A stretch of DNA of 64,000 bases from an uncultured Acidimicrobiia bacterium (GCA_963752385.1 CAVVYL010000038.1:4-64003); one strand, 5' to 3'. Numbered from the stretch's first letter, positions 1 to 64,000 are shown. The notes: a model not told the origin generated them from the letters alone. A program made the numbers and translations.

Positions 1-37
1 CTTGAATCAAAGCTAACGCAGTGCACATCAGTTGGTA

Positions 38-1032
38 TCACCGAGTCACTGGAAGGCTCACTTCTCGATCGAACGCCATGGCAATTTCTGTCCCGGAAGC
101 GACCTGAACATCATTTCCCTTGGTCATCAGTGCGCCCAGCGTTCCAACCCCGGCACCCACCGCCGCACCAATCCCAGCTCCCTTTCCACCACCAGCCACT
201 GCGCCGACGAGCGCCCCGGCTCCAGCACCGCCTCCAATGAAAGCCACGTTACGCTTGGTAGTGGACTTACCTGCGACCTCGCCTTCCTGTCCCACCGCCT
301 GCTTCTCACCTTTTTCATCCTCTAGGCTCGCGAGCGATCCGTGGATTTCAATCTTCTCTTTGGTGGGGAGTTCTAGTTCGTAAAACGCTACTGCAACACT
401 TCCGTTTTGCCTTCGCTCCGCTCGCAGCACTTCCGTAACACGCCCATGAACCGTGCTCCCTTCGGGGATGACCACGGTGTTGTCCACCACAACAGGAGCG
501 CTGACGCGGGCAGTGAACGTATCACCCTTCTGTGCTGTGCGGGAACTCAATCCCTGGTTGAGTTGCAGTTGAACAACAGTATCTGTCGGCACGGCAATAT
601 GCTCGGTTTCGCTGGAGGGGTAGGCTGCGCCTGGTCCCTATTCCTCAAGGAGAAGGCAGGTGCGGGTGCACCAGAATCCGTTACAGCTGAACCGAACCAG
701 CGTCTGAGGGCTACGGTTTCGCCGGTTGTCAGACGAAAATTAAGCCGGGATCTTTCCCCCGATCGATCATGAACGGGACGGCGCAATTGCAGACCTGCAG
801 TCCTATCCTGAATGGTGAGGTCTTCGATTTCGGTTCTCGCTACGACGAAGGACTGATCTGGTCTTTCTTCGTCAATGAACACCAGATGATCGCCAGCCAT
901 GACGATCTTGCCAGAGACGGTTCCGAAGGGGATAGCGAGTTCAGCTTTTTGCACCTGGGCAGGGGTTTGAGCGACAAGTAGGCTTGCGCTGCAGACCCAA
1001 ATTGCCAGGCTCCAGACAATGGTCTTCTTCAT
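38..1032 (-). CDS. Secreted protein with C-terminal TrbI/VirB10-like beta domain and glycine zipper (one frameshift near 590)
   Basis: ORF 547..1032 has a signal peptide (MKKTIVWSLAIW). ORF 38..592 has LNQGLSSRTAQKGDTFTARV..VIPEGSTVHGRV and GAGAGALVGAVAGGGKGAGIGAAVG. The two join with one indel. Confidence 0.7.
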
Positions 1033-1483
1033 GATGTTGATTCTCCTTGCAAGGTTTCAGCGCACAACGCGAGTTTCTTAAATCTTCCTTATCGATCATC
1101 GTGCGCCAACTTTGACCAGTAGGTCACGGCACGTTGCTTTCCATCGTCCCCATGCGGTTGGTGAAGTCCTAAGCGATCTGTCGTCAATCAGTTGAGCTCC
1201 AGGCGATTCTTTTGTTGGGTGAGAGGTTTCGACTATCCGGAAAGAAATCTCCCTGAAGGGCAGACATGTGCGTTAAAGAGGAACTGGCCAGCCCTAGCTT
1301 CCCTACGATAACAATCCAGGCTCCTTTTCCTCGCGTGGGACGTTGGGTAAATCAGGCAATGTTTCTACTGGCAAAAACTGGCACGTTATACTAAAAGACA
1401 GCAAACAGGACTCGTCTTGCAGTCCAGTCCTCTATCCACAGACCACTTTGAGCATTCTTTATCTGCTCTCCAAAAAAGAAATC

Positions 1484-1985
1484 GTGAGCGAGGATTTCAA
1501 TCGCCGGGTCATTGAAGCGGTTCCTTGCGGGATCGTCCAAGTAACGCGCGACGGTGGCATCGTCGAGGCTAACTCTGTGGCTCAAGGTGTACTCGGACTG
1601 ACGTTCGACCAGCTCTCTCGGCGCTATGTTGAGGGTCAGGGGTCCGAGACGTTCTGGGAGGATGGAAGGGTCTTTGCAGAACAGGATCACCCGGTATACA
1701 GATGCCTGGCCACCCACCAACCCCAACCTGCCACCACCATCGGTGTGCGCCGAGCAGACGGGCGGATAGCATGGGGAATTTTCACCGCCATCCCTATCTC
1801 GGATTCTGAAACAGGTCAGATGACCGGTGCTCTAGTCACCTTTCTGGACATTACTGAACGCAAGCATCTTGAAGAGCAACTCCGTCAATCCCCAGAAGAT
1901 GGAGGCAGTCGGTAGGTTGGCAGGTGGCATTGCTCACGACTTGGCTCACTCCGGCCAAGATCTACCGAGCATCAGCCTCTGGTAA
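1484..1985 (+). pseudogene. Truncated PAS-domain sensor histidine kinase, ending just after the H-box
   Basis: PAS domain, then DITERKHLEEQLRQS. After a 1-nt shift it reads QKMEAVGRLAGGIAHD, then unrelated sequence and a stop at 1983-1985. No HATPase domain. Start codon uncertain. Confidence 0.8.
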
Positions 1986-2006
1986 AGGACCAGGGAGGAA
2001 CTGAGA

Positions 2007-2572
2007 ATGCCGACGCCGGCTGAACACGAGCTCACCCAAGGAACCGATCACGTCTACCACGAGATACGATCACTCCTTGCTGGACTAGAACTCCCAGGGA
2101 TCATCAAAAACCTCGTGCCAAACGAGTGTATGAAGGAACAGAGTCTCTCGTTCTCGAAGCACGGCTCCTCCACGCCAGGAATTTGATCGCGTTCTTTGCC
2201 GAACACCACCATAAAGACAATCTGATAGCACTCGATTACGGATTCCCGTACCAGCCTTTATCGATAAAAAAGGACGAGGTCGACCGGCTGCACAAGGAAC
2301 TCGCTCACCTCAGCAGAAAACGCGGCCCACGCACCGAGGAAACGAAGGAGTGGCATTATGACGACCTCGAAGGGCCACTCCTGACACGATGCGAACAGTT
2401 CGTCGAACACCTCATCAAGAACCAGCCAACATTCGGAGCAGAGCACCCCGTCACTGACTGGCAACAACTCCTCAATGAGCTGCGCATGCTCATTCCACAA
2501 CCAGTCACCCTAACCTCGTCGCCACCAGTCTTGACGATCTATCGCGCGATATCGGGGAGTTGGTCTGAGTGA
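2007..2572 (+). CDS. HEPN-like (AbiU2-type) helical protein, putative toxin/defence RNase (frameshift near 2130)
   Basis: RBS GGAGG and ATG at 2007. Motifs HVYHE, LEARLLHARNLIAFF and RLHKELAHL (Rx6H-like). Confidence 0.5.
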
Positions 2573-2683
2573 AATGTAGAGGATAGGAGGCGATCCGCCC
2601 TCTCCGTAGTCCAGCGGCTGGCGCATCACTTCGAACACGCTGCGCACTTCGACAGTGCATCATCTACTGAGGTAAATCAGAAC

Positions 2684-2709
2684 GCCCGCCCGGCCGAAGC
2701 CGGGCGGGC
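2684..2709 (-). terminator. Hairpin with a perfect 11-bp stem and UUCG loop downstream of the SSB-like gene
   Basis: gcccgcccggc-cgaa-gccgggcgggc; weak U-tail on the minus strand. Confidence 0.6.
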
Positions 2710-2726
2710 TGTGTTTGGCTGCTGAG

Positions 2727-3017
2727 TTACTCTGGCTCTTGCTGCTTCTGGAAGATGAAGGTGTGAGCCTGATCGGCGACTTTGGCCAGAACTGGAAGGT
2801 CATCGCGGCCGAAGCTTTCGGTCTGCTTCCAGTCGCTTCCGTCCTTGTAGAGCCGGCCGACCGTGACGTTGTAGCGGATGCCGTTGTCGGTTTCGTTCTG
2901 CCAGATGGCAGCTTTGATCCGGCCCATGCGGATCTCGTGGATCGGCTTTCGATTGGTGGCTGCTTCAGCCTTGGGTTCCTGGGTCTTTGGGGTTGCGGGT
3001 TTGGTGTTGTTGGCCAT
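2727..3017 (-). CDS. Small mobile-element protein, putative ssDNA-binding (PC4/Whirly-like)
   Basis: KPIHEIRMGRIKAAIWQNE..RYNVTVGRLYKDGSDWKQTESFGRDDL; RBS AAGGAG upstream. Function is inferred. Confidence 0.6.
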   Translation of the reverse strand: MANNTKPATPKTQEPKAEAATNRKPIHEIRMGRIKAAIWQNETDNGIRYNVTVGRLYKDGSDWKQTESFGRDDLPVLAKVADQAHTFIFQKQQEPE

Positions 3018-3680
3018 TTGAGTTTCTCCTTTTAAGTGAAGAGGATCTTGTTCCTGCACCTCAAGCCGAGGAACAAGTCAGCGGAACGAGGGAAACGACG
3101 CCGGCTTGAGCCGTGGTGAGACGAAGGACTGCAAAAGGCAATAGGAATGACAGGAGTCACTCGCCTGGCGTGAGTTTTGCTGCTGGACGAGTTGAACAGG
3201 CGAGAGCAGGCGGCAACTGGCTCAACAAGCCTCGCCCTCGTGACCCATGAACCGACCGTGAAGCAGCCAATCGAATCCCACGGTGACCAAGGGGCACCTT
3301 CGCAAAATAGACCAGACCACAAACGGTTGTCGGCTTCACTACGACGATCATGAGACCGAGACCCAGATTGAGCCAAGACAACTTTTCAGGAACAAGGACG
3401 TAGCCTCGTTCGCAGTGGGGTCAAAGGCCCTCTCATCCCCCACTCACGCCTGTTTCGCAACCCCAATCAGGCCTGCCTCAGGCACGAATCCCACCTCGTA
3501 ACTTTCTGTCGGCCCTAGCGTCTAAACTAGGGAACATCAAACGGAGATTTACGTATTCGAGAAAAGCAGCGTCACTCTGAAGACACAGGGTTCATTCAAC
3601 CAGCTGATAGAGCAGGAACTCCTCAGAACCGGCCAGAAGGGGAAGGCCTTTTTTCTGAATGTGCATCCACTGGAGGTAAG

Positions 3681-4193
3681 ATGACAATCGACTGGCTTCG
3701 CTGGTCTCTGCTCAGCCAGGGCGTCCTGTTTGCCTACTATCAACTCATCGAGTGGGTTGATCTATTTCCTTGGAACGACATTCGAAATGGCAATGGTCAA
3801 GTGACCGTAGATCTCATTGTTGCCGTTGTAATGGTCGTGCTAGTACTAATCACCACTAGCAGGGTGTGGTGGTTAATGGGAATTCCGCCTCGTCCTTTAC
3901 GGCTATTGGATATGGCTGCAGATTCAGAGCTGGTGGCTGCCATACCTACAAGGTGCTTCTCCTATTTGGAAGCGGGTCTATGGACGCTTCTTCGGCCAAA
4001 CAGTCAAATTCCTTCCTACGGTCGGTGACCATTTGGCGCCAGACGCCTGTCATTTTGTGTTGCAAATGCTTATCTGTGCAGCCTTCGTGACGACGCTTTA
4101 CGCAGGGCTCCAGCTTCGGCGGAAGCTGCTATTGCAGAGGTCAGCCGGAGCCAAGTGATTGTTGACAACAAGAATCGACGCGTGTGGCTCTGA
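3681..4193 (+). CDS. Hypothetical membrane protein, opposite to element orientation (frameshifted; end approximate)
   Basis: RBS GGAGG. Hydrophobic ORF 3681..4028 (YYQLIEWVDLFPWND) continues in a second frame (LQIQSWWLPY..FLPTVGDHLAPDACH). Confidence 0.55.
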
Positions 4194-4212
4194 GGGCCAG
4201 CTCTGATCTGCC

Positions 4213-5082
4213 TCAGCGGTCCACCGGGCTTCTCGGCTCCTCTACAGAACCCGCCGCCTGGATTTCTGCCAATGCCTTCTCGACCGTGCGCCTGGCATAG
4301 CCTTCCGGCTTCCACTTGTCGGGCCGGTATTCCGCAATCGCCTGGATCACTTCTTCTGGGTCCACTCCCAGCGCCAACTTCCGCTTGGCGTAGGCCCAGT
4401 CTCTCTCGGACTGCGTAATGTCCTTCTTCCCGCCAGCACCAGTGGACGTGGCCTTAATCGTGCCTGTTCGCGAGATACCGTCGGAGTTGAATTCCGGAAC
4501 ATTCATCCGGAAGTGTTCGGGCCTGTAAACTTCGTCAGACAGTCTTTGAGCTGTGACTTGGTGGGGTTCTGCGTACTTCTTGTTGTAGAACCCTGGAATC
4601 CGCAGAACTCTGGCCGAGTCCACGACAGCTTGGTCAGCTCCGAACTCGGCGGCCATGACTCGCTGCAAGCTCTCTGCCTGGCCGATGCTGAAATCTTGAA
4701 CCTTCCAAACCGTCTGATATTTCCCTGGCGAGGTGTTGAGAACGTAGTTCGGCTTGGGGATTCTGGGGTCATTCAGAACCTTGTCCAATACCGCTTGGCC
4801 GTCATTATCGATGTCCAGGTAGACGTGGCGAATGGTGTGGATGTCGGCTCGGGTCCTTCCGGTAGCTTCCGGCCTCAGGCTATTGACGGAGACATAGACG
4901 TTGCCACCGCGGACGTTATGAAATCTCAGCCACTTCTGAAAGTCAGGCGAAGCGATGTTCCTGGCCGTATCAATCCGCTGAATGACCTGGTCTTTGTCCT
5001 GGTTCTTGATGACGACGGCCAGGCGGTCATCCGGGTCGTAGTTTTGTTTGATGTAGTCCCAGGAGGTGATTGTGGCTGGCAT
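4213..5082 (-). CDS. RepB-type DNA primase (RSF1010 RepB'-like, AEP superfamily)
   Basis: NVYVSVNSL..RHVYLDID..TSPGKYQTVW..DSARVLRIPGFYNKK, plus a C-terminal helical domain (SERDWAYA). Confidence 0.85.
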   Translation of the reverse strand: MPATITSWDYIKQNYDPDDRLAVVIKNQDKDQVIQRIDTARNIASPDFQKWLRFHNVRGGNVYVSVNSLRPEATGRTRADIHTIRHVYLDIDNDGQAVLDKVLNDPRIPKPNYVLNTSPGKYQTVWKVQDFSIGQAESLQRVMAAEFGADQAVVDSARVLRIPGFYNKKYAEPHQVTAQRLSDEVYRPEHFRMNVPEFNSDGISRTGTIKATSTGAGGKKDITQSERDWAYAKRKLALGVDPEEVIQAIAEYRPDKWKPEGYARRTVEKALAEIQAAGSVEEPRSPVDR

Positions 5083-5100
5083 GGTTCGTTACCTCTCAAG

Positions 5101-5232
5101 CCCCTCACCCTCCCCTCTCCCCGCTTCGGGGAGAGGGCGGGAATCTGGTGGGGAACTCAACCCAGGGTTGTGCTTCGGGACTGTTGTCCCTTCGCTTCAC
5201 CCTGGGCTACCGTCTGTCGCCCTCACAGGGCT
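5101..5232. repeat. Two REP-like palindromes (CCCTCTCCCC..GGGGAGAGGG and CCCAGGG..CCCTGGG types)
   Basis: Hairpins visible directly; similar units occur at 42831-42970 and 49447-49615. Confidence 0.65.
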
Positions 5233-6200
5233 CTCTAAGGCTTGGCTCTTCTGATAGAGGGGCACCAGTTCATACTTGTCAGCCTCCACGTCGTAGCCGC
5301 GGACTTCCAGAAGCTGTGAGACGTAACGGTGTCCGTTCTTGCGCTCGATGTGCAGCAGCAGGTTGATGGAGTCTGCAAAATTGACTTTGATGGCTTTGTA
5401 GGGAAGATCGATATTCGACTGGAGCACACAGCTAACGAACCGCGAAATGGCGTGGTAGGCGGAATTGGCGTGGATGGTGGAGAGAGTGCCGGAATGGCCT
5501 GTGTTCAGGACCTGAAGGAAATCGAATGCCTCGCCGCCTCGGATTTCACCGACGATGATCCGGTCGGGCCGATGGCGAAGCGTAGCCCTGAGCAGGTCAC
5601 GAATTGTGACCGCCGGCGTGTTCGCTTGTTCACGCCGAGCTTCGAAACGGACCAGGTTGCTCCTATGGATGATTATTTCGGCGGTCTCCTCAATGACGAC
5701 GATTCTTTCCTCGTCGGAAATGAAGTCCGCCAAAATGTTCAGCAAGGTGGTCTTGCCGGTTCCGGTGCCGCCGCTGATCAGGATGTTCTGTCGGTCCTCA
5801 ACTTTCTGGCGAAGCAGCCGTGCCAAGTCCTGGTCGAGTGATTCCAGAGCGATGAGATCTTCGATGGTGAAGTGCCTTGCTGAGAATTTTCGGATGCTGA
5901 GGGTAATGCCGTGCAAGCTGCAAGGCGGAATGACGGCGGCAACACGGCTACCGTCAGGCAGACGTGCGTCCAGGATTGGCTTCGTTTCAGAGATGTCGTC
6001 TCCTAACAATCGGGCGATGTTTCTCAAAGCCACATGAAGGGACTTCTCGTTGAGCTGGATACGCGGGAACGGATTCAATCTTTCCCAGCCGCTCGATAAA
6101 GACCCGCGACGAACGCGTTGACCATGATTTCGCTGATCTCGTCGTCACGGATCAGGTGCTCAATGGGCCGGAGGAATGGAAGAATGAGATCAAAGCTCAT
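5197..6200 (-). CDS. virB11: VirB11/TrbB/CpaF-family secretion ATPase (frameshift near 6080-6110)
   Basis: Walker A GGTGTGKT, LRHRPDRIIVGEIRG, GHSGTLSTIHA. The N-terminus MSFDLILPFLRPIEHLI..ISEIMVN is in another frame and its start overlaps the coupling-protein stop. Confidence 0.9.
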
Positions 6201-8193
6201 CAGATGTCACCGTCCGCCAGTTGCTGGAAATACGACTTGTTTGGGTCGCGGTGGTAAGGCTTGAGATAGCAGTAAGCAGGAGGATGCGGATTGACCCCGT
6301 CATAGGCAATCGTGATCGATTGCTGGTTTTTCAATTGGGCGAAGATGTTCTGGTCGAAGATGTAGTCGCGCTGGACGTTGAAGCTCTTCGATGTGGAGAG
6401 CGTGGCCTTGTCGGAGAGGGTCTTTCCGAACAGGAAGCTGACCTTGGCGTCCTGAGAGCTTTCGGTCATGCTGTAATTGACCTTGAGCTTGTCCTCTTTG
6501 CCGCAAAGTTCGCTGGCGAACCTGGTGCTGAAGTCATCGGAGAGCGCCAGAAATATCTTGGTGCGGAACGTCTGGAGCAGCGTTCTCCAGGTCTCACCCG
6601 ATAACGTGCTTTTGAGACTGGAGACGCTCTGGGTTGCGACAATAGGAATGAGCTTCGCCTGACGGGAGAGGCTGAAGGCTTTTTCGTCTCCGCTCGGGTC
6701 GCTCTCCCCGGTTGTGGCGAACAGGTGGTACTCATCGCAGATAAAGAAGATCTGGCGATAGTGCTTGTCGGGCTGAACTGCCATCAACGGAATGCGGTTC
6801 AAGACCGCTCTCTGAAAATCCATCTTCAGAAAGGCGCCCAGCGCTCGGGCCAGACCAGGGTTGAATGAGGTAGGAAAGTTCAAGGCACAGACTTTGCCGC
6901 GCTCAATCAACCAGGAGAAGCCCGGCAACGGTCTGCCGTAGCGGTAGTCCTGGTTTAGCTCCGGGTCATAGCATTGTTTGGGCGGGCAGAACGTCCGTTT
7001 GACCTTAGGATTGTCGTCGAACAAAGACAGGAAGACCGAGATCCCCTCGACGACGCTGCTGCGGAGCTTCTGATCGATGGCGCACCAGTCGTCGTAAAAC
7101 CAGCGCTTGACGGCCTCGAACTGCTCCCTTTTGATGAGGTCTGACCCGATCACCGAACACTCTGAGAGTGGGCCGGTGTAACGGATGCGTTCTCCGGTCA
7201 AATACTCTGTGGCTTTCGGTGTAGTGGGTATCCGGTATTGTTTCAAGCCAGAGTCATAGGCCGGTTCGAACTTGGCTAGCTCGTCGTCATGGTCAAATAC
7301 GACCGGTTCAACCAGGTAGTAGCTTCGGACCTCAAATACCTTCTCCCCCTGCTTGATCTTCGCCTCCAGGCGTTCCCGACTGATGGCACACTCGTAGACA
7401 TCGAACAAGGTGACGTAGTCGTAGAGTATCTTGTGGAGAAGAATGATGAACTTGACCAGATTGGTGTACGCCAGCTGCCAGAAGGGTTCCTTCCCGCGGC
7501 CGAAGAGGTTGGTGAGCAGTGAGGCCACGGCATAGGCAAGCGCGTACGCGTCGAGATCGTTCTGAAACGGGTTGTAACAGTAAGTCGAGTCCAGGCTGAT
7601 TTCAACGTAGTCGCCTTCCCGGTCAAGCTCTTTGAGGATGGAGCGGACCTGGTGGCAGAAATCTCCTTTGACCTCGAGGACCAGGCCACCGATTCGCTTA
7701 GCAGGATCGCCAGCCTTGTAGGCCAGCAGCTGCCGGGTGAAGGGATACATGCAGCCGCTGGTCTTGCCGCTGCCCATGGCACCGAAGATGGCTATGCCGG
7801 TAAACAGACCTCGTTCTGGAAGAATGAGCCAGTGAGGGTTTTCAGCCGACACGGGCTTAGTGGGATGGTGGACCTCGCCGACAACTAGGAAGAGTTCTTC
7901 TCGTCGCCGAGGGTCTGGATAAGGCGGCAAGTGTTGGCCTTGCTCTTACGATGCCGGGAGCTGTAGACAAAGAGGTATAAGAAAGAGGTGAGCAGCGAAT
8001 AGGCGAAAAAAGGCGTGGTGAACAGAAACGAGACATAGGAGTATTTCAAGAAATAGAAAGCCGGAAGGTCCTTCACCCTGATCAGATTCAGAAAGACGTT
8101 GAACTCCGGAAACGGGAATCTGAAATAGAGTGCCAAGCCGGTGGCGGAAGCCGCCAGGAAAGAGAGAAAGATTCGAACCTCCAGGATTTTCAT
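6200..8193 (-). CDS. virD4: Type IV coupling protein (VirD4/TraD-like) with two N-terminal TM helices (frameshift near 7930)
   Basis: Walker A GAMGSGKT, Walker B FFICDEYH, IVATQS. ORF 7885..8193 supplies the TM N-terminus. Confidence 0.85.
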
Positions 8194-8238
8194 GACGCTG
8201 GATCAACTTGCAATGGTAAATGGCTGACCGGTAGTGGG

Positions 8239-8490
8239 TCAGTTTGGAAACTGTTCAATACTGTTCGCCTCTGTCTTCTCGCTTCGGTTGGCAAGATAGG
8301 TTTGAAACGCAGAGTCACTCTGAAAAAGGAAATTGAGAGCTTCCCTGATGACGTAGCTCTGCTCGGAATCGATGAATTCGCAGTAGGCCTTCAGGCGGAT
8401 GAGCGTCGGGCCATCGATCTTGAAAGTGCAGGTCTCAAACGCGACCTTCGCCTGTGGCTTGATCTTAGGTCCACTAAGCTTGAGGGGCAT
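8239..8490 (-). CDS. Ribbon-helix-helix-like protein, putative relaxosome accessory factor or repressor
   Basis: TCTFKIDGPTLIRLKAYCEFIDSEQSYVIREALNFLF fits a strand-helix-helix pattern; RBS AAGGAG; lies beside the oriT-like region. Confidence 0.65.
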   Translation of the reverse strand: MPLKLSGPKIKPQAKVAFETCTFKIDGPTLIRLKAYCEFIDSEQSYVIREALNFLFQSDSAFQTYLANRSEKTEANSIEQFPN

Positions 8491-8510
8491 TGATCTCTCC
8501 TTCGCTGTGT

Positions 8511-8810
8511 TCCGGTATTACCGTGGTAATACCGGATCGATGGATTCAATGGTTGGATCTGGGCCAAGGAACGGGCGGTGGCGACCCTGGAGAGAGGCGA
8601 AGCCACGCGCAACCCAGTAAGGCGCTTGGGGACGGATTTACCGTCCCAAAAGCGGGGTCGCCACCGCCCGTTCCTTGGCCCCCCGAATGGCCCGCAAGCT
8701 CCGCACTGCCGTAGGCTATCTCTGTTCGTCGTGGGAACTTGACGCCTACGGCTGGGTGACATGCAGCGCGGCGAGAAGGGTGACAATTGAAAGTCGTCCT
8801 GTTGTCACCC
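8511..8810. promoter_or_regulatory. Putative oriT / single-strand initiation region with multiple inverted repeats
   Basis: 12-bp IR 8511-8522/8525-8536; perfect 27-bp IR 8561-8587/8655-8681; 7-bp inner hairpin 8629-8647; 9-bp IRs 8708-8716/8744-8752 and 8778-8786/8802-8810. Confidence 0.6.
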
Positions 8811-8816
8811 GTTCCA

Positions 8817-9878
8817 TCAGTCCAGATCACCAAAAACACTGTAGTTCTCTCCGATCTTGTAGGCTGAAAACGAGCCCACCGGAACCTTCTCACCATCGTT
8901 TGAAGTCTCCACTGAACGACTCCGATCACCGTTCTTCCACTCGCAATAGAGCTCTTCGTACTGGCTCCCGACGTACCTTTTCTTCGCCTGGTTCAGGAAG
9001 AGAAGCTCAGTCGCCCCTACCCTTTCGTACTCTTTTGCCTCCCAGCTTTGGCGCAAGTGAAAATACTTCAGCAAGTCCAAATCTTTCGCACCGACCTTGC
9101 ACCCGGCCCTCACGAAGGAATGAAAGATGTCCTGCGCCTGCTTCCATTTGTTCGACGCGTAGTAAATGTAGACCATCCGAATCTCCTCCAATCGGCTGAG
9201 AAGCGTTCCGTACAGGCGCAAGTGATTCAGAAAATCAACGATGCTCGTATACGGTCCAGGGTCCACATACGTGAAATGGACCACAGCGGCGGGAGAGAGA
9301 TCCGAAAGAAAGAGTGGGAATTTGTCGACGAAGTAGCGGACCGTTTCAGTCTCGGAATTGGGAGTCTTGTAGGCTTTGGCCGGTAGGTCAGTGATCGGGA
9401 TGTTCAGGACTTGTGTGAACAGATGGAGCTTCTCCTCCTCGGTCGGGAAGTACAACTGGTTGGGATTTTCGAGGACGTAGTCGAGAGCCAGAAGCTTGGA
9501 TTTGACGTAATCGATCTTGTGGGACCGCCGATGGCGAAGGTCTGGATGACCAAGGCAGCGGTAGATTGCCTTGGAAGTGAGGTGGTAAGCCGTGGCATTT
9601 TTGTTCAGCGGGTAAGTTTGACAGTGCTTGTTGGAACGAAGTTTCTTTAGGAAAGAGGTAGCACGTTTCCCACTTTTGACCTCGGCAAAGTGCATGAAAT
9701 GCCTTCGAAAGAAAACGCCGGAATGCAAGGCCACAAGCCGCAGAAACCGAGCTTCGAGTTCGTTATACCCGAACGCTTTCAATCCCTGAATGGTCGGAGT
9801 TTCGTCGTTCATGAGAGCTACGGCTGAATCGATGCAGGGTTCCGGCCTGGTACCGGTTCCACAGATGATGGTATTCAT
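8817..9878 (-). CDS. Winged-helix-containing protein, distantly Replic_Relax-like
   Basis: FGYNELEARFLRLVALHSGVF (wHTH-like), RHRRSH, YFVDKFP..FTYVD. Assignment is by resemblance and gene context. Confidence 0.5.
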   Translation of the reverse strand: MNTIICGTGTRPEPCIDSAVALMNDETPTIQGLKAFGYNELEARFLRLVALHSGVFFRRHFMHFAEVKSGKRATSFLKKLRSNKHCQTYPLNKNATAYHLTSKAIYRCLGHPDLRHRRSHKIDYVKSKLLALDYVLENPNQLYFPTEEEKLHLFTQVLNIPITDLPAKAYKTPNSETETVRYFVDKFPLFLSDLSPAAVVHFTYVDPGPYTSIVDFLNHLRLYGTLLSRLEEIRMVYIYYASNKWKQAQDIFHSFVRAGCKVGAKDLDLLKYFHLRQSWEAKEYERVGATELLFLNQAKKRYVGSQYEELYCEWKNGDRSRSVETSNDGEKVPVGSFSAYKIGENYSVFGDLD

Positions 9879-9894
9879 GGAAACTCCCTTGCGA

Positions 9895-10791
9895 CTAAAG
9901 ACTGAGAATCTCGCTCATGATCTGGTGCTGATCGAGAACCCGATGCAGCCGAGCCGCCTGGTCGTGAGGGGCATAGAGGGCAAACCCGGCCTGGGCCTTG
10001 GCAGAGATGTCCCCTTGCCGGTAAGTCTCGGTGAGATACTCCAGATCGACACGAGATTCGTTGCCATCACGGTCCTCGTACTCGACGCGGACGTCGGGCA
10101 CCACAAAAGCGCCGTTGACCAGCGGCACGGCGTGCTTCTGACTCAGTTCCTCTTTGATTCGGGCTTGCTCTGAAGAATCAAGGTGCTTTTGCCGTTGGAG
10201 CTCGCGGTTAATGTTCCTTTTGAGCTCGTAGTCCAGAATGACGCGCTTGATCCTCCCGCCGGAGTCTTCAATCTCCCGGCCCTTGGCCTGGTACATTTCA
10301 TAAAGTGCCGTGTCGTGCCGGAGCTCCCGAACCTTCTTGATGCCGGAATAGAACTCCTGCGGGCTGCTTTTGAAGACCTGGCGCATGAACTTCTGCCCAT
10401 CGCGGGTGAGTGTGACCACTCGGATGGGTTTCGGATAACGCGAGGATTTTCGCTGGACTAGCCCATGCTTCTGAAGATTGGCTAGCTCGCGGAACATCCT
10501 GTCGCGGTCTCCGGAGTAGAGGTACTTTTCGAGGTCGTCCAATGAAATCGCCCGGAACTTGCCGGCCTCTGCCATCGTGTAGAGCTCGGATTGCCTAAGC
10601 TGGTAACGGTGTCGATCCGACCGGTAAAGAACCCGTTCTTGAGAGTACGAGTCGAGTTCTGGATAGCGAATCGACGGAGAAAACGACTCCCGCTCATCTG
10701 AAGTTGGGTGCTCCCTCGGGCTTCGGACCTGGTCCTGATCGTCGGATTGGGTTCGCGAGTAGTGGGTGCGTTCATTGGGAAACCTGGGCAT
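9895..10791 (-). CDS. Replication-relaxation (Replic_Relax/MOBC-like) putative relaxase
   Basis: wHTH (LANLQKHGLV..VVTLTRDG), ELRHD, and a PD-(D/E)-like motif VPDVRVEYED..RVDLEY. Confidence 0.65.
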   Translation of the reverse strand: MPRFPNERTHYSRTQSDDQDQVRSPREHPTSDERESFSPSIRYPELDSYSQERVLYRSDRHRYQLRQSELYTMAEAGKFRAISLDDLEKYLYSGDRDRMFRELANLQKHGLVQRKSSRYPKPIRVVTLTRDGQKFMRQVFKSSPQEFYSGIKKVRELRHDTALYEMYQAKGREIEDSGGRIKRVILDYELKRNINRELQRQKHLDSSEQARIKEELSQKHAVPLVNGAFVVPDVRVEYEDRDGNESRVDLEYLTETYRQGDISAKAQAGFALYAPHDQAARLHRVLDQHQIMSEILSL

Positions 10792-10805
10792 GACAACACG
10801 TTCGT

Positions 10806-11093
10806 TTAAGCCTTGCGGTCAAGCTCAGTAATGAGCTCGACGTCATCGGAGTCGAGCTGCTTTTCGAGGTGCTTGAGCTTCTTGCCGGTGTCTTTGAAGA
10901 AGAACTTGCGGTACACCATGAACAGGATTCCGAAGAGGTTGAAGAACAGAAGCGCGCTGTAGGCAATGATCACACCCTGATGGGCAGCCAGGATCTGATC
11001 TCGATAACGCGCCAGGAAACGCAGCCTGTCGAGCAAGGCGAAGCCGATGGCCAGAAAGAGAGCGAGAGTGACAATGGTGACATTCGCAATCAT
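10806..11093 (-). CDS. Small two-TM hypothetical protein
   Basis: 95-aa ORF with two hydrophobic segments, inside the operon. Confidence 0.65.
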   Translation of the reverse strand: MIANVTIVTLALFLAIGFALLDRLRFLARYRDQILAAHQGVIIAYSALLFFNLFGILFMVYRKFFFKDTGKKLKHLEKQLDSDDVELITELDRKA

Positions 11094-11102
11094 GGACTTG
11101 GA

Positions 11103-11327
11103 TCAAGCGGCAGGCCGGCCAGGATCTACGACTGCGCTCGGCGCCGGTCCAAGTGCCCGTTGGGTTCGATCAATGGTCTTGTCCAGCTCGCACCAGATAC
11201 TCATGAACGGTTCACCGTCCAATGCTCCCACCTCGAACAGAGCTCCAATCAGCCTCTCGGCTGACTTGGCGGCTGACAATAAGTCTCGAAGCAATACGGT
11301 TTGCTGTGGCTGCGTAATAGTGCTCAT
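11103..11327 (-). CDS. Small hypothetical protein
   Basis: 74-aa ORF with RBS AAGGAG, inside the operon. Confidence 0.55.
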   Translation of the reverse strand: MSTITQPQQTVLLRDLLSAAKSAERLIGALFEVGALDGEPFMSIWCELDKTIDRTQRALGPAPSAVVDPGRPAA

Positions 11328-11341
11328 GATGATCTCTCCTT

Positions 11342-12013
11342 CTATTGGAAGGCTCTATCGTCACGGAAATAGGTGATGGTCAGTCCAAGAGGATTGACGG
11401 GAATCAGATCGTTTTCGACCTTCTGTTTGAAATTGAAAACAAATGAGACGGTGGAAAACTCCCGCTTGAGTTCACTGCGGTCCACGCGGGAAATGTAAAC
11501 CTTCTGCATGTCCACCTTGGCTTTGTAAGGCGGGTTCTGCATCTCTTCGAGGACCACGTTTTTGATGTCGATGTCGATCTCGGCCAGGTTGGGATCGGAG
11601 AGGTAGTTGTCCAGCACTTTACTCTTTCGAAAGCCATCGATCAGCGTGTTGGCCAACATTCCGTCGATGAAAAAGAGGGATTGAGAGAAGTTGTCCTTCA
11701 GAGTGGCCCGATTCCGGGCGTAATGCAGCTTGCAGAACTGGGAGAGGAAATACTTCATCTCGACATCCTGGGGCTTGTACGTCAAGTCCTGATAGGCGAC
11801 AGCCTGGGCCCGGCCAATCTCGTCGATGCGGATCACCAGCGGCTTGAAGTTGCGGACGGTTTGATGAGTCTTGAAGTTGAGGACCAGCAGTCCCAAAGCG
11901 ATGAAAGAGACGGCAGCCAGGGCAATCTTCAGGTACGTGTTCGTTACCAGAGCGTTGCCAAACTGGGCAAAGAAGAGCTGCTTCGCTTCGTTGAAGTCTT
12001 TGGTTTGGGACAT
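11342..12013 (-). CDS. virB8: VirB8/TrbF family T4SS protein
   Basis: One TM, KPLVIRIDEIGRAQAV, C-terminal NPLGLTITYF. Confidence 0.85.
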   Translation of the reverse strand: MSQTKDFNEAKQLFFAQFGNALVTNTYLKIALAAVSFIALGLLVLNFKTHQTVRNFKPLVIRIDEIGRAQAVAYQDLTYKPQDVEMKYFLSQFCKLHYARNRATLKDNFSQSLFFIDGMLANTLIDGFRKSKVLDNYLSDPNLAEIDIDIKNVVLEEMQNPPYKAKVDMQKVYISRVDRSELKREFSTVSFVFNFKQKVENDLIPVNPLGLTITYFRDDRAFQ

Positions 12014-12021
12014 CGAAAGAG

Positions 12022-12810
12022 TTACCTCCGACCGATCACGATAGGCGAAGTCGCCTGGCCTGCCGCTCCACTGAAGATGCTGTTGACGATGGAAGGAATC
12101 TTGGCAATGGACCACATCGCGGCAAAGAACACGATGAGCATGGCCGGGAAATTGGAAACGACCTGTTCGGCCGAGAGATTTCCCCACACGTCAAACTTCG
12201 GGCTGGTGACCATTCTTGAGAAGACGTAGATGAAAGCGTTGGCCACTACGGGATAAAAGCTGTACTGAAGGAGAGATTTGAACCAGCCCCAAAACAGCCA
12301 CTCCATCTGAGGGACGATGAAGAATGGAATGAACACCGGACCGAGCAAAACGCAGATTCCCTGGGCGACGAATCCGAGTGCAATGACGTAAAAAGTAACA
12401 ATGGCCAAGCCTGTGATGGCGAGATAGACCACGAGGTACACGAGAGCGTAGAAGACGTCCAGCGGGCCGGGCTTTTCCATTGTGTCGAGAATGTGAAAGG
12501 CAAATTCTTTGTCGAGATCGATCTTGATCTGGTTTGCCAGTTCGTAGCCCTGGTCAGTGATCAACCTGTAGAAGTTGTCGTACTCGAAGATCATGAAGTA
12601 ATTGAAGCTGATCATCAGGATGAGACTCGCGAACTTGGCGAAGTGGAATCCTTCGCCGTCGTCCGCGGAGCTGAGCGCTGCCTTAAGCCCAAACCAAACG
12701 ATCATGATGGTGGCGAAGGCCCGAAAGAGGTTCTTGCCCAGAGCCATGAAAAGACCGCTGTACTCGCCAAGAAAGGTTTTGAGTGCCTCCATGAAGTCTG
12801 GAAATGGCAT
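12022..12810 (-). CDS. virB6: VirB6/TrbL family polytopic membrane protein
   Basis: Multiple TMs; LLGPVFIPFFIVP..WLFWGW; KIPSIVNSIFSG. Confidence 0.85.
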   Translation of the reverse strand: MPFPDFMEALKTFLGEYSGLFMALGKNLFRAFATIMIVWFGLKAALSSADDGEGFHFAKFASLILMISFNYFMIFEYDNFYRLITDQGYELANQIKIDLDKEFAFHILDTMEKPGPLDVFYALVYLVVYLAITGLAIVTFYVIALGFVAQGICVLLGPVFIPFFIVPQMEWLFWGWFKSLLQYSFYPVVANAFIYVFSRMVTSPKFDVWGNLSAEQVVSNFPAMLIVFFAAMWSIAKIPSIVNSIFSGAAGQATSPIVIGRR

Positions 12811-12878
12811 GGGAATCCTCTTTGAGTGGGCCTGCCTTTGAGGAGCTGACGCGCCCACCCCGAAGCTTCGAGCTGCTA

Positions 12879-13785
12879 TTAGAACGAGGTGTAGTCTGAA
12901 ATTCTGATGGACTTATAGGCCTCGGTGGCGCCCGTGGAAGCCCATTCCCAGTCCTTCTTGAAGTTGTTCTTCAGATAGATGTCGCGGTTGATTTCGTCGG
13001 CGTAACGTTCTCGTTGTTCCTTAAGGAGAACGGCCTGGCTGTTGGCAATGACTGCGAGGAGTTTGTTCGCATCATGCTGGCCGGCGAGAGAATAGGCGGA
13101 GGCAACGTTAATGCGGTTGAGCAGGGCGGCATGGGTATTCATGTCCGGATCGTCGGACAAGGCTGCAGACGTGAGTGCGGCGACTCTGGGTTCGGAGCCG
13201 GCGATGGCGCCCGCGACACTGCCAACGGTTGCGAATGCTTGCTGTGAGGCGGCATCTGCAATGGTGACCGTGGAGGCGTTTGCCTTGATTCTGTCTTTGG
13301 TGAGCGCGTTCATCGAGGCAATAGACCTCGGCGGCATAGGAATTCAGTGGGTTGGTGCTGTTGCCGTAACTTTTGCCAAGTTCAGGACTGAGCGAACCTC
13401 CCATTGCCATCTGGATTCCGGATGTCACACCGAAGAGATCCTTAGAACCTCCCGGCCCTTGCCACCCGCCCAACGCCAGAGCATAGGCGTCCAGACCCGT
13501 CAGATATTGAGACATCTTCTTGGCCAGGTCGTAGGTCTCTTTGATCTTGTCGTAGGTCTCCTTCAGCTTGATGTAGCTGTCGACGGCGGTCTTGATTTGT
13601 TCAACCTGGTTGAGCAACTGCTGCACCCAGTTGGTGGACTGCATCGCCGTCTGAACCGCGATGGTCGCTTCGACGGTCGGGTCGTAAACAATGTCGAAAA
13701 TCCCGAGGATGGCATAGCTGGGTTGGACTGTGAGCACCAGAACCAAGAGGGATACGAGGGTGACGGTCGTGGCCTTTCTCTTCAT
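12879..13785 (-). CDS. virB5: VirB5/TrbJ-like minor pilin (frameshift near 13335)
   Basis: Signal peptide, IVYDPT motif, Gln-rich helix; lies directly upstream of virB6. Confidence 0.75.
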
Positions 13786-13804
13786 TGGGGTTCTCCTTGC
13801 TGTT

Positions 13805-14083
13805 TCAGGGTTGCCGTTTCGGTTCGTTTGGGGATTCTTGGACCTTGGAGTCCTTCTTCGAGTCTTCAGCGGATTTGGGTGACTTCTTGTCTTCCTTTTT
13901 CTGGTCGGCCATGTCGCTGATCTTCATGCTCCGATAAGCTTCGGTGGCCTCCTTCATTTCCTTCTTGTGTTCTGCCTGGGCCTTCGTTTTCTCTTCCTCA
14001 GTCCTGCGATCGGTGCTGACACGCGCATCGTGGCAGGCCAGGGTTAGGCATGCGATCAGCACAAGGGTTGTCAGGGTTCTCAT
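13805..14083 (-). CDS. Small lipoprotein, putative entry-exclusion protein (TrbK/Eex-like)
   Basis: Lipobox LTLAC; adjacent to virB5; shares a 12-aa motif with the VirB5 C-terminus. Confidence 0.7.
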   Translation of the reverse strand: MRTLTTLVLIACLTLACHDARVSTDRRTEEEKTKAQAEHKKEMKEATEAYRSMKISDMADQKKEDKKSPKSAEDSKKDSKVQESPNEPKRQP

Positions 14084-15457
14084 TTTCCTTCCTCCTTTGG
14101 AATGAATGCCCGGTCGACCGCCAGGTCACTGGGCATTTTATGGTTCACATAATCGGGCACCAAAAGGTCATTCGTAAGATACACCTTGACGCGGTGCCCT
14201 TCCAAGATTGTGGCGGTAGGAAGGATGTTGATGTAGCGGTCGAGGATTCTTTCCGAGGACCGCGAAAGACTTTCGGCGACGCCTGCTCTATACAAATCGG
14301 CGCCAGAGGCTCCCGGTCCGTAGTAGGTGACGCCTCGATTGGAGAAGCCGGAAATGAGGCCTAAGGCGACGGAAAGGCCAAAGATCCGCAGGTAGTGGTT
14401 GTTCACCTTATCCCGCAGTGCAGTCTCACCGATCTGGTTCAGGCCTTTGAATTGATCGAGACTTAGTGAGAAACCATCCGGCATGATCAATCGGTGAAAC
14501 GCTACAGCAACCCGCTGCTGGCCCAGCGTGCCTAGTTTCTGTGCTTCGCCGAGGACCTTGCTTCCCTCCGGAATGAGAATGCGTTGCCGATCATGGGAAT
14601 AGACAGGAGAGGTCACCATTGAGTTGACAGGGCCGCTGAAATCACTGTTGATGCGGTTCAGCAAAACTGTTTCCAGGACGGTGCCGGCGAGGACGCGATA
14701 CTGTTTGCCCGTGGAGTGGTTGTAATCAGCCACCTTTGCGCCGCCCGCTTTTTGGATGGTGTCGGGTGCAGCTTCTGTCTCGACCGCGGGAGTGGCCAGT
14801 GTTGACGACTGCCGCCCCGGGATCGATGGGATACCCGGTGCTGCCGCGTTTTGCTGCTGATAGAGATACGCTGGCCAGTTCGATCTCGGGGGCATCACAG
14901 GAAAGCTAGGTACATTCCCTTCACCTTGTTGGGGCGTCCTCTCACCGGCTTGGTTCTTTCCCATCACCTTGAGGAATTCTTTGAAGTTTTCAGCCTCGGA
15001 AGACTGCTTCGGCTCCTGCCTGTAGGTAAGAGCCATGTTGTTGGCAAACAGCGACTGGTAATCCTTCTTCTGCTGCTCTAGAGCAAGCTGGGTGGCGAGC
15101 GCCTCCCGGGGGTTTTGAGTGACCGTGGGTCCGGCTGAGGTGAGGGAGGAGTCGGTGAGATCTTCACTTTTGGCTGGAGGCTGTTGGCCCGAGCAGAAGG
15201 GCTTGCTGTTCCCGCAGAAGGCGCTCTTGGGCAGCTAATTGATTCTTATACTCCTCGAGCTTTGCAGTGTTGAGGCGGGAGAGATCCTGCGAATTGCCTG
15301 GAGTCGCATTCTGTTTGGCCGGCTTCCTGTCGCTACCGCTGGTCAGCCAGATGATGACGATGAGGACCGTGGCTACGCCCAGGATGACGTAGTTCTGCAA
15401 CTGCTTGGGCATCAGCCCTGGAGGCTTCTGGGCTTTTTGGTCAATCGTCTCGCTCAT
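14080..15457 (-). CDS. virB10: VirB10/TrbI core complex protein (frameshift near 15120-15170)
   Basis: N-terminal TM in ORF 15164..15457; GTVLETVLLNRINSDFSGPV..ILIPEGSKVLG..VNNHY..PTATILEG. Confidence 0.9.
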
Positions 15458-16239
15458 CCCTGTCTCCGGAACTCCATCTTTTTCTTACCCACCTGCAGAT
15501 AGCCTTGGTCGAGGACCTTGGGCACGATGTAGCAGCCATTCTCCAACTGGAAGTTCACCAGATTGGGCTTGCCGTCCTTGATCTCATAGATGGCAGGCTT
15601 TTCGCGCGCGTTGCTGTGGATGTAAGTGAAAGACTCGTCGTGAAAAATGGCAGCGACGTTGAAGGGCGCCTGGTTCTTGTACGCGTATTGGAACCTCAGA
15701 GAAGAAGGATACTGGGAGCGGTACTGAGAGATCTGCTTCTCGGTGGTCTTTGCAGCCTCAGACTGAGTTTTTGCGATCTGCTCCTGCAGGGTTACCAGTT
15801 GAGCTTTGTAGCGAGCCAGCTCTTCGGCTGGTACGAAGCGCGGATTCGGTGAGGAAAGGGCACTGACGACAGACTGATCTCTAGGTTCCACGAAGACCTT
15901 GTAATCCGCGTCTCCGCTTGGGATCTCTGTCAAGACGAACGAATAGATGTTACCGCTGGCACAGATCAGATTGAGGTTAGAACTCGCCCCTTCCTTGGCG
16001 GGATGCACATAACAGAAGTTCTGAGCGCCATTGACAATCCAATGCTCTTTGTCTCCGGTCGTGAAATCGAGGATCTGTTCGCTGGCAGGAAGGACAATGG
16101 CTGTCGATACCCGCATTTGGCAGCGGAGCTCGATGATGTCCTTGTTGGAATACTGGATCACCCGCGCCTTTCGATCCTGGGCAACAAGCGGACCACAGGT
16201 GGTGAGAGAGAGAAAAAGGAAAACGAGAGTGCGCTTCAT
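15454..16239 (-). CDS. virB9: VirB9/TrbG core complex protein
   Basis: Signal peptide; STAIVLPASEQI..GDKEHW; IFHDESFTYI..PAIYE..LVNF. Start overlaps the virB4 stop. Confidence 0.85.
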   Translation of the reverse strand: MKRTLVFLFLSLTTCGPLVAQDRKARVIQYSNKDIIELRCQMRVSTAIVLPASEQILDFTTGDKEHWIVNGAQNFCYVHPAKEGASSNLNLICASGNIYSFVLTEIPSGDADYKVFVEPRDQSVVSALSSPNPRFVPAEELARYKAQLVTLQEQIAKTQSEAAKTTEKQISQYRSQYPSSLRFQYAYKNQAPFNVAAIFHDESFTYIHSNAREKPAIYEIKDGKPNLVNFQLENGCYIVPKVLDQGYLQVGKKKMEFRRQG

Positions 16240-18692
16240 GCCGTTTGCCTCCTGGCAAGGATTTTGAGTCCTTCGGTGAGCCCATGCTGGGCGATGACTT
16301 CTTTCTTTTTGAGGTTGTCCATGGGATCGCTGGTATAGAGCCAGTAGCTGACCGGATCGACGTTCAGATTCACGACTTTGGTAATGTCGGGGCGTTTGAT
16401 CAGCATCTGCTGTTTGGGAACCAGCGTCGTGATGAGGTCCACCTCTTTGTCGTTGAGATGGAAGACACCCTGATAGAGCTCCGTGTCCATGTCCGGATTG
16501 GCCAGGAAGATCTTGGTCGAGCAAGACTCAAGGATCAGGTTCAGGATTTCCGATTTCTTGAGCTCATCCGCCGATTGAGTAGCGAGGATCATGGCGCCGT
16601 TTTTCTTGCGCCAAGTCTTGAGGGCCTTGGTGATGTACTCCTTGATGGTCGCGTTTCGGAAGAACACCCAGGCTTCATCAATGATGAAGGCTTTCAGCAC
16701 GCCGGCGAGCTGGTCATCCTGGATGATGGCGTTGGCCCGGTGGAGGAGGTAGAACAGCAGGGGCTCAATGAGCTGGGGATACCTCTCCATCCCCTCGAAT
16801 TCAATGCACTGGAACCGGGAAAAGGTGAGGGTGTCCTCGGGATTGTCGAACAGAAAGCCGAACTGTCCATCGTTGGTCCACTTGTGCAAGGCCTCCTTGA
16901 GCGTGTCCGGCAAAGTGTTCCGCAACGTGGAGAGCCTTCGCAGCGGCGCATCAATGGAGTAGATCATCTCGATCTGATCGAAGAGGTCTTTCTCTTCCTT
17001 GTGAGAGAGCTGATGCTTTCCGCCGTCGTGGATCAGCAGTGAGAAGAAGGTGAAGAGGAAACTCAGATTGTCTCGGGTCGGCGGGAGGCAGAAGGGGTTG
17101 ATGCAGAAGCTTTGCGATTGCAATCCTACCCGCAGATAGGAGCCACCGAACAGCTCCGTGAGGCTTCGGTAGGAGCCTCCCACGTCGAAAATGAATGTGT
17201 GGGGGGCGTACTTCTGCAGGAACGTGATCAGGAAATTCAGCAGGAAGGATTTGCCGCTGCCGGACTTCCCGAGAATAGTCGTGTGCGCCAGGTCGCCGCA
17301 ATGAAGGTTCAGAAAATACGGTGTCTTGTGCGTTGACTCCAGGACTGCCAGATATTCGCAATCGAGATGACTGTTGCGGCGCTCGCCTTGATGCAGGGTG
17401 AAGAAGAAAGAGTAGTCGGCATAGTTAGTGTTGAGGATGTACATCCTGCGGAGGTTGAGGTGATAGTTCCCGGGGACGACAGCAAGGTAGGCGTTCAAGA
17501 GGTTGTAACGCTCGTCGATGAGGATGGCATCGACCGTGGAGAAAATCTTAGAGAACTCGGAAATCGCGCGATCGATGTGGGCCAGGTCACGGTCATAGAG
17601 AACGACCGTCAGGGAGAATTCCCCGAAGGTGTGCCCGTGGATCACGATTTCCTTGTTCGCTTCTCCTAGCTCCTGAATGAGTGATTCCTTACTGTCGTCC
17701 ACGAGAAAGTCGCTCCCTGGACGGGACGTTTCGGGCTGCCCAAGGTAGCTGAAGATCGACATCTTGGAATTGTGGTAATGCCGTCGCCGGCTTTGAATGC
17801 CTTTCTGGATTTTGTTGCTGTCCACCGGATGCCACTCCGAGCAGACAATGAAGTTGGCTTCCACTTCGAGGAGTCGCTTGAAGATCAGCGGAAAGCTCTG
17901 GCTGGAGGGCTCCTTAAGCGTGAGGACCTTCACGAAATAATCGTCGACCAGCAGGTGACCGCGGTGGCATTCCACCGTGCTGTCGGGCAAGTAATAGTCG
18001 AGGAACGCATCATGTTTCAGCCGGGCGAAGTCTAGCTTGTGAGGTGCAAAGTTCAGCAGACGTTTCAGGACCTGGAAGGCTTCATTCTTGTGAAGAAGCG
18101 TGAGCCGGCAGAGATCGCTGAGTTGGCTGACGAAGCTATTCGCTCGGTGGAGCAGCGTTGCGATGCCTTCGTCAACTTCGGCTTCGATCAGCACGACTTC
18201 CGCGCTGGTCGAGAAGGCACCGACGATTTCTCCAGCGGCCTTGCCAGGGTCCGAAGCAAACTTGGAGATTCGTTGCAAGAATGATGTCTTGTGCCGGAAC
18301 CCCTCATGGAGGATCACGTAGTAGATCTGGATGGAGTAGAGCTCTACAGCCCGGCTGGCCAGGTAGTCCGCTCGGTTCTTGATGGCTTGGTTGACCAGCT
18401 CGTTGTCATAGAGCTGGCAGGAAATCCTCTCGTTATTTCGCTTGAACAGGTACTGGTAGATCCGGTACTGCTCGCCAAATCCGCGCATGGCGACTTCAAA
18501 CCGCCGCGTCATGTTGTCGAGAGTGTTTTGGTCCAGGCACTCGTGATCGATACCATCGACGTGGACCACAACGCCGAGGTCACCAGATTTAGTGAGAAAG
18601 ACTTGATCGTCAGCAAAGCCGTAGAGGTTGATGTACTCATTCAGCGTGCCGGCGTTGTTGTAGTCTTTGAACAATTTGGCCAGATTAATCAT
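16236..18692 (-). CDS. virB4: VirB4/TrbE ATPase
   Basis: Walker A GKSGSGKS, FDVGGS, Walker B FIIDEAW, RKKNG..LATQS. Confidence 0.95.
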   Translation of the reverse strand: MINLAKLFKDYNNAGTLNEYINLYGFADDQVFLTKSGDLGVVVHVDGIDHECLDQNTLDNMTRRFEVAMRGFGEQYRIYQYLFKRNNERISCQLYDNELVNQAIKNRADYLASRAVELYSIQIYYVILHEGFRHKTSFLQRISKFASDPGKAAGEIVGAFSTSAEVVLIEAEVDEGIATLLHRANSFVSQLSDLCRLTLLHKNEAFQVLKRLLNFAPHKLDFARLKHDAFLDYYLPDSTVECHRGHLLVDDYFVKVLTLKEPSSQSFPLIFKRLLEVEANFIVCSEWHPVDSNKIQKGIQSRRRHYHNSKMSIFSYLGQPETSRPGSDFLVDDSKESLIQELGEANKEIVIHGHTFGEFSLTVVLYDRDLAHIDRAISEFSKIFSTVDAILIDERYNLLNAYLAVVPGNYHLNLRRMYILNTNYADYSFFFTLHQGERRNSHLDCEYLAVLESTHKTPYFLNLHCGDLAHTTILGKSGSGKSFLLNFLITFLQKYAPHTFIFDVGGSYRSLTELFGGSYLRVGLQSQSFCINPFCLPPTRDNLSFLFTFFSLLIHDGGKHQLSHKEEKDLFDQIEMIYSIDAPLRRLSTLRNTLPDTLKEALHKWTNDGQFGFLFDNPEDTLTFSRFQCIEFEGMERYPQLIEPLLFYLLHRANAIIQDDQLAGVLKAFIIDEAWVFFRNATIKEYITKALKTWRKKNGAMILATQSADELKKSEILNLILESCSTKIFLANPDMDTELYQGVFHLNDKEVDLITTLVPKQQMLIKRPDITKVVNLNVDPVSYWLYTSDPMDNLKKKEVIAQHGLTEGLKILARRQTA

Positions 18693-18972
18693 GGCGAACA
18701 CGCCTAACGGTAACGGGCTTGAACTTGACGGGACAGTACACAGCTTTGAACTTTGATGAATTGAGCAGAATGCGGAGGATTTGCGGATCGGTCTTCGTAG
18801 CCATTTGTCCAAAGGCGAACAGGGCTGCAAAGACTAGCAAGCCTCCGAGAAACGACCCCATCATGTTGAAAGTGGCGGCGCCCATGACTGCGGCGCAGAA
18901 GAAGAGCTTTCGTTCCACGCCGAGGATAGTCAGCGGCCGGTTGAGTGACTTGTAGACTCGGTTCATTCGCAT
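18685..18972 (-). CDS. virB3: VirB3/TrbD
   Basis: VYKSLNRPLTILGVER, two TMs, DPQ motif. Confidence 0.85.
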   Translation of the reverse strand: MRMNRVYKSLNRPLTILGVERKLFFCAAVMGAATFNMMGSFLGGLLVFAALFAFGQMATKTDPQILRILLNSSKFKAVYCPVKFKPVTVRRVRHD

Positions 18973-18988
18973 GAGGGTCACCGAAACA

Positions 18989-19310
18989 TTAAGCGACGCC
19001 AAACAGCCAGCTCATGAAATTCACTGCACCCAGGGCCATTCCAAGACCGAAGACAATCCCGGCGAAGACCTTCTTCGAACCGCCTTCGCTAAAGGCAAAC
19101 ATGAGTCCGCCAATGACAATTGCGATGAGTGACAGTCCCCGAGCCAGAGGGCCCGTGAACGAGAGCTGGAGCAGATTGGTGGCATTCTCCCAAGGCGAAC
19201 CTGCCTGGGCGAACAAGGGATGCTGACAGCAGTGAGATCAGGACCAGCACGAGAGCCTGGACTGTTTTTCTCTTTGCAAGATAAGAGAGGCGAGGCCTTA
19301 TGTCGTTCAT
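18989..19310 (-). CDS. virB2: VirB2/TrbC pilin (frameshift near 19220)
   Basis: Leader MNDIRPRLS..LVLISLLSA, then AQAGSPWE..FTGPLARGLSLIAIVIGGLMFAF. Confidence 0.85.
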
Positions 19311-19695
19311 GTCGTCGTCCTTTCGCTTTTCGATTGACCCACCTTTCACAGGTCTTTTTCATTGAGCGTGGCGTGTTATCGCCCAGCACAGGACTGAGTT
19401 CAATAGCGCGAAGGCAACACAAATCCGAGTCGCCGCCTTTCGGTCTTTGAAAACAAGGAACTTGGCGACTTTTTTCCAGTGCTCACTCGTCTTGCCAATG
19501 GAGCACTGGAACTGGAAATACGGTGCCAGGGTGGTAGGAGGGCGTGTGTAGATAAATAGGATGAGACCGTTGTGATGTCTCAGGCGGGGCTTCCTAGGCG
19601 GATCTTGGTCTCCGTTTACGACACCAGCATGGAGCCCCAGATCGGTAAACAGCTGCTGGCGTTAGTGAGGACCTATCGCCCTATCATGCGGGATT

Positions 19696-19816
19696 GGCAG
19701 TCGCCTCGGGGAAGCCAACTTCCGGTTTGCCCGTCAACCGCCCACAATCGTGACCTGGGCCGAAGAGCACTTCTACGACTTGCCCTTAATCCGTCCAAGT
19801 GGTTTCGTAAACAGTG
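19696..19816 (-). repeat. 121-bp direct repeat, copy 1 (sigma70-like promoter plus putative structured RNA)
   Basis: Matches 30921-31042 with 6 substitutions and 1 indel; TTGGAC-N17-TAGAAG on the minus strand. Confidence 0.85.
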
Positions 19817-19909
19817 CGAAGGTGTGAAAAAATCAAAAGCATGTGACTAGCGATATAGCTATGATATAATCTGGGCCATACTGTGAGACCAAGCCGTGGA
19901 GGTATGGCC

Positions 19910-20113
19910 ATGGGGTTTATCAGCAAAGTACAGGTGATCCAGCGGGGGGAGAAGAATCGCCAATTTTATTTTATTTGTCCGGCCCCGTTAGCGCAGGCTC
20001 TGGAGATTGAGAAGGGGGAAGAGATTGAATGGGTGGTGGAGGACAAACAGCGGCTGACGATTCGCCGCGTGTCCCTCAGCCAGAAATCTCGGAGGCCGCG
20101 CCATGGGAAATGA
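19910..20113 (+). CDS. AbrB/MazE/SpoVT-like DNA-binding protein
   Basis: FYFICPAPLAQALEIEKGEEIEWVVE; TATAAT at 19865 and GGAGG RBS; overlaps the transposase start. Confidence 0.7.
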   Translation: MGFISKVQVIQRGEKNRQFYFICPAPLAQALEIEKGEEIEWVVEDKQRLTIRRVSLSQKSRRPRHGK

Positions 20114-21681
20114 ACAGACCACTGGGCTGGCCGAGCCGGTAGAAGGCGCCGGCGTGGTGGAGAAGTCGGGCGGGGAGGCGATCCGACCCCGACCGAGGGT
20201 ACAGGCCATTGATCGGCAACAAGGGTGGCTGCGTTCGGTCGTGGTGGAGGAATTGGTGGAGGAGGACCATCCGGTACGGGCCATTTGGGAACTGATGGGG
20301 CAGGTGGATTTGAGCCGCTATTATGAGACGATCCGGGCCGTGGAAGGGGTGGCAGGGGCCGAGGCCACGGCTCCGCGCTTATTGGTGAGTTTGTGGATTT
20401 TGGCTTACAGTCAGGGGGTGAGTTCGGCGCGCGAGATCGAGCGGCGGTGCGGCTATCATCCGGCCTACCAGTGGCTGACGGGGATGAGCGTGATCAACCA
20501 TCACACGGTGTCGGATTTTCGGACGGAGCATGGCGCCGCATTGGAGGAGTTGTTTGTCGAAGTTTTGGGGGTGCTGAGCAGTGAAGACCTGGTCGACCTG
20601 AAGCGGGTCATGCACGATGGCATGAAGGTGAAAGCCTTCGCGGGGACGGATAGTTTTCGTCGTGAGGCTCGATTGCAAAAGCATTTGGAGGCCGCACGGG
20701 AACAGGTAGTGGAGATGAACCGGTTGGCCCACGGTGAAGAAACGAGCGCGCAGGTGGTGGCGGCTCGCCAGCGAGCGACCCGAGAGAAGCAACAGCGACT
20801 GGAGCTGGCCTTGCGGGAGTTGAAAAAAGATCCAAGCGCTCAAGAGGGGAAGCGAACAGAAGCAACGGGCTCGAGCCAGTCGGAGTGATCCGGAAGCCCG
20901 CATCATGAAGCAAAGCGATGGAGGCTATGCGCCCAGTTACAATGCGCAGATTTCGACCGACGCCAAACGGACCATCATCGTGGCGGCCGAGGTGAGCCAG
21001 TCCGGTAGCGACTATGAGGAGCTGGTGCCGGCCGAGGAGCGCATCGAAGACACTTGCGGGCAGGCCCCGGCCGAGTTGGTCGCCGACGGAGGATTTACCA
21101 GCCGAGCCAATATTATCGAGATGGAGCAACGGGGCGTTAACTTCATCGGGTCGATGGGAGACGGCCAGGCCCAATCAGTAGGGCAACTGGAGCGGCGGGG
21201 CGTGGCGCCCGAGTTTCGGCCCGAGGCCTTTGTCTATGACTGCGAGCACAACACCTACACCTGCCCTCAGGGCCAGATCCTCAAGTATGAGAGTCAGGAA
21301 AAAAGAATAGGGATCATCCACAATCTCTATCGAGCCAGGGCGGCCGATTGCCAGGCCTGCCCGCTGAAGTCGCAGTGTTGTCCGCAGAAGGCTGCCAAGG
21401 GACGCTCGATCGTCCGCAGTGTCGAAGACCCGGTGGTGGTGTCTTTTCGCCAGAAAATGGAAACCGAGGCAGCCCAACAGGCCTACCGGCAACGGGGGGC
21501 GGTGGCCGAGTTTCCCAACGCTTGGATCAAAGAAAAGCTCGGGCTGCGTCAGTTCCGTTTGCGCGGGTTGGCAAAGGTGAGAATGGAACTGTTCTGGGCT
21601 TGCCTAACTTATAACGTGCAACAGTGGATTCGGCTGTGCTGGCGTCCCCGCTTGGCGATGGCCCAGGGCGGACTGTCTTGA
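20103..21681 (+). CDS. IS1182-family DDE transposase (frameshift in A-run near 20825)
   Basis: EDHPVRAIW, SSAREIER, HDGMKVKA, SDPEARIMK..YNAQ, VADGGF, CPQG..CQACPLKSQC, FRLRGLAKV. Confidence 0.9.
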
Positions 21682-22268
21682 AACGAAGGTTCTGGGGAAC
21701 CAACACTCCCAGAAGCGAACAAAAAAGGAGCATACCGTGACCTGAAGGGTCGAAAAAAGCTGGAGGCCACGTTATGGCCAGCCCCAAGCAGACACTTCAT
21801 CCCATCTTTCTCAAAAAATGGATGGGAAAAATCGAAGACCCCCGAAAACTTAATTTTTTCACACCTCCTACGGCGTTAGTCGCTACTAATGTTTAAGTAG
21901 TGGCGGTAAACCATCAATGGTCGGCTGGTGGGGAAGATGAAACTAATTCTGGAGCATTCCCTGAGAAGGTGTGCATCCGACAAGCAACGACGTTTGGCGC
22001 ATCGACGATCTGGCTGATCGACTTGGGCTGGCCGCGCAGTTCTGCACCTCTCCGGAGCAAGCGGTTCTCTCAGCGCTGTAACTCGTCGAATCCCCGAAGT
22101 TTTCTGGAACAAGGCGACATGAAATTACGTCGAAAGGAGTAGATTTGCTGAGAGGATACGGTGTGTTCCATGTCCCTGATTTTTTCCTGTCGCTTACAAC
22201 CAAACTCGGCGTATAGACACTAATTGACACATTAACTAGAATTCCCTCAGAGAGCCCAATCCGAGTTC

Positions 22269-23525
22269 TTGGGAGATGAGGTTCTATGTTACGCGGGCCA
22301 ATCAGTGCACGGGCAAGGGTTTATGATTTCCTGCTTGTCGCTGGCGGTTTTGGGTGGAGGCGGATACTTCGTCAGACAGTATTTTGTCGCCCGAGCTGAG
22401 GCAAAAGACAACGCCAAGAACAAAGGGAAAGACTCCGACAAGAAGGGCGATGCGAAAGAGGCTGCACCTGTTGAATTGGCCACGGCCACTCGCGACCGGA
22501 TTTCTTCAAATCTGACTTCCACAGCTAACCTTCGCGCTCTGCGGGAAGTGGACGTGGCTGCGCGGACCGAGGGCGTCGTTCAAGCGGTCTTGGTTGAGGA
22601 AGGCGAGTTCGTTAAGGAAAGCCAGGTTCTTTGCCGACTGGACGACACTCAACTTCAAATTCGCCTCGAGCTTGCCAAGGAGAGACTGGCTCAAGCCGGT
22701 TCCAGTCTAGAAAAAGCAAGAACTAGGCAACAAAAAGCTGCTGTCCAAATTGAGAACACTCGCAAAGAAGTTGCGCGTCTTCAGAGGGCTTTTGATGAAC
22801 AGCTCATCAGCGCACGCGAGTTAGACCAGGCCAAATACCGTCTGGACGAGCTTGAGCACGATGAGCGCGTCTCCTCCTCAGAGAATCGTGAGTTCGCTCA
22901 TCGAGTGGAGGAATTGGAGGCCGAAATCAAGCAAGCCCAGCTTGAGATCGCGCGCACGCAGATTCGGGCTCCGTTTGCCGGACATGTCACCCAACGCACG
23001 GTGGAACTGGGGCGCACCATCCGCAATCTCGATCCCCTGTTTAAGCTGGGAGCGTTCTCCCCGCTCTACGCCGACGTACATCTATCCGAACGGGAAGCTC
23101 GCCAGGTCAAATCCGGGCAACCAGCCACGGTGCGGCTGGGGGGTGACGAGTCGATGCAATCCTCCGGCAAGGTGGCCCGCATTAGCCCTGTCGTTGACCA
23201 AGCGAGCGGTACCGTAAAGGTGACGATCGAGTTGAACCCTTCCGGAAGTGCGTTAAAGCCGGGAGCCTTTGTTCGCGTCGACATTCAAACCGACACTCGC
23301 CCTGACGCAATCCTGATTCCCAAGAAGGCTTTGATTGAAGAAGAAGGCACGCATTTTGTGTTTGTGGCCAACGGCGAAACTGCCAAACGGACCAAAGTGA
23401 CGTTAGGCTATGAGTCTGCCGGCCAGGTTGAGATCCGCCAGGGAATTTCTGCCGGCGAGAAGGTTGTGGTTGCCGGACAGGGCGCCCTGAAGGATGGAGG
23501 CAAAATCAGGGTGGCGAAGAGCTGA
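22269..23525 (+). CDS. RND efflux periplasmic adaptor (MFP); true start probably ATG 22276 with an early indel
   Basis: TM anchor, VLVEEGEFV, coiled coil, IRAPFAGHV, ISPVVDQASGTVKV, LKPGAFV. Confidence 0.9.
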   Translation: MGDEVLCYAGQSVHGQGFMISCLSLAVLGGGGYFVRQYFVARAEAKDNAKNKGKDSDKKGDAKEAAPVELATATRDRISSNLTSTANLRALREVDVAARTEGVVQAVLVEEGEFVKESQVLCRLDDTQLQIRLELAKERLAQAGSSLEKARTRQQKAAVQIENTRKEVARLQRAFDEQLISARELDQAKYRLDELEHDERVSSSENREFAHRVEELEAEIKQAQLEIARTQIRAPFAGHVTQRTVELGRTIRNLDPLFKLGAFSPLYADVHLSEREARQVKSGQPATVRLGGDESMQSSGKVARISPVVDQASGTVKVTIELNPSGSALKPGAFVRVDIQTDTRPDAILIPKKALIEEEGTHFVFVANGETAKRTKVTLGYESAGQVEIRQGISAGEKVVVAGQGALKDGGKIRVAKS

Positions 23526-23847
23526 CGTGATATGCCCGTGTGGGACGATTGGATCCACTGCTGAGGGGATGCAGGCTCCGTTAGTGGCAAGTGCTGCCAG
23601 CTGGCGCGTAGATAGCGTCTCAAGTGTTCACCTCTTCTGAATGCTGGCGATGGCTTGAGAGGCAATTCATGGTGATTGGGTAGATACCGGACTGCGGTCA
23701 GGATCCACACGACGGGACTCGGTCATGTGGCTCCCGGAGCCTGGCGGATGCCGGTTCGCGCTAGGGTGCGCACCTCACTGCCGAATACGTCAATTGACAA
23801 TAACATGCATGGAGCTAATCCTTCAAGGATGACTTGAGGACATTGCT

Positions 23848-26800
23848 ATGATCAAATTCGCCATGAATCGGCCCGTGACGGTGTTCATGTTTTTCGTGGC
23901 GATTGTCCTCTTCGGCATCGTCTCACTGGATCGGCTGGCTCTGAACCTCCTCCCGGACATTTCCTACCCTTCGCTTACCGTTCAAACCGACTATCCCGAC
24001 GCAGCTCCAGAAGAAGTCGAAAGCCTGATTACCCGGCCGATTGAGGAAGCCGTCGGCGTCGTGCCAGGGCTCACCAGGTTGGGTTCTGTCTCGCGCTCCG
24101 GACAGTCGGAAGTAGTGCTGGAGTTTGGCTGGAAGACCAATATGGACCTTGTGGCGCTGGACGTGCGCGAGAAACTCGATGTCGTGGACCTTCCGCGCGA
24201 TGTGGAGCGCCCGGTGATCCTTCGCTTCGATCCTTCCTATGATCCCATCATGCGATTGCAGCTCTACGGCGATCTGAGCTTGAGCCGCCTTCGCTATGCG
24301 GCTGAGAAAGAGCTGAAGAAAAGCCTGGAGTCGACAGAAGGTGTTGCTGCCATCAAGGTCATTGGCGGACTGGAGGAGCAGATCCGTATCGAGATTGATG
24401 AGAAGCGCCTGGCCGAACTGGGGATTCCTATCACACAGGTGACTCAGATCCTGGCTCAGGAGAATCTCAACCAGGCCAGCGGCAGCCTGTACGACCTGGA
24501 TGCCAACTACCTGGTGCGCATGCTGAACCAGTTTCGATCGGTGGAAGAGATTCAGCAGATCATCATTCGCAATCAAGAAGGCCGCAAAGTGGTGTTGGGC
24601 GATGTCGCAAAAGTGTGGAGAGGCAGCAAAGACCGCGAAATCATCGCCCGTCTCAACGGCAAGGAAAGCGTCGAGATGGCGATCTACAAAGAGGGCGATG
24701 CCAATACGGTCACCGTCGCCCAAGGTGTTTCACGGCGCCTCGACTCGTTAAAAAAAGCCAATCAGTTTCCTCGTGGCGTGGACTATCAGGTCGTCTTTAA
24801 CCAGGCGGAGTTCATCGAGAATGCTGTCGAAGACGTTCAGTCTTCGGCAATCCTCGGTGGCCTCCTGGCGGTACTGGTGCTCTACGTCTTCCTCCGAGAC
24901 CTTCGCAGCACCTTAACCATCGGTCTTTCCATTCCGATTTCCATCATGGCGACGTTTGCGCTGATGTACCAGACAAACATCGCTCTCAACATCATGTCGC
25001 TGGGAGGAATTGCACTGGGAGTGGGGACGCTGGTTGATAACTCCATCGTGGTGCTGGAGGCGGTCCATCGTCACAGGAGTTCGGAACGAACATTGTTTGA
25101 GGCCGTGTACAACGGAACCAAAGAAGTTGGAATGGCTGTTAGCGCTTCAACGCTCACGACGGTAGTGGTTTTTCTACCCATGATCTTTGTCGAGGGGATC
25201 GCCGGACAGTTGTTCAAGGATCAAGCCTTGACAATCACCTATTCACTGATGGTTTCGATGCTGGTCGCCCTGACATTCTTGCCGATGATTCTGTCTTTGC
25301 AAGCGCAGAAGCCTGGGCTCCTGAGTGCCGACATGTCGCCAGGCGAGGGCGCTGCCGGCAATTTGGCCTCTCCAGCAACTGCAAGCCGCTTCCGTCGTAG
25401 GCTGGCCCTTTACTCGCGAAGATCAGGGATGCCGGGCGTTTCTTAACTTCCGATTTAGTGGTTGTTGTCCTGACCGATCTACGGAAGCTGTTCCGATTCC
25501 TGGGTCTTCTCTTCTTGAAACCTTTCAATCCAATCTTGGACCAGTGGGAGCGCGCCTATAACAAACTGAGCGGTGCTTATCCCAGGTTGTTGCTCTGGGC
25601 CTTGAACAACAAGGCATCCGTGATCGGTCTATGCCTGTTGCTTTCCGTCGTTGCCGCAATCTTATCCTTTCAACTCGGCGCAGAGCTTATCCCGCCGTTG
25701 ACTCAAGGCGAGTTCGCGTTTGAGATCCGATTGCCAGAGGGTCGGCCTCTGCAACAGACCGATCGGCTCATCGGCGACATCGAAAGAAAGGTGGGGAGTT
25801 ATCCCCAAGTCCTAACGGTATTCTCCAGCGTCGGCGGGAGCAACAAGAACCAGTTCGCTCGGGAATCTCACGAAGAAAACGTGGGCCAGTTGTTCGTTGT
25901 GATGAAAAACAAGCAAGACAAAGCCAGCGAAAGGTCAGTCATTAGCCGTATCCGCGCTGAGCTGGAAGAGTATCCGGAAGTGACCTTTACGTTCAGCCGT
26001 CCAACCCTGTTCAGCTTAAAGACGGCGGTCGAGGTCGAGATCTATACCTATGATTTGTCCAGTCTGCATTCCACGGCTGAAAAAGTGGCTGCCCGGCTGC
26101 GTCAGATTCCTGGTCTCACCGACATCAAGACCAGCACCGAACTGGGCAGCCCGGAACTGCATATCCTTGTCGACCGGGATCGGTTGGCGCGCTTGGGTTT
26201 GGAAGAAAGTCAAGTGGCGAATATTCTGCGAAACAAAATCCGGGGCGATGTAGCCTCGCGCTACCGTGAAGAAGACAAGCAGATTGAGATTCTGGTGCGG
26301 GCCAATGAGTCGGATCGGAATACGATTGACGACATCAAGAACCTGGTCATCAACATGGGAGCAGTGATACCGACGAATCCGCGCATCAGTGTGGCTGAAC
26401 GGATCGCGGCGCGCAACAGCAGCCAGGGCGGTCGACCGCTGCGCCGCGACGAGCAGGACGTGCGGGATGAAGAGCTGGCTGCGCCGACTCGAAGCTCCGT
26501 CCCTTCACCCTCAGTGGTGCCGATCCGCCTTGGATCGGTGGCTGATGTGGTGATCGCGCGAGGCCCCAGCGAAATTCGCCGTATTCGGTCGCAGCGTGCC
26601 GCTGTGGTGTCTGCCAATCTGAGCGGCCGCGACTTGACCAGTGTGTCTGAGGATATTCGGCGTGAACTCCAACAGTTGCGAAGTGAGATCCCCGAACATA
26701 CCACGATTGGTCTGGGCGGACAGAACGAGGAGCTGGAAGCTTCTTACAAGACCCTTGTTCTGGCGCTGGCGCTGGCAGTATTTCTGGTCTATCTAGTCAT

Positions 26801-27347
26801 GGCCTGCCAATTCGAGTCGCTGCTCCATCCGTTTATTATCATGTTCACCGTACCGCTTGGATTGGCGGGTGTCGTGTTCACTCTTTTCATCACCCAAACC
26901 ACTTTCAACGTGATGGTATTTCTCGGGGTCATCATCCTGGCCGGGATCGTAGTAGACAACGCCATTGTTTTGATCGATTACGCCAACCAACTCCGCCAGC
27001 AAGGCCTGTCAAAACGAGAGGCTCTGCTGAAGGCCGGGGAGGTGCGTTTGCGCCCGATTCTGATGACGACCTTGACCACGGTCTTAGGACTCATCCCTAT
27101 GGCGCTGGGCTGGGGCGAAGGTGCAGAAGTGCGTGCGCCCATGGCCATTACTGTGATGGGCGGACTGTCGTTCTGCACGGTCTTAACGCTGGTGTTGATT
27201 CCGGTCATCTACGAACTAATCGACCGCAAGGTATACGCGGGCGACGCCGTCACCAGAGTTTCCGTTTCACGGTTCGAACCGCGCGGGGTCAGTCCCCAGG
27301 ATGCAGACGTCAGATCTCAGCTGTCAGGCGCCAGCCCTGAAAGTTAA
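23848..27347 (+). CDS. RND permease subunit 1 (AcrB/CusA superfamily; frameshift near 25440)
   Basis: RPVTVFMF, PEEVE, GTLVDNSIVVLE, GIVVDNAIVLID, RLRPILMTT. Confidence 0.9.
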
Positions 27348-27503
27348 AGGTGCCAGGTTCCAGTGCAGGTTTCGGCATTCACCAGTCATCGCAGAGCTGA
27401 CATCCATATCTCGCAGAATATCGCAAGATTGTACACGAAATCACGGAGTGGGACCTGAATCCACCTGGAACCACCTGAACCTGACACCTGACACCTGGAA
27501 CCT
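27348..27503. repeat. Inward-facing degenerate 7-8-nt tandem repeats (AGGTGYC / ACACCTG)
   Basis: aggtgccaggttccagtgcaggtt at the left end and acctgaatccacctggaaccacctgaacctgacacctgacacctggaacct at the right end. Confidence 0.6.
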
Positions 27504-30500
27504 ATGTCAGACACCGAACCCAGAGAACCAATCAAGACCCAGGCAGGGATGCGTCTGGCGGAGTTCTCCATTCGCTACCCGGTAACGATCTGCATGACCT
27601 TTGTCTCGTTCATTGTTCTGGGCCTCGTGTCTCTCTCCAAGATCCCGCTGGTTCTGACGCCTGACATCAACTTTCCCTTCATAGGCGTCTGGGTACCTTA
27701 TCCCAATGCCACTCCCGGACAGATTCAAGAGTCCATTGCCAAACCACTGGAAGAAGCTGTTAGCACCGTCCCGCACGTCCAGCGCCTGATGACCCGATCC
27801 AGTGATGACGAAGCGTTTGTGGGTATGAGCTTCGACTGGGGCCAAGACGTGGACTGGCTGCGCTCCGAGGTGCGCGAGAAAGTTGAGCAGGTTCGCAAAG
27901 AGCTTCCAGACGACGTCAACCAGATTTTCGTTCGGAACTGGAGCACCACAGACGAACCCATTATCGAAGGGCAGATTTCCTCCGGGCGCGACTTGCGGAA
28001 TGCCTACGACTTCATCGACCTGAAGATTAAGAAGCCACTCGAGCGTCTGCCCGGTGTGGCTGAAGTGGAAATCTGGGGAGCGCAACGTAGGGAAATCGAT
28101 GTCTATCTGCGTCTGGATGACCTCAAACGGCACCGCGTGGATGTGGCTTCACTGTTCCGCCGGCTTGACAACGCCAACCTGAACGTGTCTCTGGGCCGCG
28201 TGCTGGATGGCGGAACTCGCTATGGCGCTGTGTCGCAAGGCGCCATGAATTCGCTGGATGCTATGCGAGTCTTTCCGATCAACGATCGTGGTATCAAGTT
28301 AGGACAGATCGCCGACATTGAGTTCGACAACCCGGTTACCAACTTCGGCCGGCACTTGAACGGCCAATACGCTGTCGGTTTTGCCGTACGCAAGAACTCC
28401 CAGGCCAACACCGTTGAAACCGTGAAGAAGGTCCGAGAGCGAATCGAGGAATTAAACCAGGATCCTTCTCTCAAGGGCATTCAGGTCTTAGTCTGGTTCG
28501 ATGCTGGAAAGGAGATTACCAAGTCGCTCGCGGGGTTGCTGGACGCCGGTACGATTGGGGCCTTGCTGGCTGTGATTGTTCTGTTCGTTTTCTTGCGGAA
28601 GCTGGGCGCCACGTTCGCTATTGGTTTTGCGATTCCCTTTTCCATTATCGCCACAGTTGGGTTTCTGTATCTGATCGGCAAAACGCTCAACGTGCTCTCG
28701 ATGATGGGTCTGATGCTGGCGACGGGCATGTTGGTGGACAACGCCGTCGTTGTTCTGGAGTCGATCTTTCAAAACCTGGAGAAAGGCAAGGATCGTGTCA
28801 CCGCAGCGCGCGTCGGCACGCAAGAAGTGATCACTGCCGTGACTGCCGCCACACTGACCTCCATCATCATCTTCTTTCCTCTGGTGTTCGGGAAAAAGAC
28901 CAATTACTCGGTCTGGCTGGCCGACACCGGCACGTCGATTATTATCGCTTTGCTCTGTTCGCTCTTTATTTCTCTCACCCTGATCCCGCTGGGAGTCGGT
29001 CGATTGCTGAACATTGACGTCAGAAAGAAATCGCGATGGCAACAGTGGGCCGAACGCTTTGCGCCACGCAGCCCTACTTTCTTCCGGCAGATCAAGTGGC
29101 CACGCCGCCAGATTGAAACTGAGCTCACCGACCCGAAAGCCATCTTGAACAACAGCGACGTTCAGAGAAAGCGGATCTCCGATCGTTATCTGACGATGGT
29201 CGATTGGTGTTTGCAACATCGCTTCCTGTGCGGACTCCTGCTGGTGCCTGCCATTGTGGCCGCCTCATTCTTTGTCCTCAAGAAAGTCCCTGACAATTCT
29301 CCCGAAGCGCAGGATCTGCAGAATCTGAACATTCAGTATGAGTTCTCCGAGAACAACCACTACGCCAAGATCGAACACGATTACGTCCAACCCGTCGAGA
29401 AATTCCTGCTCGCCAACAAGGGGCGATTCAAGATCAAGGACGTGAACAGTTTCTACGGGAACAACGAGGCCAACACGCGGGTTTTCTTCGACAAAGAACG
29501 GATTACCCTCGAAGAGCTGATGGAAATCCGAAAGCAAATTGCTAAAGAGCTGCCACAGATTCCGGGTGCTGAAATCAAGTTGGGCTTGCAAGAAGGTGCG
29601 GAGGCGCAAACCTGGATCGGCCTGAATCTTTACGGCGAAGACCCTTCCACACTTCAAGATCTGGCGCGAGAGGCGCGCAGACGCTTGCTGCAGGACGGGC
29701 AGGTTTACAGAAGTTCACACTGATCTGGACCGCGGGCGGGAAGAAGTGCAGATCCGTCTGAACCGGGAACTGGCGAAAAAGTATAACGTTTCGCCAGAAT
29801 CCGTATCCCGGGTGTTGGGAATCGTGGTTCGAGGTCAACGAGTACGGGGTTTCACACCGCTGAAGGCGAAGTGGACATCTGGGTTCGCTTGCAGGCTACT
29901 GATCGCGAAAGCCTGGAAGATCTCAACTCGATGGTCGTGGGAACAGGCCCCGATGGCCAGGAAATTCTGATGCCACAGGTCGCCGACCTGAAAGTTGTAA
30001 AGACGCCGGGCGTTGTCCAGCGGGAAGACCGCCGCACCTATACCTGGATGTTTGCGACCTATAGCGGAGACAAGAAGGATGAGGGCAAACAGTTAGTCAC
30101 TGACACCATGAATAGCCTCAGCTATCCCACTGGCTATGGCTGGAGTTTTGGTTTTTGGACAGCGCGGAGGGAAAAGGAGGATCAGGAGTTCTACTTCAAT
30201 CTTCTGTTAGCCCTGTTTATGGTTTACTTCGTGATGGCTTCACTGTTCGAATCGCTCGTCCATCCGTTGGCAATCATGACTTCCCTTCCCTTTGGCATGG
30301 TCGGTGTCGCTTGGACGCTTTACCTGACGGGAACGCCGCTGAATCTCATGGCTATGATTGGCCTGATGGTGCTGGTCGGCATCGTGGTCAACAATGGCAT
30401 CGTCATGCTGGACCATGTGAACAATCTGCGCCGTCAAGGTATGCCTCGCTCGGAGGCCATTCTCCACGGTTGTCGGGAGCGGTTCCGGCCGATTCTGATG

Positions 30501-30776
30501 ACGGCCAGCACCACGGTGGTAGGCTTGATCCCGCTGGCGGTCGGCACGAGTGGCATCTTCGAGCTGCGTTACTTCCCGCTGGCGCGCACGGTGATTGGTG
30601 GTCTGGTAGCGTCGACCGTGTTGACGCTCATCGTGCTTCCCACCTACTACACTCTTTTCGACGATCTCGCCATCTGGCTCAAACGCACTTGGCTCGCCAG
30701 CAACCCAACACGCGCCAAGGCCCAGCCAGACGCGGTGGCCAGTCGAGGTTCGGAGGTGGCCAGCTTGCCACGGTAA
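27504..30776 (+). CDS. RND permease subunit 2 (frameshifts near 29700 and 29850)
   Basis: SIRYPVT, GMLVDNAVVVLE, GIVVNNGIVMLD, RFRPILMTA, spread across three ORFs. Confidence 0.9.
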
Positions 30777-30920
30777 CCCTTGCTGTCGGGCAAGTTAAAA
30801 TTGGACGTTCAGGTCTAACTGCTGTAAATCTTCTCCAGAATCGCATCCATCTCATCTGGAACTGTTTTCGCGTCTCAAACCTTGATTGGAAGACGATCCT
30901 CCTGCGAGTGGCAGGCGAGA

Positions 30921-31042
30921 GGCAGTCGCCTCGGGGAGGCCAACTTCCGGGTTGCCCGTCAACCACCCACAATCGTGACCTGGGCCGAACTGGACTTCTA
31001 CGGACTTGCCCTTAATCCGTCCAAGTGGTTTCGTAAACAGTG
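30921..31042 (-). repeat. 121-bp direct repeat, copy 2
   Basis: Matches 19696-19816; TTGGAC-N18-TAGAAG on the minus strand. Confidence 0.85.
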
Positions 31043-31299
31043 GGCGGCAGGGCTTTTCCAATCAAGAATTGGGCGAACTGCGCATGGATCGCAGGGGGTA
31101 TGGCAATCATCGGAAGCTATCCCGTTTCTGTCTCTCATACCGAGTAGACATGTTATCCCGCTTAAAAAAGCGAGGCGTTAAGACGTTAGAGATTGAACTT
31201 GTTCAAACAAAAGAACTGGCGTATGAAATATGCGGATTTGGATAATGACTGGTTAGGCTACCAACAGCTTCTTTTAACCAAAGCAAGGAGCACCAGCAG

Positions 31300-32276
31300 A
31301 TAGCGACCAATCCACCCAAGCGGCAAGCCCCGAAGCTACAGAGATCGGTCATACGGTGGCTGCTTGATTCTGACCCTTCGATCCGCTGGCAGGTGATGCG
31401 GGACCTGATTGGTGCGCCCACAGACGAAGTCGCGGCCGAGCGCGCGCGGGTCGCCACCGAGGGCGCGGGCGCGCGGTTGCTCGCCCTCCAGGGGGCCGAC
31501 GGGCGGTGGGGCGGCGCGGCGTGGAACCGCGGGTGGAACTCCACCATGCACGTCCTGATGCTGCTGCGGAACATGGGGCTCGATCCCGCGAGCGACCAGG
31601 CGCGCCGCGCGGTGGCCTCGTCCGTGACCGCGTGACCTGGCAGGGTTGGGCGGCATATGAAGGCAACCCCTTCTTCGCCGGCGAGGTGGAGCCCTGCATC
31701 AACGGGCAGGTCGGGGCAGTCGGCGCCTACTTCGGCCAGGACGTCCAGTGCATTGTCAACCGGCTGCTCGCCGAGCAGCTGCCCGACGGCGGCTGGAACT
31801 GCGAGGCCGCCAACGGCTCGACGCGGTCGTCGTTCAACACCACGATCTGCGTGCTCGAGGCCCTGCTCGAGCACAAACGGGCCGTCGGGACCAGCCCGGA
31901 GGTGACCGGGGCCCGTCTCCGCGGGCAGGAGTACCTCCTCGAGCGTCGCATGTTCCGGAGGTTGTCAACCGGCGAGGTGATCAATGACCGAAAGGGGGAT
32001 CACAACTGGACCCGCTTCGCCTTTCCGACCTGGTGGCACTACGACGTGCTGCGGGGACTCGAGTACCTGCGCCACGCCGGCGTCATGCCCGACGAGCGCG
32101 TGGCCGAGGCGATCGACTTGGTCGCGTCCAAGCGCGACGCCGACGGCCGGTGGCCGCTCGAGACCCGGCACGCCGGCGAGATGCCGGTCGAGACGGACGG
32201 GGGCGAGGGCCGGCCGAGCCGGTGGAACACGCTGCGCGCCCTACGAGTGTTGAACTGGTATTCAGCAGCAGACTAA
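31300..32276 (+). CDS. Prenyltransferase/squalene-cyclase-like alpha-barrel protein (start reads ATA; frameshift near 31612)
   Basis: WLLDSDPSIRWQV, QGADGRW, QLPDGGWNC, WWHYDVLRGL, SRWNTLRALRVL; AGGAG 9 nt upstream; much more GC-rich than its flanks. Confidence 0.75.
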
Positions 32277-32349
32277 CGCAGAAGCCGCTGGAAAGGGACT
32301 AGCAGCGAGCCGAACTGGCCCGTGCAGTGACATTACCTATACTAAGGTA

Positions 32350-32400
32350 GGCTAACCGGTTCCAGCGGACGGCGCTGCGCGCCGCCGCTGAACCGGAGCC
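32350..32400 (+). other. Degenerate integron attC-like site
   Basis: ggctaac-cggttCcagcggAcggcgc-tgc-gcgccgccgctgaaccgg-agcc: hairpin with unpaired C and A. The right core lacks the TT of GTTAGCC. Confidence 0.6.
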
Positions 32401-32454
32401 ATGCGCCGGCATTGACCTCATCGCATTTTTGCGGGCGTGGGGAGGCTTTTCGCA

Positions 32455-32850
32455 ATGAACTGCATACTGCGGTTCTCAGGAGCGGTGAAACACGATCCAG
32501 CCATCGACATCTGGCTGACAGAACGGCCAGCTGAGCTGCGATCTATTGCGCAGAACTGGTTTGCGCGGATGCGGCAGTGCGGCGACGACGTCCGAGAGTT
32601 GATGCACGACGGTTGCCCCGTCGCATGTGTAGCAGATGCGCCCTTCGGGTACGTCACCGCATTCAAAGATCATGTCAATGTCGGCTTCTTCGATGGTGCA
32701 GCGCTGGAAGATCCGGCCGGCTTGTTGGAGGGAAGCGGCAAACGCATGCGCCACGTGAAATTGAAGCCTAGCCGCGAACTCAACCCCGCAGCTCTTAGCG
32801 ACCTGATCGATGCCGCTCACCTGGATGTCAGGGCGCGTCTGGGTGCGTGA
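32455..32850 (+). CDS. DUF1801 (YdhG-like) domain protein
   Basis: FKDHVNVGFFDGAALEDPAGLLEGSGKRMRHVKL. Confidence 0.85.
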   Translation: MNCILRFSGAVKHDPAIDIWLTERPAELRSIAQNWFARMRQCGDDVRELMHDGCPVACVADAPFGYVTAFKDHVNVGFFDGAALEDPAGLLEGSGKRMRHVKLKPSRELNPAALSDLIDAAHLDVRARLGA

Positions 32851-33050
32851 CTAGTAAGGCAAGTCGGCGAACAAACTTTTCTCAGAGAGGCACCGTGTGA
32901 GCGGCCGCAGAATCGTTGCCTAATGAAGGACACCTTTTGAATACAGTTAGACGTTGGGCTACCGCGGGCTCTGGGCAGCCGTTCTTGTGATTGCTGCTAG
33001 TTGTGGGCTACAGCCACCCGATAGCCCACAAGCCGTGATCGAGCGGAACC

Positions 33051-33461
33051 TTGGTCCGGCGTTGGATTGAAGAAGGCTTCAACAAGCAAAACCTGACAGT
33101 AGTTGACGAGCTCTTTGCAGAACAGTTTGCCGTCAACGGACAGGTTGTTGGGCGTGATGGCCTGAAGGCCAGCATGAGCCGACACCTCCTTGGTTTTCCT
33201 GATCTATACGTGACAATTGATGACATCGTCGCCGAGGGGAGCAAGGTTGGTATTTGGTACACAGTCGAGGGCACGCACCGAGGCGAATTCGAAGGGATCC
33301 TGTCTACAGGCAACCATGTGAAGTGGTCTGGCTTCGACTTGTTGAGTATCGAAGCCGGAAAAATCTCCGAGGCCCGGTTCCTCTTCGATTTTCTTGGCCT
33401 TCTCAAGCAACTTGGGGTAACCGTCGCAATACCAGGAAACGCAGAGGGAGCACGCCGCTGA
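33051..33461 (+). CDS. SnoaL-like ester cyclase (start uncertain)
   Basis: VVDELFA..GFPDLYVTIDDIVAEGSKV..GTHRGEFEGI..TG. Confidence 0.85.
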   Translation: MVRRWIEEGFNKQNLTVVDELFAEQFAVNGQVVGRDGLKASMSRHLLGFPDLYVTIDDIVAEGSKVGIWYTVEGTHRGEFEGILSTGNHVKWSGFDLLSIEAGKISEARFLFDFLGLLKQLGVTVAIPGNAEGARR

Positions 33462-33769
33462 ATTAGCCTGCGCGTCTGGACCATGCATTCAGCGGCAGGT
33501 GCAAATCGGAACTCCGAAAGTCGCAGCCAGTTGCTGATGTGGCGTCGCTGTGCCGTATAAGTACCGGTTGCAGAGGACCGTAGAACCTCCCTCGAAAGAG
33601 TAGACACTTCCCATCCCTCCGAAATCGGATTACCCGCCAAAAGTCACGTACCGTTTACCAATTGCGAGAAGGGCGGCCAGTTGACGTATAACCGCTGAAC
33701 CACCGAAGCAGGTCGAACGTCGTTCTGAGAGGATGGTCGGCCAACCGGACACCGAGCGAGTGGAAGTCA

Positions 33770-34713
33770 CTATACCGAGCCAATCCCGATTCGATCGTTA
33801 ACCGCGGACCGAATTCGCTGTTTGCATCCGAGGTAGCGCTCGGTCGTTTGAATTGATACGTGCCCCAAGCAGAAACTGGATCTGTTCGAGTTCTCCTCTA
33901 GCCGCATAACATAGCCGGGCACACGTCCGACGAAGGTCATGCGGTGCCAACTTGTCGATTCCCGCTTTGGCTGCATATTCACGGACGATATGCCACACAG
34001 CTTTTTCTGTGATGTTGTCACCCCCAAGCCTTTCCGGTCCTGTTCAGTCTGCGAAAGAGCTTCCCGGATCTGACGTTCGCAGCTTTCACCCAATCGTCGA
34101 GGATTTGCTTGACCCATGATGGCATTGGAATCGTTCGCATATGACCGCCCTTACCCTTTAGGTCAACAATTGCCCAGTGCTCCTCTCGCTGTTGGATATG
34201 TTCTACTTCAAGGTCAACAGCTTCATGCCGCCTGACTCCGCAGGCTAGCATTACGGCCAGGAGTGCCCGATCACATTTGCCTTTCAACCGCTCGCCATCA
34301 GGTGCCTGCCACAATCTCTGTGACTGATCAGCGGTGAGCCAGTTTCCAAGCCGGACACCGAGTTTCTTCACCCCTTCACTCGCCGGATGCCGGCGGCCAG
34401 GTCTGCGCTCAGAAGTCCGCTGTCGGCTGCCTCGCACGCGAGTCGGCGGACGGTTCCTAAGCGAAGATTGATTGTTCCTGAAAAGACGTGACTCGAGGTG
34501 AATTCGATAACGTAAGACTACTGTCTTATTGAACGACAGCCTGGGTTCGGAACAATACCACTCCACGAACTCATCAATTACGTGTCGGTAGCCTCGCTGA
34601 GCTTCCGCCGAGCTTAGGCTATTCAGTACCGCGGATTTCGCCTGGTCCAACTCCGTTAAATGAAGGACCGTCTTAGGCGTACGGCGCCACCGCGAAGAAT
34701 TCTTCTTTCCCAT
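33770..34713 (-). pseudogene. Tyrosine recombinase (XerC/D-like) with at least three frameshifts
   Basis: WYCSEPRLSFNK, GVRLGNWL, CGVRRHE, GKGGHMRT, PHDLRRT, LGH, TTERYLG. No IntI-specific insertion is apparent. Confidence 0.85.
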
Positions 34714-34965
34714 CGTTGGCGGCCCTCCTCGACCGCACAACGATGATGCATGTGGACCGAACTGTCCGTTTGGCCCGTTAATCACCAGTAAGAGTTCTGC
34801 GGATCTTGCCGGTAGAAATCTACTTTGAGCGCAAGATTCGGATAGCGCGAAGTGGGCGGGTCATAATAGGGTCTTCTATGGAATACTGGAGTTCAGGTCT
34901 TCGACAAACTTCGTCGAAACAAAGATTGACCAAAAGGTCTTCACACGCAAGAGAAGGAGTTGGCA

Positions 34966-35508
34966 ATGACCACGCCGCAGGCGGGACTTTGGGTGTCTGC
35001 TCCCCAGGCTTATCGCGAAAAGATGTTCGCCATGGTTGGTGATCGAAATCCTTTGGAAATAGTCGAGCAGACGGCGGCCACCTTGGCCGATATTGTGCTT
35101 AAGCATTCAGCGACGGTACTGCGCACGCGACCATTTGAAGGAAAATGGACGCCCAACGAGGTGATCGGCCATCTCACCGATAGCGAATGGGTGTATGGGT
35201 ACCGTCTTAGGCTGATTCTTTGTGAGGACGATCCGACGATTCTTGGCACTAACCAGGATCTCTGGGTGGCTGCCCTACGGCACAATGAGCGCGAGCCGTT
35301 GGAGCTCGTCGAAATCTTTCGGACGCTGCGGCAGTTAAATTTGGCGGAGTGGAGAAGAACGTCACCGGAGGATTTGAAGCGCACCGGCCAGCACAATGAG
35401 CGCGGCCTGGAGTCCTTGGGCGTGATGTTGCGACTGCTCGCCGGTCACGATCTTTCGCACCTTGATCAGATCACTCGTTATGTTCACGCCGTTCTGCAGC
35501 GGGGGTAG
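34966..35508 (+). CDS. DinB/YfiT family protein
   Basis: GKWTPNEVIGHLTDSE..GHDLSHLDQI. Confidence 0.85.
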   Translation: MTTPQAGLWVSAPQAYREKMFAMVGDRNPLEIVEQTAATLADIVLKHSATVLRTRPFEGKWTPNEVIGHLTDSEWVYGYRLRLILCEDDPTILGTNQDLWVAALRHNEREPLELVEIFRTLRQLNLAEWRRTSPEDLKRTGQHNERGLESLGVMLRLLAGHDLSHLDQITRYVHAVLQRG

Positions 35509-35689
35509 TGCCGCGACGCTTAGGACCGGCGAGCCAAGGTAACGGTACGGCTTTTTTGCGTCAGGTTGACCGCGCGCTATCGTCTGTGGCTGTCGATCGC
35601 TTCTTAGAGCAATGCTGGGTGTCGAGTAACACCTGGCTGGACCTGTCGATCTAATCCAGGCAGCTGATCGCCCAGGTGCCCGCATGAAA

Positions 35690-37057
35690 TCACTCCAGAA
35701 CGTGGTGGGTCACATAGGAGGTCTGGACAGGAACGCTGTCGTTAATCTTCACCTTGAGGAGGACTTGGTAGTAGGCAGGCAGCTCAGGTTTGCTGCCGGG
35801 ACCTGAGGTGTTCAACTCTTTGATGAGTTCTCTGACATATTCCGGTTTGGTCACGTATTCGGCGCACGCCTGGGTGCCCAGGGTGGTTATTCCAGAAAGA
35901 ATCAGGAGTCGACGGCTGGGATCCAGCCCGCGCAGCATGCTGATCAACGCATAGTCCTCGGTTACTGTGCTTTGCGAGGCGCCCTCGATAACAGGCGCAT
36001 AACTTTTCTGTTCACTGTTCCGAGGCTTGCGATTCAGAACCACAAAATTGGGCACGCCATTTTGAACCCGTTCGGCCCGGTAGACAAAGTCCTGCTCTTG
36101 GGGAAGGCGACGAAGCAGCAGGTTTTCAACCGGCCCACCTAGGAAAACAAGGTTTTGCGCTTTCACGGTTTCCCAGTTGAGCAACAAACTGCGCTCCACC
36201 CGAAAAGAGGTTCCAGTCTTCCAGAACAGGCTTCCCAGAAAGTAAACCCCCATGACCTCTCCCACTCCCGTATAAACATCGGTCGTCACAGGGTTTTGTA
36301 GTGATCGAGACATTGGGGCAGGAAGTAACGCAGGCGGAGCAGACTCTGGGGGAACCCAGTATTTCAGTCCGTCGACGAGGTTGCCTTGAAAGACCGCGTT
36401 ACTGTAAGCAATCAGCAAGGGGCTGCGGTTGCTGAGGAAATCTCCCCAGAAAGGCGAAATTTCATTGATCAAGCCAAGGTCGATCCTGTTGCTGACCAGG
36501 TACTGCCGGGCTTCTTTCGCCTCGATGTGATAGCGATATGCCAGGCCCGCCAGGAATAAGGATGTCACCACCAGCCCGAAAAGCAACCCTGGGCGCAACC
36601 TCCCCATAACTTCTTCGCGACGAGAGGTGAAGGTATCCAAGGACAAAGAGGACTTCCCAGGAGCGACAGTTTCGGGCAGATCCTTGCGGATATCCGGATG
36701 GAAATAAGCAAATGCCGGCACATAGTGGCCCTTTGGCAAGTGGATTAGGACCTTGTCACCGTTTCCGTCCGAAGCGTAATACTCTTCCAACTTAGAGCGA
36801 AGTCGAGCTGCCTGAACACGGACCAGCGAATCAATTCGAGGATCATAGTTATCGCTGCGACCGAAGACTTCCGTCGCAATCGTATATTCCTTCAGCTCGC
36901 TGTCCTGCCCTTCCAGGGATTTTTTGACGACAAAACGGAGAAACGATTTCAACGTTTCCGCGCCATGGAAAACGTGGTTGCTCAGGATTTTTTCCAATTG
37001 ATCCTGTTTTTCTTCGGAAGTGGGTCCCTGTAACGCTCGACTTGTGGCCTTTAACAT
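35690..37057 (-). CDS. Membrane-anchored regulator: N-terminal wHTH, one TM, periplasmic domain
   Basis: LKSFLRFVV..LKEYTIATEVFGR..YDPRIDSLVRVQAARLRSKLEEYY..LPKGHYVP; divergent from the TonB receptor. Confidence 0.8.
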   Translation of the reverse strand: MLKATSRALQGPTSEEKQDQLEKILSNHVFHGAETLKSFLRFVVKKSLEGQDSELKEYTIATEVFGRSDNYDPRIDSLVRVQAARLRSKLEEYYASDGNGDKVLIHLPKGHYVPAFAYFHPDIRKDLPETVAPGKSSLSLDTFTSRREEVMGRLRPGLLFGLVVTSLFLAGLAYRYHIEAKEARQYLVSNRIDLGLINEISPFWGDFLSNRSPLLIAYSNAVFQGNLVDGLKYWVPPESAPPALLPAPMSRSLQNPVTTDVYTGVGEVMGVYFLGSLFWKTGTSFRVERSLLLNWETVKAQNLVFLGGPVENLLLRRLPQEQDFVYRAERVQNGVPNFVVLNRKPRNSEQKSYAPVIEGASQSTVTEDYALISMLRGLDPSRRLLILSGITTLGTQACAEYVTKPEYVRELIKELNTSGPGSKPELPAYYQVLLKVKINDSVPVQTSYVTHHVLE

Positions 37058-37255
37058 GTTACCGCTGGCGCTTAACGCTGCCTTCGAAAAGTAAGTGAGT
37101 CCAGAAGAGATAACATCAATTATACCCCCCTTAACGCCCAGCGCAACGACTTCACATCCCACAATTCCTGCCAGATATTCATCAACCAATCTTTACCTTG
37201 GTCTTTTTCACTCTTGAAGGCCAACAGGGTCAGGCAGGTTTAACAAGGAGACGTT

Positions 37256-40200
37256 ATGAATGGCAGATCCATCGCTTACCGGAGGATGGCGCTTGCGGGC
37301 CTCCCAGTCTTCCTATCACTGTTCGTGGGCTTTCTTGCAGTTCAACCCTCCTGGGGCCAGCAAGTGACCGCGGCAATCACTGGGAAGGTCGTCGATCCTT
37401 CGGGCGCCTCAATTGCTGCGGCAAAAGTGACTGCTAAGGATTTGGACCGTGGAACGCTCTGGACGGGTGAAACAAATCAAGAGGGGTTTTACAACCTTCC
37501 GCGTGTCCCGGTAGGCCGGTACGAGATCAGGACGGAAGCTCAGGGCTTTCAAACCGCAATTCATCCGTCGATTCAGCTGGTGCTAAACCAAACCGCACGA
37601 GTGGATTTTCAAATGCAAATAGGCGAAGTAACTCAAACGGTGGACGTGACCGCGGCTCCCCCGTTGCTCCAAACCGAGACTACTCAACTCGGCACGGTTA
37701 TGGATTCCAAAACCAACGAGACTCTTCCCCTGGCAACGCGTAACTATGTGCAACTTACCTTGCTGGCACCGGGGAGCATCAATCCCAATCCTTCGACGCT
37801 GACGGGTCCGCTGACCACCGGAAGCGGCGGGCGACCCTACATCAATGGCAATCGCGAGCAAGCTAACAATTTCTTATTGGACGGTCTGGATAATAACCAG
37901 GTTTCGGACAACCTGGTCGGCTACTCGCCAAGCCCGGATGCCATTCAAGAGTTCAACATGATCACCAGCAACGCCTCTGCGGAGTTCGGAAACTTTCAAG
38001 GAGGTATCATCAGCACCAACATCAAATCGGGCACCAACGAGTTGCATGGAGTCGTTTACGAGTTCTTGCGCAACGACGCGCTGAACGCCAATAGCTGGTC
38101 GAACAACTGGCAAGGGGCGGACAAGCCGGGAATGCGCTGGAACATGTTCGGTGCGACCGCAGGCGGGCCGATTGTGAAGAACAAGCTGTTTTTCTTTGGA
38201 GACTATCAGGGTCTGCGCTTCAACACTCCTGCCAGCACGGGCCGGTTCACCGTCTTTACTGCCGACGAGCGTCGAGGCGACTTTTCTCGACTGCTGACCG
38301 AGAAAGGAATTCAACTGTACAACCCGTTTCAGTTGGGTGCAAACGGCAATCGTGTGCCTTTTCCCAACAATCAAATTCCCCTCTCGCTGCATCGATCCAG
38401 TTGCCTCAAACCTGTTTCGGTCGAACCTCTATCCGGCGCCCGATAACAATAACCTCGAGCGCAACCAAGCCAATACCAGTCAAAGCGAAGTGGAAAACAA
38501 CCAGTTCGACATCAAGATTGACGCGAACCTGTCGGACCAGGACCGTTTCTTTGGCCGTTACTCCCATGGCCGCCAAAACAATCCAGGCACTAACACATTT
38601 CCTTTGTTCTTCGGCAGCTTCTTCAAGACGCCCAGCCACAACAGTGTCTTCAACTGGACTCGAACGATCAATCCCAACTTTGTGAACGAAGTTCGGTTAG
38701 GCTTCAATCGGGTTCTCGTCAACAACGGCGGCGAGGATAACGGTCTGGGCAATGTCGCTCAAGAGTTGGGCATTCGAGGCGTCAACGACCGCGGTCCAGG
38801 CCTGCTGGCTATCAATTTTGGCGGAGGGGTCGTCGGTGGCTTTGGCAGTGCCAACATTGGCTCGCAGCAATTCTTCGCCAACAATGTTTACCAGGCCGAA
38901 GACGCGATAGTTTTGACGCGGGGTCGGCATATCATCCACACCGGTTTCCAATACTGGCGGCGGCAGCTCAACATCTTCTACGCTGGCAACAATGGCAGAA
39001 CCGGCCTCATGGACTATTCGGGCAAATTTACAGCAGGTCCGAACCCCCTGGCGGTTGCAGGCGGTGGTGCGGGCGCCGGTGAAGCCGATTTCTTCCTTGG
39101 GCTGCCTACCCGACTGGGCCGCGGGCTCGATACAGGGACTTGGGGACACCGAGCGCACCAGATAGGCATTTACATACAAGACGACTGGCGCGCTACGGAC
39201 ACGCTTACCCTGAACCTGGGACTTCGCTATGACATGCATACCCCTTGGGTTGAAGTGAAAGATCGCCAGTCCAACTTTGCGCCATTTAGTGGCCAACTCC
39301 AGCTTGCCGGCCAAAGCAGCTTCTACAAAAACAACCGCGCTCTTTACAACCCTTACCGGTGGGGTATCGGTAATTTCCAGCCGCGCTTCGGCTTTGCCTG
39401 GACTCCAGATGCACTCGACAAGAAAACCGTCCTTCGAGGCGCCTACACGATTTCCTCCTACCTGGAGGGGACCGGAACAAACCTTCGCCTACCGTTGAAT
39501 CCGCCTTTCAACCAGGAGTTTGAAACTCGTTACGATAGCCTGGCGCTACCTCGTTCGCGGACGGCCGACGGATTGACTGTTCTCTCGTCGCCGGCAGACC
39601 CCTTCGCCGGCGCCAACATTCGGCTTTGGGATCCGAATGTTCAGCCAGCTATTGTGCAGCAATGGAACCTTTCGATTCAGCACCAGTTGCCCAGCGACAC
39701 GACGTTGCAACTGGCTTACGTGGGCCAGCACGGGACTCACCTGATGGTGCCCATGCCCTATTTCCAACGGCAATTGTTGGGAAGAACGGCTGGTGGCGCT
39801 CCCATCACAGCGCCGAGCCCATATCTGGCGGGCAATCCGGCTTTGGCTAGCATCGCGCAGATCTCGGGCACGGAGTCCAACGGCAACCAGCGTTACGATG
39901 CCTTGCAGGCCACGCTTCAGAAGCGCTTCAGTGGTGGCCTTCAATATCAAGTGGCGTACACGTATTCGAAGTGCATGACCAACTCGAGCGGGTACTACGG
40001 CTCCTGGGGAGGCCAAGCGCTGCCAACGTCTCCTTACTGGCAGAACCTTTACGACGAGCGGGCGGAGTGGGGACCGTGCTACTACGATGTGACCCACACG
40101 CTCACGAGTTATGCGGTTTATGAGTTGCCGGTGGGCAAAGGTAAGAAGGTGGGGGACGATTGGCATCCAGTGGCTACAGCGATCCTGGGCAATTGGCAGG

Positions 40201-40637
40201 TGAGCCCAATTGTTTCCTTGCATGGCGGGTTCCCGATCACCATTTCCGGTGGCGATGCCTCTGGCACGAACTCTCGCGGTGCTCGAGCCAACTGTATCGG
40301 TCCGGCCGAGGAATTCGGACGACAGAACCATCCCTCCGGAGGTTTCCAATGGTTCGACGGAAGTTCGAGTGTGTTCGGGCCGGCTCCTCCGGGAACATTT
40401 GGGACCTGTGGCGTTGGTACCGTGCGAGGTCCTGGCTTAACCACGCTCGACCTCGGGATTCACAAGGAATTCCCGATCGACGAAAAGAGGCGCATTCAGT
40501 TTCGAACCGAGTTCCTCAATTTCACGAACACGCCCATTCTAAATGCTCCAGGTGCTGGTCTGGGCGCTGATCTTGGACGAGTGACCAGTTCCCAGGGCGC
40601 ACGCAATATCCAGTTCGGTCTGAAGTTTTACTATTAG
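37256..40637 (+). CDS. TonB-dependent receptor, Oar-like, with carboxypeptidase-regulatory N-domain (frameshift near 38390)
   Basis: ITGKVVDPSGA, LLDGLDNN, KSGTNELHG..YEFLRN, QDDWR..LNLGLRYD, C-terminal RNIQFGLKFYY. Confidence 0.92.
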
Positions 40638-40705
40638 TCGCTGAGGGCGGTTGCCACCCGGTGAAACGTCGGAGGGTAGCGAGGCCTGATTCAACCTCCC
40701 TTTTT

Positions 40706-41444
40706 GTCCCCCTTTTCCAAGGGGGACGCCGCGTTTTTTGCGGCAGGGGGTCTTCGTTGGTTTGAACCACACCCCCTGTAGTACCCCTTGCCAAGGGGGG
40801 ACAAATGCGGCCGCAGGTTGCGTCGATCGGCCCGAAAGGCTGACCAGAGCATCGCTCTGCGATGCTCGGTCCCGACAGAATCAAACCCTGTGTCCAGGTG
40901 GTTTGGTTGTTCGACTTACTCTCCTTAGGGCTTTCAGCTTTCTCTAACGACGTCGCTTTCTCCTCTCAGTTCAGCCTTTCGAATACTTTCAAATGATATT
41001 TTCTCTGGCTCCAGCTCTACCGCCTTGAGCAAAGACTGGAGAGCTGCGTCAAGGTGCCCAATGCCAGACAGCATTTGCCAAGATGAAAACGAGCCAGCAT
41101 CAGGTTCGGATCCCCAGTGACGGCTGTTCGCAGGAAAGGCAGCGCTTCGTCAGCTTTCTGGCTTCGTAGCAAAAGCTCTCCCAGGTAAAAACTTGCCAAA
41201 GGATGATTCGGGTCGCCTCTCAGGACCTGCCGTAGTTCCGACTCGACCTGCGCAGTGTTATGAATCAGAACGGCGCAGCGCCGCGAACTCGATGCGCCGC
41301 AGGGCTCCGTCAAAGTCCCCTTTAACAAAGGGGGACAGCGGTTTCGCAGAAACCGCGCGGGGGTTGTCGTGCTTCCGGTCGCCTAATACGCCAGGACAAC
41401 CCCCAAACGCCCTGCGGCCTTTGCCCCCCTTTTGTAAGGGGACT
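40706..41444. repeat. Cluster of GTCCCC(C)TT-N-AAGGGGGAC REP-like palindromes
   Basis: Copies at 40706-40727, ~40781-40802, 41315-41336 and ~41423-41444; another at 53847-53866. Confidence 0.7.
41017..41262 (-). pseudogene. TPR gene fragment
   Basis: LRQVLRGDPNHPLASFYLGELLL..DPNLMLARFHLGKC; no proper start; lies between REPs. Confidence 0.55.
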
Positions 41445-41520
41445 TGGCCGCTCGCTTGACGAGAATAGATTGATCTTCTATGTTCAATCGGAGACTCGAC
41501 CTCAACTTCGTTGAAATTGA

Positions 41521-42711
41521 ATGAGTATGTTTCGTTCCCTGTACATATTTAGTCTGGTGTCAGGGCTTCTCGCTCCATTTGGATTCTCACAGTCTCCGAC
41601 GAGCGAAGCAGCCACGGTGGATGCTTTGGCTCGCGAGGCGCAGACAGCACTCAGCCGCGAGGATTGGCCGACTGCAGTTCGCGGATACGAGAAGCTGGTC
41701 AAACTCCTGCCGAGCCGGGCAGAGTTTCACTTGAATCTGGGGGTGGCCCGCTACTCATCGGGCAAGGCAAACGATGCAGTCGTTCCTTTACGCCAGGCTC
41801 TAAAGCTGAAGCCCGATCTCATCGCAGCACAGGATTATCTGGCGGTAAGCCTTGCCGAGAGCAGCCAATGCCGCGAGGCGCTCGCCCGCCTCAAGAAGTC
41901 CGCTGGCCGGGTCTCCGATCCTCAACTGAAACGTGCGGTGGGACTGAATGGCATCCGCTGTTCCATGGGTACAGGTCAGCCGCAGGAGGCCGTGGATTTC
42001 ATCCGCCGGCTCACGCGTGATTTTCCTCACGACCCGGAGGTGCTTTACCTCTCGGCGCATGTCTACTCCGACCTCTCCATCCGTGCTTCACAAGAACTGC
42101 TGTTCAAGGCGCCTTCGTCCTACCAGGTGCGCTTGCTGAACGCAGAGGCGCTGGAAACTCAGGGAAGATGGGACGACGCAGCTTCAGAGTATCGTCAGGT
42201 GCTCGCTAAGAACCCGAGTTTGCCGGGTATCCATTACCGGATGGGACGTTTGATTCTGTCGGCGCCCAAGACGCCGACAACACTGGAGGATGCGAAGCGG
42301 GAGTTCGAGGCCGAGTTGAAGGTCGATCCACGCAACGCCGGGGCCGAGTACATCCTGGCTGAACTGGCGCGTAAAGCCCGCCAGTGGCCTCAGGCCATTG
42401 AACACTTCTCTCGCGCCTCACAACTTAATCCTGGATTTTCGGACGCCTTCATCGGCCTCGGCAAGTCTCTGGTTTCCGCCGGGCAGCCTGCCGAAGCCGT
42501 AGCTCCTTTGGAAACCGCTATCAAGCTTCAACCCGCAAATCCCGTTCCGTATTTTCAACTCGCCACGGCCTTTCGCCGGGCCGGTCGCAAAGAAGATGCC
42601 GAGCGGGCCTTCGCTACCCATCGGCAGGTCTCTGAGAAGGCGCGCCAAAGCAGCGAGGGCATTCAGAAAGCCGTGCTGGGTCCGCCCCAGACCGAGGAGC
42701 CGCCAGAATAG
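41521..42711 (+). CDS. Secreted tetratricopeptide-repeat protein
   Basis: Signal peptide followed by multiple TPR motifs. Confidence 0.85.
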   Translation: MSMFRSLYIFSLVSGLLAPFGFSQSPTSEAATVDALAREAQTALSREDWPTAVRGYEKLVKLLPSRAEFHLNLGVARYSSGKANDAVVPLRQALKLKPDLIAAQDYLAVSLAESSQCREALARLKKSAGRVSDPQLKRAVGLNGIRCSMGTGQPQEAVDFIRRLTRDFPHDPEVLYLSAHVYSDLSIRASQELLFKAPSSYQVRLLNAEALETQGRWDDAASEYRQVLAKNPSLPGIHYRMGRLILSAPKTPTTLEDAKREFEAELKVDPRNAGAEYILAELARKARQWPQAIEHFSRASQLNPGFSDAFIGLGKSLVSAGQPAEAVAPLETAIKLQPANPVPYFQLATAFRRAGRKEDAERAFATHRQVSEKARQSSEGIQKAVLGPPQTEEPPE

Positions 42712-42830
42712 AGGCGCGGCAGCATCGGGGTTAAACCGCGAAGACGCGATAGCGGGCGTGACGTCGCCTGTGCTCCCAGGGAAGCGAGCAAAGAAAGAAG
42801 TTGAATCGCTCCGCGACACAGAGGTTCGTT

Positions 42831-42970
42831 GTCCCCGGAGGGTGTTCTTCGAGGAACTACCCGTTCGACCCCTTCAGGGTCGGTGCTCTTGGCATTGACC
42901 CCGGGTGGCGCGACGTGACGCGCCACCCGGGGCTATTCACATTGGTCCCCTCCGGGGACTCCTCCCGGGG
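42831..42970. repeat. REP-like nested palindromes
   Basis: gtccccggaggg..ccctccggggac; cgacccct-tc-agggtcg; ccccgggtggcgcg..cgcgccacccgggg. Confidence 0.6.
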
Positions 42971-43026
42971 ACAGGCGGACCAAAGGCTTCAGTTTTCAAG
43001 CTTCAATAGCAGGAGGCGAGGAGGCA

Positions 43027-44797
43027 TTGCGACTCCTTAGAAGACCTTACCAAAAGGCCAAACTGAACGGCGCTGTCGCCGGGTTTTTCGCCCTCGTCGC
43101 ATTGTCTTGCCTCCTGTTCCACGCTTTCGCATCGCCTCTTATCCCGTTCACCTCGCCATCTTCACCGGCTGTTCAGTTCTCAGACGTCACCCAGCTGGCG
43201 GGTATTCGCTTCAAACACTTCAAGGGCAGCAAGGGGACTTCCACGATTCTGGAGGAAGCTGGACCCGGCGTCTGCGTGGCCGACTACAACGCCGATGGCT
43301 ACCAGGATATTTACTTCGTCAATGGCCGTGACCTTTACCAGCGAGGTGTCTCGGTACGCAACGCCTTATATCGCAACCAAGGAGACGGCACGTTCGTTGA
43401 CATGACGGAAAGCGCCGGCGTACCAGGCACAGCTTATGGCTTGGGTTGCGTCTGGGGCGACTATGACAACGATGGCTACCCCGACCTCTACGTGTCTCAG
43501 TATGGCAAGAACGTGCTCTATCGCAACAATGGGCGTGGCGCGTTCACCGAGGTCACGACTCAAGCCCGCGTGGGAGGAATGGACTTCGGCACCACGTTCC
43601 ACACGGGAGCCACTTTCTTCGACTACGACCGCGACGGCCGTCTGGATCTCTACGATGGAGGTTATGCGAAATTCCTTCCCACAAGCCGCCGCACCTGCAC
43701 CATCGGGAACGGAATCCCAACCAGTTGTCGTCCGACCATTTATGGGGGAACACCGGCGGTGCTTTATCACAATGAGGGCGGCGGCACTTTCGCCAACGTG
43801 ACGAAGGCTGCCAGGATCTACCAGCCCAAGGGACTCAATCTTTCGGTCGGAGCAGGCGACTACGACAACGACGGCTGGCCCGACCTGTTCGTGGCGAACG
43901 ACGGTCTGGAAGCCTACCTCTATCACAACAAAGGAAACGGAACTTTTGCGAACGTGGCGTTGGAAGCCGGCATGGCCTTGACTCCAGATGGATTGGAGAT
44001 GGCAGCCATGTGCATCTCGCTGGCTGACTACGATAACGATGGCGGACTAGACCTTTACATCTCTGACTTCCAGGGAGTGCCCGATCGCGTTTGGCACAAC
44101 CAGGGGAAAGGGCTCTTCGAAGACGTTAGCGACTGGGTGGGGATCGCCGAACCGACCCGCCAGGTGCTGAGTTTTGGCGGAGGGTTCTTCGATTTCGATA
44201 ATGATGGCTGGCAGGACCTCTTCATCGCCAATGGTCACGTCTACCCGGAAGTTGAGCGCGTTTCTCCCGACGTCCGCTACAAGCAGATCAACTCGCTTTT
44301 TCGCAACGATGGCAAAGGCAAGTTTATTGAAGTCACGAAGACTTCCGGCCCTGGGTTCGCAACGCCATATGCCGGGCGCGGTGCTGCCTTTGCCGACTTC
44401 GACAACGATGGGGATCTCGACATCGTTGTGGGCAACAACGGCGATCCTCCCCTGCTGCTCCGAAACGAAGGTGGGACTGGCAATCATTTCCTCAATCTCA
44501 GGCTCGTGGGCACCGCGAGCAATCGAGACGCGATGGGCGCCCGCATCCAGTTGCGGGCGGGCGGGATCTCCCAAATCCGCGAGATAGCCGGTGGCGGCAG
44601 TTATCTCTCGCAAAGCGACCTGCGAGCACACTTTGGGCTGGCGCAGAGCACGCAGTGCCGAAAGTCTCGAAGTGTGGTGGCCCAGCGGCCGCCGCCAGAT
44701 ATTCCGCGACGTGGCCGCTGACCGGTTTTATCTGATTGTGGAAGGAAAAGATCAACTTGCAGCCCAGGAGTTTGGCCGTCCAACTGTCACGCCTTGA
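43027..44797 (+). CDS. CRTAC1-family protein (FG-GAP/VCBS repeats plus ASPIC/UnbV; frameshift near 44657)
   Basis: Repeated DYDNDG motifs; SNRDAMGARI..GGSYLSQSDLRAHFGL. Confidence 0.9.
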
Positions 44798-45079
44798 CTC
44801 ATTCGCCAAGGGTTCATGAAGCATGATGTTCCAACATTTCTGGAAGGCACGACGTAAGGTGGTCCAAGACTAAGTGACGCTGAACACAGTGTAGGGTGCA
44901 TGCTAGGAGTCAGGAGGACCATCGCGCGCGAGCGACTCGTGAGTTTAGTGGATCCTCGTGCCGGCACCAACAGGATCGCTCCTGATGAGGCGCTCAGTCT
45001 GGAACGAGTGCCGAGTCTGCTGGCGTCTTGACAAGATCGGTTCTGTATCGTTACTTGATTCAGTTAATTCGGACAGTCC

Positions 45080-46784
45080 ATGAATATTGTCCATCGGGTC
45101 CTTCGCCCCTCTGTTTCCTTCTGCTGCATTCTCCTGATCTCTGCGCTGCTGGGCCTTGTAGTCTCAGTGGCCAGCTCAGTTCAGCCTTTGTTTGACGAGC
45201 TCACAACTTCAAAGAGCGGGATTACTTGGGTCCATGACAACGCCCGTTCTGAAAAAAGGTATCTTCCGGAAACTCTAGGTCCAGGCTGTGCTTTCTTCGA
45301 CTATGACAACGACGGCTGGATGGATATCTACTTGGTGAGTTACGGGCCTTGTGATTTCTTCAAGCCATCAACCCCGCTGCAGAGTGCTCTGTACAGGAAT
45401 AATCGCGATGGAAGTTTTACGGACGTTACCGCAAAGGCCGGCGTCAGTGGCAATGTCTTTGGAATGGGCGTGGCCGCCGGCGACTACGACAACAATGGTT
45501 ACAGCCGACCTGTTGGTCACTGCTTACGATCATTCGCCTCTCCTATATCGTAACAACGGCGACGGCACGTTCACCGATGTGAGTTCGAAATCCGGCCTCC
45601 AAACTCACAGTTGGACGACCAGCGCCGTCTGGTTCGACTACGATAACGACGGTCGGCTGGATCTCTTTCTTTGCAGTTTCGTCGACTACGGATTGGACCG
45701 GCACATTTTTTGCGGCGATAACAAGCTCGGCCGCGCCTACTACTGTATTCCGCGCGTCTTTAAACCAACACCCAGCTACTTGTTTCATAACAACGGCGAT
45801 GGCACGTTCACGGATGTGAGCAAACCGTCTGGCATTTCCAAATCGCTTGGCAAGGCTTTGGGAGTTGTCGCAACCGACATTAACAACGACAAACTGATGG
45901 ATCTCTTCGTCGCCAATGACACCGTGCAGAATTTTCTGTTTGTCAATCGGGGCAATGGCAAATTTGAAGAAATAGGATTGATGGCTGAAGTGGCATACAG
46001 TGAAGATGGGCGGCCGCGCTCCGGCATGGGCGTGGACTCGGCAGATTTCAACGGTGACAGCTGGCCAGACTTGTTTGTTGCAAACGTCGACCAGGAAAAG
46101 TTTTCAATCTATCAGAACAACAAAGACGAGACGTTTCGCGACCAGGCTATGACCACTGGTGTCGGCCAAGCCACGTTGCTCTTGAGCGGCTGGGGACTGA
46201 AATTCTTCGACTTCGACAATGACAGCGTCATGGATCTTTTCCTGGCCAACGGCCATCCCGACGACATGGTTGAGATCAACATGACCAAGGTGACTTACAA
46301 GGAGCCGCTGCTTCTCTTTCGCCAGGAGAATCGGAAGTTTCTCAACATCTCGGCTGACGCGGGACCGGCCTTTACGCGTCAATACGCTGCTCGCGGAATG
46401 GCACTTGGTGATTATGACAATGACGGCCGTTACGATGTGCTCGTTGCTAACAATGGAGAACCGCCACTCTTGCTCCATAACAACGCAGGCAAAGACAATC
46501 ATTGGCTCGGCATTCGGCTTGTCGGCACCCAGTCCAACCGCGACGCCATAGGAGTTCGGTTGACCTGGTCCGCCGGTGGCGTAAAGGAATCGAAATTGCG
46601 AACTTCAGGTGGCAGCTATCTTTCTTCACACGATCCACGCGAGATCCTGGGATTGGGTAAAGTGACGAAACTCGACTCGCTGGAAGTGACCTGGCCCGGC
46701 CCGAACGGGAAAACGGAGAAATTTCCTGAGGTTCCTGTTGATCGCTATATCGAGATTACGGAAGGTAAAGGCATCAGCCAGTGA
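45080..46784 (+). CDS. CRTAC1-family protein, second paralog (frameshift near 45503)
   Basis: DYDNDG repeats; [24 protein letters not shown]. Confidence 0.9.
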
Positions 46785-47059
46785 TTCGGCTGCGTCGAGA
46801 TTCGCGGAACCAAGGCCCAAAAGCCCCGTGATTCACGGTGGCGGTAGCCTTCGCTACATGAAGACGAGGGTCTTCCGGAATCAGGCACTCAAAAGTAAAC
46901 GCACCCGCGAGATCAGCCACTGCCCCATTTTGTGGAAGCCTTTGAGTTTCCGAAGCAGGGTTATTTTTGGGATACTATCGCCTTAATCGCTCAAGCCGAA
47001 GTATTGGCCCCGCTGATCTGTACGGTCAGCCGCTCCGACGTTACTTCCGAGGTGGCTAT

Positions 47060-49408
47060 ATGTGGAAATCTGCGATTGCCAGGACGGCGCTCTGTGCACC
47101 TTTCCTTGTGGGTCTTTGCTCTGCTCAGACGCCTGCCAAAGTCAACTTTGAACGGGACGTGTTGCCGCTGTTCCGTCAGAACTGCGTAAGCTGTCATGGA
47201 TCATCCCAGCAAACGAACGGCTTGCGGCTGGACCGTAAGAGCTCTGTAATGAAATTCCGCCGTGTCGTGCCCGGAAGCAGCGAAAACAGCTTTATTTATC
47301 ACCGCGTGGCTGGCACTGAGTACGGCATGCAGATGCCTCCAACTGGCGCGCTCTCAGCCGAACAAATCCAAATCATCAAGATGTGGATCGACGAAGGAGC
47401 TGAGTGGCCGGACTCGCTCGCCAACGAGGTTGATCTGCCACCCCTCAACCCGAAGGCAGTCGCGTTAGTCGATACTTTGCGAAAGGGGGATGTGCGTTCA
47501 TTCCTGAAGACAGTGACTACCGACCCGAAGCTCATCAACGCTCGGGGCCCCGGAGGAGCGACACCGTTCATGTACGCGGTGCTTTATGCGGATACGGCAA
47601 CGCTCGAAAAGCTCCTCAAGCTGGGTGCCGATCCGAACAAGCGCAATGACGTAAACGCAACAGCATTGATGTGGGCTGGGGGAGACCTCGGGAAAACGCG
47701 CCTCTTGCTCGACCATGGCGCCGAAGTGAACGCCCGTTCCGATGAACTCAGAACACCCTTGATGATCGCCGCGCGGAGGCCGGGAGCGGAGGCAACCGTG
47801 CGGCTGCTTCTCGCCCGTGGTGCAAATCCGAACCCGAACGCGAAACCGCTCACGGAATCCTCACCTCTGATAGAAGCCGCTACTGCCGGCGAGGCCAGCA
47901 TCATGGAGTTACTCCTCGAGCATGGTGCTGACGCTAAGGCGGGTGCGCAGCCTGCCGTGACCATGGCCGTTACCACCGGCTGTTCGAAATGCCTGGACTT
48001 GCTTGCAGCCCGCAAACTTGACCCGGAAGCGTATACGGGCGCATTGGCCGATGTTGCGGTCCTCGCGGACGTGAATGCAGTCCGTTTGATGCTCGACCAG
48101 GGTGCGAACGTCAATAAGTTCGACCCACTCGGACGCACCCCGCTTATGTACGCCGCCGCGTCCGATGCCTTGCCACTAGACGTCGTCAAACTCCTCATTG
48201 AACGGGGCGCCGACGTAAACGCAAAGAGCCGCCACAAGCTGTCGGGGGATGCCGGACTCAGTGTTCTCGATATTGCGAAACTGCATGGGGAAACACCGAT
48301 TGTCGAATGGCTCGTCAAATCGGGTGCTAAAGGCACACAGCCGGTTGAGCCACCACTGAGACCGGTGCGCGAAAACACATTGCGTGATGCGGTAGAGCGG
48401 AGCCTCCCACTTTTGCAGCGGGCAGACGCGTCGTTCAGTGCGAAGGGGGGCTGTATCTCATGCCACAACAATAGCCTGCAGGCAATGGCGGTGGGCGCTG
48501 CCAGGAAAGCCGGCTTTCGCTTGGACGAGGTGATCGCAGCACAGCAGGTGAAAGCGAATATCGCGGTCCTGGAAAAAACCCGCGAACGCATCTATCAGGG
48601 GTTTTTCGTTCCAGTGGGCGACATGTTCGGCTCGTTCATCTTTGGGTACGCTCTCACCGGTCTTGCCGCAGAGCACTACGAAGGGGATTTGAATACCGAC
48701 GCGGTAGCTTTTTACCTGCGGACGCATCAGGCGCAGGACGGAAGCTGGCCGTACCCCAGAGGCGACAGCCGGCCGCCCTTGTGTTCGGATTACATCGCGC
48801 AGACTACTTTGTCGATGCGAGCCCTTCAGCTCTACGCGCCGAAAACTGGAAAGGCCGACTGGGACCGATCGATTCAGCGCGCGGCGGCTTGGCTGGCCAA
48901 AGCAGAGGCGAAGAATAACGACGACCGGGGATGGCGTCTCCTGGGGCTTGCCTGGGCGGGAGTGGACAAGAACGCGACGCAGCAGGCATTGCGGGAGTTA
49001 CTGGCCACGCAACGGACTGACGGCGGCTGGTCCGATATCCCCTCAACTGAAAGTACCGCCTACGCAACCGGACAGGCGCTGTTCGCATTGCATACCGCCG
49101 GCCTGCCCTCGTCGGATCCGGCTTACGAGCGCGGAGTTCAGTTTCTGCTCAAGACCCAGCAGGAGGACGGCTCGTGGTACGTGAAAACCCGTGCGCTCGG
49201 ATTCCAGCCATTCTTCGATGCGGGTTTCCCGTATGGCTTTGATCAGTGGATCTCAGCGGCGGGCACGAGTTGGGCCAGTATGGCGCTAGCCTCGGCATCT
49301 CCGAAGCCTATACCTGCCGTGAAATCGTCGCAGACTGGCGCTTCAGAGGTTCGTGAGGATCACAAGGGACCGCGTCGTCAAGCTTCGGTCACCCGTCTCG
49401 GCCGTTAA
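47060..49408 (+). CDS. Secreted fusion: planctomycete-type cytochrome c + ankyrin repeats + CxxCH/prenyltransferase-like barrel
   Basis: FERDVLPLFRQNCVSCH..MPP; repeated TPLM/GADVNA ankyrins; CISCH; QAQDGSW, QRTDGGW, QQEDGSW. Confidence 0.85.
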   Translation: MWKSAIARTALCAPFLVGLCSAQTPAKVNFERDVLPLFRQNCVSCHGSSQQTNGLRLDRKSSVMKFRRVVPGSSENSFIYHRVAGTEYGMQMPPTGALSAEQIQIIKMWIDEGAEWPDSLANEVDLPPLNPKAVALVDTLRKGDVRSFLKTVTTDPKLINARGPGGATPFMYAVLYADTATLEKLLKLGADPNKRNDVNATALMWAGGDLGKTRLLLDHGAEVNARSDELRTPLMIAARRPGAEATVRLLLARGANPNPNAKPLTESSPLIEAATAGEASIMELLLEHGADAKAGAQPAVTMAVTTGCSKCLDLLAARKLDPEAYTGALADVAVLADVNAVRLMLDQGANVNKFDPLGRTPLMYAAASDALPLDVVKLLIERGADVNAKSRHKLSGDAGLSVLDIAKLHGETPIVEWLVKSGAKGTQPVEPPLRPVRENTLRDAVERSLPLLQRADASFSAKGGCISCHNNSLQAMAVGAARKAGFRLDEVIAAQQVKANIAVLEKTRERIYQGFFVPVGDMFGSFIFGYALTGLAAEHYEGDLNTDAVAFYLRTHQAQDGSWPYPRGDSRPPLCSDYIAQTTLSMRALQLYAPKTGKADWDRSIQRAAAWLAKAEAKNNDDRGWRLLGLAWAGVDKNATQQALRELLATQRTDGGWSDIPSTESTAYATGQALFALHTAGLPSSDPAYERGVQFLLKTQQEDGSWYVKTRALGFQPFFDAGFPYGFDQWISAAGTSWASMALASASPKPIPAVKSSQTGASEVREDHKGPRRQASVTRLGR

Positions 49409-49446
49409 CTGCAGTTTAAAGTTTGGGTAGTACTGCTCGCCCTCCA

Positions 49447-49615
49447 GCCCCGGAGGGGCGCGATATGGTAGCCCAGGGCAAGCGAGCGCTGCGAGCGTCG
49501 CCCTGGGTAAGAGAATCTTCGACATAACTCCCTCTCCCCTGCGACTCTTCGGTCAGGCTCTGGAACCCGCTTCCAACGCGGGGGAGAGGGCTGGGGAGTG
49601 GGGGCTGCCGGGGCT
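49447..49615. repeat. REP-like palindromes of the same two types as 5101-5232
   Basis: gccccggaggggc..cccagggc..gccctggg and ccctctcccc..ggggagaggg. Confidence 0.6.
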
Positions 49616-49902
49616 TTGCGTCTTACACCTTTTCCCTGGTCTCATGCGGCTTGCTGTGGCGCGCTCTAAGGAAGCTCAGCGCCGAATGGACAAAGCTCTC
49701 GACATCTTCGTTGCGGCGGAAGGGCCGGCGTAGCAAGCACGTCCGGCTCGTGGTCGCCTTGAGACTCCGGAGTTCCCATACCACAGCATTTGCTCGAAGA
49801 GACGGCAGGCCAAGCAGCCTGGAAGGTAGAATAGAGAAGACTCTCATTGGAATTTCTGGCGAGTTCCTGTAGGCTGAATGTACAAGCATCGAGGTAACGC
49901 CA

Positions 49903-50289
49903 ATGCCTCACCTCTCCTTTACAGCACTCATTCGTCGAATTCGCTACCGCCACGGATTCCCTTTCATCATGTCCGTTGTTCTCGCTGTCGTGACGACTGC
50001 TTGGGCCCAGCCCGCGCGGGCAAGGTCCATCTGGAGTTTTGCGCTCCTGGCGCTCATCGCCACCGCATTCGCGTTGCTATGCGGTGGCCGGTTTCGCACT
50101 TTCTACGTTGCCATCGCGGTGACGCTTCCATTCCTTTTTCTTCTTCAGTGGTTCCTTCAAGTCCGTTCTTGGATACCCGATTTCCCCACCAAACCGGTCG
50201 CAGAATATTTCCTCTACTTCGTCGTGGCTCCGATTCTTCTGGTCTGGGTCGTTGCGACGCTGCTCAATCGCAATGAACGACACGCCTAA
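49903..50289 (+). CDS. Hypothetical four-TM membrane protein
   Basis: RBS GAGG; four hydrophobic segments. Confidence 0.6.
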   Translation: MPHLSFTALIRRIRYRHGFPFIMSVVLAVVTTAWAQPARARSIWSFALLALIATAFALLCGGRFRTFYVAIAVTLPFLFLLQWFLQVRSWIPDFPTKPVAEYFLYFVVAPILLVWVVATLLNRNERHA

Positions 50290-50419
50290 CTCGCCTCGGT
50301 TCTAGATTTCGGAAGCCAACAACCCAAAAGCATTTCAGCGGGACGCCGCTATCCCCGCGTCTCCTCCGTCTTCGTCGATCACCTAGACGATCTCGCCTGC
50401 CGCGTGATAGTGTCCGCCC

Positions 50420-51313
50420 ATGCGACGCAGAAAACTGTTGTGGGCCGCGGCGATGGCGATCGCGATCGCCGGCGGGATGCGACTCGTCGGCGACGACCGT
50501 TACCCGGCCGAAATCGCTGAGTGGCGCAAGAATTATGATCGCGATCTACGATCGGAGAAGGGCCCGCTGTGGCTGATCGCGCGCCACACCGTGGCGGAGG
50601 GCAGGACTGAGATCGGCAGCGACGCGTCCAACCACATTAAGTTGCCAGCCCGCGCGCCGAAGCGAGTCGGCGCACTCGAGCGCCGTGGCGATAAAGTCAC
50701 GTTTGAGCCGGCCGCTGGAATCGCAGTGAAGTTGAACGGCAAACCGATGACCGGTCCGGCAGCGCTGCGGACGGGCGTGGCGCCGGATCCACGCGACCGG
50801 CTTCAGTTCGGCGATTTCGAGATCGCTGCGTCGATTAGTGACGGGAACTGCCAGTTGGTCGTTCGCGACCGGCAGAGCTCGCTGCTGAAAACGTTCTCTG
50901 GGGCGCTGTGGTTTCCTGTCAATGCCGGCTATCGCGTTGAGGCCGCGTTCACGCCCTATCCGCAGCCGAAGGAGCTGAAGATCCCCGACACAGGCGGACG
51001 CACCAGGACCAGGCAGGTGCCGGGATATGTGACTTTCCGGCTCAACGGTGAGACCCTGCGCCTGGAGCCGGTCGCGATTGGGAACGAGCTTTTCTTCATG
51101 TTCAAGGACCGCACGACGGGCCGGGAAACCTATGGCGCCGGGCGATATCTCGATACGGAACTGCCAAAGAATGGCAAGGTCGTCCTGGACTTCAACAAAG
51201 CCTACAACCCGTATTGCGCGTTCAATCCTTATTCCTCATGTCCTATCCCACCAAAGCAGAACACGCTGCTCACTCGAGTAGAAGCGGGCGAGAAGGTTCG
51301 CGGCCATCACTAG
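50420..51313 (+). CDS. DUF1684 domain protein
   Basis: FKDRTTGRETYGAGRYL..LDFNKAYNPYCAFNPYSSCPIPP. Confidence 0.9.
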   Translation: MRRRKLLWAAAMAIAIAGGMRLVGDDRYPAEIAEWRKNYDRDLRSEKGPLWLIARHTVAEGRTEIGSDASNHIKLPARAPKRVGALERRGDKVTFEPAAGIAVKLNGKPMTGPAALRTGVAPDPRDRLQFGDFEIAASISDGNCQLVVRDRQSSLLKTFSGALWFPVNAGYRVEAAFTPYPQPKELKIPDTGGRTRTRQVPGYVTFRLNGETLRLEPVAIGNELFFMFKDRTTGRETYGAGRYLDTELPKNGKVVLDFNKAYNPYCAFNPYSSCPIPPKQNTLLTRVEAGEKVRGHH

Positions 51314-51458
51314 CCTAGTCTAATCTAGTGCTACATTGTTACGTCTCGGGGGCATTTCGGGTGGCGCACACAGAACCGGGGATGAGGGTTACCCTGGTCT
51401 CACTGACGGGAATCTCAAAGACCACTTGGTCTGACGCAACGACAAAGGCGAGTCGACG

Positions 51459-51940
51459 ATGAAGCGCAGGCCATTGGACGCGAAGGAAGAGTTACTGGAA
51501 GAGTTCGAGCGCGCCCTCCGCGTGAGCGAATATCTGCTAGGTGGCTTGCCCGGGCGGCTGTGGCGCGCTGAGCCGCCCGACGGTCATGGGCGTTCGATCG
51601 CAGCGACGGTCGCGCATATGCAAAGCGTGCGGCGAACGTTCGCGAAGATGGGCGGCGCGCCGGTCGCTTTGGCCTTGGATCGCGAACGTTCCACCGCAAC
51701 CGAGGCCCGGCGGGCTTTCCGGCAGTCCCGGGACACACTGACGGATGTTCCGCAATTCACTGGGTCGTGACCAGTCAAGGGTGAAGGGCATGCCCAGGCG
51801 AACCGTGAATATGATCTTCTACCTGGTTCAACACGAAGCGCATCACCGTGGCCAGATTTGCAGGCTGGCGAAGAGTGCTGGGCCACGAGTTTTCCGGCGA
51901 CGACGTCATGCGGATCTGGGGCTGGAAGAAGCTACCGTGA
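51459..51940 (+). CDS. DinB family protein (two frameshifts)
   Basis: RSIAATVAHM..YLVQHEAHHRGQI..RIWGWKKL. Confidence 0.75.
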
Positions 51941-51982
51941 CGCCGAGCCCGCATTCCCAAGAGTTCTCGAGAGCTAGAGACT

Positions 51983-52813
51983 GCGGACGAGGACGTCCGC
52001 GCTCCGAGGGAAAGGATCTCCCAGGGGAAGGACTGATGACTGGCAAGCGGGACAATGTGGACAAGGAAGTTCGAGCTCCCAGCCGGCACAAGGAGTGGTA
52101 CTCGCGAGGGTATCTGCCGCATTTCGACCATCCTGATCTGACACAAATGATCACTTTCAGATTAGCTGATGCACTGCCGAGTCACTTGCTCGATCAGTGG
52201 GAGAAGACCTTGGGGAGAGAAAGCGATGCCAGGAAGCGCAAACAGATTGAGGCCTATTTGGATGCCGGGCATGGCAGCTGCGTGCTTCGCGATCCGCGCA
52301 TTGGTCCCATGGTTGAGGATACATTGCTTCACTTCGATACTGAGCGTTACCGGCTGATGGAGTGGGTGATCATGCCCAACCACGTTCATTTGTTGGCCGA
52401 GTTTCTTGCTGGATCTCTTCTTTCGGAGGTTGTGAAATCCTGGAAGTCGTTCTCTGCGCATGAAGCCAATCACATCCTGGGACGCTCGGGCCAGTTTTGG
52501 CAGGAAGAGTATTTCGATCGCTTTGTCAGGGACGACGTTCATTTTGAAAATGCCAGACGTTACATTCGCGAAAATCCTGTACAAGCGAGCCTGGTGAAGC
52601 ACCCCGAAGACTGGCCCTACGGAAGCGCGTCCTGGCTCCGTCGCTACCCTGGGAGCGCTGGGAGCGCGGACGTCCTCGTCCGCCCATCCGGCCGTCGGCT
52701 CGTAGAATTCTTCGAGTCTGAAGCGAGATCGAAAATGGAAGAGCAGACGAATGCGTTAAGCGACCCAGGGGGTCGTGAGATTCTAGAGACGGCGGACGGG
52801 ACGTCCGCGCTCC
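51983..52813. repeat. Three REP sequences GCGGACG(A)GGACGTCCGCGCTCC flanking the RAYT
   Basis: 51983-52005; its exact reverse complement at 52661-52683; a near copy at 52792-52813. Confidence 0.85.
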
Positions 52814-52854
52814 CAGCAGATGGCCACCAGGGAGGAACGATACGATTCCTATGA
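52036..52854 (+). CDS. REP-associated tyrosine transposase (RAYT, Y1 HUH family)
   Basis: RGYLPHFD..ITFRLADALP..MPNHVHLL..FWQEEYFDRFVRD..YIRENP..DWPYGS. Confidence 0.9.
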   Translation: MTGKRDNVDKEVRAPSRHKEWYSRGYLPHFDHPDLTQMITFRLADALPSHLLDQWEKTLGRESDARKRKQIEAYLDAGHGSCVLRDPRIGPMVEDTLLHFDTERYRLMEWVIMPNHVHLLAEFLAGSLLSEVVKSWKSFSAHEANHILGRSGQFWQEEYFDRFVRDDVHFENARRYIRENPVQASLVKHPEDWPYGSASWLRRYPGSAGSADVLVRPSGRRLVEFFESEARSKMEEQTNALSDPGGREILETADGTSALPADGHQGGTIRFL

Positions 52855-53810
52855 TGAATCGAAGAACCTTTCTGGGCGTCGCAGCCGGAATCGCCAGTCT
52901 GGCTGCGGTCCCGCACACCGCACCTCTGCCCATCATCGACACACACATCCATCTCTTCGACCCGCGACGTCCGCAGGGCGTGCCCTGGCCTGACAAGAAG
53001 GATGCAACCCTCTACCAACCCGCACTGCCGGACCGGTATCGGGAGGTCATCAAGGGGCTCGGTGTCGTCGGCGCGATTGAGGTTGAGTGCAGTCCTTGGC
53101 TCGAAGACAACCAGTGGGTACTTGACATCGCCGCCAAGGACACGATCATTGTCGGCACCGTGGGCAACCTGGAACCAGGTACACCGGGCTTCCGCAAGCA
53201 TTTGGAGAGGTTCCATCGTAATCCGTTGTTTCGCGGCATCCGGTGCGGGAACCTGTGGGGCAGGAATCTCGTGGACCAGATCTCCCGCCCTGAATTCCGA
53301 TCGGACCTTGCGGCGCTGGCCGAGGCCGGCCTCGAGATGGATACGGCCAATCCTAACCCCTCGTTGCTTTCGGCGCTGCTGCGACTCACTGACCTGGTCC
53401 CCAGCTTGCGGGTCGTGATCGATCACCTTCCCCAGATGGAGAAGCCCAAGGCACTGTCCGACCGTTCGGCCCTCCAAGCAAATCTCCGGGAGCTTGGAAA
53501 ACGACCCCAGATCTATGCCAAGGTTTCGGAGGTCCTTCGTCGGGTGGATGGTCGCATTCCTGACGATCTGAATTTCTACCGCGCCACCTTGGATGAACTC
53601 TGGGAGGTATTCGGACCGGACCGGCTGATTTACGGGAGCGACTGGCCGAACAGCGACCGGTGGGGGGCGTACCCACAGGCAATGAAAGTGGTCCGGGAGT
53701 ACTTCACCGGCAAGGGTGCCGCCGTTGCCGAGAAATTCTTCTGGAAGAATTCGCTCGCAGCCTACCGTTGGACCAAGCGTCACGAAAGCCAGCCCGGCGA
53801 AGGTGCGTAA
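52851..53810 (+). CDS. Tat-exported amidohydrolase (Amidohydro_2; sugar lactonase-like)
   Basis: NRRTFL; IIDTHIHLF; VVIDH; YAKVS; IYGSDWP. Confidence 0.88.
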   Translation: MMNRRTFLGVAAGIASLAAVPHTAPLPIIDTHIHLFDPRRPQGVPWPDKKDATLYQPALPDRYREVIKGLGVVGAIEVECSPWLEDNQWVLDIAAKDTIIVGTVGNLEPGTPGFRKHLERFHRNPLFRGIRCGNLWGRNLVDQISRPEFRSDLAALAEAGLEMDTANPNPSLLSALLRLTDLVPSLRVVIDHLPQMEKPKALSDRSALQANLRELGKRPQIYAKVSEVLRRVDGRIPDDLNFYRATLDELWEVFGPDRLIYGSDWPNSDRWGAYPQAMKVVREYFTGKGAAVAEKFFWKNSLAAYRWTKRHESQPGEGA

Positions 53811-54002
53811 TCTCAGCATCTAACTTCGCCCACATCTCCGGCCCATTCCCCCTTAACAAAGGGGACGGCGCGGAGGTGAAGTGTTGAGAAGAGTTCCCTC
53901 ACCGGGAAATTTTTCGCAGCTCTCCTCGCGAGTGGGGAATATTCTCATCGAGCGTGGCGCCGGAACGCGGCATGAAAGATTCTCTTCTTGTCCCAACTGT
54001 CG

Positions 54003-54419
54003 TCAGTCTCCGACCACCGTGACTAAAACAGTTCGTTGGCGAGCGTGCACGTCGCATTCCAGGTGGAAGATCTGCTGCCAGGTACCGAGCGCCAGCTTAC
54101 CATCGCAGATAGGCACGCTCAGCGATGGGCCGAGCAGAGTTGCCTGCAGGTGCGAGTGGCCGTTGCCATCATGCCAGGCTTTTTCATGACCGTACTGACG
54201 GCTGGGCGGGATGAGCTTGTCCAGAAGGGTGGGCAGATCACGCTCTAATCCTGGCTCGAATTCAATGGTGCCGACCGCAGCCGTGCTGCCGACGTTGAAG
54301 ATGTTGACCGTGCCTGTTTGGATCCCCGAAGAAGTCACGATCATAGCGACCTGTTCGGACAGATCGTGCATGTCTCCGGGTCCTTTGGTCGTGATGGGAA
54401 TTTGTTGCTGATAGGTCAT
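54003..54419 (-). CDS. yjbQ: YjbQ/UPF0047 family protein
   Basis: GNGHSHLQATLLGPS..LGTWQQI. Confidence 0.9.
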   Translation of the reverse strand: MTYQQQIPITTKGPGDMHDLSEQVAMIVTSSGIQTGTVNIFNVGSTAAVGTIEFEPGLERDLPTLLDKLIPPSRQYGHEKAWHDGNGHSHLQATLLGPSLSVPICDGKLALGTWQQIFHLECDVHARQRTVLVTVVGD

Positions 54420-54540
54420 GGTTTCGTGCGCCGCCTCTGAAGTTGAAAATGCCGGCTCTCAATGCGGGTTTCCGTTACCCCCTGTGTGCAGCGAAAAAGA
54501 CACGGGACACGAGTAGTTCGGATATCGGGAGGGCCTGCCC

Positions 54541-55470
54541 CTACCGGCGGGGGCTGCCTTTGAAGGCTGGATCCATCGCTGCGATATCGACGCGAAAGCT
54601 GACCGTCTCGGCAGTGGGGAAGCTGCCAGGGATCTTCTGCGTCACTCTCCCGGTCGCAGCCCACTCGGTTCCCCGCTGAAAAGTCGCGATGAACCCCACG
54701 CAGCTCAGCGCCGGAATGTCGTGCCCCAACGTGGTGTGGAAAATCCGTCCCTTCCCATACGAAAGCACCATGAGAACGGGCTCGTCGTAGCCCGTGCCCC
54801 GGTTGTCGGGCGCTGAGTAGGCCGTCGCGAGAACGGTCATGTTCTTGCCTGGCCCGCGAAGCCTGGCATAGAGCTCATCGCCTGCGTGCATCCAAACCTT
54901 TGGCAGGCCCTTCGTAATGGGGTGTTCGCCATCCCGGATTGTGACTGGAAATGGAAGCCGGGCCCCATGCGACCCGGCATTCCCCGGAGAGTTGTCGGAG
55001 ACAAGCTTGCCTTCCTTGTAGTACCAAAACGGGCCTGCCTTCTCCGTCCGGTTGCGCCAGCCGCCGATTCCAATCATTTCGTTGAATGCAGGCCAGTCTG
55101 GAAATGCGTTGTCGGCCGCGTGCACCGCTACCAAGCTGCCTCCATCCTTCACATACTGCTCAAACGACGCTTTCAGCTCCGCGGGCCATTCCGGCGCATC
55201 GTAGTTTGAGACGATAACCTGGTACTTCTTGAACTCCGGCTTGAAAGTGCTGAAGTCGCCGCCAGACTGGGGCGCTGTGACGACGTCGACCTGGAAGAGA
55301 CCGGTAGCCTCCAACTGCTTCCGCAACACTGGCGTCACACGCTGCCAATCATGGTAAGGACCTCCGCTCTGCCCATCGAGAATCATGACCCGAATCGTGC
55401 CTGCGGCAATGGCCGTGAGCGGCGCGAAGAGCTGTACCAGGGCGATCAAGCTCCAAACGATTTCTTTCAT
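54541..55470 (-). CDS. ThuA-like domain secreted protein
   Basis: [37 protein letters not shown]. Confidence 0.88.
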
Positions 55471-55978
55471 ACGGCTCTCACCTCAGGCAAGTTTGTGCTT
55501 CTGGATCGGCAGTCTCGAATTCTTTTTCCGGTTACAGCAAATATGGCATTGCAGATCGCCGGAGCAATCGGAGGGACACCTGGCTCTCCCACGTCGGCAG
55601 GAAGCTCCGAGCTGGGCATAATGTGGACATAGGTCTCGCAGGGCGCTGGCGACCGCGAATACTTCGAATCCGCAAAAGAGAAGCTATGAATCTTCAGAAC
55701 CTCTACCTGCGATCCTGTCTAAAATGGGACCTTGTTCAGGAAGCCGCGACTGTTGGGGTGAAACAAGGTAAGGCGCGAAAATCTTAGCAGAGAATATGCC
55801 GGATCGACATTGGTTTTCCTAGGCCAATTGTGGGTCTGTCGTTGGTTCCAAAAGATAGCGGCGGCAGAGAAGGAAGTAGGAGGCGAAGGGCGCATGCCCC
55901 GCTTGCCCTTTTTCTAGGAGCGGATGATAATGCGGCGCACAAACCAACCAACCATTGTCGACTGATGGAGCGGGGCTG

Positions 55979-57172
55979 ATGTTCCATTTTCGCAATGAAA
56001 CCTTTTCCGCGGATTATGCGCACCTGAGGATCTGGACCGCGCTGGCTCTGCTGGCAATTTCCGCTGGAACCATGCTCGCTCAAGTGCCCAGTGCCGCGCA
56101 GCAGCCGGGTCAGCCATTGCCGGAAGGCGCCGGCAGAGATATCACACACAAAGTTTGCGGAGCGACCTGTCACGGCACGGACATCATCATGGGCAGAGGG
56201 CGAACGCGCGATCAATGGACGGCCGTTGTCAATGCGATGGTGGCTCGCGGCGCCAAGGCCAGCGATGCCGAATTCGTGCAGATCACCGAGTACCTCAGCT
56301 CGCATTTCGGGCCCAACAGCGTCGTTCCTTCTGCTTCCACACGCGGCAGCGGACCAGGTGGCGAGTACCGCGAGCGTCCGGACGCGGACCTGGTCCGATG
56401 GGATCCGGCGCTGCGGATTCCCATGTGGTCGATGATGCGGGCGCCGAGCGCGGCAAGGCTGTCTATATCGCCGAGTGCATCACCTGCCATGGCGTCAAGG
56501 CTCGCGGAGGAGATTCCAGCCTGCCGCGGAATCAGCAAGGGGCCAACCTGATCCGTTCCCTGGTTGTTCTGCACGATCGCTACGGAAACGGAATTGGTCC
56601 GTTTCTCGCGAAGGGCCATCCCCTGCAGAGCGGACGGTCAGCCTCCAGCCTCAAGCCCGAACAGGTGGCTGACCTCGCGCATTTCCTGCATCAGAAGGTT
56701 TACAACACGCTGCGCAGCGGCCCGGAATTGCAGATTCAAAACGTGCTTACTGGCGATCCAAAGGCAGGCGAGGTGTACTTCAACGGCGCTGGAAAGTGCC
56801 ACACCTGCCATTCACCGACCGGCGACCTGAAGGGCATTGGCCGCAAGTACGATCCGCCGACGCTCCAGTCGAAGTTCCTCTTCCCACGCGCCGTGGGATT
56901 TGGCCGGCGCGGAGCAGCGCCTGTTACCGACGAAGCCCGTTACAGTGACAGTGACCCAGCCGAACGGAGAGGTGGTGGAAGGAGTGCTCCAAACGCTGGA
57001 CGATTTCAACGTTGCGCTTCGTGATGCGCAGGGCAACTACCGCTCATTCAAGATCACGCCTGAATTGAAGGTTGTGAAACACGATCCGTACGCGATGCAC
57101 GTCACCCTGCTCGATCAATACACAGACAAAGACATGCACGACATCGTTGCTTATCTGGAGACCCTGAAATGA
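55979..57172 (+). CDS. Multi-domain cytochrome c with three heme motifs (frameshifts near 56365 and 56930)
   Basis: LPEGAGR..CGATCH; CITCH; GDPKAGEVYF..CHTCH; stop overlaps the quinoprotein start. Confidence 0.8.
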
Positions 57173-58765
57173 TCACGATGCGCATTTCGGGAAAGATACT
57201 GGTCGCTTCGGTACTGCTGGTGGCTACTTTCGAGAGCCAGTCCCTGAAGCCTTCCAAGCTGATGGAGCCGCCAACGGACACGTGGCCGATGTACAACGGC
57301 GACTATTCCGGGCGTCGTTTCAGCACGCTGAATAAGATTAACGATTCCAATGTCCGGTCGCTCAGTCTGGCTTGGGTGTATCGCGCGAGTGTGGGTGGAG
57401 GTGGTTTTGGCGGATCCATTAAAGCCACGCCTTTGCTGATCGACGGTGTCCTGTACTTCACGTTGCCGGACCATGCGTGGGCCATCGATGCGCGCACGGG
57501 CCGAGAGGTGTGGCACTTCGCCTGGGAGTCGAAGGGAGGAATTCACATTGGCAGTCGCGGGGCTGCGGCTTATGGCGACTGGCTTTATTTCGAGACGCCC
57601 GACTGCAATCTGGTGTCGTTGAATCTGAAAGACGGCAAGAAACGCTGGCAAACACCGATCTGCGACCTGGACCAGATGTATTTCGGCTCGGTCGCACCGC
57701 TCGTGATCAAGAATCACGTGATCGCCGGCGTCAGCGGAGACGATCTCGACGTGCCCGGCTACATTGAATCGCACGATCCGGAAACCGGAGCGTTGCAGTG
57801 GCGCTGGTATACGCACCCGCAGCCCGGCGAGCCCGAAGCCAAGACCTGGCCCAGCGTCGAGGCGATGCTGCATGGCGGCGGCATGACCTGGGGCTCGTAT
57901 ACGTACGATCCGGAGTTGAATCTGCTTTACTTCGGAACGGGTAATCCGCAACCGGTGATCTCCGGAAAGGGCCGCGAGGGAGACAACCTTTACACCGAGT
58001 GCATCATTGCCCTGAATCCCGACACCGGCAAACTGGTCTGGTATTTCCAAGCCTCCCCGCACGATACCCACGACTGGGATGCGAATGAAGCCCCCGTTTT
58101 GATCGACGGTGAAATCAATGGGCAGAAGCGCAAACTGTTAGCCCAGGCGAGCCGCAATGGCTACTTTTTTGTCCTCGATCGAGTCACCGGGAAAAACATC
58201 GTCACGACGACTTTTGCGAAAGCGAACTGGGCTAAAGGGCTGGATGCGAAAGGACAGCCGATTCCCGAATCCGGCCAAGATGCCCCAACTGGACGGTGCT
58301 CTGGTTTCTCCGAACCAGGCGGGTGCTGCCAACTGGCCGCCCCCGAGCTTCAGTCCGGCGACCGGGCTGTTCTATGTGAATGCGACCGATGCCTACAGTG
58401 TCTACTACATCTACGATACCGAACCGAAGGCGGAAGGCTGGGCTGGGAATGATCGAGGGGGCTGGTCACAGTCGTCGCTTCGTGCGATCGACTACAGGAC
58501 AGGAAAAATCAAATGGAGTCACACCTGGGAGGGCACCGGTGGGCCGCGCTCAGGCGTGCTCTCCACCGCCGGCAATCTGGTTTTCGCGGGCGACCCGTCG
58601 AACAACCTCGTCGCGGTCAATGCAACCACAGGCAAACCTCTCTGGCACGCCAACCTGGGTGCCGGCATGAGCAACGCGCCCATCACCTATGAACTCGACG
58701 GCACGCAATATCTGGTGGTTGGCGCAGGCGATACGCTGTTTGGCTTTGCCCTGCTGACGAAGTGA
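57169..58765 (+). CDS. PQQ-type beta-propeller dehydrogenase, acido-empty-quinoprotein group A-like (frameshift near 58265)
   Basis: WPMYNGDYSGRRFS, HGGGMTW, GTGNP, GDNLY, FQASPHDTHDWD, RNGYFFVLDR, APITYELDGTQY. Confidence 0.85.
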
Positions 58766-58771
58766 TCCTGC

Positions 58772-59115
58772 GGACGAGGGCAATTACTGAGAGAGATTGA
58801 ATTTCGGATCTTCACGACGTTGCCGATGTCGTTGAGGGGATTCGCATCGGGCACGACAATGTCGGCAAGTTTTCCAGGTCCAATCGTTCCAAGCTCGTCG
58901 AGCCGGCCCAAGAACCGGGCCGGGCTCACAGCAGCGGTCTGTAGCGCCCGAAGCGGCGTTAAGTCTGCGCTCGCCCTCAGCTGTAACTCATCGTGCAATC
59001 TGAATCCCGTTACGATGCCTGGCATTGCCGGCGAGTCAGTGCCGGCTAGAATTCCCACGCCCGCTTTTTGAAGATCGGCGACGAATCCGCCCACGGCTTG
59101 ACACCAATGAGGCAC
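58772..59115 (-). pseudogene. C-terminal fragment of a metal-dependent amidohydrolase
   Basis: ILAGTDS..LHDEL..GTIGPGKLADIV..NPLNDI, with no N-terminal part. Confidence 0.7.
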
Positions 59116-59209
59116 AGTGCCAAATTGTCTTCATACCTGGACTGGGTGGGCGGAAGTCTTCTTCGGATCGGTGAGAAGGGCTACCGTTTGATTGTCGCGT
59201 AAGCATCGC

Positions 59210-62105
59210 ATGAACTGGACTCGAGATAAGAAACTTTCGTCAAAGCGATGGTGCGGTCTGTTTCTGTTCGCGATTTGGACAGCATTGGACTTTGCGGCGC
59301 AAGCTGTGCCCCAAAGCAGCGTGGAGAGTCAGGCTCTGGCAATCATTGAGACGCGTTGTTTGTCTTGCCATGGCGCTGAACTAAAGACTTCAGGGTTGGA
59401 TCTGTCAACCCTTCAAACCGCTCTGCAGGGCGGCAGCGCGGGTCCGGCGCTCAAGCCTGGGCAGCCTGCCGAGAGCTTATTGCTCAAACGCGTCATTCAA
59501 CATCAGATGCCTCCGGGAAAACCGTTACCGCAAGAAGAAAAGACGCTCCTCAGCCAATGGATACTCGAGGGAGCGCCCTGGTCTGGAAGAATCGGTAAGG
59601 CCGCAGGCCCGCCCCGCCGCGCGGGTTTAGACTGGTGGGCATTGCAGCCCTTGCGGGAACAGTCACCTCCCGACCCCACGGGCTTGCCAGCGGAATGGTC
59701 CCACTCACCCGTCGATCGATTCATCTACGCCAAGCTGCAAGAGAAAGGGCTCCGGCCTTCGCCACCCGCCGATCGAGCGACTTACATCCGTCGTGCGAGT
59801 TTTGATCTGTTGGGTCTGCCACCCACTCCTGAAGAGATTGATGACTTCGTGCAAGACACGAGTCCGGACGCCTACGAGAAACTGATAGACCGATTGTTAG
59901 CCTCGCCGCATTACGGTGAGCGCTGGGGACGGCACTGGTTGGACGTGATTCGGTTCGGCGAGAGTCATGGCTATGAGCAAAACCATTTGCGGGAACGCGC
60001 TTGGCCGTTCCGAGACTACCTCATCCGCTCTCTGAATCAGGACAAGCCGTTCAGCCAGATGGTACTGGAGCAGCTGGCCGGCGACCAGCTCTCGCCGAAT
60101 GAACCCGAGGTGGCAGTGGCGACAGGGTTTCTCGTGGCCGGCGTCCACGACACTGTCAAGATTGAAAACATCGAAGGCGAGCTGCAGAAGCGGGCCAACG
60201 ATCTGGACGACATGGTGCTGACGACGGGTGCGGCGTTTCTTGGACTGACAGTCAATTGCGCGCGTTGTCACGACCACAAGTTCGACCCGATTCCACAGGT
60301 GGACTACTACCGTCTGCAGGCTGCCTTTGCCGGTGTTCAACATGCGGAGCGCGAGTTAGCGACTCGCAAAGAGCAAGCCCTGCGTGAGGCTCAGGAAAAA
60401 CCATTGCGGGAAGATTTGGAGCGAATTAACCAGCGCTTGGCCGCACTCAAGCAGTCAGGATGGCCACTGGCGGAAGCCCGCAAGGCGGAACTCTCCAAGG
60501 CGTATCGTCAGCCGGTAGATGCGAAGGGCAATGAGGAGAGGTTTTCACCCGTTGCGGCCCGGTTCGCCCGCATGAACATCCTGACAACGTACAAAAATCA
60601 GGAGCCGGCTCTCGACGAACTGGAAGTTTGGACGGCTGAAGGACCTCAAGTCAATGTCGCGCTCGCTTCGCGAGGGGCTAAGGCCAGTGCCCGTTCTACG
60701 CGGACCGATGGCAAAGGAGCGGCCTTCTACAAGCTGGATTTTCTAAACGATGGGAAATTCGATGAGATCTGGATTTCTGACGAGCGAGACACAGGCCAGG
60801 TAACGCTCGAGTTCCCCAAGACACTGACCATTTCACGCATCACGTGGTCTCGAGACCGTCCTGGCGCCAATCAGGGCCGCTTCCTCAGCCGCGTGCCGGT
60901 GAAGTATGTTTTTGAGACTTCACTCGACGGTGTGCAATGGCGGCGAGTGGCGAGCTCTGACGACCGATTGCCATTCACGGAGGAAGAACGCGAAGAGTTC
61001 TTCCTGCTTTCCGTCCTTGTTCCAAAGGAAAAGGACGAGTGGCTGGCATTGAGAAAAAGGAAAGCGGAAACGGAAAAGAAACTGGCGGCGCTGCCCAAGC
61101 CACCGACTGCCTATATCGGCAGATTCACTCAGCCGTCTGAACCGGTGGCGCTGCACAAGCGCGGCAATCCGATGGACAAGGGCGACATTGTGGCGCCCGG
61201 TGGTTTGAGTGCGCTCCAGAGAATGCTGCCGGTTTATGAGCTCGACGCAAACGCTCCAGAAGGCGAGCGTCGGCTGGCATTGGCCCGCTGGATTGTTGAC
61301 GATCGAAACGGGTTGACGGCTCGGGTGTTGGCCAATCGTCTCTGGCATTATCATTTCGGGAAAGGACTGGTCGGGACTCCGAGCGATTTCGGCTACAACG
61401 GCGAGAAGCCGACGCATCCCGAGTTGTTGGAGTGGCTGGCGCAGCGTCTACTGCATCACGGCTGGCGGCTCAAGCCCATGCACAAGGAGTTGATGTTGTC
61501 GGGTGTTTATCGTCAGTCAAGCCAGTGGAATCCTGAGGCAGCAGCCATCGACAATGAAGCGCGCACCCTGTGGCGTTTTCCCGCAAGGCGTCTGGAAGCC
61601 GAGGCAGTGCGCGACTCGATTCTGGCGGTGAGCGGAAAACTGAATCGTACGATGGGAGGACCAGGCTTCCGCCTCTACGACTACACGGTTGATAACGTTG
61701 CGACCTATGCGTTCCGGGCAAGTTTCGGTCCGGAGACATACAGGCGCGCTGTCTATCATCAATCCGCCCGTTCAGTGAAAGACGACTTGATGGGACCGTT
61801 TGATTGCCCCGATTCGGCGCTGCCCGAACCCAAGCGGGTGTCGACCACAACGGCGCTTCAAGCCCTCAGCTTGCTGAACAACGCCTTCATCCTCGACCAG
61901 GCAGGGTTCTTTGCCGAGCGTTTGCGTCGAGAAGCCGGTGAGCGGGACGTGAAAGCTCAGGTTAAACGTGGCCTTTCGCCTCGTCTTCGGACGAGCTCCG
62001 AAGGATGAGGAAGTCTCTTCGGCGGTGGAGCTCATTCGGCGGCACGATCTAAAGGCTTTTTGCCGAGCGCTGCTGAATGCCAATGAATTTCTCTATGTGA
62101 TGTGA
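59210..62105 (+). CDS. PSD1/planctomycete cytochrome c protein (DUF1549 + discoidin-like + DUF1553; frameshift near 61970)
   Basis: CLSCH; YGERWGRHWLD; CARCHDHKFDP; THPELL; RRLEAE; QALSLLN; C-terminal NEFLYV in a shifted frame. Confidence 0.9.
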
Positions 62106-62227
62106 AATCCCGGAGAGAACGCGACGCCTTCGGGGGGAGTCATGATCGCGCGGAAAAGCTGCAGGACACCCCAGTCGCTTCGAGACCAGCTCTCTTAATT
62201 TTTTGAAGGGGGCTATTCGGTATCGTC

Positions 62228-63679
62228 ATGAAGACAAGCCATCCCAGAATCCAATTTCACCCTCAGTGGCTGAACCGCCGCGAATTTCTCGGCAACCTGG
62301 GCGAAGGGCTCACCGGGATTGCTTTGGCTGTTCTGCTGAACGAAGAGGGGCTGCTGGCACAAGATCTGCCGCCTTCAGGAAAGCCGCATTTCGCGCCACG
62401 CGCCAAGCGAGTGATTCAGATCTTTTGCCCGGGTGCGGTCTCGGCAATGGACACTTTCGAGTATAAGCCCGAACTACAGAAAAGGAGCGGAGAGCCCTTG
62501 CCTGGGGGTGAAAACTTGGTCTCCTTCCAGGGAGCCAACGGGAATCTGATGCAGAGCCCTTGGGAATTTCGCCGCTGCGGCCAGAGCGGGAAGTGGGTTT
62601 CCAGTTTGCTGCCTCATTTGAGCGGATGGGTAGACGAGATTGGCTTCATCCACTCAATGACGGCGAAAAGCAATACCCATGGTCCGGCCTGTGTGCAGAT
62701 GAATACAGGGTTCGTCAGCGAGGGCTTTCCCAGCATGGGTGCCTGGATCAGCTATGCACTCGGCACAGAGAACCAAAATCTGCCAGCGTTTGTCGCAATC
62801 CCGGATGTTCGCGGAATTCCGCCTTCCGGACCTGCAAACTGGACCTCCGGATTTTTGCCCGCCGCGCACCAAGGCACGCCATTCAACGCCGCAGAGCCAA
62901 TCCAAAATCTGCAGCGGCCGCCAGGAATCAGCGCTGAAGCTGATGACGACAGTCGAAGGTTTCTGCGACTCCTCAATCAAGTCCACGAAAAGGATAATCC
63001 AGGCAACTCGGACCTGGCAGCACGAGTCGCTGCCTATGAACTTGCCGCGCGCATGCAGTTGTCCGCGCCCGAAGCTACGGACTTGAGCCAGGAGAGCAAA
63101 GCCACAAGGGAGCTGTATGGTGCAGACGACTCAAATCCGCTTATGGCGGCCTATGCTCGCAACTGCCTGCTGGCGCGACGGCTCATTGAGCGAGGCGTCC
63201 GGTTTGTCCAACTCTTCTGTGGTTCTCGCGCCTCTGGGGTTGACGGTCTGCTCAACTGGGATGCGCACAAGACGCTCAAACAGGATTACGAACGGCATTG
63301 TCCAATTCTGGATAAGCCTAGCGCCGGATTGATCCAGGATCTAAAGTGTCGAGGATTGCTGAAAGACACCCTGGTCCTCTGGACCACCGAGTTCGGGCGG
63401 ATGCCAACCCACCAGGCCGGAACTCTCGGACGCGACCACAATCCAGATGGCTTTACTGTCTGGATGTTAGGGGCGGGCGTCCAGCCGGGTAGCTACGGCG
63501 CAACCGATGAGTTTGGACGCAAAGCCGTTCAGAATGTCTCCACCATTTACGACTTTCACGCCACAGTTCTCCATCTGCTCGGGTTGGATCACGAAAAGCT
63601 CACCTATTACCACAACGGCATCAACCGCCGCCTCACCGATGTTCACGGGCACGTTATCAAAGAGCTAGTAGCTTCCTGA
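62228..63679 (+). CDS. DUF1501 family Tat-exported protein
   Basis: NRREFL; PRAKRVI; WDAH; EFGRMP; GRDHNP; HATVLHLLG; RLTDVHG. Confidence 0.92.
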
Positions 63680-64000
63680 ATTTCGTAGTCAAAACTACGA
63701 GAGTTTGGAAGTGGTGCGTTGGCATCTCGTTCGGAGTGCTCTATATCGGCTAGATTTTTATGATTTACTGTGAACACGACAGGTTTGATGTGAGCCAAAA
63801 TTGGAAGCGAGCTTGGAACGATTTTTGCTCGTAATTCTAGGATAAGTAATGTTCTTTTAACTGCAGAACGCACAATCCAGTTTTTGCCTGGCCCCCGTCG
63901 CTCAGCCCCTTCCTAAAAGCACCTCCTCCCGTTCATGACCGGGGTTTCAAGTCGCGTTCCAACACAACCATTTTGAACCTAATGTAAGGAGGCACGAAAT

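Follow-up and report, generated by a model that had tools for sequence, protein, structure and literature searches.

A putative entry-exclusion lipoprotein carrying a copy of the VirB5/TrbJ tail in a conjugation operon of an uncultured Acidimicrobiia bacterium

Which conjugative elements can enter a given cell is governed by entry exclusion. No donor-side target of the exclusion lipoprotein is known to us for P-, N- and W-type systems. In the accessible sections of one report (PMC8923210), the C-terminus of TrbK is described as essential for exclusion and TrbK of pKPC_UVA01 as dispensable for transfer. According to the accessible portions of further reports, expression of trbJ and trbK in recipients protects from the RP4 type IV secretion system (T4SS; PMC11045733), trbK alone confers 3.5-fold exclusion and trbJ plus trbK about 10^4-fold (2026 preprint, 10.64898/2026.09.24.754286), and TrbJ and TrbK of the Ti plasmid act synergistically (PMC3907764, citing Cho 2009). 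Tpf (XAC2611), an unrelated periplasmic DUF4189 protein of the Xanthomonas antibacterial T4SS, is described in the abstract and discussion of a second preprint (10.64898/2026.05.09.723464) as a target-cell factor that makes direct contact with VirB5 and blocks the cognate T4SS, with high variability in both partners; the same text presents it as the first exclusion protein shown to touch its T4SS target physically and asks if VirB5 might be a contact of exclusion proteins elsewhere, too. The accessible text of a 2025 review (PMC12624023) situates VirB5, as a pentamer, at the pilus tip and on the stalk; for entry exclusion, it discusses only TraS–TraG. In the portions accessible, no mention of a tail shared between VirB5 and Eex proteins was found in PMC8923210, PMC11045733, PMC12624023, PMC13717191, PMC13381706, 10.64898/2026.09.24.754286 or 10.64898/2026.05.09.723464.

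Plasmid records display such tails. In R751, TrbJ ends in ...GSYRASPARTW and the annotated entry-exclusion lipoprotein TrbK in ...GDFKPSPKREW. TrbJ relatives sampled across PLSDB (9 of 469 matching records taken) yielded further examples, and the annotated TrbJ/TrbK pairs, R751 included, matched at p ≤ 0.001 in seven of seven cases, several with a motif of their own, e.g. QMRTWTFRPSPADNY and QMRQWEFKPSPKDDY in R485, NPLNWLSI and NPRDWLSI in a Comamonas plasmid, or NITRSEPSTWS and NITRSQPKTWS in pL21564-1 (TrbJ and TrbK, respectively). For pDC04 and a Neisseria plasmid, which list no trbK, the ORF in the TrbK position ends in the TrbJ tail, and on pTiC58, TrbJ and TrbK share ~25 C-terminal residues. 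Overall, the tails matched at p ≤ 0.001 in 10 of 10 readable P-type plasmid pairs, an eleventh record (p591229_1), whose TrbK region crosses the record end, standing outside this count. The TrbK motif was flush with the C-terminus in seven of the ten pairs and lay 2–6 residues from the end in the other three. The VirB5 and Eex ends of the EexN family also look alike and are flush (FV[FL]G....SP.I in R46, GMP.I. in R388), but with p values of 0.15 and 0.14 this likeness is not significant and only hints at the same arrangement. A sequence-only reading of the locus described below had called the C-terminal similarity of TrbJ and TrbK known. The likeness itself is supported by all ten pairs, whereas its standing as known rests on that reading, since no paper stating it was found in a literature search that extended to neither Haase 1996 nor Cho 2009; an older description may exist.

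The locus under study lies within a 64,000-nt stretch of DNA from an uncultured Acidimicrobiia bacterium (hereafter, the window), whose minus strand encodes a conjugative type IV secretion operon between 4.2 and 19.2 kb, as judged from the ORF list and Pfam matches (Table 1). The genes follow in the order VirB2 pilin, VirB3, VirB4, VirB9/TrbG, VirB10/TrbI, a 92-aa ORF, a TrbJ/VirB5-like gene, TrbL/VirB6 and VirB8/TrbF, succeeded by two unknown genes, a VirD4-like coupling protein, a VirB11-like ATPase and a RepB primase; it is the joint presence of the latter three that marks the secretion system as conjugative. The ORF list showed no gene in the TrbK position, between trbJ and trbL, of the window operon. 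Comparison with a metagenome relative (locus L021) revealed one-base insertions in two of the genes: near position 15191 in trbI/virB10 (DNA alignment; 458 aa in the intact relative) and near position 13324 in trbJ, where the relative, at 94% nucleotide identity, encodes an intact protein of 302 aa and the window two ORFs. With both genes out of frame, the system in the window may be inactive. Further genes of the window are split as well, and the frameshifts could be assembly errors or decay.

Table 1. Coordinates of the conjugation genes and of the lipoprotein and TrbJ features in the window
Feature	Position	Strand	Basis or remark
virB2 pilin	18989-19216	-	Pfam TrbC
virB3	18685-19002	-	Pfam VirB3
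virB4	16236-18830	-	Pfam CagE_TrbE_VirB
virB9/trbG	15454-16524	-	Pfam CagX
trbI/virB10, split	14080..15457: 15164-15457 (N-terminal TM part), 14080-15036 (TrbI domain)	-	Pfam TrbI, 1.1e-42
92-aa lipoprotein gene	13805..14083	-	ORF list; six close homologues and seven further relatives in related loci
Signal peptide with lipobox, residues 1-17 (...LTLAC, Cys17)	14033..14083	-	read from sequence
Internal copy of the TrbJ tail, ATEAYRSMKISD, residues 46-57	13913..13948	-	translation
TrbJ/VirB5-like, N-terminal part (signal peptide, FD.V.DPT motif, long helix)	ORF 13108-13785, frame lost near 13324	-	comparison with L021
TrbJ/VirB5-like, C-terminal part, other frame	12879-13337	-	98% identical to residues 156-302 of the intact L021 protein
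TrbJ tail motif, ATEAYKSIRISD, four residues (YTSF) ahead of the stop	12894..12929	-	translation
trbL/virB6, directly 3' of trbJ	12022..12858	-	Pfam TrbL, 6.4e-13
virB8/trbF-like	11342..12187	-	Pfam VirB8, 2.9e-11
VirD4-like coupling protein	6200-7930	-	Pfam
VirB11-like ATPase	5197-6078	-	Pfam
RepB primase	4213-5082	-	Pfam

The ATG of the 92-aa ORF overlaps the trbI/virB10 stop by 4 nt, and the gene ends 19 nt ahead of the trbJ start. Its lipoprotein signal, proposed in the sequence-only reading, held up: Cys17 of the lipobox is invariant in 14 of 14 aligned lipoproteins, as are L7 and L9. Beyond the signal peptide the protein is very charged, and 35 charged residues follow C-terminal to the motif. 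A homologue search returned six database relatives of 71–89% identity, located on short contigs without context. Across the 14 aligned lipoproteins, which range down to 27–34% identity, the (near-)invariant positions of the mature part are K44, A49, D57, A59 and K62, all of them within or beside the motif, which is thereby the sole conserved block of the mature lipoprotein. A structure model of low confidence (pLDDT 62) places one long helix through the motif and leaves the last ~25 residues disordered. We take the mature lipoprotein to be a charged, largely unstructured or single-helix tether with one conserved feature, the copy of the TrbJ tail.

Profile searches assigned the window lipoprotein to none of the exclusion families considered, as it had no match at E ≤ 1 to the TrbK_RP4 (TIGR04359), TrbK_Ti (TIGR04361) or EexN (NF033894) models, while the controls scored 1.2e-29 (R751 TrbK, TrbK model), 6.9e-20 (R46, EexN) and 7.6e-21 (R388, EexN). 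Its relatives gave three weak matches (E 0.02–0.15), all under the cut-offs: two to the TrbK models, far below threshold (L010 and L018; E 0.15 and 0.07), and one to the EexN model (L016; E 0.023, 14.6 bits vs. a cut-off of 33). Nor did the window lipoprotein or its relatives reach a model of any further family, and the T4SS lipoprotein families of Pfam and NCBIfam, VirB7/TrbH among them, were likewise unmatched by the window protein. VirB7 binds VirB9 through the motif P-[ILV]-N-K; the window lipoprotein sequence contains no PxNK motif, and no other VirB7-like lipoprotein was seen in the operon (ORF list and Pfam).

Among the closest described systems, TrbK of the IncP plasmids RP4 and R751 and of Ti plasmids has several traits in common with the window protein: both are small lipoproteins or membrane-anchored proteins whose genes adjoin trbJ in a mating-pair-formation operon, and both have an N-terminal lipoprotein or membrane anchor and a copy of the cognate TrbJ tail, the last being a feature established here rather than part of a published definition. 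Unlike TrbK, the window protein is not a sequence member of TIGR04359 or TIGR04361; its gene lies between trbI and trbJ instead of between trbJ and trbL; its motif is internal and followed by the charged tail, whereas that of TrbK is terminal or near-terminal; and the motif sequence is unrelated to the plasmid motifs. EexN of IncN and IncW plasmids (R46, R388) is likewise a lipoprotein adjoining virB5 whose last residues resemble the VirB5 end, but contains a Cys-containing domain that the window protein lacks. The small lipoprotein VirB7/TrbH of the outer-membrane core complex also has its gene in the neighbourhood of virB9/virB10; the window protein differs in its conservation, which is confined to the TrbJ-like motif. 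As for Tpf, the abstract and discussion of the preprint (10.64898/2026.05.09.723464) describe a globular, disulphide-rich domain rather than a lipoprotein tether and do not report a copy of the VirB5 tail.

The partner gene shows traits of VirB5/TrbJ, namely a position ahead of virB6/trbL, a signal peptide and, in the model, a long three-helix architecture. The adjacent VirB5/TrbJ-like protein of the sequence-only reading does not occupy a single open frame in the window, where its gene is split; full-length frames in relatives span 275–354 aa. The N-terminal part matched TIGR02780 (TrbJ) at E 0.0021 and NF010448 at 0.0032, both under the cut-offs, and TrbJ models were matched by five of 93 family members, the best at 6.8e-9. 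In hhalign comparisons, the family aligned with nine IncP-like TrbJ proteins over the N-terminus only (probability 41%, E 2.9e-4) and with R751 TrbJ alone at a probability of 8.7%. An AF2 model of the intact L021 protein (93-row alignment, pLDDT 73.6) contains helices at residues 37–95, 161–209 and 220–299, and the tail motif forms the end of the last long helix, where pLDDT drops from 67 to 53. Foldseek retrieved nothing at E ≤ 0.001 for this model among PDB entries, the solved VirB5 7o3v_I ranking eighth with an E value of 2.1. Identification of the partner as TrbJ-like, which draws on position, signal peptide, an N-terminal V.D.T motif, helical architecture and weak profile links, is partly indirect.

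Translation recovered both peptides where the sequence-only reading had seen them, with 9 of 12 residues identical and three conservative changes. At the DNA level, 23 of 36 positions are identical, and the codons differ synonymously just as listed in that reading (GAG/GAA, GCC/GCT, TCC/AGC, ATT/ATC and TCA/AGC), in agreement with its view that the match is kept at the protein level and is not a recent duplication. Likewise, the motif is internal to the lipoprotein, whose gene lies upstream of virB5. Shuffling makes a chance match unlikely: the ungapped BLOSUM62 score of the window pair is 48, a value reached by none of 500 tail shuffles against the ORFs beside trbJ (null 25.7 ± 3.9). Across all six frames of the 64-kb window (128,001 residues), the lipoprotein copy is the top match of the TrbJ tail (next best, 38), with three of 300 shuffles reaching 48. 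The maximum was 31 when this tail was compared with small proteins from 14 other loci.

Related loci allowed the two motifs to be followed together. A search with the C-terminal part of TrbJ yielded six metagenome loci and one genome locus (L027, found with a narrower TrbJ alignment), and the profile search across the class brought in a further two genomes of the window family (L112 and L088); contig ends cut one partner in L026 (lipoprotein only) and L088 (TrbJ only). The window pair reads ATEAYRSMKISD in the lipoprotein and ATEAYKSIRISDYTSF at the TrbJ C-terminus (core AYRSMKISD/AYKSIRISD). The corresponding sequences are ATDAYRSMKISD and ATEAYKAIRISDYTSF in L021 (core AYRSMKISD/AYKAIRISD) and SQAYRSLKISD and NEAYRSTRISDYVRF in L112 (core AYRSLKISD/AYRSTRISD), the TrbJ sequence again ending at the stop in both. 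In another branch (L022, L023, L024 and L027), the lipoproteins carry ATEALK[NS]F[RK][TI]TD and the TrbJ proteins end in AD[NTA]ALK[SA]FKVSDFAFK, e.g. ALKNFRTTD paired with ALKSFKVSD. Between branches, Tyr is thus replaced by Leu, and Met or Ile by Phe, in lipoprotein and TrbJ together. As expected from the sequence-only reading, the motif is common to both partners within a locus and changes between loci; taken alone, this co-variation within the window clade is suggestive, because it comprises only two or three independent branches.

A wider survey placed the window clade among other TrbJ families. With a profile built from 18 TrbJ-like proteins, matches were obtained in 82 of the 401 genomes of this class (counting the unpublished G462, G489 and G615), and 113 places were taken with 2.5-kb flanks, excluding G462, G489, G615, two pieces of the window's own genome and one 70-residue fragment, and merging two split matches. 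When the last 30 TrbJ residues were compared with all six frames of their own locus (tail masked, 200 shuffles as null, 112 usable loci), the best match exceeded every shuffle in 25 loci (z 6.8–18.8). Each of these 25 top matches lay in a small ORF that neighbours trbJ and shares its strand, immediately downstream in 23 loci and upstream in two. The downstream ORFs occupy the TrbK position, and both motifs are flush at the C-termini (e.g. ...NEGNTWQTYLP vs. ...NEGKTWKTYIP), while the two upstream cases are lipoproteins with an internal 27-residue copy. A scan restricted to the flanks beside trbJ (500 shuffles; 104 of 117 loci usable, 13 having failed the TrbJ N-terminus pattern) gave p ≤ 0.01 in 32 of the 104 loci, including one false match: the apparent copy in L084 lies inside TrbI rather than in a lipoprotein. 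A resemblance of TrbJ tails of the largest cluster to a TrbI segment (L093, L095, L101, L103, L107, L108, L113 and L115) was likewise discarded, with p values of 0.07–0.96. L146 is split by frameshifts, and the tail used for it in both scans is not the true one.

Manual inspection of dropped or weaker loci revealed further pairs of upstream lipoprotein and TrbJ with unrelated motifs in G716, G583, G731, G179 and L017. For instance, lipoprotein and TrbJ carry LWNGTTEAQKRRIP and IWGGTTAARMVRLP, both flush with the C-terminus, in G716, where a second copy is also present; FDGTTKALKEMRIP and, at the C-terminus, FTGTTAVLSTYRIP in G583; and LEKSLRNFKLP and, at the C-terminus, LESTLANFRIP in G731. 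The 93 distinct TrbJ proteins formed ten clusters at 50% identity, and significant copies occurred in four of these (20 of 23 loci, 4 of 16, 3 of 5 in the window clade and 1 of 2). In the other six, including the largest (28 loci), no copy was detectable near trbJ, hence a tail copy is not obligatory. The cognate score exceeded that of every target from other clusters in 24 of 28 significant loci. By these sequence comparisons, the tail copy is recurrent and element-specific, but not universal. Three loci of another TrbJ cluster (L004, L005 and L015) encode, in the same position as the window lipoprotein, a short proline-rich lipoprotein that is devoid of the motif and looks VirB7-like.

From these comparisons, the 92-aa protein is probably, at roughly 60%, a periplasmic lipoprotein that is anchored in the membrane, belongs to a conjugative T4SS element and acts as an entry-exclusion factor like TrbK, mimicking the VirB5/TrbJ tail. 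Since known entry-exclusion proteins of plasmids bear such a co-evolving tail copy too, its most likely role is to keep related elements out of the cell. The mechanism that we infer, and with it the exclusion activity as such, its site and the docking partner, would be as follows. The TrbJ tail would dock on a partner from the same element, be it the body or pentamer of TrbJ or TrbL/VirB6, and without this docking the incoming machine would neither open nor engage. In a cell already carrying the element, the lipoprotein would show the same peptide in the periplasm, fill the docking site on the tip of the donor's cognate machine and thereby abort transfer. As tail and docking site co-evolve, the copy would have to track the tail, setting exclusion specificity. 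Co-folding of L021 TrbJ (residues 27–302) with the mature lipoprotein (residues 18–92) scored 0.00 in two runs without controls, which carries no weight either way.

The main rival remains a VirB7-like structural role, which we regard as unlikely. The protein could be the lipoprotein of the secretion machine that replaces VirB7/TrbH, since no other VirB7-like lipoprotein was seen in the operon, and the docking peptide that it has in common with TrbJ would then bind the same site within its own cell; the protein might serve as a placeholder or tether during stalk assembly and would have no role in exclusion. A gene directly after, and translationally coupled to, trbI/virB10 suits such a function, as does the VirB7-like-looking lipoprotein at the same position in L004, L005 and L015. 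It fits less well that the window protein matches neither VirB7 nor TrbH families and that its mature part is conserved only at the TrbJ-like motif. Moreover, plasmids that encode both TrbH and TrbK carry the tail copy in TrbK, the exclusion protein, which in pKPC_UVA01, by the accessible text cited above (PMC8923210), transfer can do without.

Less probable still is a common sorting, processing or quality-control signal, recognized by a peptidase, an export step or some other factor of host or element, rather than a competitor for the TrbJ docking site. Motifs that end exactly at the C-terminus, as in most TrbJ/TrbK pairs and the 23 downstream cases, are typical of terminal signals, and many tails share similar ends (W, Y[LI]P or R[ILM]P). 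In the window clade, however, the copy is internal in the lipoprotein and four residues from the end in TrbJ. Its high variability between elements, combined with a match within each, argues for an element-encoded, co-evolving partner rather than a host factor, and TrbK alone reportedly excludes in recipients without other transfer genes. A chance or compositional resemblance, or a functionless relic of an old local duplication, is very improbable: with only 12 residues the motif is short, and a few shuffles reached its score at the scale of the whole window, but it is kept, and changes in step, across branches whose lipoproteins are only 27–34% identical, and the pattern recurs in independent families with unrelated motifs, so that the comparative sequence data already contradict this reading. 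Entry exclusion by mimicry of the TrbJ tail remains the most likely reading.

Every P-type TrbJ/TrbK pair examined shows a tail copy, and so do several unrelated small proteins from a different bacterial class. What appears new in the window protein is the position of its gene, the internal motif and the lack of sequence kinship to known families. More tentatively, with the odds somewhat against it, P-type (VirB-like) conjugation systems may generally use a copied VirB5 tail as the recognition code for entry exclusion. Unrelated small envelope proteins would then each have gained a co-evolving copy of the VirB5 tail of their own element, among them the TrbK proteins of IncP and of Ti plasmids, possibly EexN, and the membrane proteins and lipoproteins described above downstream and upstream of trbJ, respectively, and the window protein would represent an independent invention. 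Co-variation of a tail copy with VirB5 in many unrelated elements points to VirB5, or the partner of its tail, as the target; the long-sought target of exclusion would then be the docking site of the VirB5 tail on the incoming machine. This broader pattern is possibly the more valuable result, unless already contained in older literature. If it holds, exclusion groups would be readable from sequence alone, and tail copies could both predict such groups and reveal exclusion genes missed by annotation, for which the window lipoprotein, together with the unannotated ORFs of pDC04 and the Neisseria plasmid, would serve as examples.

At least three variants of the tail motif occur in the group of loci with the small ORF directly downstream of trbJ, the position of the entry-exclusion protein TrbK in IncP and Ti plasmids. 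These variants (...GGSQIWTTYLP, ...NQGDTWNNYLP and ...NEGNTWQTYLP in a six-frame tail scan) each have their match in their own neighbour, as seen on comparing L155 and L152 with other downstream cases, e.g. L143. Two plasmid records contain a small ORF of this kind (Table), whose C-terminal end is the tail of the cognate TrbJ; in pDC04, the final 11 residues are identical to those of TrbJ. PLSDB does not list every gene, so both ORFs may carry an annotation in the original records.

Coordinates of features in the window and in plasmid records
Feature	Record	Position	Remark
Split-gene regions (AcrB-type genes, transposase)	Window	20103-21681, 23848-27347, 27504-30776	
MazE-like antitoxin ORF	Window	19883-20113	Adjoins T4SS operon
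Phage-integrase-family ORF	Window	34018-34785	15 kb off
Small lipoprotein-like ORF, 80 aa	L180 (pDC04)	Between 1756 and 2019	TrbK position; absent from gene table
Small lipoprotein-like ORF, 46 aa	L181 (N. gonorrhoeae conjugative plasmid)	Between 1744 and 1979	TrbK position; absent from gene table
EexN protein, 75 aa	L171 (R46)	8192-8419	EexN family model spans residues 4-59
EexN protein, 76 aa	L172 (R388)	5883-6113	EexN family model spans residues 2-64

For the largest TrbJ cluster (28 loci), the best neighbour match of the tail recurred on one conserved segment of TrbI/VirB10 (L093, L101, L108 and L113; L095, L103, L107 and L115); none of these segment matches was individually significant in a restricted shuffle scan (p 0.07-0.96).

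Relative to the closely related metagenome locus L021, the window carries one-base insertions in trbJ (near 13324) and virB10 (near 15191). Two AcrB-type genes and one transposase are likewise split into adjacent ORFs, and these broken genes could reflect either an indel-rich assembly or real decay. In the related genome locus L027, virB4, virB9, virB10 and trbJ each lie in pieces, in splits that look like sequencing indels. At L006 (genome G289; oriented positions 949-1953), a single open frame of 334-342 aa spans both the lipoprotein signal peptide and TrbJ, and may represent a lipoprotein-TrbJ fusion or the loss of a stop codon. The MazE-like antitoxin and phage-integrase-family ORFs of the window are both consistent with an integrated mobile element.

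In the entry-exclusion lipoproteins (EexN) of plasmids R46 and R388, the family model stops short of the C-terminus, and the last 12-16 residues therefore lie beyond it. The handful of C-terminal residues with a resemblance to the end of VirB5 falls within this stretch, which is consistent with a variable specificity tail.
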